Notes: generated by a model not told the origin, from the letters alone. Positions 1-64,000 are shown, numbered from the stretch's first letter. The stretch is 64,000 nt of DNA from Neoechinorhynchus agilis (GCA_051530055.1 CM121341.1:10146784-10210783), one strand, 5' to 3'. Translations and numbers: made by a program.

Positions 1-99
1 GAATTCCCACAGGCATTTTCGATATGGTACCTCATTTCGTGAATATCATATATTCTTTGATGTTTATTGGCAAGCCAGTTCTATTGATTCAGTGTTTTA

Positions 100-560
100 G
101 AACATCGCTTCCTCGGCTTATTGTGGTCCAGTGGACTTGAGCCCCTAATCCTTCGTTCATGGCCATTGATACGAACGGCAGTGCTTGATTCGAGGGAATT
201 CGTCGAGAAACTGAGGGAGACCAACATCTCGGAAAAATGTACAATTTTCACAATGGATGTTGTATCCCTCTATACCAATGTCTGCGTCGAGGATATCCTC
301 CAAACCTTGTTCCGGTTCTTCAGGGAATCGATCCCGAAACACATCTTAAGAATCTGCTCGAGTTAGCCTACGTAGCATGTTTTGAGTCCAATGGAATAGT
401 TCTGGCTAATCTTTTCATGGATCACTTGGAAAAAGTGAAATGGAATCGTACGCAATTGAACCGGTCTTCTGCAAAAGATAGATGATATATTCGTGATTTG
501 GCCCGACGATGAACAGAGTGTTAACGATTTCATGGAACATCTCAACCGTCAACATTATAG
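100..560 (+). mobile_element. Penelope-like reverse transcriptase remnant
   Basis: Frameshifted pieces TIFTMDVVSLYTNV (ORF 121-366) and IDDIFVIWPDDEQSVNDFMEHLN (about 478-546) match Penelope RT motifs. Confidence 0.75.
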
Positions 561-574
561 AATTTTGTTCTTAT

Positions 575-1590
575 AAAGGTCCAACCGTTTAAAAAAAGGG
601 GGATTGGGAATTCGGGCACTAGTGGACCTTGCTTTGCCGGCCTTTCTTGGATCGTTTGAGGAGAGCCTACCAGTCTCAAAGAACATTTTGAAGGAAAAGT
701 TCTGTCTTGACCGGGATTTCGTGGTGGCGGTTGAGGAATGGTGCTAGCAGACAGGCGCTAACCATGTTCCCGTGAATGGCCTCAGACAGTCGATCTGGGA
801 CGGACCTCTTGTCGCGAGAGCTCACAGCTCTCTACTTTCCGGTTCTCGCGATGGGGTCGTCCGAGCTAGACTGTTGGCAGTTTCAACACGAGAATCTGGG
901 GCGTGGTTGGAGGCTGTTCCTCTGGCATCAGTGGGAACTCTTCTTACTGACGAGGTAACGAGGATCGCAGTATCCTTAAGACTTGGTCTCCCGATATGCA
1001 CGCCCGATCGCTGTCGATGTGGGTCTTTGGTTGATGCTTTCGGGCGACACGGTCTCGTTTGCCGAAAGTCAGGAGGAAGGTTCTCACGCCATTCTTAAAT
1101 CAATAACGCAATTTCTCGGGCGTTGAGAACGGCGAACTTCCCGAACATCCTGGAACCCGCCCACCTTTGTGGAATAGACGACCGTAGGCCCGATGGAATT
1201 TCGGTCTTCCCGTGGCGGTAGAGCAAATGCCTTCTCTGGGACGCCACGTGTGTGGATACCCTCGCAGCCAGCAACATCCCCTACTCCCTCGAAATCGCCG
1301 GTGGTGCCGCCAGTGCAGGGGAAGGGAGGAAAATACGGAAATATCTTCACTTATCGAGGGCTCACTATTTTGTCCCCTTTGGGGTAGAGACGTATAGAGC
1401 GCTCGGCAGCTCGGCACTCTCTCTGCTCCAGGATCTCTCGAAGAAATTGAGAGAGGCAACCGGAGACTCAAGAGCAGGCGTATTCCTTCGACAAAATATC
1501 TCGCTAGCAGTACAACGGGGCAATGCTGCCAGCGTGATAGCGATGGTCGAGGAAGGACAAAAGCTGGAATTCGGCGGGAAGTGGTGAGTG
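575..1590 (+). mobile_element. CRE-clade non-LTR retrotransposon, 3' part (zinc knuckle + restriction-like endonuclease)
   Basis: SLRLGLPICTPDRCRCGSLVDAFGRHGLVC (CCHC knuckle), RPDGISVFPW, and FVPFGVETY...QNISLAVQRGNAASV; contains frameshifts. Confidence 0.8.
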
Positions 1591-1599
1591 TGTTAATTG

Positions 1600-2190
1600 T
1601 CGAGAAATGAAGATTGATTGAAATAAAATATATCAGTTTGAATAGGTCCGATGAAAATGGGAGGTTGCCGTTTCTAGATGTGTTGATTCAAAAAAATGGA
1701 ACACAAATTACTACATCGGTCTATAGAAAGTTACCTGAAACAAATAATTATATACTTTGGAACAGTGCCCATAACAACAGCACAAAAGTTGGTATATTCA
1801 AAGGCTTTCTGCATCGTGCCCACGGGTACCCAGAAGATGTTCTTAATTCAGCGCGAGAGCAAGTGTATCGTGCGAGACAAAACAATTCAAATGAAACCTC
1901 CGTGGGCCCGAATCGAATGTACCTGAGCATTGGAGTACCGGACATAAGTCTACAAACCAACTCCTGGCGTAACGAAATCTCTAGGAATTCCAATTTTATT
2001 TTCAACCTTCTGTGCCGATAGGAAACTTCATTTCCCGGAAAGGACTACTGCCTACAAAGTTTCTTATGGCCAATGCAACAGCAATTACATTGGACAAACA
2101 GGCCGGAATCTGAAGACGAGATTGGCAGAATATAAACGGACCAAGGCTCAGAAGGTGGTAGCGTCGAATATCGCGTTGAACGATGTGCAA
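1600..2190 (+). mobile_element. Penelope-like RT C-terminus and GIY-YIG endonuclease remnant
   Basis: ENGRLPFLDVLI...TSVYRK...HNNSTKVGIFKGFLHRA; YKVSYGQCNSNYIGQTGRNLKTRLAEYK at about 2050-2140. Confidence 0.8.
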
Positions 2191-2199
2191 ACTGGCCAG

Positions 2200-2470
2200 T
2201 GATTAATTACGATCAAAAATGGTTTTAGCAAGTGAACAAAATAACTTCCGACGCTTCTATAGAAACACGGTATGAGCAGTATCGATTTCTTCATTAAAGA
2301 CATGATAAATGCGATGATTAGAAGCTCGTCTACCAATATATTTTACTAGTTTTATTGCAGTTATTAGTTGATGTTTTAAAGTTTCCAATAAAGTTTTAAA
2401 CGCAAGTGCGTGGCGATGTAACATGCAATGGGTTATTGTAACTTGCGGTAATTCGATCTTCATGCGTTAA
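2200..2470 (-). mobile_element. hAT (Buster/FAM200-like) transposase remnant
   Basis: ITHCMLHRHALAFKTL...AIKLVKYI matches the hAT HCxxHRxAL motif; the remnant may extend to about 3270. Confidence 0.6.
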
Positions 2471-5400
2471 AAGAATCCAGGATTTTTCCCAACTTTGCTG
2501 GAGCCCAACAGTGCATATCGAGCCAATCACATTCAACGTTAATTAATATCAAAGAAAGTTTCTTGTGATTGAATCAGCGATCTCATTAATACAGCAAACT
2601 CACGTTTTTGCGTCGAAGTGAACCTTTTAAATAATGTGACAAATGAAAGAAGAATAGAATTGTAACGGCAACACAAAGGATAAGTCGTCTCGCTTTCACG
2701 ACACGTTTAAAAATTAAATAAGTTCTTAAATGCAGCATTTTTTCTTGGATCCAAACGACTACTGAATGCGTGCTTATTTGCTTTTTGCTAATCGGTGAGA
2801 CATGCTGGAGTCGAGCCAAGATGCCTGCGCTGCTGTGATGGTTTAACTGCAATGCACACGGAAATGCACCACTACGAATGGTAAGAAACTGGTTCCTATG
2901 CTGGCTGATATGTGTGAAGTTTTCATCCGAAGAAAATGCGTCTTTAAAATGAATACGTTTTCTGACTAACAGGTTTGAGCAACTTCATCTTCTGAGAATT
3001 TCCGTAAAAAATAACCTCATTTGAGACGAGCTTCTTAATCTATGCCAAAGCGTGATTGTCTAATGAAATTATTTCTTTTTACCAACGTTTTTGATTTCCG
3101 ATTGGAATGGCGAAACATCTTTATTCTCCAATGACTCGAGCATCCAGGATTCCCTTTCTGAATCGCACAGCTGATAAAAATGGTTTTTTGTTGTTGCGAC
3201 CAACCACTTTATTAACTTTAGTTAGAAATTCTGCGATGCTTGGTGTCCGACGGCACCAATCGTTTTAATGGCGAGAGCTTTTGAAAATATACAGTGACAA
3301 ATCGAGGCATTTGTATATCTCACCTTTTCGCCATTTCACCAACTCCGTAAACTGCAAGGAACAAGCTGCTCTTAGCAAAGTCCCAAGGAGACATTTTCCC
3401 AAGAAACTGTTGATACGCCCTCTCTTCCTTTACCGTCATCTCTGCTTAAACCAGCCGTCTCGAGGAGAGATCGAATGCCGTTAGCTCTTAGAATTAGAGT
3501 CTTACCTGGCTTTTCGGGTAATCGAGTTCGTTGGTTACTGGACTGTCCGAATCAACACCGCATTTGCATGTCGCAAGGATTAAGCAAGCCACGAATAAGC
3601 GTAGTGCTGAAGCGAAATCAAGGAGTGGGCATCCATTTTAGCACCAATCAAAAGGACTGGTAAAGCATTTTGGAAAAGGATGCCAATAAAATTAGAGCAG
3701 CCAAGCGGCTTGTTCTGGACACGGATGAGCCAACGGTTAGGATTACTATTACACCAAAACCTCCCAAGTAAACTACGAGTAAGGCTTGACGCCACGCCGA
3801 GTTAGAAAGTTCAAGAATCTGTTCATTGTGCGGCCGTTCTCATCGTCGAACGTGGCAGGTATTTCGATTTTAAAGGTATGATGTTTAGCGGCGTCGTGTT
3901 TCGCCGATTTTAGCAGCTTTTCCGCTACTTCAGTGGGTTGATTTACCGCCGAGTTTACTAAATTACTGAGGTTGGATTTGTCGAAGAGAGAAGTGCACTG
4001 AGTAGATTTGTGGGGTGCAAGTCGCATAGTTTCGTTTCTGGAATAACATTGAGGAGATTATGCACTGTCGAAGTGCCTTCTGTGATGATCTCGCATTTTT
4101 AGGACCTTAGAAGCAATCCAAGTAAAGCACTTTTTCGCGAAGGAACTTTATGTCGTTGGCAAGTTCCACTGGCGCAGCAGTCGTCTATATACACAATAAC
4201 CAAGGGCGACCAAAAGCTGTGGCTTGGCTCATTAATAGCTACCCGACCTCAAAAGCTCCCTTGCAAACAATATTCGCCAATCCCACCCGAACGGACTTCC
4301 CACACGACTGAACCCGTTATTCACTCCAAAATCAACAACCGCATTCTTTGAACAACTTTGAACCCAAGTGTTCATCAGGACCCAAAGGTACATTGGTCCA
4401 ATTCTTGTTAAGTAACAAAATAAACGTAATTTTAATTGCGAACAGTAGAGGACCGAAAGGATAATCCTTCTGAACAATTTCTCGAGAGGCCGCCAAATAT
4501 CAAGTCGTTGTCGTCAAACATCGCGACGAATGGTAATAAGCTCGAAATATCCTTTTCAATGCAGCTGATCGAATTGAATGCATTCGCGGAGTTTAGCTTG
4601 ACTATGGTGGACGGATCCTAAGGGCCCAGCTTCTTTTTCTTCTCCAAGAACATTAACACTTTGAAATGGTGGGAACTTGTCGACCAGCAAAGGAGATTCG
4701 ATTAAAAAACGATCGTTTGTGGATAAATATTTTTATTCCACAATTGCTAATATTCAGATTAACGTGATCAGGTCTTTCAATATTCAAATAGAAGAATAAA
4801 ATAGATAAACTCAGAGTGGGTGCAGATTTAAAAACTAGTTGTGCGTGAATAAAGTTGGTAATATGATTAAATTAAAAAAGTAATCATGAATTACAGGACA
4901 AAAAAACAAAGCGATCCACAATGAGTCAGTGGAGAAAAACGCAACCTTGAGTGGTTATTTTTGCCCTAATGGATTCTAACCAGGTAAGAACTTGAAGAGG
5001 AAATGCGGCAAAAACGTTAAGCGACCTATCAAAGCCATTGAGTCACCAACGATGAAACTAAAATAAGCTACTCCGTTTAATATTCAGCCATACGGAATGA
5101 CTTATTCTAGCGACTTGACGGTTGAACTCATACCACCTTCGCATTGAGTAAAATTGTTCTGAGCACACGCAACACGAACGGCGTCTTTTTAGGAAATGCC
5201 TGAAAACACTCGGTAAGTTCGTCCAGGATTAACGTCTTAGGTGTCTATTGAATCGAAAGGGAACGTTAAAAATATTGGCGATGCCATTAGCCGGTATTTT
5301 AAATAACCATTCTTAAAAACCTTTCACACAATCAATTATCCTTATTTGGCGATACATAGGCCCGGTCAATGAATTATTCATTATGAAATAATTCGTAAGG

Positions 5401-5657
5401 ATTTTCTCTCATCTATTCAGTTAGTGCCGCAGCAGAGATCTGAGTCAAGAGGTGAGGAAAATCCTCATTAAATATTTCATCCAAATAAGAACACAATTCT
5501 CCCCGAGGGCAATTCTCTGTGAAATAATCAATTATTCAAAAGCCTGAGGAAAAAACCTAATGAATACATTAATCATCGTCGAGAGAAAATCCCTCAGATA
5601 AAATTTTATTAAACTACCACAACTGCGACATTTGAGGGGATACGGGGCTATATGATT

Positions 5658-5858
5658 AGAATTGTTGTTTAGATGTCTTCATTTAGTAAATAAATTTTTT
5701 TATTAAAGACGTTCTCGTCGGGTTCATCATCAGTTTGTTAGTTATTAAAAGACTTTCAGGAAATAACGAGTAAACTGATGATGAACCAAAAGAGGTTCTC
5801 AGAACGTCTTTAATTCAAAAAATTATTTACCGGGTGAAGACTTTTAAAAAATAATTCT
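5658..5858. repeat. Foldback element family 1 (arms contain CTGATGATGAACC)
   Basis: Imperfect inverted arms of about 75 bp; a second copy lies at 55403-55599. Confidence 0.8.
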
Positions 5859-6864
5859 GCAACACTGTTAAATATTCATATCGACAAAATCCTTTAGGGT
5901 GGTAAATTTTGAATTGTGGTGATGCAGTTTAAAAGTTATTTTATTGCTAAGATGTACTTCGAAAGATAAAAGTTCGGCTCAATAAAATAACTTTTAACCA
6001 GCGGGGAGATTATCACCACCACAACTAGAACATTATTAATTTTATGCTTGTTTATGACGATGAAAAACTACCTCCCAAATATCGAATTTAATAAATTCCT
6101 TTAGTTTTTCAGCGTCATAAAATAAACATTAATTATACGATTTTCAAACACATCAATCTTCAAGTTTTGAAGAGCGAGAAATTTTAATGGAAGATTTACA
6201 AAAAAATCGGAAACTAAAGGATTAGCTTAGCTCAGACCTAAGAAAAAAATCAAAGCTCCATCATTTGAAAAAAATTAAAACGCTTCCCTTAACTTTGTGT
6301 TAATTTCAAAGAAAAAAGATTTCTTTATTTCAAATTTCTTATGAACCTAAAAAATTTATTAGGTGTTTTTTAACGCACCGAGAAAACGCGCCTTAAAGAG
6401 CCAAATTCGCCACGGAATCGTTTGGTCCTTCGTCACCATGGTGACGTCTAAGCACACAAGACGATTTATGGTCCCAAAGGTTTCCTCGATCGCGTGCTGG
6501 ACTACTTCGTCTAAGAAGCTTGTCTTCGTATCGCCTATTAGGATTTTAGACCGTGAAACGCAACGTTTGCTTGTGAGAACAGGAGAGATTTCTCTCCGTT
6601 AGCCATCTCGGCTTATCAAACCAAAATGAATGTGAACGCGCGAAAGAATACGATTTCTGTTAGTGTGGAATTTGAACGGTGATAGAGTCGATTTTAGGCG
6701 CCATTGCTCAGGTCCTCCTCGATTCTTATTGGCTCGTTGTAAGCTCAGTTTGTAAAATGAGGAAATATGCGCGACAGTGAGAGAAATTCCGATTGAACAG
6801 TTTAATTTTTATTTGTTGAAAAACGAAACTCACACTGTATACACATCGGTGCCATCAATTGGAT

Positions 6865-7847
6865 TGCATTTTGTTCTAATGAACTCAGATTCGCATTTTA
6901 CACACGAGAGATCCTTTTTTCAACGAGTCGAAATCACACTTTTTTTTAATTCTCTAAAAATTGTCGTTAAATTTTTTTAACGAGTCGAAATTTTGGAATG
7001 AATCCGACAACCCACAAAGTTTGTGGTTCAATGTGAAACTTTAATTTTTTATTTAATATTTCGTATTCTACGAGTTGGAACTTTAGAATTAGTTTTCAAG
7101 CTTTTTCAATTGTGTTTACGCGTAGAATACGAAATATAAAATCATTTTTTATTTCTCCTTGGCCAAAAATAAATATATATGTATAACATTTACAATGATT
7201 TTTTGTTTTGCATTTTGTTTAAATGAACTCAGTTCACATTTTACACACGAGAGATCCTTTTCAACGAGTCGAAATCACACTTTTTTTTAATTCTAAAAGT
7301 TGTCGTTAAATTTTTTAACGAGTCGAAATTTTGGAATGAATCCGACAACCCACAAAGTTTGTGGTTCAATGTGAAACTTTAATTTTTTATTTAATATTTC
7401 GTATTCTACGAGTTGGAACTTTAGAATTAGTTCTCAAGCTTTTTCAATTGTGTTTACGCGTAGAATACGAAATATAAAATCATTTTTTATTTCTCCTTGG
7501 CCAAAATTAATATATATAACATCTTTACAATGATTTTTTGTTTTGCATTTTGTTTAAATGAACTCAGATTCGCATTTTACACACGAGAGATCCTTTTTTC
7601 AACGAGTCGAAATCACACTTTTTTTTAATTCTCTAAAAATTGTCGTTAAATTTTTTTAACGAGTCGAAATTTTGGAATGAATCCGACAACCCACAAAGTT
7701 TGTGGTTCAATGTGAAACTTTAATTTTTTATTTAATATTTCGTATTCTACGAGTTGGAACTTTAGAATTAGTTCTCAAGCTTTTTCAATTGTGTTTACGC
7801 GTAGAATACGAAATATAAAATCATTTTTTATTTCTCCTTGGCCAAAA
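6865..7847. repeat. Tandem repeat, unit about 335-345 bp, about 3 copies
   Basis: TTGCATTTTGTT...AATGAACTCAG recurs near 6865, 7209 and 7543. Each unit holds a perfect 17-bp inverted repeat ATATTTCGTATTCTACG/CGTAGAATACGAAATAT (7056-7072 and 7121-7137 in copy 1). Confidence 0.9.
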
Positions 7848-8199
7848 ACGATCTATGGATAATGAATTGTTCATGCCCTTTTTTATTTATTGCGCAAAAA
7901 AGATTGAAGTAATTTATTGAATTATTCGCACTTACGAATAAGACACTTGGCAGAAGATTGTGCGTGAAAAACAATTGGATTCAAAAAATTTCTTCAATTT
8001 TTACACCCCAAATAAAAGCTGAATTAAAAATGGAGAATTAATATTTGTTTTCGGAGTGTTTGCTTGACTTTAAATCACTTTTTGTTTATTTCTATTTGTG
8101 CGATAATTTTTCATACATGCAACCAAGAAATGTTCATTGATAGGTCGTTTAAAACGTTTTAAATCACCACCTTCATCAAATTTATTTTTATTAATGTAG

Positions 8200-11100
8200 A
8201 TGACGGGAAATGGTATTCGAGACAATATCGTGAGCGTAATTCTAGACTTCTACAAGAATCCTGATCGCGAAAGGCAGAATCGGTATGAGCGAGCTCTTGT
8301 GTCCGATGAAGCCTGGCAGCTATGCCCTCAACTTCTATTAAATGAACTCTATGAAGACCGCCAAGAAAACATTACAATTCAATTCTTTGGGGCAAGCGTT
8401 CTTTACAGTCGGATATCTCGAATGTACGCTATGATATCAAAGGAAGATCGCATTCAAACTCGATTGCTACTAATGCAACTTGTTGGACAATTGGGCTCTG
8501 GGACACGAAATGGCGAACCTCGGAATGTGTTTACAAGAATCTGCATAGCCTTTGTTCAACTCGCTTTAAACATGATGAACGACTACTCTTGGCCTGAACC
8601 ATTAGTGGATATATGTGAAGTCTATAAGAATCATTCTGCCGATTTAGGATTGGAATTCGTTGATAATTTACAGCTCGAACGCCTGTTACTTAAATTGTTC
8701 TCTATTTTTTCACAGGAATTGACAACAATGAAAGACGTAGAAAAGAAAGACTCTTTAACGAGGAAAATCGGAAAATCAAGCGTTCTCGTAATTTCAACCA
8801 TCGAGAAGATGTTGACTAGGACTCCTAATGTTGATCGAAGTAATCGGAAATCGATTTTGGACTGTCTTGCTTCTTGGTGCGCATTAGATATCGACCTTGA
8901 GCTGTTTACTCCGACTATTTTTAACTTTACTTTCGATTCCTTGGTCCTCCGCGATTCAGAAGACGATACAGACGATTTGAATGAAGCTGCATGTGAAGCA
9001 CTCATCGCTATAATGTGTTCAACGACTGGGATGAGGTACATAAAGATCTGGACTGGAGTAATGTACTACCTTATTATGTGCACCAAAAAATTCTTTATCC
9101 AAACCTTGAAGGCGTATATGGAAGGCGGTCGAAATGACGATTCACTTATGGACTATTTGTGCCGGATTGTTCGAGTTCTTGTGGCGCTTGTTGAAAATCA
9201 TGTCGCTTGCTTCCTCCAACCAAAAGATCCTAATGTGCTACACGTGAGTCTGGTTCACATGGTTCAAATATCGAATTAGCATTTGTCATTTATTTTGGTC
9301 TATTTAGGCTAGCATGATCAAAAGTGTTCAAATAACACACAATCGCCCTTTTAACGTTTTTACCTTGAAATCTTGACCGAATCGTTTGATAAAAAAGAAA
9401 TCCAAACAATGCGAGCAAAACGCATTTCCGTTTTGAAATTGTTTTAGTGGACTTTCATTTTTTCACCTTCTTTTGTACTTATATGTTTTTTAATATATCG
9501 TTTGCATCTATAAACGTTCAACTATCTTTTTTATTTAGTTTATGCGTAGTTCAGCCGGCGCTACATTTATCAGTGTAAATTAAGTTATCCTACTCGGCTG
9601 ATCTTTCTAAGGCACAAAGCCCACCGATTGTTCAGCTATCTGTAATCGAAAAAGAGATCCAGATTCACGGATAAATGCGTTCGACGAGCTTCTAATCTAC
9701 CTCACTATGTGCACAGCAGTGTACGGTCAACATCCAACAGAGGAACGGATTTCAGATCTTACCTTTAGCTCATGGTACATTATTTTCGAAGAGATCGGTA
9801 ATGCCTCTCTTGGAATCACCCCGGAGGAAACGGAACGATTCTACCACATACTTTGGCCCCACACCCAACAAACGATATGTAGTATGGTCGCCAAAATAGC
9901 GTATTTTGAACGCGATGATCGGTACAATAATCTCACCTCTGATGACCGAGAAGCTTTTCGAATTTATCGGATAAATGTATCTGATACGTTTATATTCATC
10001 TATGGTGCATACCCAAGACAAACGGCCGACATTCTCCTTAAGACATTGAGAGCAGCAGCGGAAGTGAAAAAATGGGTATACCAAGAATCGGCAATCTATT
10101 TGTTTGGGACTGTAGCAGAACAGGAAATCATCGATGACGATTATTTATTGCCCTTTATTCATACATTCCTAAATGAAGTTGATCTCGAAGTAGATAGGCG
10201 ATTTACAGAAACAGGAATTACATTCGTTGGTCAGTTAAGTGGGATTTCTTCAATCATGCCAACATACCTTGATCCGCTTCTCGAACTATGTCTCAAATAT
10301 ATCAATAGATATGATTTGTGTCAAAGCGTAACTATGGCTTTAAGAACGCTGACTCGTGAGATAAGAACAACCTTTAGACCGCTGTTTAAAGACGTAATTT
10401 GCAAATGTATGGGAGTTGTATTGTCTCCTGCGAAACTTGATCTTCATGAGCGATGCCGTTCAATGAGTATAGTTGGATTCTGTTTGTCTTTTGTGACTCC
10501 AATAAGTCTACTTACCTCTTTACTCGAAACGGTAGTTGCTCCACTGATAAAAATTGTTAACAATGGCCTATCGAAGTTCACAGAGCTTACATTGGAACAC
10601 AAAGCGCAAATCGCCCTGAATTTGACTCTTTTATCTAATTTTGTGAACGCTTATACTACGCCGATCAGTGAGCAGGACAGTTTTTGTTCTCATATGGATG
10701 ACAATGACGTTATCAGCCTAAAGATTCAGCATGGAACCGCAGTAAATTTACTAGCGGATGCTTTGTGCCCCATACTAATGGACGTGTGTAAACAATGTCC
10801 AATCCAACTCACAGAAAGCGCCATGGAAATGTTTTCAAGAATCCTCACTTGTCTCGGAATCAAATTTGAACCTTATCTGCCTCAACTTCTACAATCAATT
10901 CAATCAATTTCCTCCGAAACCCAAATAGGTCGGTGCATGTTGGGAGTCGTTCGGAATAGCTGCAGCGATGTACTCAGTGTTATTGTGTTTCAAAATAAAT
11001 ATCCATCGAATGATCAATCAGTACAAATAATCACTCAAATGTTTATCGAAGTCGTTCATCGATCAATGAAACGAATCGATGAGTATCGAAAAGGACAAAG

Positions 11101-11794
11101 CCTAGCCGATCGAGTTAATGCTGAATGTACGAAGAGAATGTCTGTGGCTGAACGGTACACTTCTTATCGCGATGCGTCTCTTGAGTTCAAAGAAGATATT
11201 CTCGATTTTCTTGAAGAATTCATGGCTCTCGTTGACTACGCTCTCCATGAGCGATCACAACTTTTGAATTTACTGGAAGCCGATACAATCAATTGGATAT
11301 TGAACATTCTATTGGAATCTGTTCAGCTAAATGAAATGTTCACCGTGAAGAAGGCGGCAGAACTCTTTATCGAGTTGGGTTCATCTTTGGGTGTTTATCT
11401 CGGTTGACGAACCGCAACTATTGCAGAGTTCATTAAGGCCGATCGATTCCAACATGTGATTGCACCGGCGTCTCCTTATGTTATCCGTGTATTGATTGAA
11501 ACGGCGCTAATAAAAAGTTCAAAGCAAACAATGAGTGATGTAATAACTCCAGTGATTGCTATTGCACATCGGTATCCTCCAGTGAAGTTTTCTCAGTGGC
11601 TAGTGACGGCAATAAAGGAACTTTATAGTGAAGGATGCCTTGAAAGTCTCAATGAGCTGGAAATGAATAGATTTGTTAAGGTCCTGACCGCAAACATGAC
11701 TAAACGTCTCATAGGTCCTGATGTCAGGATGAAGATTTACACCACAGTTGAGCACACTGCTGCTCTAGCCAGGGGTAATGCAGGGGCTAAGTGA
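8200..11794 (+). CDS. IPO13: Importin-13/transportin-3 family karyopherin; three coding blocks (8200-~9243, ~9670-~11373, ~11420-11794)
   Basis: N-terminal AWQLC...QFFGASVLYSRISR; ENH...MCTAVYGQHPTEERISDLTFSSWY resembles IPO13 FCTGIPGHYPVNETTSSLTLTFWY; long HEAT-like helical ORFs. Confidence 0.7.
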
Positions 11795-12663
11795 GTGTTG
11801 GGTGTATTGGGTGTATAAAAAATGATGTTTTCGTTCTGAAATGTCCATGGGCGTAATCAGATACGAATCAGTAGAATTTTTTGTGGTACTCATAATCCAA
11901 ATAGAGGCTAATTTCCTTGGAATTATTTGGAGCAGAAAAGCGGGTTTTTTCTTCGATAAGTATAAGATGATTTTTTCCATACAGGCCGAATAGACGCACA
12001 GTCGACTGATTTCGGTCTGGGAAGCGCTGGTCTATGCTCAATGCCCATAACCACACAGTTTACTTATCAATAAAAAGACTACCGGCTGAGCCACTCATAA
12101 GAATGCTAAAAAATCGGAAAGCTTATCCAGGCTAAACTGGTGAAGTTTGTACATTCCGTAGTTATGCTGAGGTGGTCAAGTGGACTAAAGCTTCTGATCT
12201 CAGTTAAGGGTCAACTGATTCAAATCCGTTACCGCCGATGACACTCTCAACCAAAGGGCACGAAATATCTCGTCGAAGGAAAGAGGAAACCCACTGACGG
12301 GTCCCGCCTCCTCGGGAGGTATCTGAGAATCCGGAGGGATTCTTACAAACTCATAACCGCACGGTCTTGGGCATTGAACGCATACCAGCGCGTTAGTCAT
12401 CTTATACTTACGTTGATTTTAAGGGGCAATAAAAAGATAAGGGTGCGATTTTTAAGTACATTTTATGTTCTGGAGACTAAAACCATTCATTAACGAGACT
12501 AATAATCTCGATGCCAAACTCCGATTTAAAAGATAGAGAGAAATGTAAACTCATTTGAAAGATCTTATGAGCTAGTGATTAAAATAGTCTGCAATAAGCA
12601 CCTAACACATTTTACCATGGCTACAAGAACGCCTTAAACAAAACATAAGAATGGAGTCAGAAA

Positions 12664-12828
12664 ATGGCGAACGAGAGGGAAATTGAAATTCCGGAATGGT
12701 GTGCGACTGTACTTCGACTAGTGCACTACATCTACGTCTTTATGCTGATCATCGTCTTCATCTTGTATATTTTCTATATTTCAAGTCAGGTTTCAGCAAC
12801 TATAATGTCTTTGGTTTTTGAAGCGTGA
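12664..12828 (+). CDS. Possible small single-pass membrane protein (54 aa)
   Basis: MANEREIEIPEWCATVLRLVHYIYVFMLIIVFILYIFYISSQVSATIMSLVFEA has a strongly hydrophobic segment; no homology recognised. Confidence 0.3.
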   Translation: MANEREIEIPEWCATVLRLVHYIYVFMLIIVFILYIFYISSQVSATIMSLVFEA

Positions 12829-13399
12829 CCCATACACTTCGTATTGTACACTAAGAGGATGCCAGTAAGATTCTTAAAACGCTAAGGAAAGCATTTTGGT
12901 TTAACCAATTAAACGTCTATTTATCAGAAAAGTAAATTTTGTTTATTTGTGCAGGATCGAGATATGAAAGTGCGATTCTAAAGACGAGCTTTTAGAATCA
13001 TTGAAGGTCTTTTTAAAATTTTATCATTGGGAGAGTGGACCGCTGAATTTCGAGTACCAAAATTGCTTTGTTTTTGTTAATCTCACAAACGACTAATTAT
13101 AAAATGAAAAGTTGTGAATGATTTTAAACTTAATTTAGACTAAAGGCTTCGTTGAACTATAAGAATTAAGCACATTATCTGTAAACTCCCGTATATCATC
13201 AGAGTATATTACTAAAATTGCCTATTGTACTATTTTAAACTCAAATTCCAAATACAGCGAGTAAAATCCGAAAATTCATTGTTAATGAATCAGCTCCAAT
13301 GTTTAGATAAAATCGATTTCCACAGGGACGATTAAAGCCAATTCCAAAAACTATTCAATCTTCTCTAAAACCGCTATTTACAAGAAAAATGAGCATATT

Positions 13400-14356
13400 T
13401 TGACGTTCACAACAAGTGCGGAAAAGCATGAGTTATATTCTACACGTTACACCACATCTACAAGAATGAAAAATTCTAAATCGACCGATAGATCAAAACG
13501 AGAGCAAACTGCACAAAAGATATGTCCAAAAATTAAGAATCTAAAGGACGCGATCAAAGACAAAATCCATTACCGAAAAAAGAAAAATCTGCCTGAATTT
13601 ATAACCCGGGATAAAATTAATGCACTGAGTTTACGCGCTGGTTGTTCCGATGAGACGATCCAAGCTTGGCACAGAAACTTTTTGGCAGATTGTCCAGAGG
13701 GCAAACTAACTCGAAAAGTCTTTCTATCGAATTCTGCAATTTTGTATCCTACCCTATGCCCACGATCTTTAATGAATTTATGTAATCGAATATTCGACAC
13801 ATTCGATTCCGATAAATCTGGCTACATTGATTTCGACGAGTTTATTGTTGGAAGTACGTTGGCCAATAATGGGAGTGTAAGAGAGAAACTTCAGTTGGTG
13901 TTTAAACTTTATGACCGGAATCGTGATGGGTACATCACACGAGGAGAACTGAGGAATATGCTAAGGATTTTGTACGAGTTAAACGGGAGAGATATGATGA
14001 ATTTGAGAAGCATGTCCAACGAACTGTTTAATTGTCTTGATATTGATACGGACAGAAAAATATCCCTCGAAGAATTCATTTATGGATGTGAGACTGATCC
14101 ACATATTTGTCATTTATTGGCAAGTTCGCTGCTGCCTACACTTGATTTGAAAAATAAGACAAAAGAAGACGAAGAATTGAGAAGAAGAACGCAAAGCGAT
14201 GGCGCTCTTGGATTAACTTCAATACATACACCTTTGGACGCTCAATCTGTTGGAAAGCTTGCATCAAACGAGTCCTTACAACAAACGATTCGCTCAGGCA
14301 CTCTCGCCAGGATCTCGGGCAAAATTAATCCTTTTCGAAAATCGCAAGGCGGTTGA
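13400..14356 (+). CDS. Neuronal calcium sensor (recoverin/frequenin family) EF-hand protein, intronless
   Basis: FLADCPEGKL, IFDTFDSDKSGYIDFDEF, KLQLVFKLYDRNRDGYITRGE, LDIDTDRKISLEEF. The true start is probably a downstream Met. Confidence 0.9.
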   Translation: MTFTTSAEKHELYSTRYTTSTRMKNSKSTDRSKREQTAQKICPKIKNLKDAIKDKIHYRKKKNLPEFITRDKINALSLRAGCSDETIQAWHRNFLADCPEGKLTRKVFLSNSAILYPTLCPRSLMNLCNRIFDTFDSDKSGYIDFDEFIVGSTLANNGSVREKLQLVFKLYDRNRDGYITRGELRNMLRILYELNGRDMMNLRSMSNELFNCLDIDTDRKISLEEFIYGCETDPHICHLLASSLLPTLDLKNKTKEDEELRRRTQSDGALGLTSIHTPLDAQSVGKLASNESLQQTIRSGTLARISGKINPFRKSQGG

Positions 14357-15179
14357 ATGGTTATCGCTGATATTTATCAACGACAAGAACTTTCGGTGAA
14401 AGTGATTTCTTAAACAAGGGAGTTTTAATAAAACAAAAAGTGCACGTTTATTCCGTGTATTTAAAACTTTTGTTAAATGTCTTTGGGTACGAAAATCATA
14501 TCAAGGATCTAAACCGTACTTCAAATAAAATATTTTATACTTAAGAAAACGACTTAAAGAACGAAGCAGGCGTAACTTACGAGCAAGGGAGTTCAGTTAG
14601 CCCTTTCACAGGCTTTCTAGGAGGTGACAAAATTAAGTTTAAAAAAGTAAACACGCAATAAAGTATGATATTCTGAGCAACTATAGAAGTGGATCCATAG
14701 CTCTTCCAAGGTCGGCAGAAAAAACGTTACCAACTCAAAGAAGAAAAATAAATTGCGATTCTCCTAAATTAAAACCATCCTAAAATACGGCCTATAAACT
14801 GAATTTTAAAGACAAGACGCGATCAAACCCGATTTAGGTAAAAATTTAACATAAAGAAGACAAGAGAATCTCTTCTTTAGTCGGTGGAATCAGAATTCAA
14901 AGATACGCGTTTTTTGTGCGATTCAACTACGAAATCACCGGAGGTATTATCACTTATTAGCACAAAGTGGAAAGCCAAAGTGGCAAAAAGGGAAGACACC
15001 CACGCTCACTAAATTAGCAGTTTTCAAGCTCTTTGTGCTCACGGCCCAAACTTGATATCCGATGACGACCAACCACCCTACCTTAGAAAATCAAAATATG
15101 CATAAGAAAAAATGTTATTCCTGTTCTTGGTAAAATTAATTCTATGGTGTGGTTCCAGCAAAAATTAAAAAACCCGACT

Positions 15180-18100
15180 AAGGAAACAATAACTGGGCAC
15201 CTATAGAATCCATGGATATACAATAACAACACATTTTATTTATACAAACAGAGAAACCATGTACCTCTGAGTCCTCGTGAGCATTCGAGTTCTGATTTGT
15301 CAAACCAGTGTGATTGTTTATTTTGAAGAGGAATGCGGCTTTGGCCGGATGAGAATATCCGGTCGGGAGATGTCCGTCGGGGTGGGAATTGGTGCTTATT
15401 GTTTGTGAGAGATTTATTTGATTTTGGTTGGTAAGGCGCTTTGAGTGCTTTTGAAAGATTAGAGAGAGGTGTTCTTCTAGGGGTAGGAGTTCGGAGGAGC
15501 AGATTAGAGCGCACTTCTTGTGCAATGTATTAAGTTTTTTGAATAGATTAGAGGAAAACTTGCAGAAAGTAGGATATGTGCGTAGGTGAGCGTTGGTAGG
15601 ATGGCGGTGTTATAAACGCATTTAAGATCTTTGGATGATAATCCAAGGAATCGGAGGCGCTTAAGAAGATAGAGCTTAATGGACCCTTTGCGCAACGAAA
15701 TTAATAATAACACGTTTTTTTTATCACCACACACCCAAACAAGCACGGGAACTATGTATCTTTGGATTCGTGCTGTTTGATTGGGACTGAATTCGGAATG
15801 AGCTGCAAATCGTCGCGTGTGCATGAGCCTTTCCTCCGATTCAGGCCGTAGATTCATGGGTTGATTGTGCAATGGCAAAAAATGATTTTTTATATAGTGC
15901 GGTGCGAGGGAGAGGCGAATTGAATCTGTTCGGACATCGCGTATTTCGGACGGGTTCCCTTGGCGAGATGAACGGGAGAAATTTGAATAGAAGGGAACGC
16001 AGGGAGGTCATGTATTTGTCGAAGATTTTGGAAAGGTGTTCTTCGATTGGTGGGAGGTCCTTGGAGCAAATTTTGCAAGCTCGTTTATTTAGAGAGGAAA
16101 GCAAGCGCAGTTGATGGGTGGATAAATTGCAAAAGGTTGGATATGCATATGAGATTGCAGGGACCACAACGGACCAATAGAAATGTGCTAGATCGCGTGG
16201 GCTGACTCCGAGGCAACGCAAGCGCTTGATTAAATGCAATTTAGCAGTGGCTTTTGTTACGATGGCATTAATGTGAATGTCCATTTGAGGTTGTGTTGGA
16301 AGATTAGACCCAGAATGCGAAGCGATGTGACGCGTTGGATATCGAGAGGGAGCGGTGGAATATCAGTCCTAGGTTTTCGAAGCGACAGTGGTGGAAAAAT
16401 ATTTAAGATTTTCAATCTCTGCGGACGTGAGGCTGAGCGAGAGTGATGGAGGAGCATGGGTTATGATGGTTAGGTCGTCCGCATAAAAGAAATATTTGGC
16501 GGACGTTGAGAGGAGTGTAAGGTCGTTGAGGAAAATATCGAAAAGTAAGGGCGATAGTACTGCTCCTTGTGGCACGCCGCAATGTATGGGAAGCGTCGTT
16601 GAGTCGATATTTCCGCATTGAAAATATTGCGACCGGTTTGCGAGGAAAGAAGTGGGCCAACTTATTTGCCAGGGTAAGAAGCCAAATTTCTCACAGAGCT
16701 TAAGGAGAAGATTGTGATCTACAGAGTCAAATACCTTGGCAAAATCCACCTGGATGAGGCGACAAACGAAAGACGGTTCTTGGTCAAGATTGCGCAGGAT
16801 CGAATCGCAAATGCACAAGAGGGCGTCGGTGCAACGGAATCCTGGCCGGAAGCCGAATTGGATCGACGAAATGTTTTGTAAGAAGATGGGGAGGATGCGA
16901 GTTTTGAAACATTTTTATAAATTTTAGAAAACGGCGAGAGTAGAGAGATAGGGCGAAAGGAAGTCATAGAAACGGGTTTACCCGCCTTGGGGATAGGAAT
17001 GACGTGAGCGGTCTTCAGGCAATCTGGAAAAATCCCCGTTTCAAAGCTAGAATTGATGATATGAGCTAGATGCTCAAAGATCAAGGAAATGATGATGCGA
17101 ATGGCCCAGTTGGGAATCGGAGCGTTAGGGGATGATGTACGTGGTAGTTTTTTGAGGAGTAGGAGAACCTCAAGAGAGGAGACGCGTGAATGAGGAACAC
17201 AGGACCTATGGTTGCGATCGTCGCAGGGGAGTACGACGCTCGTGTCAGTGGAAGATTTGGGAGGGCACATGGTAGCGTTCATCGAGTAGAGTGTTTTCGA
17301 GCTGACATTTATACAGATTGGCGAAAGGCTGAGATCTGTGAAGGCCTATGGCATTTTTGATCTCGCTCCACCAGGAACGATTAGGGGGTGACGGTAGTTT
17401 GGAAAAAAGGAAAGTTTTGCGAGCGTGAAGAAGACGCTCAGTGAATCTCTTGTGGAGTTCTGGGTGTGCTTGTCACACTTTAGATTTTCCTGAAAATCAA
17501 GTATACGATTAGAGGAGACACGATTGATAGAGAAAGGAAGAAGTGGCTGATCGGAAGGGCTATTTGAGATTGAGGGGACGATTTCGAAGCACTGCTTGAT
17601 CGTGAGAATTGCCGTTTAAAGTAATTTAGATTGAGAGGGGAGCCGGTGCATGCGCAATGATTGTCAGATCATCAGCATACAGTAAGTATTTAGAATAAGA
17701 AGAGGATGGAAGAAGATCGTTCAGGAAAATGTTGGAAAGAATGAGGGAGAGAACAGCTCCTTGGGGAACTCCCTAGTTGATTGCTAAGGTGCTCGAGGCG
17801 ATGCTCCCTATTGGCGTCCGTACAAGAAGCCCGACCGGAAACGGAATTGAATAAGTGCAATTTTTCGATTGAGGATTGCAGAGGGTGTACCTTAAAGCAT
17901 CTCTGTAAGACTTCAGAGAAGGAAGGTAAGATAGAGATGGAGCAGGGTTACCCGAGCTGTTTTAAGGCAATTAGGAAAGATTCCAGTAATGAAACTTTGG
18001 TTGATTATTGGGGTAAGTGGACCAATAAAATCTGGAATGATAAAGCGTAGAGCCCAGTTGGGAAACGGAGAGTTAGGGGAAGATTTGCGGGTGGTGTAGA

Positions 18101-18200
18101 TCTGGAAATTAATGACGATTTGTTTTATGTTCGAGTGAGAGTCACAAAGTTCGGCAACGATAGAGTTTAGTGTCAGTATTAAATTTTAGTTTGTCCCTTA
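15180..18200 (-). mobile_element. CR1/L2-like LINE, degraded
   Basis: VDFAKVFDSVDH, GVPQGAVLSPLLFDIFLNDL, FFYADDLT, FPDCLKTAHVIPIPK..RPISLLS; many stops and frameshifts. Confidence 0.85.
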
Positions 18201-18969
18201 TACCCGGCTTATTTTTTAGGCAAAAAGCCAAACCAATCGCATCAGAGAAGTTATATAACCGCATAGTCTCTAATGCACGGTAAAAATGTTAACTGAAAAT
18301 ATGTCCGTTCAGCTTTGTTGAATTCTTCCGGCTATATGACCTCACATTCCGCATAAACAATTTTAAATGTGCGTTTTTTACGTAGGCTGGGCGGAGGGTT
18401 TCGTGGTTTTATAGCTTTAGAATTATTCTAGAGAAGATGTTCATCTTCATATTTTTTTGTTTGGTGATCGACTTCCTCAAGTCTAAGTGACTGACGAGAC
18501 TGAAAATTAATTTCTAGAGTTTAATTGTAAAGAAAATGTTCATCTTCATATTTTTTGTTTGATGATCGACTTCCTCAGGTCTAAAAAGCCGACGAGACTG
18601 AAAATTAATTTATAGTTCTATGTGTTTTTGGTGATCATCTGAAGTAGACTTTGTTTTATACTCTGGCTGGTCTACGTGATAAAATAGCTTTTCACGTCTT
18701 TTTTTGGATTGTTTTGTGATGGAGGACTGAATTTGATCGGTCTCTAATCTCCTCAATACTTTTTTCTTAAAATTACTTTTGAGAATTAAGCATTTCTTTT
18801 TGTTGATTTCTGTCATTTTGCTAAAAAAAAGACAACGTTATTTTCCAATTTAAAACAACTTTGATTTCGTCATTTCTTTGTTTTAGACTAATAGTTATTC
18901 TTTCGCGCGCAGTCAATTCTCGCTTCAAAATTAGTCTTTATTTCCATATTCTCTCTCCCGACAGGACCG

Positions 18970-21900
18970 ATGCTCAATTTATTGCGGCGTTTCTGTAGTA
19001 TTGGAAGTTCAGGTTTGATTTGGTCGGGTTTGGCAAGACGAACTTTCACATGAATGCGTTAGAGAGCGAGAGTACACTTTTATCGTTTATTTTAGACACG
19101 ATGAACACGAAATCGGCCTTGCTCACTTTGTTTTCAATACTAGGTTTCAGATTGGCGATGGAGAACGAGAGAGGTTTTAAAAGACTTCCAAAATATATTC
19201 GGCCAATCAATTACGAGTTGACGTTCAGACCTGATCTCGAGAAGCACACATTTGAAGGACACGCTAAAATCAAATTTACCATAGATCATAATGAGCCACT
19301 TAAAGCGTTTGAATTATACTCAAGTGATCTTGATATTCGAAATGTTCTACTTGACCAAATGAACGTCGCTTATTCAGCTGAACCAAAAGAAGAACGAATC
19401 AAAATTGAACCGAAACGTGAACTATCAAGTGGAAACTATACGCTTGATATTGAATTCAGCGGACTTTTGAACGATAAAATGCACGGTTTCTATAGGAGCA
19501 CTTATCAACGAGAAGGAAAACAGTATACGCTTGCATCCACTCAATTCGAACCAGCTTATGCTAGAAAAGCCTTTCCGTGTTGGGATGAACCGAGTTTTAA
19601 AGCTACGTTTGATGTTACTATAGAAGCTCCAAAGGATCTTACACCGATGCTCATATATTCTAATGGCAACGGGGAAAATCGCATGTTTTTTCCAAATTAA
19701 TTTCGAAATTATCATTGATTTCGTTATATCCGTCCACCTCCAGAAAGTTATTGTTGAAAAGAGAAATCGTTCATCTTTTTTTGGTCATTTATAGAGAGAT
19801 TAATTTATTATTATTGATTTCCTTTTTTTCACACAATATTTCGCCCGTCTCATTTGACTTCCTAAGGTCTAAAAGTCTCGACGATACGGTTGAAATATTG
19901 TGTGAAAAAGGGAATCAATAATAGTAAATTAATCTCTCTATAAATGACCAAAAACGAAATAACTTCTTTACAATAATTATTTACCAATTTTTGGGTTTTC
20001 GGTTATCCAAAAAAATCAAGCGACGTTCTCCTATATTGTAAAGAAGTTATTTCGTTTTTGGTCATTTATAAAGATTAATTTATTAGTTCTCTTCTATAAA
20101 CAATATTTCGTCCGTCTCATTTGACTTCCTAAGGTCTAAAACTCTCGACGATACGGACGAAATATTGTGTGAAAAAAGAGAATCAATAATAGTAAATTAA
20201 TCTCTCTCTATAAATGACCAAAAACGAAATAACTTCTTTACAGTAATTCTTTACCAATTTTTGGGTTTTCGGTTATCCTAAAAATATCTCGTATCCGAAT
20301 GGTGCATCAATTAATTTGTGGATAAACGACGTTCTCCTGTATTGTCAATTGAAAACACCACAACTCCGATTCTTGTAAAGCGAAGTTTTTTTGTGGATTT
20401 ATTTCGTTTTTAGTGATATAGAAATTTATTCGCTGTCACACAATATTTCGAGCGTCTCGTCGGACTTCTTCAAGTCTAAAAGGTAGGTCATTAATCCCTA
20501 TATCACCAAAGAAAATTTTTAAAAGTTATCCATTGATTGCTTTTGGTCAGGCGAAGTAAATAAAATTTATAATTTTGGTTAACACAATCCCTTGCCGAAG
20601 GATTTTCTCTGTCGATGATTAATAAAATACCGAAGACAATAAAAGAATTAATCGTATTGAGTAAATTTTCACATCAATCGAATTGCACTGGGGATTTCCT
20701 TATTTGGAAGCAATGGGAATTCAGGATCTCCCATTGTCTAGATTGACTAGAATTCGTTTAGATTAAAGAGCAACGTTTCAATGCATTCTAGTCCCTAAAG
20801 TACGTTCACTTTTTTAAGTCTTAGAAATATGAGCTCATACGGTCCTCTCAAACATGCCGGTTGCCTCTCAGCACAATATATCTGAAACTCTTAAATCCGT
20901 TAATTTCGTCCGTTCTCCAATCATGAGCACATATTTGCTGGCCTTCGTAGTCGGTCCGCTTGAATACATTGAAGGCAAGGACTCAAACGGAGTAGTTGTT
21001 CGTGTTTACACTCCAATCGGAAACTCAAAGCAAGGAGAATTTGCTTTGACTGTCGCATGCAAGACCCTGCCTTACTACGCAGACTATTTTGGAATCACCT
21101 ACCAACTTCCTAAACTTGATCTCGTGGCTGTACCGGATTTCGCTGCTGGAGCAATGGAGAACTGGGGTCTTGTGACCTATAGAGAAACAGCAGTCCTAAT
21201 TGATCCGGACAATAGTGCTGCTTCGACAAAGCAATATGTTGCTTTGGTCGTAGCTCATGAACTGGCTCACCAATGGTTCGGGAACTTGGTTACCATGGAC
21301 TGGTGGACCGATCTTTGGCTAAACGAAGGCTTCGCTTCGTGGATCGAATACTTAGCAGTGGATGCTCTCTTTCCTGAACTTAATATCTGGACGCAGTTTG
21401 TGTTCTTGGATTTAAAAACGGCGCAAAACCTGGACGCTCTCGCCAATAGTCATCCAATTGAAGTAGAAATTGTAAGACCTAACGACGTGGAAGAGATTTT
21501 TGATAGTATCAGTTACAGTAAAGGCGCAACTGTTATTCGTATGCTTCATGACTATCTGGGTGATAAAGCCTTCAAAAAAGGACTTCAATCTTATCTTCAA
21601 AAATTTAAATTTAGAAATGCAGAGACTCGAGATCTATGGATAAGTTTAACTGAGGCGAGCGATGGAATAGACGTAGCTAAATTGATGCATTCGTGGACTA
21701 GCCAAATGGGGTTTCCTTTAGTGAATGTAAAATCCTCAAACCGAATCGACAATGACACAATCAATGTTACTTTGACCCAGTCGCGATACCTTGCCGATGG
21801 TTCTCATGATTCAGAGTATCCTTTGTGGTATGTGCCAATCACTGTATGGTTCTCTGATGAGCGAACCGTACGGTTTCTCCTGACGGAAAGAGAACAGTCG

Positions 21901-23266
21901 TTTCAAGTGAAGGCGCCCCTTGGCGCTTGGTTTAAATTGAACGCGGATTACAGTGGAATGTACGTTACTGCATATCCTCAGGACGTTCTGGAAACACATT
22001 TAGAGAAGGTTGGTACACTCAAGAGTGTGTTGGATCGATTTAATCTTCAAACGGATTTGTTTTCACTTTGTATGTCCGGCGATTATGGGCTGGCTGAATA
22101 TCTGAAGCTCGTGCGAACGCTGGCTACGACTGAAACCGACTTTACAGTCTGGAGGGATATAGAAACAAACATCAATTACATCGGAAATATGATTGGTGAA
22201 ATGGAATATTTATCGCAGTGAATCTGATCGCTAAATTGTCATTTTTATACCAAGACTTTCCGAAAGAGAAGTCAAAAATCATGCATTTGGGCATTCATTT
22301 GTTTTATCTAATGACGAGAAAACATGTTGTTTGTTAAATAATCTAGGAAGAAAAACCTAGAACACTTTGTCGAATTTTGTGATTTGCTGGAATATAGATT
22401 TAGCAAAAACTTTAAAACTTTTTCTTTCATTAAAGTGGTTAGACCCGAATTCCTTGTTTATTTTTACGATCGAATTCACTGCTCTAGATGGTTTAGAAGA
22501 TAAGGAAGTTACGGCAAACTTGGATTGTTTTAAGCAAAATTCATTTGATTACATTTACAAGGAGCTGGGTTTTGTTCGTAAAAACGACAGCGAATCTGAT
22601 TTAACAGCAATGTTGCGTGTTATGATCATAAAGTCATTGGGTCTCTCAGGAGAAGTGGAAGTGATTAAGTTCTGCACGGAGCAGTTCGTTCAGGCAACAC
22701 AATCAGGCGTACATAAACTCGATCCCAATCTCCGACTGGCAATTTATGTAGTAACTGCGTCTCGTCACGGAGTTGAACTATTCGATGATTTTATTCGGTT
22801 ACATCAGAACTGTGAGTTGTCCGAAGAGAAAAATCGATTGTTGGCTGCCATGGGTCAACTAAAAGGTCAAGATGCAAAAGAACGCGTTTTGGAGTACATA
22901 ATGAGTCCAAACGTACGGTACCAAGACGTCATTTATGGATTCCAATCAGTAGCGAATTCAGATCCAATTGGACGGCGGGCCACTTGGAAGTTCTTTATTC
23001 AACATTTTGATGCCATAATGGAGCGGTACAAAGAAAGTTCGATGATGGGATCAATCATTAAACGATCATTCGGATTGTTCTTTGACGACGTAAGTGCAAA
23101 CGAAATCAATGCGTTCTTTAAGGACCATCCCGTTCCAATCGCTGAACGGGCCATTGAGCAAATGATTGAAGGAATCGTAACTAATGGTAAAGTGCTTGAA
23201 CGGAATAGACGATCAATTACTGATTTTCTTAAATCCGTGAGGAGCAATAACAAAGACGAACTTTAA
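18970..23266 (+). CDS. NPEPPS: Puromycin-sensitive M1 aminopeptidase; exons about 18970-19012, 19144-19642, 20841-~22195/22214, ~22483/22497-23266
   Basis: RLPKYIRPINY, TQFEPAYARKAFPCWDEP, GAMENWGL, HELAHQW-18x-E, YSKG. Canonical intron 19013-19143 follows a presequence-like N-terminus MLNLLRRFCS. Confidence 0.95.
19777..20238. repeat. Two foldback elements of family 4 (19777-19954, 20041-20238) inside the NPEPPS intervening sequence; related pieces at 18440-18610 and 20430-20480
   Basis: Arms of about 60 bp TTTTGGTCATTTATAG.../...CTATAAATGACCAAAA around a shared core GACTTCCTAAGGTCTAAAA. Confidence 0.85.
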
Positions 23267-24967
23267 GAGAATTGGCACAAAAACAACTAATTAAACTGGT
23301 TTACTTTACGAAATGGCACCCACAGGTATATTCGTTATTTGATGGAGTTAATAAGGCTCTTAAAACCATGAAATGATTGCTGCCTTAGTCTGACACACAC
23401 AAAATCAATGTAGGTTGTTTCTCAATTAGTATTTAAACGGATTTAGAAAAAAAGTTGATTTGTTAATCATTAGTAATTCATTGTTATAAGCTCTTCTCGT
23501 GGTAGTAGACTTAGTGCTCTAAGAAATGTTCATAATTACTGAATTGACTTATTCTTTTTGGATTGTGAAAATTCGAGTTAAACTGTAATTAAACAATAGG
23601 TTGTAATTATGATCAATAGGATTACTTAAATAAAATATTATTAGTATCCTCTCAAATGTCCTCTGAAATTTTATACAGTTGCTCGATTGGAAGCGAAGGG
23701 AGTAACTCGTAAATCGAACGAAAAAATGGAGGAAGCAAATGCAGCTATAACTAATTGAGTTTTCGTCGAACATTTTAAGGTTGAATTTCAAAAATTATAC
23801 AGGTTTAAAAAAATTTTTGAAAATAAACTCGAAGGTTGCAATCTATAAGAATATTTAAGAAAAATCCGATTTTAAACAATTACAAAATTTCCTTCATGAT
23901 AACATTCGGGTGAAAAGTAATCCTTTTGTGGCGACAAAATTGTTTTAGATAATACAAGCAATTCGATGCAAGTGCATTTAATGCATCCGAGTTGTTAATG
24001 ATAATTTTGATTCTTGAAATTATTCTGATTAATTTACGATTGCGTGTGTTTTTTAGGACCCCGAAAAAGGAGTAAAATTCCGAAATATCGGTGTCAACAA
24101 TGAAAACATTTGTCTTCAACTGCGTAAATTGCTAAAATTAGGACTATCGAAAAAATTTAGAATTTATTTGAAAATTTCGGAATATTACGGTCGACCTGAT
24201 ACGACAAATGATCTTCGAAGCAATTGAATTAGCTCCTGAAATGAAAAATCAAAACCTTTCATTTAACACTTTTTAAGGGAATTTTCTTAACAAAAAGAGT
24301 TCGAAAAGCATTTATGCCAGTGCTGTGGATCACACAGCTGCCGTCTTGGTGTAATTCTGGACGACTAAAATGAATTGCATTCGTTTATTTGACTGTTGCT
24401 GAGCGGTCTTTGCAACTTTTTAAAAGTCGCAAATAGTTTCCTTACAAAAACTCATATGTGTTGTTCACTTAAAGATGCACCTATTCGATTTGTAGATAAT
24501 TTATCATCGAGAGAGAAAATCCTTTGGAGTGATGGCGTTAGAGATGTGGTTGAGATATTTCGAATAGAGAAAGCCTCCCATACAAAACAATCAAAATCTT
24601 TTTAGATGTGTGATTAGGCGAGGTTACATTTTCTTTAAAGTTTTTATTCTGTTCACTTTTCTTTAAGAAAAACATGGGTTTTTCATTCAACAAAGATTGT
24701 TCGAAAACCATCCACTCCACCGCTCGGGATCACTCATTAATGTTCGAAAGGATTTATCGCAGCCAAGCTTATTTTTTGCAAGAGATCAGTTATTCGTCTC
24801 AATCTCTTGGGCAATCAATTGACTAGGTCCTGAGCAGTGGTACTAAACGATCCGAAATGCTCGACTCCAAAAGGAACGAAATAATGATTTCAACCAAGGT
24901 CCCTCCCTGTATTTGGTCCATTGCGATCCTTCTTAACGTAAATTTTAAGACATCTCACGTTTTTAAG

Positions 24968-26512
24968 ATGCTTTCGGCTAGGATAAAGCGACTATTGATA
25001 TTCGGTGGATTAGGCGCTATATCAGGCAGTTTCATATACGACCGAATATCACGGAAAATCGAAGATTCCACTTATTTTGAAATGATGCAGGATCTTTATG
25101 ATACGAAATCCTTTACCGGTCGGAATCTTTGTGTCCAACTCGTAATCGATGACAGTGTTCTCGACAATAGGAAAAAGAGGAAAACCTACAGGAAATTCGT
25201 TGAGTTTTTGGAAGCGAGCCTTGTTGAGATGGATAGGAAATGCACTAGTGAAGTCATAACATCGGAATTTTCGGAGAAATTACGAAACAAACCGGGTCTT
25301 GGAGATGATCTTCTTTTGTATCTTATGAATTCCGAGTCGTCTTTGTCTGAAGTAATTCGAGCTATGTATGCAAAAGTTCCGCCGAAAATATTGGTGATCA
25401 ATACGGATATGTTTTTGCTTAATCGCAGCGAACAGACAAGAACGTGTTTTGAACTTACAAATCGGTGTCTTGGAAGTGGTTGACTGCCGTTGTGGATTTG
25501 TGGGAAAATAGGAGAAAAATTTAATCTGAAAAAATCGTGGTCTTAGTCCGAAATCATACATCTGTTCATTGAAAGAAAAACCCGTGAATAATTGCTCTTC
25601 AAAAAAATTATTTTACCAAAATAATTTGAAAAGCTATTTTTTCAAAAAAATATGTTCTTTATAGCGGATTTTTTTATTCGCGGTACATTCAAGTGCGTGC
25701 CGAAATATCGGAGGTAATAAACTACTTGAATTTCCCGCCATAAAAAACATGAATAATTAAATCTTAAAACAAAATTTTATCTTATCGCATTGCCATAACC
25801 CGATTGAATTATTTATATTTTTTAACAGTTCTTCTCTGTGAGCCAGAGACTTTCAGCATTGAACCTACAGCATTTTTTGGGTCAAGCCATAAACTTATAA
25901 CTCAAAAACAATCTCGAATCATCTCGATTACGGAGATTGCTGGCATATAACACCGACGATGCTTTTATATTCCACGCCGGACTTAAATTGAACTTTGATG
26001 ACCATAGATTGATAACCATCAAAAAGAAGAATACCAGTGAGCCAGAGAAAGTTTGCCTGGACACGGAAAGTATAAACATATTAATTGAAGAATTAAAGGA
26101 GGAGGAATCACTCAACGAAGCTAAAATGGAACTGCAGGAGTTCGTAGATGTGGGTAATAACCACAGGTGTTCCACGGATGAAAAACAGTCGATTTTTATG
26201 TGGCTCCTTTCTCCACTCAATTATATTTTACCTTTAACAGCAAGAAATGGAGATTGTTGTCATCAGTGGAATAGCGTTCACGTGTTCAAACCAGGCGATA
26301 GGCTCTCATTTACACTCGAGGAAGGCATGATTTTAGCGGATTGCTTTAGTGACCAAAAAGTTCATTCTGGTAAATTCCGATTAGTCCTCAATGGTTATGA
26401 CTTCGACAATAAAACTAAGGAGAAAACAATTGTTATAAAACGAAAAGAAACCAATGGTTGTGAACTGATTGTGTCTGCAGATGATCACGTTCTTGTGGGG
26501 AGCATCCCGTAG
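24968..26512 (+). CDS. Uncharacterised multi-exon gene with N-terminal membrane anchor, possibly a divergent AGK/Tim54-like protein
   Basis: ORFs 24968-25483 and 25937-26512; KRLLIFGGLGAISGSFIYDR resembles the Tim54/AGK anchor. Similarity judged by eye only. Confidence 0.3.
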
Positions 26513-26744
26513 ATTTAAACAATTTGAGAGTAGTGTGCATTGAGGTTAAGTCCCGTAAAAAGATTCACGTCTAATCAAGAGACTTCAGAACCTTCATATT
26601 GAGTCGTCAATAATTGGAATTTATTGGTCATTGAAAAAAATCGCATTTAAAAAAAACTTCTTGATTTAGGTGATTATTGCTAAAACAGAGCGCTATGGTG
26701 TGTGCATTTTCGAATTAAATTTTGCACAATAAAAAAATGCAATC

Positions 26745-27125
26745 TTAAGAACAGCGAAACTGTCCACTGTTAGTTTCAATTATCCGAATTGGACACCCTC
26801 GCAGTAAGCAACATTCAATACTCCTTAGAAATCCCTGGAAATGCAGCGGAAGGGAGGAAGGTACGAAAATATAGAGAATTAGCAAAGGTCCACTATTTTG
26901 TCCCCTTCGGAGTAGAGACGTATGGAGCGCTTGGCAGCTCGGCACTTACTTTGCTTCAAGATCTCTCGAAGAAATTGAGAGAAACGACCGGCGACGCACG
27001 AGCAAGTGTATTCCTGCGACAAAATATCTCGCTCGCAGTACAACGAGGCAATGCTGCTAGCGTGATAGCGACAGCCGAGGGAGGAGAGAAGCTCCAATTT
27101 TGCGGACGGTGGTGATTGCACGTTT
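26745..27125 (+). mobile_element. CRE-clade RLE 3' fragment
   Basis: HYFVPFGVETYGALGSSALTLLQDLSKKL...QRGNAASV, near-identical to 1250-1587. Confidence 0.85.
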
Positions 27126-28240
27126 TGTGCTTTATTGTTGCAAAACCTTGAAAAGACACCTTTAAAAAATCCTATTTCCTTAAGAAAAATTGCTAAAGGT
27201 TTCGATAAAGAGATGAATCCATCAAAGGCATTGGCGATTCAATATACCGAATAAAAGACTATAGAGAATCAAGTACAAAACCCACTTACCATCAGCAACA
27301 GTGCTCGTGGCTAGCAGGCCACTTAATGGACATCGACAATGTCACCATTTTGGCGCTAAGTGAATCCGAATTCGACACAAATGATGAAATGCGATCGTTT
27401 ATTATTAGACGCTTTCTTTGCCATCTCCCAGAATCAACAGTAAAGTTTAAGATTCGAAACTTCTTAGCGATCACGAAGTTGAGAACGACGCAAACTGATG
27501 AATCGAAATTTGATTCGCAATGTATAAATTTGGACGAATTTTAAAAAAATGAGAACTTTGAACTCAAAAATCTTTGACCATGTGAACATTCATTAATACA
27601 AACTCGGATCGGCTTGGAATATTATCTTTTATAAGACGAAATCGGGTTTGCAATTCGTTGATGCGGCCGTTTATAATTGTTATTTCCATAGACGCTTTAC
27701 AATCTCCCAGAATCAATAGTAAAGTTTAAGATTCGAAACTTCTTAGCGATCATTCTTAGGTCCATCAAAATTATTCCGGTGCCGTTTACGTCACTTTTCT
27801 TACGATCACATGCAAACGCGCCCAACTGAATTTGTGCAATGATGACAGCACGTCGATTTGATCGCTGATTCGGCATCTACGAAGGTTGTTAATTTGACGG
27901 CGCCTCAAAGAGTCGATTTTTGAGTCTTGTAGGATAGGGGTCGGTGGACTGTGTGTCCAAGAAAAATTATCAGCCTAGAGACCGAACGGTGATATTCTTG
28001 TGGGATTATTTATACGTTTGAAGATTGAATTGTTCATATTGGTTGTTTTCTGGTAAAGAAATTAAAATGATTTTATTTAAAAATCCGATAATTCGAAGGC
28101 ACAATTTTGTACGCGTTTATCAAGTTTTTATTAAGCCCTTTTAATTTCTTAGCCATAAAACAACCGATTATTTATTCCGTTTTTCCAAAACAATGAGGAC
28201 ATGTTGACTTTTTTAGTTTTTTGTTTACATTTTACTGTAG

Positions 28241-29339
28241 ATGCCATTGAACGATCCGTCAAGAAATGTACAAAGCCGAATTGTTGCTAAGACAAATAAT
28301 GGCGATGGTCCAGAAACGGATGAATATCCTCATTCGAAGTTCATTGGTGACGTTAAAGATTATGTAAAATCCGAGCGACTGGGTGAAGGAACTTATGGAG
28401 TTGTTTTTAAAGGACGACATGTTGCGACGAACGAGGTAGTTGCTATAAAAAAAGTAAAATTGGATCCAGATCAGATGAAGATAGAAGGATTCCCAGTTAC
28501 AACTTTGAGAGAAATATCCATTCTTAAGGAACTTCGACACCCAAACATAGTGGCTCTTCACCAAGTTCTCATAAAGGAAAATAATATTTTCCTCGTCTTT
28601 GAATACGTCCCAATGGACCTAAAGAGATATTTAAATTCACTTAAACCAAAAGGAGAACGTGATTTTCTATCTCTGGACCCAGTGTCCCATCGTCAACGGA
28701 TGTACAGAATTTTCTATCAAACTGTCCAGGCAGCCCTCTTCTGCCACTATAGACGCATTATTCATCGAGATTTAAAGCTGCAAAACATTTTGATCAACGA
28801 TTGTGGTCAAGTGAAGCTCGCCGATTTTGGTCTAGCCCGTCCGTTTGAAATACCAATGAAACAATATACACAAGAGATCGTCACTTTGGGGCAGCGGTTG
28901 TGATCTCGGATACGAGTTTTCAATCGCTGCTTTATGGTATAGGTCACCCGAAATTCTATTAGGAACCGATAGATACTCTTGTGCTGTCGATGTATGGAGT
29001 CTCGGATGCATTTTCGCCGAATTGATGTACGGACAACCATTGCTTAATGGAGAATGCGAGATAGGCCAATTGTTGAAAATATTTCAGGCCTTTGGTACGC
29101 CTGATGTCGATACTTGGCCCGAGCTAAGGACAATGGCAAATTTCAATCTACGGTTCCCAAAGTTTCCACCGATGATCGATGAACTCATTGAACCTCTGCG
29201 TTTGGATGAGGCAGGTGAAGATTGCTTAAGGAAAATGCTTGTAGTCAATCCAAGACATCGAATAAGTTCGCGAGCTCTTCTTGAACACCACTGCTTCAAT
29301 GGCGTAGATAAGTCAACATTGCCAGCACGAGATCCATAA
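28241..29339 (+). CDS. CDK1: CDK1/cdc2-like cyclin-dependent kinase with one 46-nt interruption
   Basis: GEGTYGVVFK, VAIKK, PVTTLREISILKEL, HRDLK, LADFGLAR, YTQEIVTL / WYRSPEILLG, DVWSLGCIFAEL. The PSTAIRE helix is divergent, so orthology is tentative. Confidence 0.85.
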
Positions 29340-29599
29340 CGCTCTCTTGGTTTACGAATGGTACCCACCGAGGTTAATAAAACTACTTTAAATTGTCATT
29401 TCAGAAGATTTCTTTAAACGCAAATTTTGCCTTCACAGAGGGAAGGTAACTTATCTGCTTGATTTCACAGGCTTTTCCTTTCATGAAACTTTAGGTGGTC
29501 ACTGTAGATAAATGGACCAAAAAGCATTTTTAGTTCGAAGCATCAAGTTTAATTTTTAAATTGACACTTGGGAGAGGGCTATGGTAATGATAAAGAAAA

Positions 29600-32500
29600 A
29601 TCCTTATTTTCGAGCTTTCACCGTCTTACAACTTCTTCAGGAATCTACAAAGGCACGTGGAGATGTGAAGTGTGTCTTAAAGTAGCGACATCGAAGCGGA
29701 AAGTTCGTTTCGTTTGTTGAAAAGTTCTGGGGCTTTGTCGTGCTGACGTCCAGAACTCTCCTTCGTATTATCTGCGGAAACGCGATCCCCTTCCAACCGC
29801 CCGGGATATAAGTAGTGCCTCGGTGATAATCAGTTTCACCGGGTTTTTCGAAACAAATTTCACTCGCGTCGAGTTCTACTTCTCCGTAGCTGTGGCATTC
29901 TGAGTGGTACCTTGCCCATGGTGTGGCCTCGATTTTGCTCCCGGGCTGAGTGCGTTGCGAACGGTGAAAAACACATAATCCACATAGCGCAGATAAATCT
30001 CACTCGACGCTAAATGTTGAAAGATACACTGCATTTCCAGGAGCTAGGCTGTTTTCCATCGACAGTCTCGAGAGGAAACTGAATTCCATGGATCCTAGTG
30101 AGGGATTAAGGTGACGCGAGACAAACCATCGGATTATCTGCCGTTCCTCAATTTGTGTTTCAAAGTTAATGAGGTCACTGATTTGAGCTGGTATGGCAAA
30201 CCGTGTCGTAAAACATAGTTATGCATCGAGATTCCCATCGTCCTCTTGGGTGATGAAACAGGCAATTTGTGCTGAGACACACAGAACAGCGCTGGTTTGC
30301 TCATCGCAATTAACGGATAATCGATTGGCGATAGACTGAGTGACCGCAATTTTCGCGGATAATGGATATTCGAGTAACTGGATCATGCAGTTCTAGCAGC
30401 GATGTTATTGAAGATAGGAGAAACGTAGCGATGATCGTTCACGGAATCGATATAGAGAAAAACCGATTCTAAATATAAAAATATATCACTGAAAAGTTCA
30501 CTAGTAACATCTATCGAGAATGGATGTCTGGATTGTCCACAAAAGTGCCATTACACTGAAGCGAATCCAGAGGAGAACTAGACACCATGAAACGCCGGAA
30601 ACAAGTCCAGCATGGTGCTCGGCGTAGTCCGTGGACCCAAATAACAGATAATATTCGATTTGCACTTGAAGAAACGTTGTCAATGAGATGACCTGCGAAC
30701 GATATTTGACCGGTGACAATCACGAGAAAAATAAAACTTGATCAAATATGCGGCTGGAAAATCAAGTAGTATTTCACAATATTGTTTGAAGAGCTGGGGA
30801 AAAAGATGGAAGTAGGATCCTCATTGTTGAGAGAATCGAATGGTGAGTGATTTTGAAACTATTAAGAAAGGCAGTCTTAAATTTATGGAGTTTCGTATAT
30901 GTAATTTTCCAGAAATCATTTTTAGTACTAAAGAAATGCGGTTTGTTTCCTTTAAAAATTGAGTCAATAGGTTTGGAATCTTTACTCCCTACTTGTTTTT
31001 AAATACAATACTGAAATTCCAGGTTGATAATGCAAAAAAATGTTTCTTATCATTTGATTGCTCTTATGGATCCAGAGATAAAATGAGCAATAGTCAATGA
31101 ACAACCGAACGCACACGATCACAAACAATTTTTTAAGTTACTGTTAAGGACTGTTGTAGTTTTGATTATATAATTTTTAATCTCACTACCCAAATCTTAG
31201 TAATGGATCTCGACGAAATCGAAATGCTTGCATCTTTGAACCAAATACTTGGGGCACCGTTGAAACTTCTGAATCATAATCCCCGAATCTTTGGTACGAG
31301 TAGAATCCTTTCATGGTTGGTACTAGAACGACTAGAACCAATACCTGGAAGAGGTCCCTTAAAAGTGAAGTTACTAACCTTTATCATCGACATGGACACG
31401 CCAATATTTTGAATTCGGACGTCTGATGGCACTTGTGTCCCAAGCCAGGAGCAAGACTCCAATAAGTACAAACCTCATTGAGTACTTCACAGACGTTCTT
31501 AGAAGCTCCTTTGTCGAGATTCGTAAGGAAAAGTCAAATCGTCTCTTTTATAGTATTTAATAGATCAATCAAATTGAGTGTTAACAATAGCCATCAGTAG
31601 ATGTTTATGGGTACGAAATCTCACACTACATTGAAAGATTAAGTTCGCTGGTAAGAGTATGCTAAGTGTTCCATAATATTAATTGTGTCAAATTGAGTGT
31701 GACTTTTCATTTTGCCCTTGAAAAATGTCTGTGAGTGAATTTAGAGTTTTGGGTTGACGATGGAACTTGTCTGAATTTTATGTGGAAGAAATTGGTGTCT
31801 GCCATTATTGGCCAGACGAATGATTCGATTTCTTTCCAGACGACTTAAGATGGGTTTAGAGTAGCTATGCGATTCTCAAACTCGTTTTTTCAAAAATAAT
31901 TTATATAGAAATTTCGATTATCATTGTGACAGTTGTTTAAATGAACATTCCGTAATTTGTGTTATCTGGGAGTCGAAAATTGGGAAGATGTACAAAGTAT
32001 TTGTTGCGCAGAATTTAGTCTTCAGAATTTAGTGTGCGGTTGCTTACCCTAACTAGGCGATCAATAGAGCGAGAAAGCCAATCAAAAACGACATCTTTTT
32101 ATAACAATTGACTAGATCGCGTAAACGGATTAGAAAGATTACTGACGAGAAATAAGAAAGGTTTTCTCGGGAAATATTTTAAATCAAATATTTTCTTTTT
32201 ACCAAAAGAAAGTATTTTTCCCCCGAAGATAATAATTCAATACATGAATAAAAATGTCATATATCATTGTCCTCGGGGTGAATTTGATTGTACGTTGACG
32301 AATCCTGTCCCCTGTATTCGCCAACGTATAATAAATAAAAATGTTTCATGCAGGATCACATTCGGGTGGAAAGATATTCTTGTTGGGCGGTTCAAACTCC
32401 GAGACGTATTCATGTTATTTCTAATAAAGTACTTCTCCGCACTTTTAACGTTAGATTCCGTACCCATAAACATCTATTGATGGCTATTGTTAACACTCAA

Positions 32501-32870
32501 TTTGATTGATCTATTAAATACTATAAAAGAGACGATTTGACTTTTCCTTACGAATCTCGACAAACGAGTTGTGTTGGGTTGGAATTTAGTTTGATGAACT
32601 TGCCAGAGTCCAGCATATTGTGGGCCGCATCGGTATACTTCTCAGTATCTATGGCAACTAGAGCGCATCCCTTTTCAGATTTAAGGATTGTAACTGTCTG
32701 GTCATTCTTAAGTTGTTTGATTACTGTGCATTCTGGGTTACAGATACCCTTGTTTCCGGCTCTTGCAATCAAATCATATTCTGCCGTTTACAAGGTTACG
32801 TTTGGAGTGGCATGTATGAGTAGTTTGGGCAACTTCCTCTTTCGTGAAGAACGAGGACAATGATATATGA
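29600..32870 (-). mobile_element. Cluster of rearranged Penelope-like remnants
   Basis: Minus-strand TVTILKSEKGCALVAIDTEKY...FIKLNSNPT (32548-32772) and YLRYVDYVF (about 29970); inverted duplication of about 31505-31620 at about 32455-32560. Confidence 0.65.
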
Positions 32871-33058
32871 CAAAAAAACTTCATTTGTTTTCTCATTGCA
32901 AAATATTCGCAAAACTAGCTAATTTTCCTTTCTTGGTTCGTGAAAAATCTTTTTAATTTAGTCTTAATTAAAATTAAATTTGTACTTTTTAAGCCTAGAG
33001 AACCTAAAACATGAGATTGACGAACAGCTTTTTGTCAGCTTACGACCAAAATTACTTA

Positions 33059-33420
33059 CCCCAAGTAAATGCGGTTCAGAAAAGAAAGCAACATCCGGTT
33101 TCTCCAAAGCGGTCATTGTACATTCCACCACATTCGGTTGTCCTGATAATGCAGCTAACAGTGCATTTGCGAATCGTGCTGCAGCGTAAGCCATCGATAA
33201 AGTCGCCGAACCAGCTTTGGCACTTCAGCCTTCGTGGCTCAATGGATAGAGCGCTGGATTTCTAATCCAGAGGTTGCGGGTTCGATCCCCGCCGGAGGTG
33301 CGCCACGAACTGTGAACGCCGCCAAAATTGATCTCTTGATTTCAACACGACGATTTCTTTTGACAATTTAAGCTTCCGGTGATTTTTAATCTGGGCAGTG
33401 GTGAAATCTACCGAAGACGG
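33059..33420 (-). pseudogene. MDH2: Mitochondrial malate dehydrogenase (MDH2)-like fragment, interrupted and apparently frameshifted
   Basis: Exon 33059-33222 AKAGSATLSMAYAAARFANALL...VVEC...FFSEPHLLG ends in a GTAAGT donor. Upstream pieces are PSSVDFTTAQIK, ITG and INFGG. I did not find the N-terminus or last exon, so pseudogene status is uncertain. Confidence 0.6.
33228..33300 (+). tRNA. tRNA-Arg(UCU)
   Basis: Acceptor stem GCCTTCG/CGGAGGT, D arm TGGCTCAATGGATAGAGC, anticodon arm CTGGA-TT TCT AA-TCCAG, T loop GGTTCGATCC. Confidence 0.92.
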
Positions 33421-33829
33421 CGCTATCGTCCAGTGGTCAAATTGAGCTGGCATACAAGTTGCAGCGATGTTTTTGCTATCCAGCCCTTCGCATCATTGTA
33501 AACAGACGGGACTAAGAGAGGCTCAAGTGCCGTTTTATCCGGTAAATACGGCCCATTTCTTGGTGAAATCATTCGATCAAATACTTCGGTCTAAAGACGG
33601 TAAGATGACCCGGGCACACCTAAATGCAAAATCGTTCTCGCAAACACAGATGGTATTGTTCGACTAGAACTGTTAGCAATCATTAATTGCCATTTTTCTT
33701 GAATCAGGCTTCTTAAATTTAACCCAATATCTATTGTCAATTTCTTTTCCGAGTTGATGTTCATAGCAATGTCCTACTCCGTCGCCACATCGCGTCTACT
33801 CTACACTCGAGCAACGCAAAGACCAAGAC

Positions 33830-36740
33830 TCAAAACGACAAGCAAAATCAAGCAGTAAAAACTTACAATAAAATCAATGAACAGTGGACGGGACGCCACT
33901 AAGTATTCCACTCTTGTTGATGTTGCACTAAATGAAGTGCTTTGTACTAGTTGCTGATACTCTAAAAGACTCATTAATTGAAGTGATGGGCACAGTTAAG
34001 GATATATTAGCGGGGCCATTCGGTGCGAAATGGAAGCTCTCAGAAGTTAATAGTTGTTCAAAGTCAAAAAGTACGAAGGTAATAAACCTAATGCTTCAAA
34101 GGGGAAGACAAAGCTTCCAAAGAGGACTTCATAGAAACAAGCTCAACTTTTACAGAAATCGGCTAGTGAAGAGGCCACAAATGAGAATACAGTTTTGGTA
34201 GACTCCACCATTTGTGTCAAACTCAAACGAAGACTTGTTGGAAGCGAGTGGTGTTCAAAAGTATGCGAATACTTCGACAATTATTAGTGATTTGGTAGCA
34301 CCCTTAGAAAATATGCAGCCTGTATTACTTAATGATTCTAAAATTGCTGTGGAAGATTATGATATAAAGACTTCGATAAAAGATAGCGATAGAAAAAATG
34401 AAAGCGATTCACCTTCAATAACTATAAAGAAATCTACGGTTGAACAAAAGGCCGACGAAACATCTTAACGAGTAGGAGGAAAAAAAGCAAAAGAGGGAAC
34501 AAATAAGTATGTAAGGTAGACACCAACGCCATCAAAATCAATCAAACCCCCGATTCATTTCTGTAATGATGCGCCTTCTCCGCCCCCGGCCATCATCCCT
34601 CGCCGCTCTGGATTCGACCCGTCGTGTCATGCACTCCTCCCTCAAGGATATAAATCGCACAACTTTTGTTTGCAACCCCAATCACTCTCATTTCCGTCCC
34701 TATTACCCGAAATCCAAAATTTCCTTCCCACCGTTTTCTACTATAATACTCGTAGCCTCCTTCCTATACTAGATGAAATTTCACTAATTTCATCTACCTC
34801 AAAAGCCGACGTAGTCAGCTTAACAGAAACGTGGTTTACCCCTTTAGCAGCAATTCAGCCATCCTTCCCGGGTACTCTTCCTTCCATACATACCGCGATG
34901 ACCGCCCGGGAGGGGGTCTCAATTTACGTACGGCAGAACTACCTTACTCTTTATCTCTCACAGGTTCTCTTCAAAACCCCACAAATATGGACGCCTACTC
35001 GTCCGCCTCAAAACTCCCTCCCCCGCCGAGAACTCGGACCACTCCTCTGCCCTTATCACTCCCTCCACCCCACCTCTGCGTATGAAATCTCCCCGTTTAC
35101 CCGTCTGGAATTAACGTCATCGCCACATCCACAATTTTATAACATTGTTCAACGCTAACATCCGCATATTCCACTCTGTCAACGTAAATGCCCCTTCCTT
35201 GGCAATGTCCTCCCTAACCTCAATCATAAAAAATTCCCTAGTTTCGGCAATTCCCAAGAAATTCATTAGGATCTCCAACCGCGACCCTCCATAGATAACC
35301 CCATTTTGAAACTTCTACAAAGGCAAGCTTCTAGGGCCCATCGCAATAACTCCCCAGACTCTCCCCGTTTACAAAAAGCACTTACTAACAAAATAGTTAT
35401 CGCCCGCAGAAACTTTTCCTCTAAAATTCGTTCGGGTGGCGATTCAACACTCTTGGTCTACATCATCCGGATATCATCCCCAATGTGTCCTCTTCTGAAC
35501 TAAAACAGGTTCTAGATTTCAGTCTCCGGATAATCTTTAAGGCCGACATCTAAAGCTTTTGTCAACTCGCCGATACTCCAATAAGTTTCGTCACACGAAG
35601 ACAAATTACCTCAAAATTCATCCTCACAATGCGAAATCCCAAACTGGGCTCTTCGTTACCACTCTTTCTCCGAGCCAGCTCCGATTTTGATCTCAACTTG
35701 TTGCAGATCCGCTGGCTCAAATCTTATCTTCACAATCGCAAACAATACATTCAATGCCGTTTCACCTCCTCTATCAGCCTATCCCTCACCAAAGGCGTAC
35801 CTCAAGGTGCTGTTCTGTCACCACTTTTCTTTAATATTTTCCTAAACAACCTCAAACCTTTCTCCTCTCACTCTAAGCTCTTATTATATGCCGACGATAT
35901 CACCCTCATCACCCATTCACCACTAAGTCTCTCCCTTTCTTTAACCCCTAAAGATATTTCTGCACAATCACAAACTCCATCTCAATTTCTCTAAATGCTT
36001 CGAAATGATCCCCTCTCTCCCGCAACCCCACATCATCCCCTGAGTTTCTAAATGGCATCCTACGAGTAACTTCCCTAAGAATTCTGGGTCGCCAATTTCA
36101 ATCAAATTTGAAATGAGACTCGTACATCACTCTCTCCCTCAAGCACAACACCTTTAAAATTTATCTCTTCAAACACCTCCAACATTTAGGAATCGCTTAA
36201 CCCGATCTCAACAACTTTTACTTCTGCTTTATCTTACCATCCCTCACCTACGGTTGTCCCTTATTTTGCACCCTTTTCAAATCGCTAATCCGCCGCCTCG
36301 AAATTCTTCATAGAAGAGCATCTAGAAATTGCCCAGCTAACTTTCCCCCTGTCACCCAATGCCTTGATGCTATTTTGAGAAAACAAACAAAACGCCTCTC
36401 CACCCTACCGCCATAATTTTTTCCACATATCGCACCCTTTTCACACGAGCACAACACTCGTAATTCTAATTCGCTTCACCTTCCTATACCTCGCGCCTCC
36501 CTACACCTAAGCTCCTTTTTTCATGCTGCCCAATCTTCTCGGATATCATAACCTGAAATGAACCAGAGGAAAGACCTACCTTACAAGTGCTCATGCAAGC
36601 AATATCCTCCAATTCCTACCAGAACGGACATACAAAAAAAAGAAAATCTGTGTGTTTATGAGGACCCAAAAGTACATGGGTCTGATTTCTTAAACACAAA
36701 AATCAATAAAACGTGTTATTATTACTCATAAACCCGTCTT
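33830..36740 (+). mobile_element. CR1/L2-like LINE (ORF1-like piece, APE endonuclease, RT), degraded; same family as 15180-18200
   Basis: SLTETW, RDDRPGGG, GVPQGAVLSPLFFNIFLN, LLYADD; shared 3' sequence GAGGACCCAAA(A/G)GTACAT. Confidence 0.8.
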
Positions 36741-36779
36741 GCTATTGCAACAAACTCGTTTTTTGGCTGGCCCAAAAAT

Positions 36780-37480
36780 CATTTAGGTTCTTAACTACCG
36801 TGGTCAATAAATATTGTCTTTTAGCAGAAATTTCCTACTTCTCCAATCAGAACGATTTCATATCCTTTTAATTGCTGAGGACGAAGCCCATCGAGGCCAT
36901 GGTCAAAGCCGTGGGCGAAGGAGGATATGGCCATTCTCAGTTCAACTGTCGAAGTGGAGTGTCTTTGAGAGCTCCCCGAACATCTCCATCGGCGCGTTTT
37001 GAAGATACGCACTCAGCAAGCGGTCTCGTAGATGTTCGATGGCAGTTAGTCTCATTTGTACGTTGTTTGGGATCCTCCTCTGTTAAACGACGAATGCTCA
37101 AGAAACTTTCCTCAAAGGATACGAGGCGTCTTTTGATTACCGCAGTGAGGGACTTCTCCGAACTGTCGTCAGCGGAAAGCAAAGAGAGGTGTCCAAGAGG
37201 ACTCTGAATTTTGCTCGAAGCAGTCCAGCAGAAGGGTGGTGAATCATTTAGCTACTAGATATCGTGCTCCCTTTGGGATCAGTTTCAGAATGTTGCTGGG
37301 AAGAACACGCACGAGATCATGAGCGGAAGGAAGACTGTCGGCGTCATCGGGAAACGTCGACGGATTTACTGGTGTTGCCGGTTGAAGCGATCGCGGGATT
37401 TGACCGGATCCCCAACAACGTGATTTGACGGGCCCATGAATGCGCAACCCCCCAGTTTCGTGAACTTTTGAACTCATTGG
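36780..37480 (-). mobile_element. CRE-clade element, N-terminal ORF remnant
   Basis: LKLIPKGARY and SLTAVIKRRLVSF...DGDVRGAL are homologous to ORF 43737-44327. Confidence 0.7.
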
Positions 37481-37769
37481 TTGCTATGATGGAACTGAGT
37501 GATCAAAAATACTCAGCTGAATGCCAATCTTATTCCAAAATTAAAAAATTGCCTCATAGTTTTGCACTAGTTCACATTAGATAATTTATCAAAATGGGCT
37601 ATTTGAAAAACTATCAAACTTGTTGATTTGATCGTCTTTTGCCGGAAATCCTTTTTTAATATTAAGCCTCCATTTTTTTCTATGTATATCGTTAGTCAGT
37701 CTTCGAAAACTTAATCCGAAACGCTCGTACCTCTCCATACCTACGCTCCTTCTTCCATGCTGCCCCCTG

Positions 37770-37875
37770 CAACAAAATATCTCGCTCGCAGTATAACGAG
37801 GCAATGCTGCTAGCGTGATAGCGACAGCCGAGGAAGGAGAGAAGCTCTAATTTTGCGAACGGTGGTGATTGCAAT
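37770..37875 (+). mobile_element. CRE-clade extreme 3' end fragment
   Basis: CAAAATATCTCGCTCGCAGTA...GGTGGTGATTGCA is shared with the other copies. Confidence 0.8.
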
Positions 37876-38019
37876 GAACCCGTTCGTTGGGTTGTCGTCG
37901 TGCACCAACAGAGACGAGCTACTCTTGAGCGATTTGACAGGACCGCTCGTGTTCATCTTTGCGTTTGCGTTTGAAGACTTGAAATGAATCTGAGGAGAAA
38001 CAAGCGCTTCTGCAAGCAA

Positions 38020-38290
38020 TAAACACTAATGCCTACCAGAACGGACCTTCCCACCCAACCGGATATTCTCAAACGAACGGACACATCCTCACCCGAACGA
38101 ACCGTCCCCGGATAGATAGTTCCCACCCGAATAGGCATCCCTCCGACGTGATATTACCTTTCGAACGGACATCCCCCGACTGGATATTCCCATATTAACG
38201 GATACGCTTTTCTTTTTTTGAACCATTATGAACTTGAATGCTTATGAGGACCCAAAGGTACATGAGTCATCCTGTTCCTTCTCTACAAAT
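38020..38290 (+). repeat. Dispersed LINE-3'/SINE-like repeat with CCGAACGGAC-type internal motifs
   Basis: Related sequence at about 4280-4400, 15250-15390 (reverse) and 36570-36700, each with GGACCCAAAGGTACAT or a close variant. Confidence 0.55.
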
Positions 38291-38879
38291 GGGATGCCCA
38301 CATTTCATTTACACTCTCTAAAACAAACCCTCGTCTTTAGCTCTTCAAACTCGTCCGGCGTCTCGGCGTTTCCCCTAAACGCCTTGCCCACTTTTATCTT
38401 TCTGCCATCCTTCTTATCCTTAAATACGCCTTCCCCACTTTTCTCGCCCTTTCCACCAATGCTCTCCATTCCCTCGAAACCTTGCACAAGAGAGCAGCGA
38501 GAATATGCGGGACTTCACTCCCTCCCCTCGACGCCCACCTCCATTTGCTCCAAAAACGCCCTCCGTCTTCTTCAACCCCCTCCACAATTTTCTTCTTTCA
38601 TCTCTAAATACTCTTCCCTAGTAAACACCCGGAACCCAACCTTTTTCATCCCCCCTCGCTCGTACCACCCTCTACCAAAAATCTTTCTTCCCTCAAGCCC
38701 GATCTTTAATTAATAACCGGAGAACAAGGAAAGACTCCTAATCTGTCATTCTCCTGTAAAACTCCTTCAAAGACAAATCCCACTTCCCTGCCTTAACATC
38801 CGACATCCAGACAACTTCAGCAAAGATAGATGCTGGCAAGTGTATGAATCGTTTTTCTTATTCAATAAAACGTGTTTGT

Positions 38880-40100
38880 TGAACAATAAACGTGTTATTA
38901 TATTATAGGATAATGCGGATAGATCTTAGATTGCAATGCCTGCTGATCGTTTCTTGCTATGCCCCACAAGCCGAACTCACGCAGCAGGAGAAAGACCAGT
39001 TCTGGGAAGATCTATATGATGTGGTCCATGAAATCAAGGAGGAAAGATATATAATATGTGGAGATCTCAACGGTCTTGTTGGCGCGGAAAACTCGAGCTT
39101 GTGTCAAGCACACGGTGGAAGAGGCTTTGGAACCCGAAATTTAGAGAAAGCATTTTGGATTTTGCTTTACCAAATAAACTTCGGATCACGAACACTTACT
39201 TTAAGAAAGAAGAACGCCAATTTGTGACTTACAGCACCGGCGGCAGGAGGAAAATCGCAAATCGATTATATCCTCTATCCACAAGAAAAATGGAGAGGAA
39301 TGAAAAACGCAAAAACTATACCTGGAGAGACTTAGCTTTGGAACACCGTTTACTGTGCATAGACCTCTAGATCAAGAACATCAAACGGCCCAAATAAAGG
39401 ATGCCTAATAAAACCAAATTGTGGCGACTTGATCAAACTCCATAATTGTGAAGAATTCAAGAAGCATGTCATCAGCATTCTAAATCACGACATTGAGGAT
39501 ACGAATAGATGCTGGATTAAATCGGCAGAGAAATCCTTGGATAAAACCACAGGTAGAAAATTACCGAAACAAGAAACATGGCGGTGGAGCGACGAGATGC
39601 AAAGGGCGATAGCGGACAAAAAGTGCGAAAAAGAAAATGGATGCAATATATGAGAAATCGAGAAATATAGCAAAGAAAGCGGTGGCGATAGGGAAGCAAG
39701 AGGCAAATTCGAACTTCTATTCAAAGCTGCAAAAAGACAAAACAATGTCATATGTGTTTATAGTGATGAAGATCAGAGATCAGGGACCTAAGGACATTAC
39801 GACGGTAAAGAAAATTAAGAACAAGGATGGGAACATTTTGAACGAAGAAAAAGAAGTTAAAGAAAAGTGGAGAGAATACTTCAATCAACTGCTGAACAGT
39901 ACGAATGGAGCAGAAAGAGTGCACGAACCTGACGAAGGATTAATCAACGCAATATCAGAGGTCGAAGATAAAACCGCACTTTCCAAGATGAAAACCAATA
40001 TAGATCTGGAAAGTGCTTGAAGCTGATGCTGTTCCACTATTAACAAATCTCTTCCAACGAATACTTACTACTGAAAAGATGTCCGACGAATAGAGGCAGT
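38880..40100 (+). mobile_element. RTE-clade non-LTR retrotransposon remnant (APE and pre-RT region)
   Basis: VSCYAPQ...EKDQFWEDL...ICGDLNG; ITNTYFKKEERQFVTYSTGG; ETWRWSDE; VKEKWREYFNQLLN. Confidence 0.85.
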
Positions 40101-40629
40101 GAGCATTGGTTCCGATATAGCTATCGAGGAAAAAATGTTGATCCACACGATGAAGCAATACAATGGGACAAAACAATGTCTGTTCACTTTCGGTGAGAAT
40201 AATCCCGGTCATTACATATTTTATTTATTCGAAATATTTCGCGAGGTATCCTCGCCTCTTCAATCATCTAAAAATAGGTTTTTCCAAGGAATCCCATAAC
40301 CCGATCTCTACAAATTTCACTTCTGCTTTATCTTATCATCCGTCACCGCTGCCCTTTCACACGAGCACAACACTCGTAATTCATTTAACAACAACGCGTT
40401 TTATTAATGAACAAAAAAAGCGGAACCGTGAACATCTGAGTCCTGACCAGTCAACTTTGAATTTGTTGTTATTGTTTGCGGGCGACTCGAAGGTTTCTTT
40501 GTGCATTATTAAGAAATGAACGTGTTGTCATTGAGGGAGCAGCAAATTGGCGCATTCAATTTAAGTGCCATTTCGGAACTTTGCATGCGCGCGGGAATAA
40601 TCGTTAGCTCTCTGTGCGCCGCTGGAAAC

Positions 40630-40709
40630 TGGCAGCGGTGGGATTCGAACCCACGCCCTTTCGGACCAGTGCCTTAAACTGGCGCCTTAGACCGCTCGGC
40701 CACGCTACC
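40630..40709 (-). tRNA. tRNA-Leu(AAG)
   Basis: GGTAGCGTGGCCGAGCGGTCTAAGGCG; anticodon arm CCAGT-TT AAG GC-ACTGG; long variable arm; GGTTCGAATCC; GCTGCCA end. Confidence 0.95.
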
Positions 40710-41000
40710 GGGAGCTGAACTTTTCATATTGAGAACATCTTATCTTTGATTTTGACAACATTGGTGACTCTAAAACCCTTAAGTTTATTTAGTCAGAATT
40801 ATCGGGCGTTTGCGATTGATTCCATAATCAATGTCGTGAGAACTCATCGATTTAGATGTTCGGTAAACCGCGAAATCGCTTTATTGATATTCAAATTTTC
40901 CCCTTGGGTTTCCATGTGCAATAACTCATTCCAAACTGTTGCACTTACGGTGGCATTCACAACTAACTAAGCATTATGCTTCCTCTGAGTATTTTTTAAA

Positions 41001-41295
41001 ATGCATTCACGTTCTCTATTGTTCATCTTCCTTTGTCTACTGATAGTTGCCTTTAACTGTCGCGGAGTGGGCAAATCCTCAGGACGTGGACGATCATCCG
41101 CATCTAGAGGATCAGGTAGATCGCATCATGCCACCAAATCGTCTTCATCGAATGGCGGTGCGAAATCGAACCGACACGGATTTGGAGGAAAGTCATCGAA
41201 AATGGCAAACAAGAGATCTTCAATATCCTCAACACCAACCCGAAGTGTGGGCATCAAGGCTAAAATGGATTTTAAAGCAGGAGTAGAAGTTCATG
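41001..41295 (+). CDS. First exon of a putative secreted basic Gly/Ser/Lys/Arg-rich protein
   Basis: Signal-peptide-like MHSRSLLFIFLCLLIVAFNC followed by a low-complexity basic tract; likely donor CAT|GTAAGG at about 41296. Downstream exon not identified. Confidence 0.5.
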
Positions 41296-41689
41296 TAAGG
41301 CATCACTGAAATATCTTTTATGTTTTGAAGAATACGTTTCTCAAAGTTAGACTTAAAGAAATAGACCTGTCGCACAAACTGGAACTTTCAATCATTCTTG
41401 AGAAAATGCATTTATTTCAATTTAAAACGCCAACGAATAATAACTCGAAGGTCATAGCTTCTTCGCATATTCTTTACCAAATGTAACTCCTTTACTAGTG
41501 TTCTTCTTTAATGTTTCTATTGCGATTTCAAGCAGTGATTCCTCACATGGGCTAAGTTTTCCGATTCCCAGACGCTTTTCAACTCCATGTTTCTAAAGAA
41601 ACGCAATTAAAATGCGGAAATCAAAATACGACTTGAAAGCAAGATATGCACAAATATTCAATTATCTTAGAATTTTTTTTCTTTTCGAC

Positions 41690-44600
41690 ATCTTTTATTT
41701 ACAAAACTCACAGCAAATCAAGTCTCATGTATCTACGAGCTTCCCAGATCCATCTCTTTACCATTCGGAACCGTCGCAAGGACACTTGCAGCGTTGCCGC
41801 GCTGGATCATGTTTTGCAGGAAGAACGTTCCTGCTCTTGGGTCTCCGGTTGCGATCCTCATCTTCCTTGAAAGATCCGCCGTAAAGTTTTTGGCCTCAGC
41901 ACCGAGCGTCTCAACGCCGAAAGGGACGAAGTGATGCGCCCTCAAGAGCTCCGCGTACTTCCCGCGCTTGCGTTCCTCTGCGGCAATTGCAGCACCTCCT
42001 TCGCGCCTTGAGGGGACAGGAAAAGGGTGTCCACCCCAGAGAAGGGATTTCCTTTCTGGCCACGGGAACACAGTTATCTCGTCCGGTCTCCGACCGTCGA
42101 GTCTGCAGAGGTGACTCGGTTCGAGCAGATTCGGTGCGTGTATCGTGTTTAAGGCCCCCACCGGACTGGCGACAGACGAGACCGTGTCTACCCAAAGAAT
42201 CCACAAGGGCCCCACAACGACAGTAGTGTGGGACACAAATCGGGAGACCTAGTCGTAAGGACACTCCGATCTTTACTGTTTCGTCCGACAGTAAATTTCC
42301 GATCGAAGGAATCGGAACTGCGTTCAGCCAGGCACCGGATTCCTTCGAGGAGACCGCCAACAATCGAGCTCGGGTCACCTCATCACGCGCGTCAGAAAGC
42401 ATTGAGTTGCGAACTCGCGTGATTAAAGGTTTATCCCAAACTGACTGTCTCTTGCCTCTCAAAGTAACTTCATCGCACTGCGTAATGCAACAAAATTCGA
42501 AGACCGCCTCTTTAAAATTTTCATCAAGTAAAAACTCTTTTTCGAGCAATTTAGCTACCAACTTTCGGCTGCTCTCATAGGAACCTAAAAAGGCCGGAAT
42601 CGCAACATCGGATGTTTTACGAATACCCAAACCGCCGGAAGATACAGGCAAGGAAGCTTGTCTCCATGCCTCATCCGACAGTTGAATATTTGAAATCCCT
42701 TCGAGACACCTCCTTAAATTATCATCAATTTTCGTCAAGGAGTGATGATGTTTGAAGAAGGGCGCTGTACGCAACTTGTACAGCAACTTCGGAAGGAACA
42801 GGGCACTCTTTATTAAAAATAATGCCTGATGGGATGGAAGTTCCCTCGTACGCTCGTAGAGCAATTCGACTCTCGGCGCTATTTGGAGGATCTCCTGAGG
42901 TATATTTTCATTAAAAACGCAACTACCCAGAAGAGACGGTATGTTAGGTGCTAGCTGCGTAAAGCTGTTGAGGATCTCAGTTTGACTAGCGGCGTTTTCT
43001 GCATTCATCACAAACAGCTCACATTTCGAGGTATTAAGCTCAACGCCGAGCTTGGCAGCTTCCCGCATGACGACCTCCAAATCTCGCAACACCACGGAGG
43101 GAGACTCACCGAGTGTTGCGTTGTCCAAATACCAAGCATTAAACTTGGATTTGAGCGAATGAGCGATCGGCCCGATGATATGGTCGTTAAAAACAAGAGG
43201 AGTCTCAGTCCCACAGGCGTTGAGGAAATACTGGTATGCGTCCGATGCGTAAGTTGCGACAGCTTCTAGGGGCACACTGCGATCAACACAGTTGAAGGCG
43301 TTTCGGAAGTCGCATTTGAGCACAACACAGGACTCTGAACTGCTTGTGACAAAAGAGCGAAGTGCGTGCACGACAGCTTCGGCTCCGCAAGGCGTACAGC
43401 AACCCAGTTGTACCAAGCGGAAAAGTTCGCCGAGATCCACTGCAAGACGTTTGCAAAGAATCTTTGCTGCAAGACGCCGAAGTATAGACCCTATAGCGAT
43501 GGAACGTATCCCACCGTCTTTCTTTTTAAGGGCACAGATTGAAGCGCCGAAAAACAATTGAATTGCGACGGGAGGCAATTCGTCACCAACGAACAGATCA
43601 ACGAGGCGAGTCAATCTATTCGAAAGGCTCTGAGCGGCTTCACCCACGGAACAAGGACAACATATCCTAGAGGTGTTGAGGCCTAAGCCCGTCTAGCCCA
43701 TGACCGGATCCACTAGCAAGGCAGCGATTGGGAAAGTTATGAGCTTTGGCGCTTCCGATGGATGATGCTTTTGTTCAGGGTTTCGAGAGTTTCCTCGCTA
43801 ACCTGGGCAAATACTTCCGAGGAGAAGAGGATGCGAACAGCTCCCCGGATATCAACATCCGAAATTTTCGAGGAGGCGCGTTCCCCTATGGATCTAGCAG
43901 GAAACGTACCGTGTGTGGGGTGTTCTGTAGGTCCGCGATCGGCAGCTCGAATTGCGTCCGTAAAGAGTTGATCGAAGGAGGCGATTCTTTCTTTGATTGA
44001 ACTGACCAACGACCCCTCCGAACGGTCACCAGTGCGAAGAACCAGCCTGGGAAAAGCGAAGAGACCTGTCCATGCAATGTCAGACCCGTTTTCTAAGCAA
44101 TCCCTTAACAAAGCACTAAATGACTTCGTCATCTGATACCGAGCGCTCTTTGGGATCCGTTTCAGGGCGTTACTGCGCAGAACGCGCAAGATATCAGGGA
44201 ATTTCGTGGGAATGACCTGAGGCGCTGGGACATTCCGAGGAGGTAGTGGGTTCGGGATGACAGATCTTGGGGGGCGGGAGGAACCAGAACAGCGGGATCT
44301 GAAGGGATCGTGTATCCGAACTAACAAGGATTTGTTAAGGCAAAAACAACCACCGCATTCCGAACAAAAACCTTTCGGGAAGAGATGTCCTGGAGGTTTG
44401 ATAACTCGGCCTGTTGTTGTAAAGCCGTTGCGTCATCATCATCATTGAACTCGACGTCGTCCGGTTGTCGTGTGATGGGCACAGGTTGATGACGCCACAG
44501 TCGGCACGGCAGAATCCGAGAGGTCAACGTTCCGCTGCATTGTGTAAAGAAAGACCTCAAAAAAGACCGGTCGAGACAACACAACGAATTCTCAGCTAGC
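41690..44600 (-). mobile_element. Near full-length CRE-clade RLE retrotransposon (N-terminal CxxC..H finger, RT, CCHC knuckle, PD-(D/E)xK endonuclease)
   Basis: CSECGGCFC...RIH; ALKKKDGGIRSIAIG, DFRNAFN, WYLDN (a deletion removed the QGDP block); CRCGALVDSLGRHGLVC; RPDEITVFPW; AATAAA and A-rich tail near 41680-41705. Confidence 0.88.
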
Positions 44601-45835
44601 TTATCGGTCGGTAAGCAAAGAACGCTGTCAAGAACTGTTGAGAAAGTTTTGCAGGAAATTACGATATATAGAACGCAAAAGCTCAGCCTTTTTGACGCAG
44701 ACGATTAGCCCCGAACGGGTGTGCAAAGATCCTTTGAAGATATTTGATTGTGACTGTCGCGCTTTGTATTAATTCAAAAACTGTAAATTAATCCAGTTAA
44801 AAAGTTCTTCGAGAAGCCATAGAATGCGCAGTTGAAAAGGATTGTCAATTAGATTTTAAATGTGCAACCCATTAGTCAATCTTGACAGGGACAGTAGGAA
44901 TCTCAATAATCCCTTCTAGGAACATTTACACACTCTGGGGATAATGTTAGATATAAATTATTGATTAGATGTTTTCATCAGCTTATAAATTGTTATTTCG
45001 ATATTGATATTGTACATAATTTAATTTGATCCTGAATAGCGGCCAATACAATGGAAGACAATAAAGCGAATTTCAGCGTAAAACTACCTGCTAGCGACGT
45101 AGTTAAAATCAATAGAACACACACGATACAGTGGAGGGTTTATGAGCAGGAGAACACGGTTCCCGAACGTTGTCGGAAATAGCGAATCTGTCAATCTCAG
45201 CCTTTTAGACAAAACATAGAAAAGAACCATAACCAGGCGAGGTTATCCCATGAAATATTTCCTAATAATAAAATGATTTATAACCGGGCGAGTATATTCA
45301 CCACAAGTCAAAATATAATATGAGTAATCGTGTTAACGAATCAAAAACGCTCAGTGAGTTGAGTATCTAGATTAACTGATCGCATGAACTAATTGAGCTC
45401 CACGATTTGAAGGAAAGAGGAAGCTCATTGATAAGTCTCCGGTGAGATTCTTACAAACTCATAATCGCACGGTCATGAGCATTGAGCGAAGACCAGCGCT
45501 TTTCCAGACCAAATCGACGTACTGTGTGTCCATTCGGCCGTGCAATGGAAAAAAATCTAAAACATATCTATCATAAGGATATTGTATAAAATAAACACAA
45601 AACACAGTCGAAGTTGCCCTAAACAAAGATTCCGAGGTTTGATTTTGGAAAAACTGTTGCTTTTTAATATAAGAGAGGTATTTTAAAGTTGATTTAATTT
45701 CTGCGCTATACGGCGATCATTAGTTAAAAAGACAATCACAGTCTCCGATAAGGTTAAAAAATGCGACCTTTTAATTCTAATAAAACTTTTATTCACTAAT
45801 ATACCATTTAGAACGTCTTTATTCATGAAATCCGC

Positions 45836-47311
45836 TTACATACCGCCTGTTACTGCGAATCCCTTCGCTGCCAATAATGATCTGGAGCTCAGTTGGTATT
45901 GGAGTATACAATGCAGGAAGTGCCAGAAATTCATGGCTGGCCACACTGGTTTAAGAAAAGCCAAATAAGCGAATTTTCCTTGAAATACCATGAAATCGCT
46001 CAGTCGTTGAACATTTGACGTCCTAAGAATGATATCAGGCGGCGAGCAATGCGCAAAATCACTGTTATCATAGAACAGACGTTCAATGTTAGACAGATTC
46101 ACTGCATCGACGGTTTTATTCAAAAAAAAAGAAATTACTGAAAATAAAACCATAGATTGCGGCTAAATCACTAACGGATTCTAACTTCTCCATAATCCTA
46201 GCAGCTTCATCAGTACTCGTGTACGAAATGCATATATTTATGCATATTGGAGCGTATGGCGACTCTACGTTGTTTTCATTGTCAGGATTTTTGCAAAGAG
46301 ATTCCAGTCTGGTGACCTTCTCGCGGAGAACATCGGGCAACATCTTCAGGTCACCGCAGAATTTTAATTGATAAGAATGTCCAGAAAGTACTGACTTTAC
46401 CTTGTCGACGTCTTCGGAGTGTTTGGTCATCTCGTCGATCAAATAGTCTATTCCAATGATTCTCAAAATTGAAGGGAAACTGGATGAAATGAAGCAAAAA
46501 AACAATAGAAACCAAACGAATTTCTGATATTTCTACCACGATCTTCACTCCGCTTCTCTCCTTTATTTTCTGTTTGATAATTGAATGGTTCATATTGGTT
46601 GTTTTATGGCGATACCAAGGTTGCTTGTAAGTTTTTAGATATGCGAGGCCGAAATATCGGATTTAAAATAAACTCATTTTAATTTCTCCGCAAAAAAACC
46701 TTTATTCTCTTTCCATGAATCGGAAAATAAGCTACTAATTTACATATAAACACGTTATTGTACTTTTAAGCTTAAAATTAAGGCCCAACGTACCTCAAAA
46801 AGAAAAGGTTTCTTCTAAATTTCGGAAGGTAAAAAAGGATTATAAATATTAGCTTAAAGATTACTCGATGATTTCCATCACACGTCTTTAGAGAACCACT
46901 GGCCACCCGACTCTCAAAAATCTCAAACAAAGATCTCACCTCATCAGGTCGTCTTCGGAAATTCTCAATTGAGAACGCGTAGAAGGTAACAGTCGGAATT
47001 CCTAAAATACAACACCACTTGATGACTTCCACGAACTTATTAAAGCCGCATTTATAGGCTTCGTTGGGTTCGATTCCGCGGTTTTGGCCGAATCGCCTAT
47101 TGCCGTCCATGATGAAAGCTATGTGGTTTGGCATTCGTCCGCATCGCACTATCGCAACAGCGATCCTTTGAAAAATCGATAGCACACCAATAGGTGATTT
47201 GGATGTGTTCAATATATTTGTTGCGTTTTCAATCTTTCTTAAAGATTCCTCTGCCATGCGAGCATTTTTGGTCGGCATAACCTTGTCAGTTTTTCGTTTC
47301 CCTCGGTACAT
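45836..47311 (-). CDS. DHDDS: cis-prenyltransferase / dehydrodolichyl diphosphate synthase; three coding blocks
   Basis: PNHIAFIMDGNRR, FYAFSIENFRR, GDLKMLP, CISYTS, PDIILRTS..RLSDF. Confidence 0.92.
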
Positions 47312-48175
47312 CTTTTTCTGCGGTTACAATGTGGTAATAATTGTCACAATAAAACCTTAAAAGGTCAAACGAAGGTTGCGGAAAAGTCTAAAAGAGAAAC
47401 ATGTTTAGACAGTGACATCAAAGTACTTCAAAATTTCACTTAGGTGAATAATACGAGGCAGTGTGTGGGTGAATATTCGAATTAGGATTTAGATTTTTTC
47501 AAGTTCCCCAAGAAATTGCAACTAAGAAAATTAAAGTGTCAAATTGCGAAATTTTCTTTACTATAACCTTCAGCAAAGCTAAATATCGGTGATAAAATAT
47601 GTTAAAATTTTCAATGTTGCAATTTAAGTCTCATCTCATATAAGCATTCTGGCGAAACGTAGCATCCGCTACTCATCATGATTTCTTCTCGTTGTACAGG
47701 AAATTCAGTACAAATTGTTTTATGAACTTTAGACGCTTATTTTTTAAATTGATATTTGGCGCAACTAAAGAATTATAGATTAATTTAGTTAATTTTCGGG
47801 CTGAGCGTGGGCTTTCTTCAGATATTGTTAAAGTGTTTTATTCGCAAGCTTATTTTATCTAAATCGCCTTCTTTATTTTTAGCCTCAAAGCGCAGCTAAT
47901 TATATTCAATATTGGGGCTGTTCTGAGACGCTATTGGTCAACTCTACTTTTGAAATTTAAAACGCAGTTGCTAAAAAGAACATTAAAAGCAACCAACATT
48001 CGCACCCACCTATGAGTGTTTTTTGAATCTAAAAAACTTTTGCCGTGCAACGAATCATTGCATTTATCGTTCACTTTGAAGCACCCGATCACTCATGGTG
48101 CTGACTGACGAACGACGACGACGATACTTTTGTGCTGAAGAAACACAAACTCACACACACGCGAACGAGTCAACA

Positions 48176-49268
48176 TCAATTCTGGGAGTTCACTTGTTCA
48201 AAGTAGAACTTTGCTTTCTCAGGATGTGGAATAATCGAATTTGAGCCCGGTTTCCAGTTCGCAGGACACACGTGACCGTTTTTCTGAACGAATTGGAGCG
48301 CATCGAGCACTCGCATCGCCTCTTCGGTTGATCGACCAATATCCGAATCGTTCATCGTGATTTGTCTTACCAATCCTCGTGGATCAATCAGAAAAGATGC
48401 TCTGTGGAGAAGATGGCGGTCGAAGGTGATCTTCGTCGAATTCTTAACTGATTTCTACTAAAATGCATAAATGATAATCCAGACTGTCGTGCAACTATTA
48501 CTCGAAAATTAAATTTTAGAAAAACGTGCAGCAAAAAAGGAAATCACCAAACGTTTTATTCTATATACGAATTATTTGATGTGATTAATGCAAGATAAAC
48601 TGAAGTTTAATAGTAAATTGTTTGAATTATTAGGTTTTTTTGGAACAGTTTACAACCAGCAAAAAGCCTTCACAACATTTAATGAGCTAGATGCTCACAA
48701 TTTAAAATTCAGATTGTTTCGTCAAAGGCTCCAGTAGTAAAGTGTTAAAACGAAAATAATACTTATCCTTTAGATTACTCAAAAAATTAATTGGAAGCAA
48801 TGGAAGGTAATAATCGTATTTAAAATCTTATGAAGAATCGCAATGACCCTTAAAAAGTGGCGAAATTCAATGATTTTAAAAAACCGCCACCCTTTTCATA
48901 AAAGCAATTCCATTTTCCTCATCAAGAACTCCATATCTCCTAGATATTTCCATGTTTTTATCAGCAAGTAAAGGTATTTCTAAATTTCCGAGTCCGCCTT
49001 CACGTTGTGAACGCTTGGTCCATGCGAGATGGCTGAATTTACTATCAGTTGAAATGGCGACGATCTCGCAATTTTTAACTCTAAAGTCAGCTGCTTTATA
49101 ATTGAAGGCCAGAATTTCCGTTGGACAGACGAAGCTGAAATCAAGAGGATAGAACAACAGCAGAAGGTATTTTCCTTCATATTTTTCAAGATTTATTTTT
49201 GAAAAGGTTCCATTGAGGACGGCATCAGCTTCGAATCTTGGAGCAGCCTTTGATAGTAGTGTTTGCAT
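48176..49268 (-). CDS. PRDX: Typical 2-Cys peroxiredoxin; two coding blocks
   Basis: FYPLDFSFVCPTE, DSKFSHLAW, RASFLIDPRGLVRQIT, GRST, HVCPANW. Confidence 0.95.
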
Positions 49269-49759
49269 GTCGTTCTCACAACATTGGGGAAGAGAGCGCT
49301 TGGCTGGTTATAGACATTAAAATAACACGTTTTTATTACCACACACCCAAACAAGCACGGGCACCATGTATCTTTGGATTCGTGCTGTTTGAGACTGAAT
49401 TCGAAAAGAGTTGCAAGTCGACCCGGAACTTTGCTAGACTTTCTCTTCGCCGAACACGCAAAAGCAATTTGTGGTAAAGCAAATCCATCCGATGAAGACA
49501 GCTTTCGAAATGGGAATAGAATAAAATTATGGATTGAAAGCGAGAAGATTTCGAAACCACAAGTTAATTTAGACGATTTGTTTGCAGCGGTTCATATGTC
49601 AATCGATAAACTGGAACAGTAAAATCTCTCTTTCGGCTACCATCAAAATTAGGAGCAGCAAAAAGACTTGCACTGCAATCGACGGTTACCAAATCAAGCG
49701 ACAAATGAAGAACCTTTTTATAGCGAGTATTATAATAATTGATTAATTTTTATTAAGTC

Positions 49760-50280
49760 AGGTGAAAAACGAAATACATGGGGCCGGGTAACCTCGATGT
49801 GCAAGGAACTCAGATCGAAAAGATGGACACCCTCAAATATTTGGGAAGCCTATTGAACATGCAATGTGAGCTCGAACCAGAGATCGGACAAAGAGTTCAA
49901 TGCGGGTGGAACAACTGGAGAAAGACAACAGGCATCCCCTGCGATAAGCATCTCCCGAAACGGCGGGTGTACAAGGCAGTAGTGCGACCCGCTATGATCC
50001 ACGGAGCAGAGAAGTGGGATACGAAGAAGGAAGACGTTCAACGATTAGCCGTCAACGAAATGCGGAAGCCGAGATGGTCCGCAGGATTGACACGCAAGGA
50101 TCGAGTGCCCAATGACGAGGTGCGAAAGCTGTTTGCTGCCGAGCCGACCGAGGAGGTAATCGCTAAGAGGCGGGTGCGATGGTACCTGCAGGTGACAGAG
50201 GCAGATGAAGACGCAGCTCGAGGGGAAAAGGAGAAGAGGGAGGCCCAATAAGAGGTGGGAAGACAGTGTGAGAGGAGATC
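49760..50280 (+). mobile_element. RTE-clade retrotransposon 3' fragment
   Basis: LKYLGS...YKAVVRPAMIHGAEKW...RWSAGLTRKDRVPN...RRVRWY. Confidence 0.85.
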
Positions 50281-50539
50281 TCAAGATGCTGGGAAAGGAG
50301 AAGAACGAAGACGAAAACCGACAATGCTGAAAAGAACGACCTCTCAAGTTAGAGAAAAGTTCAAAGAAATGTTGTTTTTGTATCTATGTTCGACCATTTT
50401 CCCGGCTGATAATTTTTCGTCTGGCACACAGCCCACCGATCTGGTATTTTATGACAAAAAATTTTCTTTTCAGAAGTGTTTTATTTTAAGATGGGATCGT
50501 GCCTCGGACACTGGCGGCAGTTCCTCGTTGGATTACGAG

Positions 50540-51000
50540 GCTAATAATTTGGATTAGGAAAGTCCTCTCGCGCCGCTCTCCTGTGCAAGATGTGAGCAGC
50601 CGTCCAGGTTCAGCGCAGAAGTTTTGTACTGACGATCCCAGTGCCCCTTGCGTTTCCACGCAGAAAGGAATATATAATTTTGTCGTAGCTCTTTGTATTT
50701 ATCTACTTTCCTCCTTTCGGCGGCACTCGCTGCTCCTCCCGTCTCAGTCAGGGCCTCTTGTCGGTTGGACGGGGCAAGTGAGTCGACACACGTTGCATCC
50801 CAAATCAGACTTTTCCCTTCTTTCCAAGGGAAAACGGTGATACCGTAGGGGCGCTTACCATCCGAGCGACATAGATGATTGGCCTCCAGGATGTTGGGGA
50901 TGTGTATCGATTTCAGAGCTTTGCTAATAATCGAGCTCCGCGTGCCTCGCAAAACGACCACTCGACCTCTTGCAGAAGAGTCCATGTGTTCCGAGCTCGT
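50540..51000 (-). mobile_element. CRE-clade RLE 3' fragment
   Basis: CRSDGKRPYGITVFPWKEGKSLIWDATCVDSLAPS. Confidence 0.85.
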
Positions 51001-51017
51001 CGACCTCTGAACCGCAT

Positions 51018-51510
51018 ATGAATTGTATTCGTTAATTTGACTACTATGGACAACTAGTGATTATCCTTGAACAACTGATTTCTACTTTGGGCACACAGCC
51101 AACCAATCCGGGTCATGAAAGCTCATAAATTTGATTAATACCCTGAAACGTACACTCATAATTCCGGATCTTTTTATGTTCCTGCCGAGAAGGTGGCAAA
51201 TCAGCCGTACAAACTTTCACGCCACCGCCTTTCTGGATCCCTCAGCTGTCGTCTTGGTGTAATTCCGGACGACTAAAATGAATTCTATTCGTTAATTTGA
51301 CTACTGTGGACAAGTAGTGATTATCCTTAAACAACTGATTTCTACTTTGGGCACACATCCCACCGATCTGGGTCATGAAAGCTCATAAATTTGATTAATA
51401 CCCTGAAACGTACACTCATAATTCCGGATCTTTTTATGTTCCTGCCGAGAAGGCGGCAAATCAGCCGTACAAACTTTCACGCCACCGCCTTTCTGGATCC
51501 CCCAGCTGTC
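51018..51510. repeat. Tandem duplication (260-bp unit, about 2 copies) of an unclassified dispersed repeat
   Basis: ATGAATT(G/C)TATTCGTTAATTTGAC at 51018 and 51278; related pieces at about 24325-24395, 50425, 63037-63150, 12330-12400 and 45437-45500. Confidence 0.8.
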
Positions 51511-53020
51511 CCGCATCTGTGAGAACTCTTCTCACTGATGAGGTAACGAAGATCGCAGTGTCCTTAAGAATTGGTCTCCCGATATGCACGCTCATTCGCT
51601 GTCGACGTCCATGCTTGAAGCTTTCGGGCCACACGGTCTAGTTTACCGAAAGTAAGGAGGAAGGTTCTCACGCCATTCTGAGATCAACAGCGTAATTTCT
51701 TGGGCGTTGAAAACGGCGAAATTCCCCAACATCTTGGAAGCCGCCCATCTTTGTAGACCTGACGTAATTTCGGTCTTTCCGTGGCGGGAGGGCAAACGAT
51801 TTCTCTGGGATGCCACGTCCCTCGCAGTATGCAACATCCCCTACTCCCTCGAAATCCCTGGAGGTGCAGCCAGCGCAGGGGAAGGGAGGAAGGTACGAAA
51901 ATATAGAGAATTAGCAAAGGTCAACTATTTTGTCCCCTTCGTAGTACAGACGTATTGTGCGCTTGGCAGCTCGGCACTCACTCTGCTCCAGGATCTCTCG
52001 AAGAAATTGAGAGAAACGACCGGCGACGCACGAGCAGTGTATTCCTGCGACAAAATATCTCGCTCGCAGTACAACGAGGCAATGCTGCTAGCGTGATGGC
52101 GACGGTCGAGGAAGGAGAGAAGCTAAGATTTTGCGGACGCTGGTGATTGCACGCTTTGTACTTTGTTATTTTATGATAAAAAGATTTATATCCATTCAAA
52201 AAAAATCGTTTATGACGCAGAATTGATCGATGTTTATTTCTTCCGTGTCTTCACCGTACTGAGTTGTTTTTTGTCGAAAATTCACACTTAAGCTGTTGTA
52301 ATGAAAAAAGAAATTTTTTTATTTTCGAGCGTATTGAATGTTGCTTACTGCGAGGGTGTCCACACACGTGGCGTCCCAGAGACATCGTTTGCCCTCCCGC
52401 CACGGAAAGACCGAAATTACGTCAGGTCTACAAAGATGGACGGGTTCCAAGATGTTGGGGAATTTCGCCGTTTTCAACGCCCGAGAAATTACGCTGTTGA
52501 TCTCAGAATGGTGTCAGAACCTTAATCCTTACTTTCGGTAAACTAGACCGTGTGGCCCGAAAGCTTCAAGCAAAGCGTCGACAGCGAATGGGCGTGCATA
52601 TCGGGAGACCAAGTCTTAAGGACACTGCGATCTTCGTTACCTCATCAGTGAGAAGAGTTCCCACTGATGCCAGAGGAACAGCCTCCAACCACGACCCAGA
52701 TTCTCGTGTCGAAACTGCCAACAATCTAACCCCCATCGCGAGAACCTGAAAGTAGAGAGCTGTAAGCTCTCGCGACGAGAGGTCTGTCTCAGATCGACCG
52801 TCTGAGCCCATTCACGGGAATATGGTTAGCGCCTGTCTGCTAACACCATTCTTCAACTGCTACCACAAAGTCTTGGTCAAGACAAAACTTTTCCTTCAGA
52901 ATTTTCTTCACTATTGGTTGACTCCCCTCGTACGATCCAAGGAAGGCTGGCGAGGTCTACTAGCGCCCGAATGCCCATTCCCCCAGATGACACAGGCAAT
53001 GAAGCTTGTCGTTAGCCTCA
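51510..53020. mobile_element. Scrambled CRE-clade fragments in both orientations
   Basis: Plus-strand RLE piece 51510-52160, partial duplicate 52270-52530, and minus-strand piece 52530-53000 (SWLEAVPLASVGTLLTDEV). Confidence 0.8.
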
Positions 53021-53134
53021 TCTGAGAGCTGGACATTTAAAATACGCTAGAGACAAGCTCTCACCTTGTTGAGCATTTAAAAACAATAACTCTGGAAGAA
53101 TTCACAATAAAAATAAACAATTGAAAACAAAAAC

Positions 53135-53298
53135 TTTTGGTCAACATACATTCGGTCATAATTTATTTGAGATATTTCGAAGGAGGTAATTTTGCCCCGT
53201 CAGTCATTGCTTGTAAGTTTGTAAATATTTAAGTTACCTCCTGGCGAAATATCTCAAATAAATCAAATAGGTTATGACCGAATGTATGTTCACCAAAG
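53135..53298. repeat. Foldback element family 2
   Basis: TTTGGTCAACATACATTCGGTCATAA/TTATGACCGAATGTATGTTCACCAAA arms; homologous to 54679-54907 and to a solo arm near 45235-45303. Confidence 0.85.
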
Positions 53299-53321
53299 TT
53301 TACATTGATTAACCCGAGGGC

Positions 53322-53495
53322 ATGTGAACGTGGGGAAAAATTATATATCCAAGATGACTTTTATTGAAATATTTTGTCCAATCACGCTGGACTTCTTCAG
53401 TCAATTATTGCTTAAGTTTTTAAATATCCGAGCGTGATTGGACGAAATATTTCAATAAAAGTCATCTTTGATATAATTTTTCCCCACGTTCACAT
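53322..53495. repeat. Foldback element family 3
   Basis: Arms of about 70 bp ATGTGAACGTGGGGAAAAA.../...TTTTTCCCCACGTTCACAT. Confidence 0.85.
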
Positions 53496-53551
53496 ACTCA
53501 TGGATTTTATCTTTAACTAACCCGAAGGATTTTGTCGATGAAAACAGCGTT

Positions 53552-53986
53552 TTACGGCTTAACGGCTCGTTTATTCTTTACTTCATCCGTTCGATGGGTT
53601 CCATCACACAAAGGTCTCGCGTTTGTATGCTTACAATTGCAGAACCATACAAATTTGTCATCATCTGCCACGTACCGGATCGGTCTATACTTGTATACTC
53701 CGGGTTCCTTGACTTCCTTTGAGTTCCAAAGCTTTTTGTGGCTCATATCACAGAATGGCTGGGTATTGCTGTGTCCACATGAGCACCAGAGATACACGTT
53801 ACCTTTTTTAACCGGATACTTGAATGGTTGCTTTTCGTAGACTCGACCGATTGGTGGACCATGTAAAGAGTATTCATTCTCAAAATGAGGAGATTCCGGA
53901 TGTGTTTGGGTTATCCACGTCGAACGTGGTTTCCTCGGTCTTGTTCGGTGAAAAAAGCGTAAACAACACTTGATTGCAAATAACAT
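53552..53986 (-). CDS. CISD3: CDGSH iron-sulfur domain protein 3 (MiNT), intronless
   Basis: Two CDGSH domains WCSCGHSNTQPFCDMSH and WFCNCKHTNARPLCDGTH; presequence-like MLFAIKCCLRFFHRTRPRK. Confidence 0.92.
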   Translation of the reverse strand: MLFAIKCCLRFFHRTRPRKPRSTWITQTHPESPHFENEYSLHGPPIGRVYEKQPFKYPVKKGNVYLWCSCGHSNTQPFCDMSHKKLWNSKEVKEPGVYKYRPIRYVADDDKFVWFCNCKHTNARPLCDGTHRTDEVKNKRAVKP

Positions 53987-54009
53987 TATCTGAAATTGGT
54001 TATAGATAT

Positions 54010-57000
54010 ATGGTGGAAGCAGCGTTCGGTCCACGTGATCGAAGTCCATTAGCACTACCGGATTTGCGGAGCCTCAAAATCGTAAGTGCTTTAAAATTAG
54101 AGCGGATAAGAGCTTTAAGTGTTCTAGGACAAAGAGGATGTCGCGTTCGAGGAAGAGATCCTTCGAAATCGATTCAGTGTAAGATCATGGCTCCGATATG
54201 TAGATCATAAGCAGCTCTCTGATCTTGGGGAATTCCATCCCGAAACAGTTGTTGCTGTGAGTCAAATATATGAGCGAGCTTTAGCCGAGTTCCCTTTTAG
54301 GTAAGCGGTTTTCACCCCTTAAATAATGGCGATTCGGTTTAAAAGAAACCGGGAAGAGAATGCCTTGAATCCCCACGATTTTCACTCCTTGCTGCGATAT
54401 TCCTTTCAGTTTCTCGTCACTGCGAACTGGAATCCTCATCGGTTACTACAGACTCAAATTCTTCGTTCGCTTTTTCGCCGTCAAATGGCATTTGTATTCA
54501 AAGCTAGAAAGGAGGAAATAGTGTAGACTTTTTCCGTCGTAGTATAATGTGGAAACCTAACGTCCATTTAATGCTCCATGACCAGTAATCACATTTGCAG
54601 AGTTTCCGAAAAAAAGTGACGCAAATTTGATGGATTCCATAAACATATCTAGGCTCTATCTTTACATAAATTCCTTTTATAATTTTGGTGAATATACTCC
54701 CGATCATAACCTATTTGATTTTGATTTATTGGAAATATTTCGAAGGATGTAACCACGCCTCATCAGTCATTGCTTGTAAGTTTTCTACAATAGAAAACTA
54801 GAAAACTTGCAAACAATGACTGATGAGGCGAGGTTACCTCCTTCGAAATATTTCCAATAAATCAAAATCAAATAGGTTATGACCGGGAGTATATTCACCA
54901 AAATTATACTTAGACTTACCCAAAGGATTTTCTATCGAAAATTCCTTTTAGTTACAAGATTTGGTATAATTATATTCTCTACCGAGTGAAAGAATCAAAC
55001 CGGCACAAACCCGATGAACTAGGAGTTTTCCAGGGAGTCAATAATCTATTCGAAAGGAGTATTGTTTTCATGAATAAAGTGAGTGAGATTTGGGTTTTTT
55101 AGTGATTATGCATTTCTTAAGATGCCGAGAATTTGGATAGAGTACATTCGGTTTTTGTCGGATCAATGCAGCATAACCCGTTGCCGGCGAACGATTGATC
55201 GAGCTTTAAAATCACTTCCAGTAACTCAACATGAGCGAATTTGGCCTCTGTACATAGACCTGGTCACATCGCATCTCATACCAAACACTGGAGTTCGGGT
55301 ATTCAGACGATATTTAAAGGTAAGTTTAAAAATTGCAGCCTAAATCGAGATTAGTATCCGGTTTGTTCGATAAATCAATATACACGAACAAATTCTTATT
55401 AAAATTATTGTTTAGATCTTCACAGGCGGTAAATGATTATTTATTAAAGACGTTCTCGGAACCTTGTTGGGCTCATCATCAGTTTGCTGGTCATCGAAAG
55501 CGTCTATTACTAACAAACTGATGATGAACCCGACGAGGTTCTCAGAACGATTTTAATCGAAATAATCATGTACCGGGTGAAGACTTCTAAACAATAATTC
55601 CAATCTCATTCCCTCTACCTCACATATCGACAAATTCTTAATTTGTTGTTTTCCCTTTTAAGAATCAAGCCAACATTTTGACAAAACCCTTCATGTACTT
55701 TTGTTGAAAATTCCAATTTAGTTATTTCCGGAACGTGCTGAAGAATACATCAATTATTTGAGAGACGTGCATTCAAAGCTTGGAAGCGAACGGTGCAGAG
55801 AGTTAGACACGAACATTCTCGAGGAGACGATACTAGATAATTTTTTGTTCCAGGGATGCTTTCGCTTAACAAAAGGTTATCAAGTTTAAGAGTTTACCTC
55901 GATCTGCTAAATGACCAGAAATTCATGTCGAAAGAAGGCAAATCTAAGCATCAAATATGGACTGAGATGTGTGAGTTGATTAGTGAAAACCCACTTGATT
56001 TGCCAAGTGTAAAATTCGAGCCGATTATAAGACAAGGGATCCGGCGATATAAGGAGCAGATCGGAATTCTTTGGAACTGCTTGGCGAGCTATTACATTCG
56101 CAAAGGATTTGACGAAAAAGCTCGTGATATCTATGAAGAAGCGCTGGTTTCAGTCTCCACTATCCGGGATTTTTCCCAAGTATTTGATGCTTACTCTTTG
56201 TACGAAGAGAATTTTCTAACGAAAATGATTGAGCATGCAAAGCGTGATAATGAAGGAAAACTTACGGAGGAACAAGACCTCGAAATGGAACTAAGGCTAA
56301 CTCGAATGGAATATCTAATGGATAGAAGACCTCTGTTGCTGAATAGTGTTCTACTTAGGCAGAATCCTCATAATGTTTGCGAATGGTTAAGACGGGTGGA
56401 TCTAATGCAAGGAACTTCTCCAGAACAGGTAAAGATCTTAGCTTAACTTTTGTTATTGTCATATATTCAATTTAGATTGTTCAAACGTTCAATGAAGCTG
56501 TACAGACAGTTGATCCAGTTCTGGCAATCGGACGCGCGGAGAAACTCTGGATTGAGTTTGCTACTTTTTACGAGAAGGCCAACAAGTTAGACGAAGTAAT
56601 TCTGGGAACGGTTTAAATTTTTAAGGGCTGTGGTTGTTGTTTGATATGATGCCTAAAAGACTCAAGTTTGCAATCTGTTTTAAAGCCTTGTTTCGGCACT
56701 TTAACATATCCATAATTTTTGATGACCACGAAGTCTTTTTATACTGCATAACAAAGTAGGGAAATGAGTATATATTTTCTCTATGAGTTAATCCTTCATG
56801 ATAACGAGTAGGGCATTTAACAGCTAATATGTTTTACTTTCGTTTTGTTAGTTTTGCCACTTCTCCGATTTAAATTCACTAGTTCATTTCCTCGATATTT
56901 CACGTCGGATAATTCCGACATTTCCTCAAGGTTTTTCATTGTTATCAGAGGAAAATGCAAGTAAGTTTTGTGAATTTAAATCCGAGGGGTGGCAAAACAA

Positions 57001-58859
57001 CAACAAAAAGTTTCCTTTTCCCATCAATATTTTTTAGTTGGAATCACGGAATATTCTAGAGCTCCTTTATGGTTGAGTGGAATTTCATAGAAAAAATACT
57101 TATCGATTTGTATATACGACATTCACGGCAACGCGAATCCTATCAGGATTTAATTATGGATGCTGGACTCAGCGTGTGTTTTTCCTGGTTTTAAATGAAC
57201 TAAATTCGCTGATAAATTCAATTTTTTAACAAATAATAACACTTAATTTCATAGGCCGATAAAGTATTTTCCCGAGCTACTGAAGTCAATTTTAAGAACG
57301 TGGATGACCTAGCCACGGTTTGGTGTGAGTGGGCAGAACTGAAGTTAAGACAAAATAATACACCAGAAGCAATCCGCGTTCTCGAAAGAGCAACTACAAT
57401 AACTTCCGATGGACGAAGAATCGATTATTTCGATCAATCGCAGCCAGTTCAGAAACGATTGTGCAAAAACATCAAAGTCTGGTCGATGTATGCTGACCTT
57501 GAAGAAAGTTTAGGAACATTCAAGACGTGCAAAGCTGTCTATGAGCAGATTATCAACCTTCGGATTTGCACCCCTAGGATTATTATGAACTACGGTTGTT
57601 TCCTCGAGGAAAACAATTACTATGAAGACGCGTTCCGAGCCTACGAAAAAGGGATTAGCTTATTCCAATGGCCAGTAGTGTTCGATATATGGCTCGTCTA
57701 TCTGACTAAATTCATTACACGATATGTAAGTTTAAAATGGCCGTGTTGTGTAGAATGTTTTTGTTAAATTTTTAAACAACGTCCCCAAGTAATATGCAAT
57801 TTTCTTAGGATTTGGCACGAGGATTTTATTGTGATTCTGGGAATTTTTCTTTGCTGAAAATTAGCGAATTGCTTCGATTATTCTGTGGACGAAACCCCTA
57901 AACGTCTTTAACCATTGACGAAATTCTATTTGGTAAAGCTAAACTTATTACCATAAAATCATTTTTAAAATAACACACGAATGAACTCATTGTCCCGAAA
58001 TAGAAAGGAACAAAGCTGGAAAGGACTCGAGACTTGTTTGAGCAATGTATTGGATCATGTTCAAGTCCGAAATTTTCGAAACGTAAGTTTTAGTAGTTTA
58101 TTTCTACATATAAAAGACGATCTTCACCGCCCAATAGCAATATATCTATTGTATGCCAAATTCGAAGAGGAATTTGGACTTCCAAGACGTGCCCTTCGTG
58201 TGTATGAAAGAGCAGTCGATGCAGTTTCAATAGAAGAAAAATTCGAGATCTATAAAGTCTATTTGTGCCGAACTTGTGATCAAAATGGGATTACGGCTAC
58301 CCGTCCAATCTACGAGAAAGCCATAGAGGAACTACCGGACGATGAAGCTCGACAACTCTGTCTCCAGTATGCCGAAGTTGAACGGAAATTGGGAGAAATC
58401 GATCGAGCTCGTGCGATATACTCCCATTGCAGTCAAATGTGTGATCCACGAGTGACTCCTGATTTCTGGCAAACTTGGAAGGAATTTGAGATCAAGCATG
58501 GAAGTGAAGATACTCTTCGAGATATGTTGCGAATCAGAAGATCAATTCAAGCTACTTATAATGTTCAGGTGAATTATATGACTGCTCAAATGATGGCTAC
58601 TGCGGGTCAAAGCGCTGTGACAGCTTCAATGGATCCAATGGAGTTACGAGCTGCCAAGATCGCAAAAGAGATTGTTGAAAATAGGGCTCGGTCTGGCGAT
58701 TCTTCACACGTTAGTTTCGTAAGTGGTGGAGTCGAGGGAGGAAAGGAGGTGGAAGATGAGAATCCGGAGAGGATAGTGCTAAGAAAAATTGATGATGTCG
58801 AACAAAAAGAAGTTCCTTTGAAGATTAGGCGTATTGAGAAGAATGTGGTCAATAAATAA
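54010..58859 (+). CDS. XAB2: Pre-mRNA splicing factor SYF1/XAB2 (HAT repeats)
   Basis: FEEEILRNRFSV, MPRIW, LLLNSVLLRQNPHNV, DDLATVWCEWAE, RARAIYSHCSQMCDPR, HGSEDT. Canonical introns at about 54082-54127, 54301-54951, 55079-55121, 55321-55721, 56429-56476, 56596-57254, 57726-58003 and 58083-58137, plus one atypical interruption near 55830-55888. Confidence 0.95.
54679..54907. repeat. Foldback element family 2, near-perfect palindrome inside an XAB2 intron
   Basis: Arms of about 105 bp ATAATTTTGGTGAATAT.../...ATATTCACCAAAATTAT. Confidence 0.9.
55403..55599. repeat. Foldback element family 1 inside an XAB2 intron
   Basis: Homologous to 5658-5858; inverted arms contain CATCATCAGTTT/AAACTGATGATG. 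Confidence 0.85.
56850..57005. repeat. MITE-like inverted repeat in an XAB2 intron
   Basis: TTTTGCCACTTCTC-GATTTAAATTCAC / GTGAATTTAAATC-GAGGGGTGGCAAAA. Confidence 0.7.
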
Positions 58860-59439
58860 GAATGTGCATCGCAAAATGAAATTTTTGTCTCTCTATCCTT
58901 TTTCAAAACTCTCAGCGACAAAAACTTAAATTTTAAGCTTGAAAAATTGAATTGTTCATCTTGTTTTTTATATGGCGCAAAATAATTGAATTTATTAAAT
59001 CCGATTGTTTCGGCGCATAAACGTTGTAAATTAATCTAATCGACTTTTGTTTGGTAATTTTGCCACAAAACGTACAAGCAATGGCAAATATTGGAAACCG
59101 AGGTGGCAAAGCTGCAAAAAAACTACCTTTTTCACGTCGAATATAATAATCCCAGTAACCTAATCGATTTCAATTTTGCCTGCCATATAAAAACACTTAA
59201 ATTTAAAGATAAAAGACACGTAAACAAGCCACAATGATTTATGTCGTCTAATCAGCGGAAATGCAAGAGAAGACTTCTTAAATGATTATTTTAGGAAATC
59301 GCCTTAGCGGATACTTTGTTTAGGTTTGAATTTTCTACTAAAATCGGTCAGAAACCCTCTTATTCGAATTATTATTGTTTCTCGGGATCCTCCAAAGCCA
59401 CTGAGAGATATAGAGTTCAAGAGATGTGGTGATCATAAT

Positions 59440-60000
59440 CAATCGTCAGGATAAACCACGTAATTTATTGAGAGATCGTTAAATTCTACCCCCTCTCGGG
59501 TGCTGAGGACCGACCAAAATAAAAACGTTTGAAGATTGAGTTTTTCATGCAAGTTTTTATATTTTCTTTTAACCTGAAGGCGTCGCTCCAGATCCTTCAG
59601 AAGTTGAAGAGCCTCACTACCAAAAGATCCGTAGGTCTCAACCCCAAAAGGTGTAAACAAATGGGCTAAATCGAGGTATTTCGCCATTTTCCGTCCTTCC
59701 GCAGCGCTCGCTGTACCTCCAGCTTGAACCACCGAGAACTTTGGATTGCTGGCCTTGAGTGTATCGACACAAGTGGCGTCCCAGAGGACGTATTTACCCT
59801 CCTGCGACGGAAATACGATCACCCCATCAGGTCTACGCCCGTCGTCCCTACAGAGGTTGGCAGGTTAAAAATTCATTTTGAAAAGTCGCTTTCCAATTCG
59901 ATTCTAAAACTAATATCAATAATCCGTAGTTCTCAACTCCAGGGCTAAATCGAGGTATTTCGCCATTTTCCGTCCTTCCGCAGCGCTCGCTGTACCTCCA
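59440..60000 (-). mobile_element. CRE-clade RLE fragment with a short internal duplication
   Basis: VFPSQEGKYVLWDATCVDTL...FTPFGVETYG; about 59663-59725 is repeated at about 59942-60002. Confidence 0.8.
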
Positions 60001-60085
60001 ACTTGATCTTCAAAAGTGTTCTTTCGAGGAAAAATAGTTTTTAAGCAGCCACGTATTCTGATGGTTCACGCTCAATCTTTCAATA

Positions 60086-62439
60086 ATGTTATCCGACGAA
60101 GAATTCGCAGTTAACCTCCTGACTCCGACGAACGTTAAATTTAAACAGTTGACGAATGTTCAAGCTTTGGCCTTGGAAGGGCGATTCCATGAAGCTTTAT
60201 GTGAGTTGTGGCCGGATTATCACGACAAAGAGACGTTTCCCATTCAAGAGGATGTTCAAACGGCTATAATTGCATTGCAAGTATTTGTCCATTCGAACTA
60301 TTACAGCATCGATTTTACTCCAACCGAAGAATATACATGGACTTTTATTGACAATGAGCCAACTAAATATCCTTTGAAACATCCACATCTTCTTCATAAA
60401 AGTAGAGAAATTCTAATGAATGAAAAGAAAAAATGGTGGTTATTGCGGGTTAGTATAGTTTGTGCCGATCTTTTGAATGAACCGACCGATCGATTGATAC
60501 AAACAGTCCGTGAAATTTTAAACACCGATTCAGATAATCATTTGTTCAATCTTGAACTATTTAGTGGTCTTGCTCGACTACAAATGTGGACGGATGCTGA
60601 GCAAATTCTCAAGACCCGTTTAGTTGAACGTTCTCGTTTTTCTATTTGTCTTAAAGGTGTGTTGGGAAAGCGATCTAAGTATCAGACTCATGATATTGCT
60701 CAATTGGTTGCTAGTGCTGTTTGGAAGAAGTTCGAGGACACAACTTGGAATTGGGTGGATAGTCGGATGGAAGCGTTTGAGACAATAGGAGACGATGTTT
60801 GTTACGGTACGCCAATGTTCGCCAATCTTACTACTGACAACAACAATCATGAGGTCGACCTTAGCTCTCTTGAACAATGTCTGATGATTAATATTGCACT
60901 TCTAGAGGAAGCGATCGGCATTCGAGGAGGTGAAGATATCGACCGGGAAAGTCTGCTGGCTTATCTGGACGTTTTGAACAATACGAAATGCGTGTTTGAG
61001 GTAAGGAGGTGCATTATGTGGAGACGATGTAAAATCGACGCAAGGCAACTTAAAGACGCTTAGTATTGTGGTTTACGATAAAGGGACAATATTTTTATAA
61101 GTGATAATTGCAGAATCTGAGAAATCCGAATTTTTGTTGGGGGGGGTCGGGCCCGTCTACTCAACCTCTTTTATCAAATTCTTTATTTTCTTTAATAGAA
61201 TAATTAAATTCCACAATGCCGCATAGAGAAAAAACAAGACTTTTACAAAGATGTCTGCTTCAACTCGAATCGATTTCTTCGACTATGCTGAATCATCCGC
61301 CTGCTTTACTCCACTATGCGATTCCAGCTCCTCTTTGGATCGAAGTTGAACTGTTTCACGGTTCCGTATGTCAAACGGCTGGTCTATACAACGAAGCCTC
61401 ACTGATTTACTCGAAACTTAGGACTGAGCACGGAATCGATACATGTGTTCAAGAGGTTGATTGTCTTCGTAGAACAGGGCACACTGAACACGCTCGTGCT
61501 CTAATTGAACAGAATCTTAAAAAGAACTCAAACCAACCTGAATTAGTACGATCTCTTGGTGAACTTTGTAAAGATATTGAACTTTTGGAAAAGGCCTTTG
61601 AGCTAAGCGGTAACAGGGATGCTCAATGCCAGCGTAGTATTGGAAAAATCCTTTTTGATCAGAAACGGTACTCGGGTGCGATCGATGCATTTGAGAAATC
61701 TCTTCATCTAAATCCAGCGCAGCTGAACGTTTGGCCTTCACTCGCGTTGGCAGCGATGAGAACCGAACGTTGGACAGTGGCGATTAACGCACTAGAACAA
61801 TCTTGCAATTGGGATCCAGAAAGGTATGACCAATGGGCAAATTTGGCACTGTGTGCATTAAAGCTAGGACAGAAAAACAGAGCTCAACGGTTGACAAAGA
61901 ATGAAGCCATCAGACTAGATTACGACAATTGGCGCCTCTGGGAAAACCTATTGGCTCTCTCTGTTGATATTGGCAAATGGGAAGATGCCATATTGTCCTA
62001 TAGACGTTTATTGGAACTTAAACCTCGATACTCAGATGTGGAGTTTCTACAGTTGATTTCTGATCGTTTAAAACTGCACGACAAGGATCAAAAGATTAGA
62101 GCAGAATGGATAGCTTTGCTAAAACGCGTTTCTCAATTATCGAATACGGACTATAAAGTACTAGAAATCTTAAGCGATTGGGACGATCGCAATGATGAGA
62201 AGCAAAATTGGATGCAAAAAGCGTTGGCACAGTTTCTGAGTTTATACAACAACAACTCAGATTGGACCTCTGAAGTGAAACGTCTTTTCACAAAAGCCAC
62301 CGGAGTATTCAAAGGTGATCGACAGAATGTTCAGAAATTAAAGGTAAAAATTGATTTGGCAATTGCTTTGGCTATGAAACATGAAGATAAGGATGCAGTT
62401 GTTAAGTGGCTAGAGGAATTGCGAGAAAATGAGCTGTAA
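60086..62439 (+). CDS. TTC27: Tetratricopeptide repeat protein 27; two coding blocks
   Basis: GVLGKRSKYQTHDIAQL resembles TTC27 GALGKRTRFQ; TPR run FEKSLHLNPAQLNVW...YDNWRLWENLL. Confidence 0.8.
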
Positions 62440-62841
62440 ATTGTTTTGTCAAGTTTTTAACTTTATGAATAGTGTTTGTCGTAACGTGAATTCAAAACAC
62501 AAAAACGGGGCCCCAAAGTTACAAAGGAGAATCTAAGCGATGATATTGAACTCTTAATCATTTCGGAAGATTTCTTTAACATGCAAATTCAGAGATGTTT
62601 AATTTCTCTTTTCCATCTTTTTGGCCATCACATGAGCATCTTTAGTTGTTATCTTTAAAGCTCAACAATATGAATATTTTTAGTGTGGAGCATCCATTCA
62701 CCACATTTATAGTTCATTAGCTTACTTTTGTCCTTTTATTTCTAGGCGGTACAAATGTTTACTCACAAGCTCGCATTTCATACTGAAAAGTTGCTAAAAG
62801 CTGTCTGTGAATTCTGACCGTCTCGAAAGCTTTTAATAGCT

Positions 62842-62885
62842 ATTAAACTGATGATGAACCCGAAGAGATTCGAAACCTCTTTAAT
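62842..62885 (+). ncRNA. Degenerate minimal type I hammerhead ribozyme motif (Penelope type)
   Basis: ATTAAA-CTGATGA-T-GAACC(CGAAGA)GATTC-GAAAC-CTC-TTTAAT: 6-bp stem I and intact core; one stem II mismatch and GTC>CTC relative to sister copies. Confidence 0.6.
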
Positions 62886-63678
62886 AAAAATTTATTTATC
62901 AGGTAAGGATCTAAATAAAAGTTCTATTGTTAAGTTTTTCAAAAACGCATTTTCACCTTTGTATTAATTAAAAGAAAGTAGCGGTATTTATCGTTTGTGT
63001 ATGTGGCTGGTAACATTTCGATTGTATTTTAGATGATTATTCCTACACAACTGATTTCTCTTGGGCACACAGCCTCTTGATTTGGGTCAGGGAATCGCAT
63101 AAAATCCCTTAATACCCCGGAGGGATGAGTACAAACTCATAACCGTATGTTTCAGGGTTTTAAAGTGATTTTATGTGTTTGTCTGACCCAAGTCGGTGGT
63201 AAGGATGAATTTCATGTAATGGTATATGCGAAAGTGCTCTCATTTTATTTTCCCAACCCATTTTGGCAATAACAGGATTCCTTCATTAGTATAACTTTAG
63301 AGAGGTGGCAGAAACCTTCTACCTCTTCCTATGAATTATGCTTTGTTCTCAAAAGAAATGTCTAGACGTTCCGTGCAAGCCTGTGAGGTTTCCAGTGGTG
63401 CACAAATGTAAGCCTCGGAGGTAGGCGCAAATCGAAATTGTGGAAACTACTTCCTTTTTGAAAAATCTCTCCGCGCCTCAAAAGTAAACTTTTAGCTTCT
63501 CCAAGAAGTCATTCAAACTCTAAGACTTCACAATATTGCTTATATTATTCGACATTTAGCGACCCATTTCGTCATTTAATAGAATCATTTCCGACTTTTC
63601 TTTAACCAACGCCTGTGTATGATCGTCGTTTCCCGAGTTTTTGTTTTTGATGAAATCGAAGATTGCAGACGGTTTGCC

Positions 63679-64000
63679 ATGACTGACAGTAGTGGATTAA
63701 TGCAATCGTCACCGGTATCCAGTTCATCGACACTAACCGATCACCAACAGCAGTCAGGAAACAAAATCATGCGAGTTATTGGTAAGGCATTGGTTAGAGC
63801 AGGTCTTGAAAACGCGTTTGAGGAATGTATCCGAAGTCAGTCTGTGCAATCTCCTTGTATTCTAATGGATAGACTAATGGAAAGTCGCATTTTGAACAAC
63901 GATCCGCCAACACTTCCTGGAAGCTTCCTATTGGAAATTTGTCGTATATGGCGTTGGCCAGATTTAAAGAACCATTTTGAACTAGTTACGGTGAACCATT
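63679..64000 (+). CDS. Divergent SMAD, MH1 domain; runs off the window end
   Basis: Open frame from ATG 63679: CILMDRLMESRI...LLEICRIWRWPDLKNHFELVTV matches the MH1 signature CRLWRWPDL..HHELK. Confidence 0.8.
   Translation, partial: MTDSSGLMQSSPVSSSSTLTDHQQQSGNKIMRVIGKALVRAGLENAFEECIRSQSVQSPCILMDRLMESRILNNDPPTLPGSFLLEICRIWRWPDLKNHFELVTVNH

What the first reader, a model, noticed from the sequence alone, without database searches (positions are those of the whole stretch)
28884..28942. CDK1: a 46-nt hairpin splits the invariant VTLWYR motif
Seen: GTC ACT TT[GGG GCAGCGGTTG tgatCTCGgataCGAGtttt CAATCGCTGC TTT]A TGG TAT AGG. Removing 28888-28933, or any register within the CTTT direct repeat, restores VTLWYRSPE exactly. 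The removed piece is a nearly complete hairpin whose ends are GG..TT, TG..TT, TT..GC or CT..TG. The only local GT-AG option (28897-28942, also 46 nt) gives VTLGQRSPE and destroys W and Y of the P+1 loop, although TGG TAT are perfectly conserved in the DNA and the rest of the kinase is intact. This is the cleanest test case for the system.
Basis: partly seen in the sequence, partly recalled or inferred. Interest (0 to 1): 0.88.

Follow-up and report, generated by a model that had tools for sequence, protein, structure and literature searches.

The report
Hairpin-closed non-canonical intron in CDK1
A 46-base hairpin sits inside the most conserved motif of the only CDK1 gene of a thorny-headed worm, and it looks like the smallest of a class of transposon-like introns without the usual GT-AG ends, a kind so far reported in animals only from larvacean tunicates and one that breaks automatic gene annotation.

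Summary
The window is Neoechinorhynchus agilis (Acanthocephala) chromosome CM121341.1. An otherwise intact, single-exon CDK1 gene (28241-29339) carries a 46-nt insert flanked by a CTTT direct repeat. The insert folds into the most stable short hairpin in the window (-30 kcal/mol, z -6).

- Removing it in any of six registers restores VTLWYRSPE, identical to human CDK1.
- The public annotation instead uses GT-AG 28897-28942 and gives VTLGQRSPE.
- The Pomphorhynchus laevis ortholog is intronless and uninterrupted at this site.

The "system" is real in this window.
- The peroxiredoxin gene needs a 496-nt AT..AC intron.
- The puromycin-sensitive aminopeptidase gene needs a 1198-nt intron with no GT/GC-AG or AT-AC solution at all.
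- Both have ends that pair as strongly as the CDK1 hairpin (z about -4.5).
- Nine homology-checked GT-AG introns mostly do not (eight have z about 0; one reaches -2.1).

Best explanation (0.6): a transposon-derived, helix-closed non-canonical intron removed from the pre-mRNA, as in euglenids, Amoebophrya and Fritillaria.

No transcript data could be reached. Use of the GT-AG site, DNA-level excision or a null allele therefore remain open. I found no report of such introns in acanthocephalans.

The parts
28241..28887 (+). CDK1 exon 1, from the ATG to ...GTC ACT TT
   Evidence: ORF listing and translation. Best solved relative is human CDK1.
28884..28887 (+). Left copy of the CTTT direct repeat
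   Evidence: Read directly. It makes the excision register ambiguous.
28888..28933 (+). The 46-nt hairpin insert in one of six equivalent registers. It is the proposed non-canonical intron: 52% GC and five G.U pairs.
   Evidence: Fold -30 kcal/mol, z -5.95. The antisense strand folds to only -16.2. End-to-end duplex -30.6, z -6.8. No other copy in the window.
28930..28933 (+). Right copy of the CTTT direct repeat
28934..29339 (+). CDK1 exon 2, from A TGG TAT AGG to the stop codon
28897..28942 (+). GT-AG alternative used by the public annotation (protein KAL7676124.1, VTLGQRSPE). The donor GTTGTG lies inside the stem.
   Evidence: P0001 sequence. Enumeration of canonical options.
48404..48899 (-). 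Peroxiredoxin intron, 496 nt, AT..AC (or TG..CA), with a 1-nt direct repeat. Its ends form a helix that continues into the exons.
   Evidence: The spliced product is a 198-aa 2-Cys peroxiredoxin, gap-free against PDB 5jly across GIAF|RASFLID. It is the only length-neutral option. End duplex -26.0, z -4.5.
19644..20841 (+). Puromycin-sensitive aminopeptidase (NPEPPS) intron 1, 1198 nt, ends CC..CG, AC..AC, AC..AT and others, with a TAC direct repeat. Terminal helix of about 21 bp. MITEs are nested inside.
   Evidence: Junction APKDLT|VLSNMPV is gap-free against P. laevis and five other orthologs. There are zero in-frame GT/GC-AG or AT-AC options within 75 nt of either end. End duplex -22.6, z -4.4. 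P. laevis has no intron at this position.
22196..22487 (+). NPEPPS intron 2, GT-AG, 292 nt, with an inverted repeat just inside both ends. A canonical comparison case, also lineage-specific.
   Evidence: The P. laevis alignment favours the GT-AG junction NMI|DGLEDK. End duplex -16.5, z -2.1. P. laevis has no intron at this position.

Best explanation
The 46-nt insert is the smallest member seen here of a class of lineage-specific, transposon-like intervening sequences in N. agilis protein-coding genes. Each has a short direct repeat at its borders and inverted-repeat ends. In the transcript those ends form a helix that places the two junctions side by side. Each must be removed exactly at the foot of that helix for the conserved protein to be made.

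I propose that removal happens on the pre-mRNA by non-canonical, structure-assisted splicing. The result would be ...ACT TT(A/G) TGG TAT..., that is, a normal CDK1.

Shown:
- the insert, its repeat and its helix;
- exact restoration of the motif on removal;
- its absence from the P. laevis ortholog;
- two further helix-closed introns without GT-AG ends in the same window;
- weak or no end pairing in the nine checked GT-AG introns.

Inferred:
- that removal is at the RNA level;
- that the helix guides it;
- which machinery acts (a tolerant spliceosome or a separate enzyme).
For: 1. Exact excision restores VTLWYRSPE and a 350-aa ORF. That product is gap-free and identical to human CDK1 over the motif.

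2. This was the only N. agilis protein among the best 120 CDK1-like hits, so a functional product is expected.

3. The hairpin is exceptional: -30 kcal/mol, z -5.95, the strongest in the window.

4. All five G/A differences between the two arms give G.U pairs in the sense RNA and none gives A.C. The sense strand folds at -30 and the antisense at -16.2. This fits selection on the transcript's structure. It does not fit use of the GT at 28897, which is buried in the stem.

5. The GT-AG alternative has the donor GTTGTG, with T at +3. All 14 GT-AG donors read here have a purine at +3 (nine homology-checked, five read by eye). The insert is 52% GC, against 21-33% for the short GT-AG introns.

6. 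The same anatomy occurs in two other conserved genes.
- PRDX needs a 496-nt AT..AC intron.
- NPEPPS needs a 1198-nt intron with no canonical solution at all.
- Their end duplexes are -26.0 and -22.6 kcal/mol (z -4.5 and -4.4). Eight Syf1 GT-AG introns give -5 to -13 (z about 0).

7. The insertions are lineage-specific, as reported for non-canonical introns of Fritillaria (PMC11282704).

8. With the intron taken as 28889-28934, CAG falls at +4..+6 and CTG at -8..-6. This is the euglenid nonconventional-intron signature (PMC12501133; PMC11282704).
Against: - No transcript, peptide or read evidence could be reached.
- In 64 kb the CDK1 element is a single copy with no relatives.
- PRDX and NPEPPS intron 1 each have a register with A as first base and C as last. 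That end pair is tolerated by spliceosomes (PMC13326754). CDK1 has no such register, so it may not be handled the same way.
- The PRDX and NPEPPS helices are equally stable on both strands. That would also fit plain transposon inverted repeats.
- Canonical introns of 34-49 nt exist here, so a 46-nt GT-AG intron is not odd in size.
- The CAG/CTG match is absent from the other two introns and was found after trying registers.
- The G.U argument rests on five positions, three of them at the border.
Confidence: 0.6

Rival explanations
1. The spliceosome uses GT 28897 and AG 28942, as in the public annotation. The worm's CDK1 then carries Gly-Gln in place of Trp-Tyr, and the hairpin is a recent insertion rescued by a cryptic 46-nt intron.
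For: It is in frame and length-neutral. The public annotation chose it; that annotation was made with BRAKER and RNA-seq hints (paper). Canonical introns of 34-49 nt are common in this genome. NPEPPS intron 2 shows that an inverted-repeat insertion can be spliced from nearby GT-AG sites.
Against: - It destroys two residues of the CMGC-kinase motif, which are aromatic even in P. laevis (YY) and WY in the 73%-identical relative P0002.
- The TGG TAT codons are still intact and in frame.
- The donor GTTGTG has T at +3, unlike 14 of 14 GT-AG donors read here.
- The donor is paired inside a -30 kcal/mol stem.
- The gene predictor cannot propose non-canonical sites, so its choice is not evidence of use.
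Confidence: 0.15
2. The insert is a disruptive insertion allele, or the gene is a very young pseudogene, or (least likely) it is an assembly error. By chance it became the consensus of an assembly made from pooled worms.
For: The assembly is a MaSuRCA hybrid of Illumina and Nanopore reads from about 50 pooled worms plus single females (PMC12690905). The element is single-copy in the window. A hairpin between direct repeats is a typical insertion footprint and is prone to slippage.
Against: - Both flanking reading frames are fully intact (213 and 133 codons).
- No second CDK1 of N. agilis was seen.
- A lethal allele should be rare in a pool.
- Two other housekeeping genes within 30 kb carry the same kind of interruption. 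That is not credible for null alleles.
- The insert matches nothing nearby that could indicate a templated artefact.
Confidence: 0.1
3. The helix-ended sequences are germline-restricted DNA, excised precisely from somatic chromosomes like ciliate internal eliminated sequences. Somatic genes would then be uninterrupted.
For: Direct repeats plus inverted ends and a need for exact removal also describe eliminated sequences. The PRDX and NPEPPS helices are strand-symmetric. The DNA came from whole worms rich in germline tissue.
Against: - I know of no report of programmed DNA elimination in acanthocephalans (own knowledge; not specifically searched).
- The direct repeats differ in length and sequence (CTTT, TAC, A).
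- The CDK1 helix is much better in the sense RNA than in the antisense.
- The closest known analogues are all RNA-level.
Confidence: 0.07
4. The insert stays in the mRNA and ribosomes hop over it: take-off at UUG 28886-28888 and landing at UUA 28932-28934. This would resemble phage T4 gene 60 or the mitochondrial bypass elements of Magnusiomyces.
For: There are synonymous Leu codons 46 nt apart, a hairpin starts at the take-off site, and a stop codon lies five codons downstream of the take-off codon. The comparison with gene 60 rests on my own knowledge.
Against: Such bypassing is not established for cytosolic ribosomes of animals. It cannot deal with the 496-nt and 1198-nt interruptions of the same anatomy.
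Confidence: 0.01

Closest known systems
Nonconventional introns of euglenids (Euglena)
   Same: - Non-GT-AG borders.
- Base pairing that brings the intron ends together.
- Repeats resembling target-site duplications at the junctions.
- Sizes from tens to thousands of nucleotides.
- Coexistence with conventional introns (PMC11282704; PMC3935182 abstract).
- The CDK1 element even matches CAG at +4..+6 and CTG at -8..-6 in one register (PMC12501133).
   Different: - An animal, not a protist.
- Helices here are 14-21 bp, not a few pairs.
- The CAG/CTG signature is absent from the PRDX and NPEPPS introns.
- They are a minority of introns here (about 3 of roughly 17), not about 70%.
- Circular excision products and late removal are untested.
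Introner elements among the non-canonical introns of Amoebophrya (parasitic dinoflagellate)
   Same: Inverted repeats of 8-20 nt at the two ends form a hairpin. Direct repeats of 3-5 nt overlap the exon-intron borders. Splice dinucleotides are variable. Both are parasites with compact genomes (PMC7789003). This is the closest match in anatomy.
   Different: There they form repeated families and make up a large share of introns, and U1 snRNA was not detected. Here no second copy of any element was seen in 64 kb, and ordinary GTAAGT donors dominate.
MITE-derived non-canonical introns of the tunicate Fritillaria borealis
   Same: An animal. Inverted-repeat ends. Species-specific positions that suggest recent gain. 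The introns are often preceded by exonic TAC (PMC11282704), and NPEPPS intron 1 here is preceded by, and ends with, TAC. Terminal A...C pairs are possible for PRDX and NPEPPS (PMC13326754).
   Different: In Fritillaria more than 90% of introns are non-canonical, mostly AG-AC or AG-AT, and they are removed by a modified U2 spliceosome. Here GT-AG dominates, the ends differ, and CDK1 has no A...C register.
Transposons spliced out of exons through cryptic sites (maize Ds/dSpm, C. elegans Tc1)
   Same: An inverted-repeat insertion in coding sequence is removed from the mRNA. This comparison rests on my own knowledge of the older literature.
   Different: Those removals are imprecise and usually leave altered proteins. 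Here exact restoration is needed, and the sequence allows it.

Membership tests
Canonical U2-type GT-AG (or GC-AG) intron | GT or GC at the 5' end and AG at the 3' end, at the junction required by the protein | tested here: not met
   None of the six motif-restoring registers has these ends. All in-frame canonical options alter VTLWYR.
Canonical U2-type GT-AG (or GC-AG) intron | Donor resembling the species' consensus (GTRAGT), and AT-rich intron composition | tested here: not met
   The candidate donor GTTGTG has T at +3, while 14 of 14 GT-AG donors read here have a purine (and others). GC content is 52% against 21-33% for the short GT-AG introns.
U12-type AT-AC intron | 5' /ATATCCTT and a TCCTTAAC branch site | tested here: not met
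   CDK1 has no AT..AC register. PRDX is AT..AC, but its 5' end is ATGAAAAG.
Euglenid nonconventional intron | Non-canonical borders, with pairing of the two intron ends | tested here: met
Euglenid nonconventional intron | CAG at +4..+6 and CTG at -8..-6 | tested here: inconclusive
   Met for CDK1 only in register 28889-28934. Not met for PRDX or NPEPPS intron 1.
Euglenid nonconventional intron | Excised as a full-length circle, after the conventional introns, by unknown machinery | not testable with these tools
   This needs RNA data.
Amoebophrya-type introner element | Terminal inverted repeats of 8-20 nt plus a direct repeat of 3-5 nt overlapping the borders | tested here: met
   CDK1: 10-14 nt arms and CTTT. 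NPEPPS: TAC. PRDX has only a 1-nt repeat.
Amoebophrya-type introner element | Belongs to a repeated family | tested here: not met
   No second copy in the window and no similarity between the ends of the three introns. The whole genome could not be searched.
MITE (non-autonomous DNA transposon) | Terminal inverted repeats, a target-site duplication of fixed length, and many copies | tested here: inconclusive
   Inverted repeats and a flanking repeat are present. The repeat length differs among the three introns (4, 3 and 1 nt), and no copies were found in 64 kb. True palindromic MITE families do exist in the window.
IRE1/XBP1-type or tRNA-type (bulge-helix-bulge) mRNA splicing | Cleavage sites in 7-nt loops of twin hairpins, or in 3-nt bulges spaced by a 4-bp helix | tested here: not met
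   The predicted structure is one continuous stem with a 1x1 internal loop at its foot. The motif definitions are from my own knowledge.
Ciliate-like internal eliminated sequence | Absent from somatic DNA | not testable with these tools
   This needs read-level DNA data from separate tissues.

The most novel reading that the evidence does not exclude
Acanthocephalans have independently evolved a helix-guided pathway that excises transposon-derived sequences from nuclear pre-mRNAs without GT-AG signals, as in euglenids, and possibly without the spliceosome. It would be common enough that essential genes such as CDK1 depend on it. Part of the reported massive 'gene loss' in these parasites would then be an annotation artefact.
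Probability: 0.25. Interest if true: 0.9.

Novelty: new variant of a known kind. Interest (0 to 1): 0.72.

Why it matters
1. If confirmed, this would be a second, independent animal lineage with inverted-repeat, non-GT-AG introns. It would be the first in Spiralia, and its anatomy is closest to euglenid and Amoebophrya introns, whose removal machinery is still unknown. A 46-nt element in an essential gene is a compact substrate for finding that machinery.

2. It affects published conclusions.
- The public annotation mis-translates CDK1.
- It splits NPEPPS into three genes at or near the two introns.
- It splits a TTC27-like gene into two genes; whether that intron is non-canonical is ambiguous.
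- No N. agilis peroxiredoxin turned up in the protein search, which may also reflect gaps in the database.
- The genome papers report only 47% complete metazoan BUSCOs and read this as gene loss. They never mention introns or splicing.

3. It shows intron gain by insertion in a 46-Mb parasite genome. In NPEPPS none of the P. laevis introns is retained, while two new ones were gained.

4. A parasite-specific RNA-processing step on which CDK1 depends would be a conceivable antiparasitic target.

Tried and rejected
- Strong hairpins elsewhere in the window. Apart from CDK1, none splits a host gene's coding sequence: they lie in decayed retroelements, a tRNA gene or non-coding DNA, or lie in frame within an ORF. 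The one at 16817-16872 is plain reverse-transcriptase coding sequence next to a frameshift.
- Four brute-force screens for 'hairpin or end-helix whose removal fuses ORFs' (one search timed out). They were swamped by false positives in multi-frame-open retroelement DNA, so I dropped them in favour of homology-defined junctions.
- Templated-insertion origin. No significant match of the insert to nearby sequence on either strand.
- Other copies of the arms. Only chance-level 10-mers.
- Shared ends among the three non-canonical introns. None found.
- TTC27-like gene as a fourth case. Homology asks for 61040-61224 (GC..AT or AC..GC). A GC-AG intron at 61045-61226 costs only one extra residue, and the end pairing is at chance level. 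I left it as ambiguous.
- NPEPPS intron 2 as a hairpin-foot excision. The P. laevis alignment favours the GT-AG junction.
- Rfam. Only two tRNAs in the window.
- Exact look-ups of guessed CISD and PRDX products found nothing.
- A uniform rule for where the junctions sit relative to the helix (blunt, or a 2-nt stagger as in euglenids). Each intron has registers that fit, but the choice is after the fact and the outer pairs of NPEPPS do not fit.

Full report
**Where the window comes from**

The CDK1-like protein obtained by removing the insert matches, at 99% identity over 350 aa, one NCBI protein: KAL7676124.1, 'hypothetical protein ACOME3_002381 [Neoechinorhynchus agilis]'. That gene lies on CM121341.1 of assembly GCA_051530055.1. 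N. agilis is an acanthocephalan fish parasite. Its genome is 46 Mb and was assembled from Illumina and Nanopore reads of about 50 pooled worms plus single females. It was annotated with BRAKER using RNA-seq hints. It has only 47% complete metazoan BUSCOs, which the authors read as gene loss (PMC12690905; PMC12256650). Neither paper mentions introns or splicing.

**The observation**

The gene at 28241-29339 is one open reading frame apart from a 46-nt insert.
- CTTT occurs at 28884-28887 and again at 28930-28933.
- Removing 46 nt in any of six registers (starts at 28884 to 28889) gives one 350-aa ORF that reads ...YTQEIVTLWYRSPEILLG....
- The best solved relative is human CDK1 (334.8 bits; CDK2 scores 293). 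The alignment is gap-free and VTLWYRSPE is identical.
- The insert with its flanks folds into a 14-bp stem plus an inner stem: -30 kcal/mol, z -5.95. It is the most stable 56-nt window in the 64 kb.
- The public protein reads VTLGQRSPE, so the annotators used GT 28897 and AG 28942.
- Other in-frame canonical pairs exist. None restores VTLWYR.

**Age and origin**

- The P. laevis ortholog (50% identical, VTLYYRAPE) is a single uninterrupted 1050-nt ORF.
- A 73%-identical relative of unknown source has VTLWYRAPE.
- The insert is therefore specific to the N. agilis lineage.
- It has no second copy in the window and no nearby template.

**Is there a 'system'?**

I built gene models from homology.

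Ordinary introns:
- The Syf1/XAB2 gene (54128-58859) is solved completely by eight GT-AG introns of 651, 43, 402, 83, 47, 659, 278 and 34 nt. They give an 844-aa ORF colinear with human SYF1.
- A SMAD gene just beyond the window has a 49-nt GTGAGT..TCTAG intron that restores KGWGSQYKRQTITSTPCW.
- Further GT-AG introns, read by eye and not checked against homologs, lie in DHDDS (34 nt) and importin-13 (36 nt).
- Ordinary, often very short, GT-AG introns are therefore the rule. All 14 donors read here have a purine at +3.

Two conserved genes cannot be solved that way:
- The 2-Cys peroxiredoxin on the minus strand needs exon 1 (49268-48900) joined to exon 2 (48403-48176). The 198-aa product then aligns without a gap across GIAF|RASFLID. 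The 496-nt intron is AT..AC (or TG..CA) with the 5' end ATGAAAAG, which is not U12-like. Every GT-AG option adds or removes residues in that block.
- The puromycin-sensitive aminopeptidase (NPEPPS) needs removal of 19644-20841, which is 1198 nt with a TAC direct repeat. The junction APKDLT|VLSNMPV is gap-free against P. laevis and five other orthologs. There is no in-frame GT/GC-AG or AT-AC pair within 75 nt of either end. The public annotation splits this gene into three.

**The shared hallmark**

Pairing between the first and last 30 nt (plus 8 nt of exon on each side) separates the classes:

| Intron | End duplex (kcal/mol) | z |
|---|---|---|
| CDK1 insert | -30.6 | -6.8 |
| PRDX | -26.0 | -4.5 |
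| NPEPPS intron 1 | -22.6 | -4.4 |
| Eight Syf1 GT-AG introns | -5 to -13 | +1.4 to -0.3 |
| NPEPPS intron 2 (GT-AG, inverted repeat just inside its ends) | -16.5 | -2.1 |

- In all three non-canonical cases the helix runs through or right up to the junctions, and in PRDX and CDK1 it continues into the exons.
- Neither NPEPPS intron position has an intron in P. laevis. None of the P. laevis introns is present in N. agilis.
- The ends of the three introns share no sequence.

**Bearing on CDK1**

Because N. agilis must remove helix-ended, non-GT-AG sequences from at least two housekeeping genes, the same treatment of the CDK1 hairpin is the most economical reading. Three further points favour it over the annotated GT-AG:
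- The donor GTTGTG is atypical and is paired inside the stem.
- The insert is 52% GC, against 21-33% for the short GT-AG introns.
- The five G/A differences between the arms all give G.U pairs in the sense RNA. The sense strand folds at -30 and the antisense at -16.2 kcal/mol. This suggests the transcript's helix is kept.

Cautions:
- PRDX and NPEPPS each have a register with A first and C last. That end pair is tolerated by spliceosomes (PMC13326754). CDK1 has none.
- Their helices are strand-symmetric.
- The euglenid-like CAG(+4..+6)/CTG(-8..-6) match of CDK1 holds in one register only and is not shared by the other two.
- No N. agilis transcript-derived protein is in the searchable collections. 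The mRNA could not be checked.

**Comparison with what is known**

- The anatomy matches the introner elements of Amoebophrya: 8-20 nt inverted repeats and 3-5 nt direct repeats at the borders (PMC7789003).
- It also matches euglenid nonconventional introns: end pairing, repeats like target-site duplications, any length, unknown machinery, circular products (PMC11282704).
- It shares lineage-specific positions and the exonic TAC with the MITE-derived introns of Fritillaria.
- It fails the tests for GT-AG, U12, XBP1-type and tRNA-type introns.
- Literature searches found no report of non-canonical introns in acanthocephalans.

**Verdict**

The best explanation is a transposon-derived, helix-closed non-canonical intron removed from the pre-mRNA (0.6).

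Rivals:
- GT-AG use (0.15);
- insertion allele, young pseudogene or artefact (0.10);
- somatic DNA excision (0.07);
- ribosomal bypass (0.01).

The decisive test is cheap: map the existing RNA-seq and single-worm DNA reads across three junctions.

Noticed in passing
window 58083-58116, about 46150 (- strand), about 11391-11426; L005 14029-14077: Ultra-short canonical GT-AG introns of 34-49 nt. They fall in Syf1, DHDDS and importin-13, and in a SMAD gene where the 49-nt intron sits inside the conserved KGWG..RRQT..STPCW motif.
   Followed up: partly
window 5721-5787, 55469-55531, 62844-62857: A palindromic MITE family of about 115 bp with arms ..ATTAAAGACGTTCTC..TCATCATCAGTTTG... One copy lies inside Syf1 intron 3. 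Perfect or near-perfect hairpins are about seven times more frequent than in shuffled sequence (11 against about 1.6).
   Followed up: partly
window 54689-54900 and 19780-20250: A foldback element of about 215 bp inside Syf1 intron 1. Nested inverted-repeat elements lie inside the 1198-nt NPEPPS intron.
   Followed up: no
window 19101-23266, 60086-62439, 53538-53840: The public annotation splits NPEPPS into three genes and a TTC27-like gene into two. It calls a 100-aa ORF antisense to an intact two-CDGSH (CISD-like) gene instead of that gene.
   Followed up: partly
window 61040-61226: The TTC27-like intron. Homology with seven orthologs asks for 61040-61224 (GC..AT, or AC..GC). A GC-AG intron at 61045-61226 would add one residue. 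End pairing is at chance level, so this is an ambiguous fourth candidate.
   Followed up: yes
window 48176-49268 (- strand): No N. agilis protein appeared among the peroxiredoxin hits; the best was 57% identical. The gene may be missing from the public proteome, but the annotated NPEPPS fragments also failed to appear in their search, so the database may simply be incomplete.
   Followed up: partly
window 15000-17300 (-), 41700-44300 (-), 1-2000, 34600-40500: Decayed non-LTR retroelement copies with frameshifted reverse-transcriptase ORFs. They account for most other strong hairpins and for the GC-skew excursions.
   Followed up: partly
window 33228-33301 (+), 40630-40709 (-): tRNA-Arg(TCT) and tRNA-Leu(AAG) genes.
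   Followed up: no
L004 (P. laevis NPEPPS locus) compared with window 19020-23266: Complete turnover of intron positions between the two acanthocephalans. None of the P. laevis introns (about 11 to 12) is present in N. agilis, and both N. agilis introns are new.
   Followed up: partly
window 54010-54128: The first Syf1 coding exon lies upstream of an acceptor at 54127 and close to the divergently oriented CISD-like gene. I did not resolve its start codon; the public model begins at 54010.
   Followed up: no
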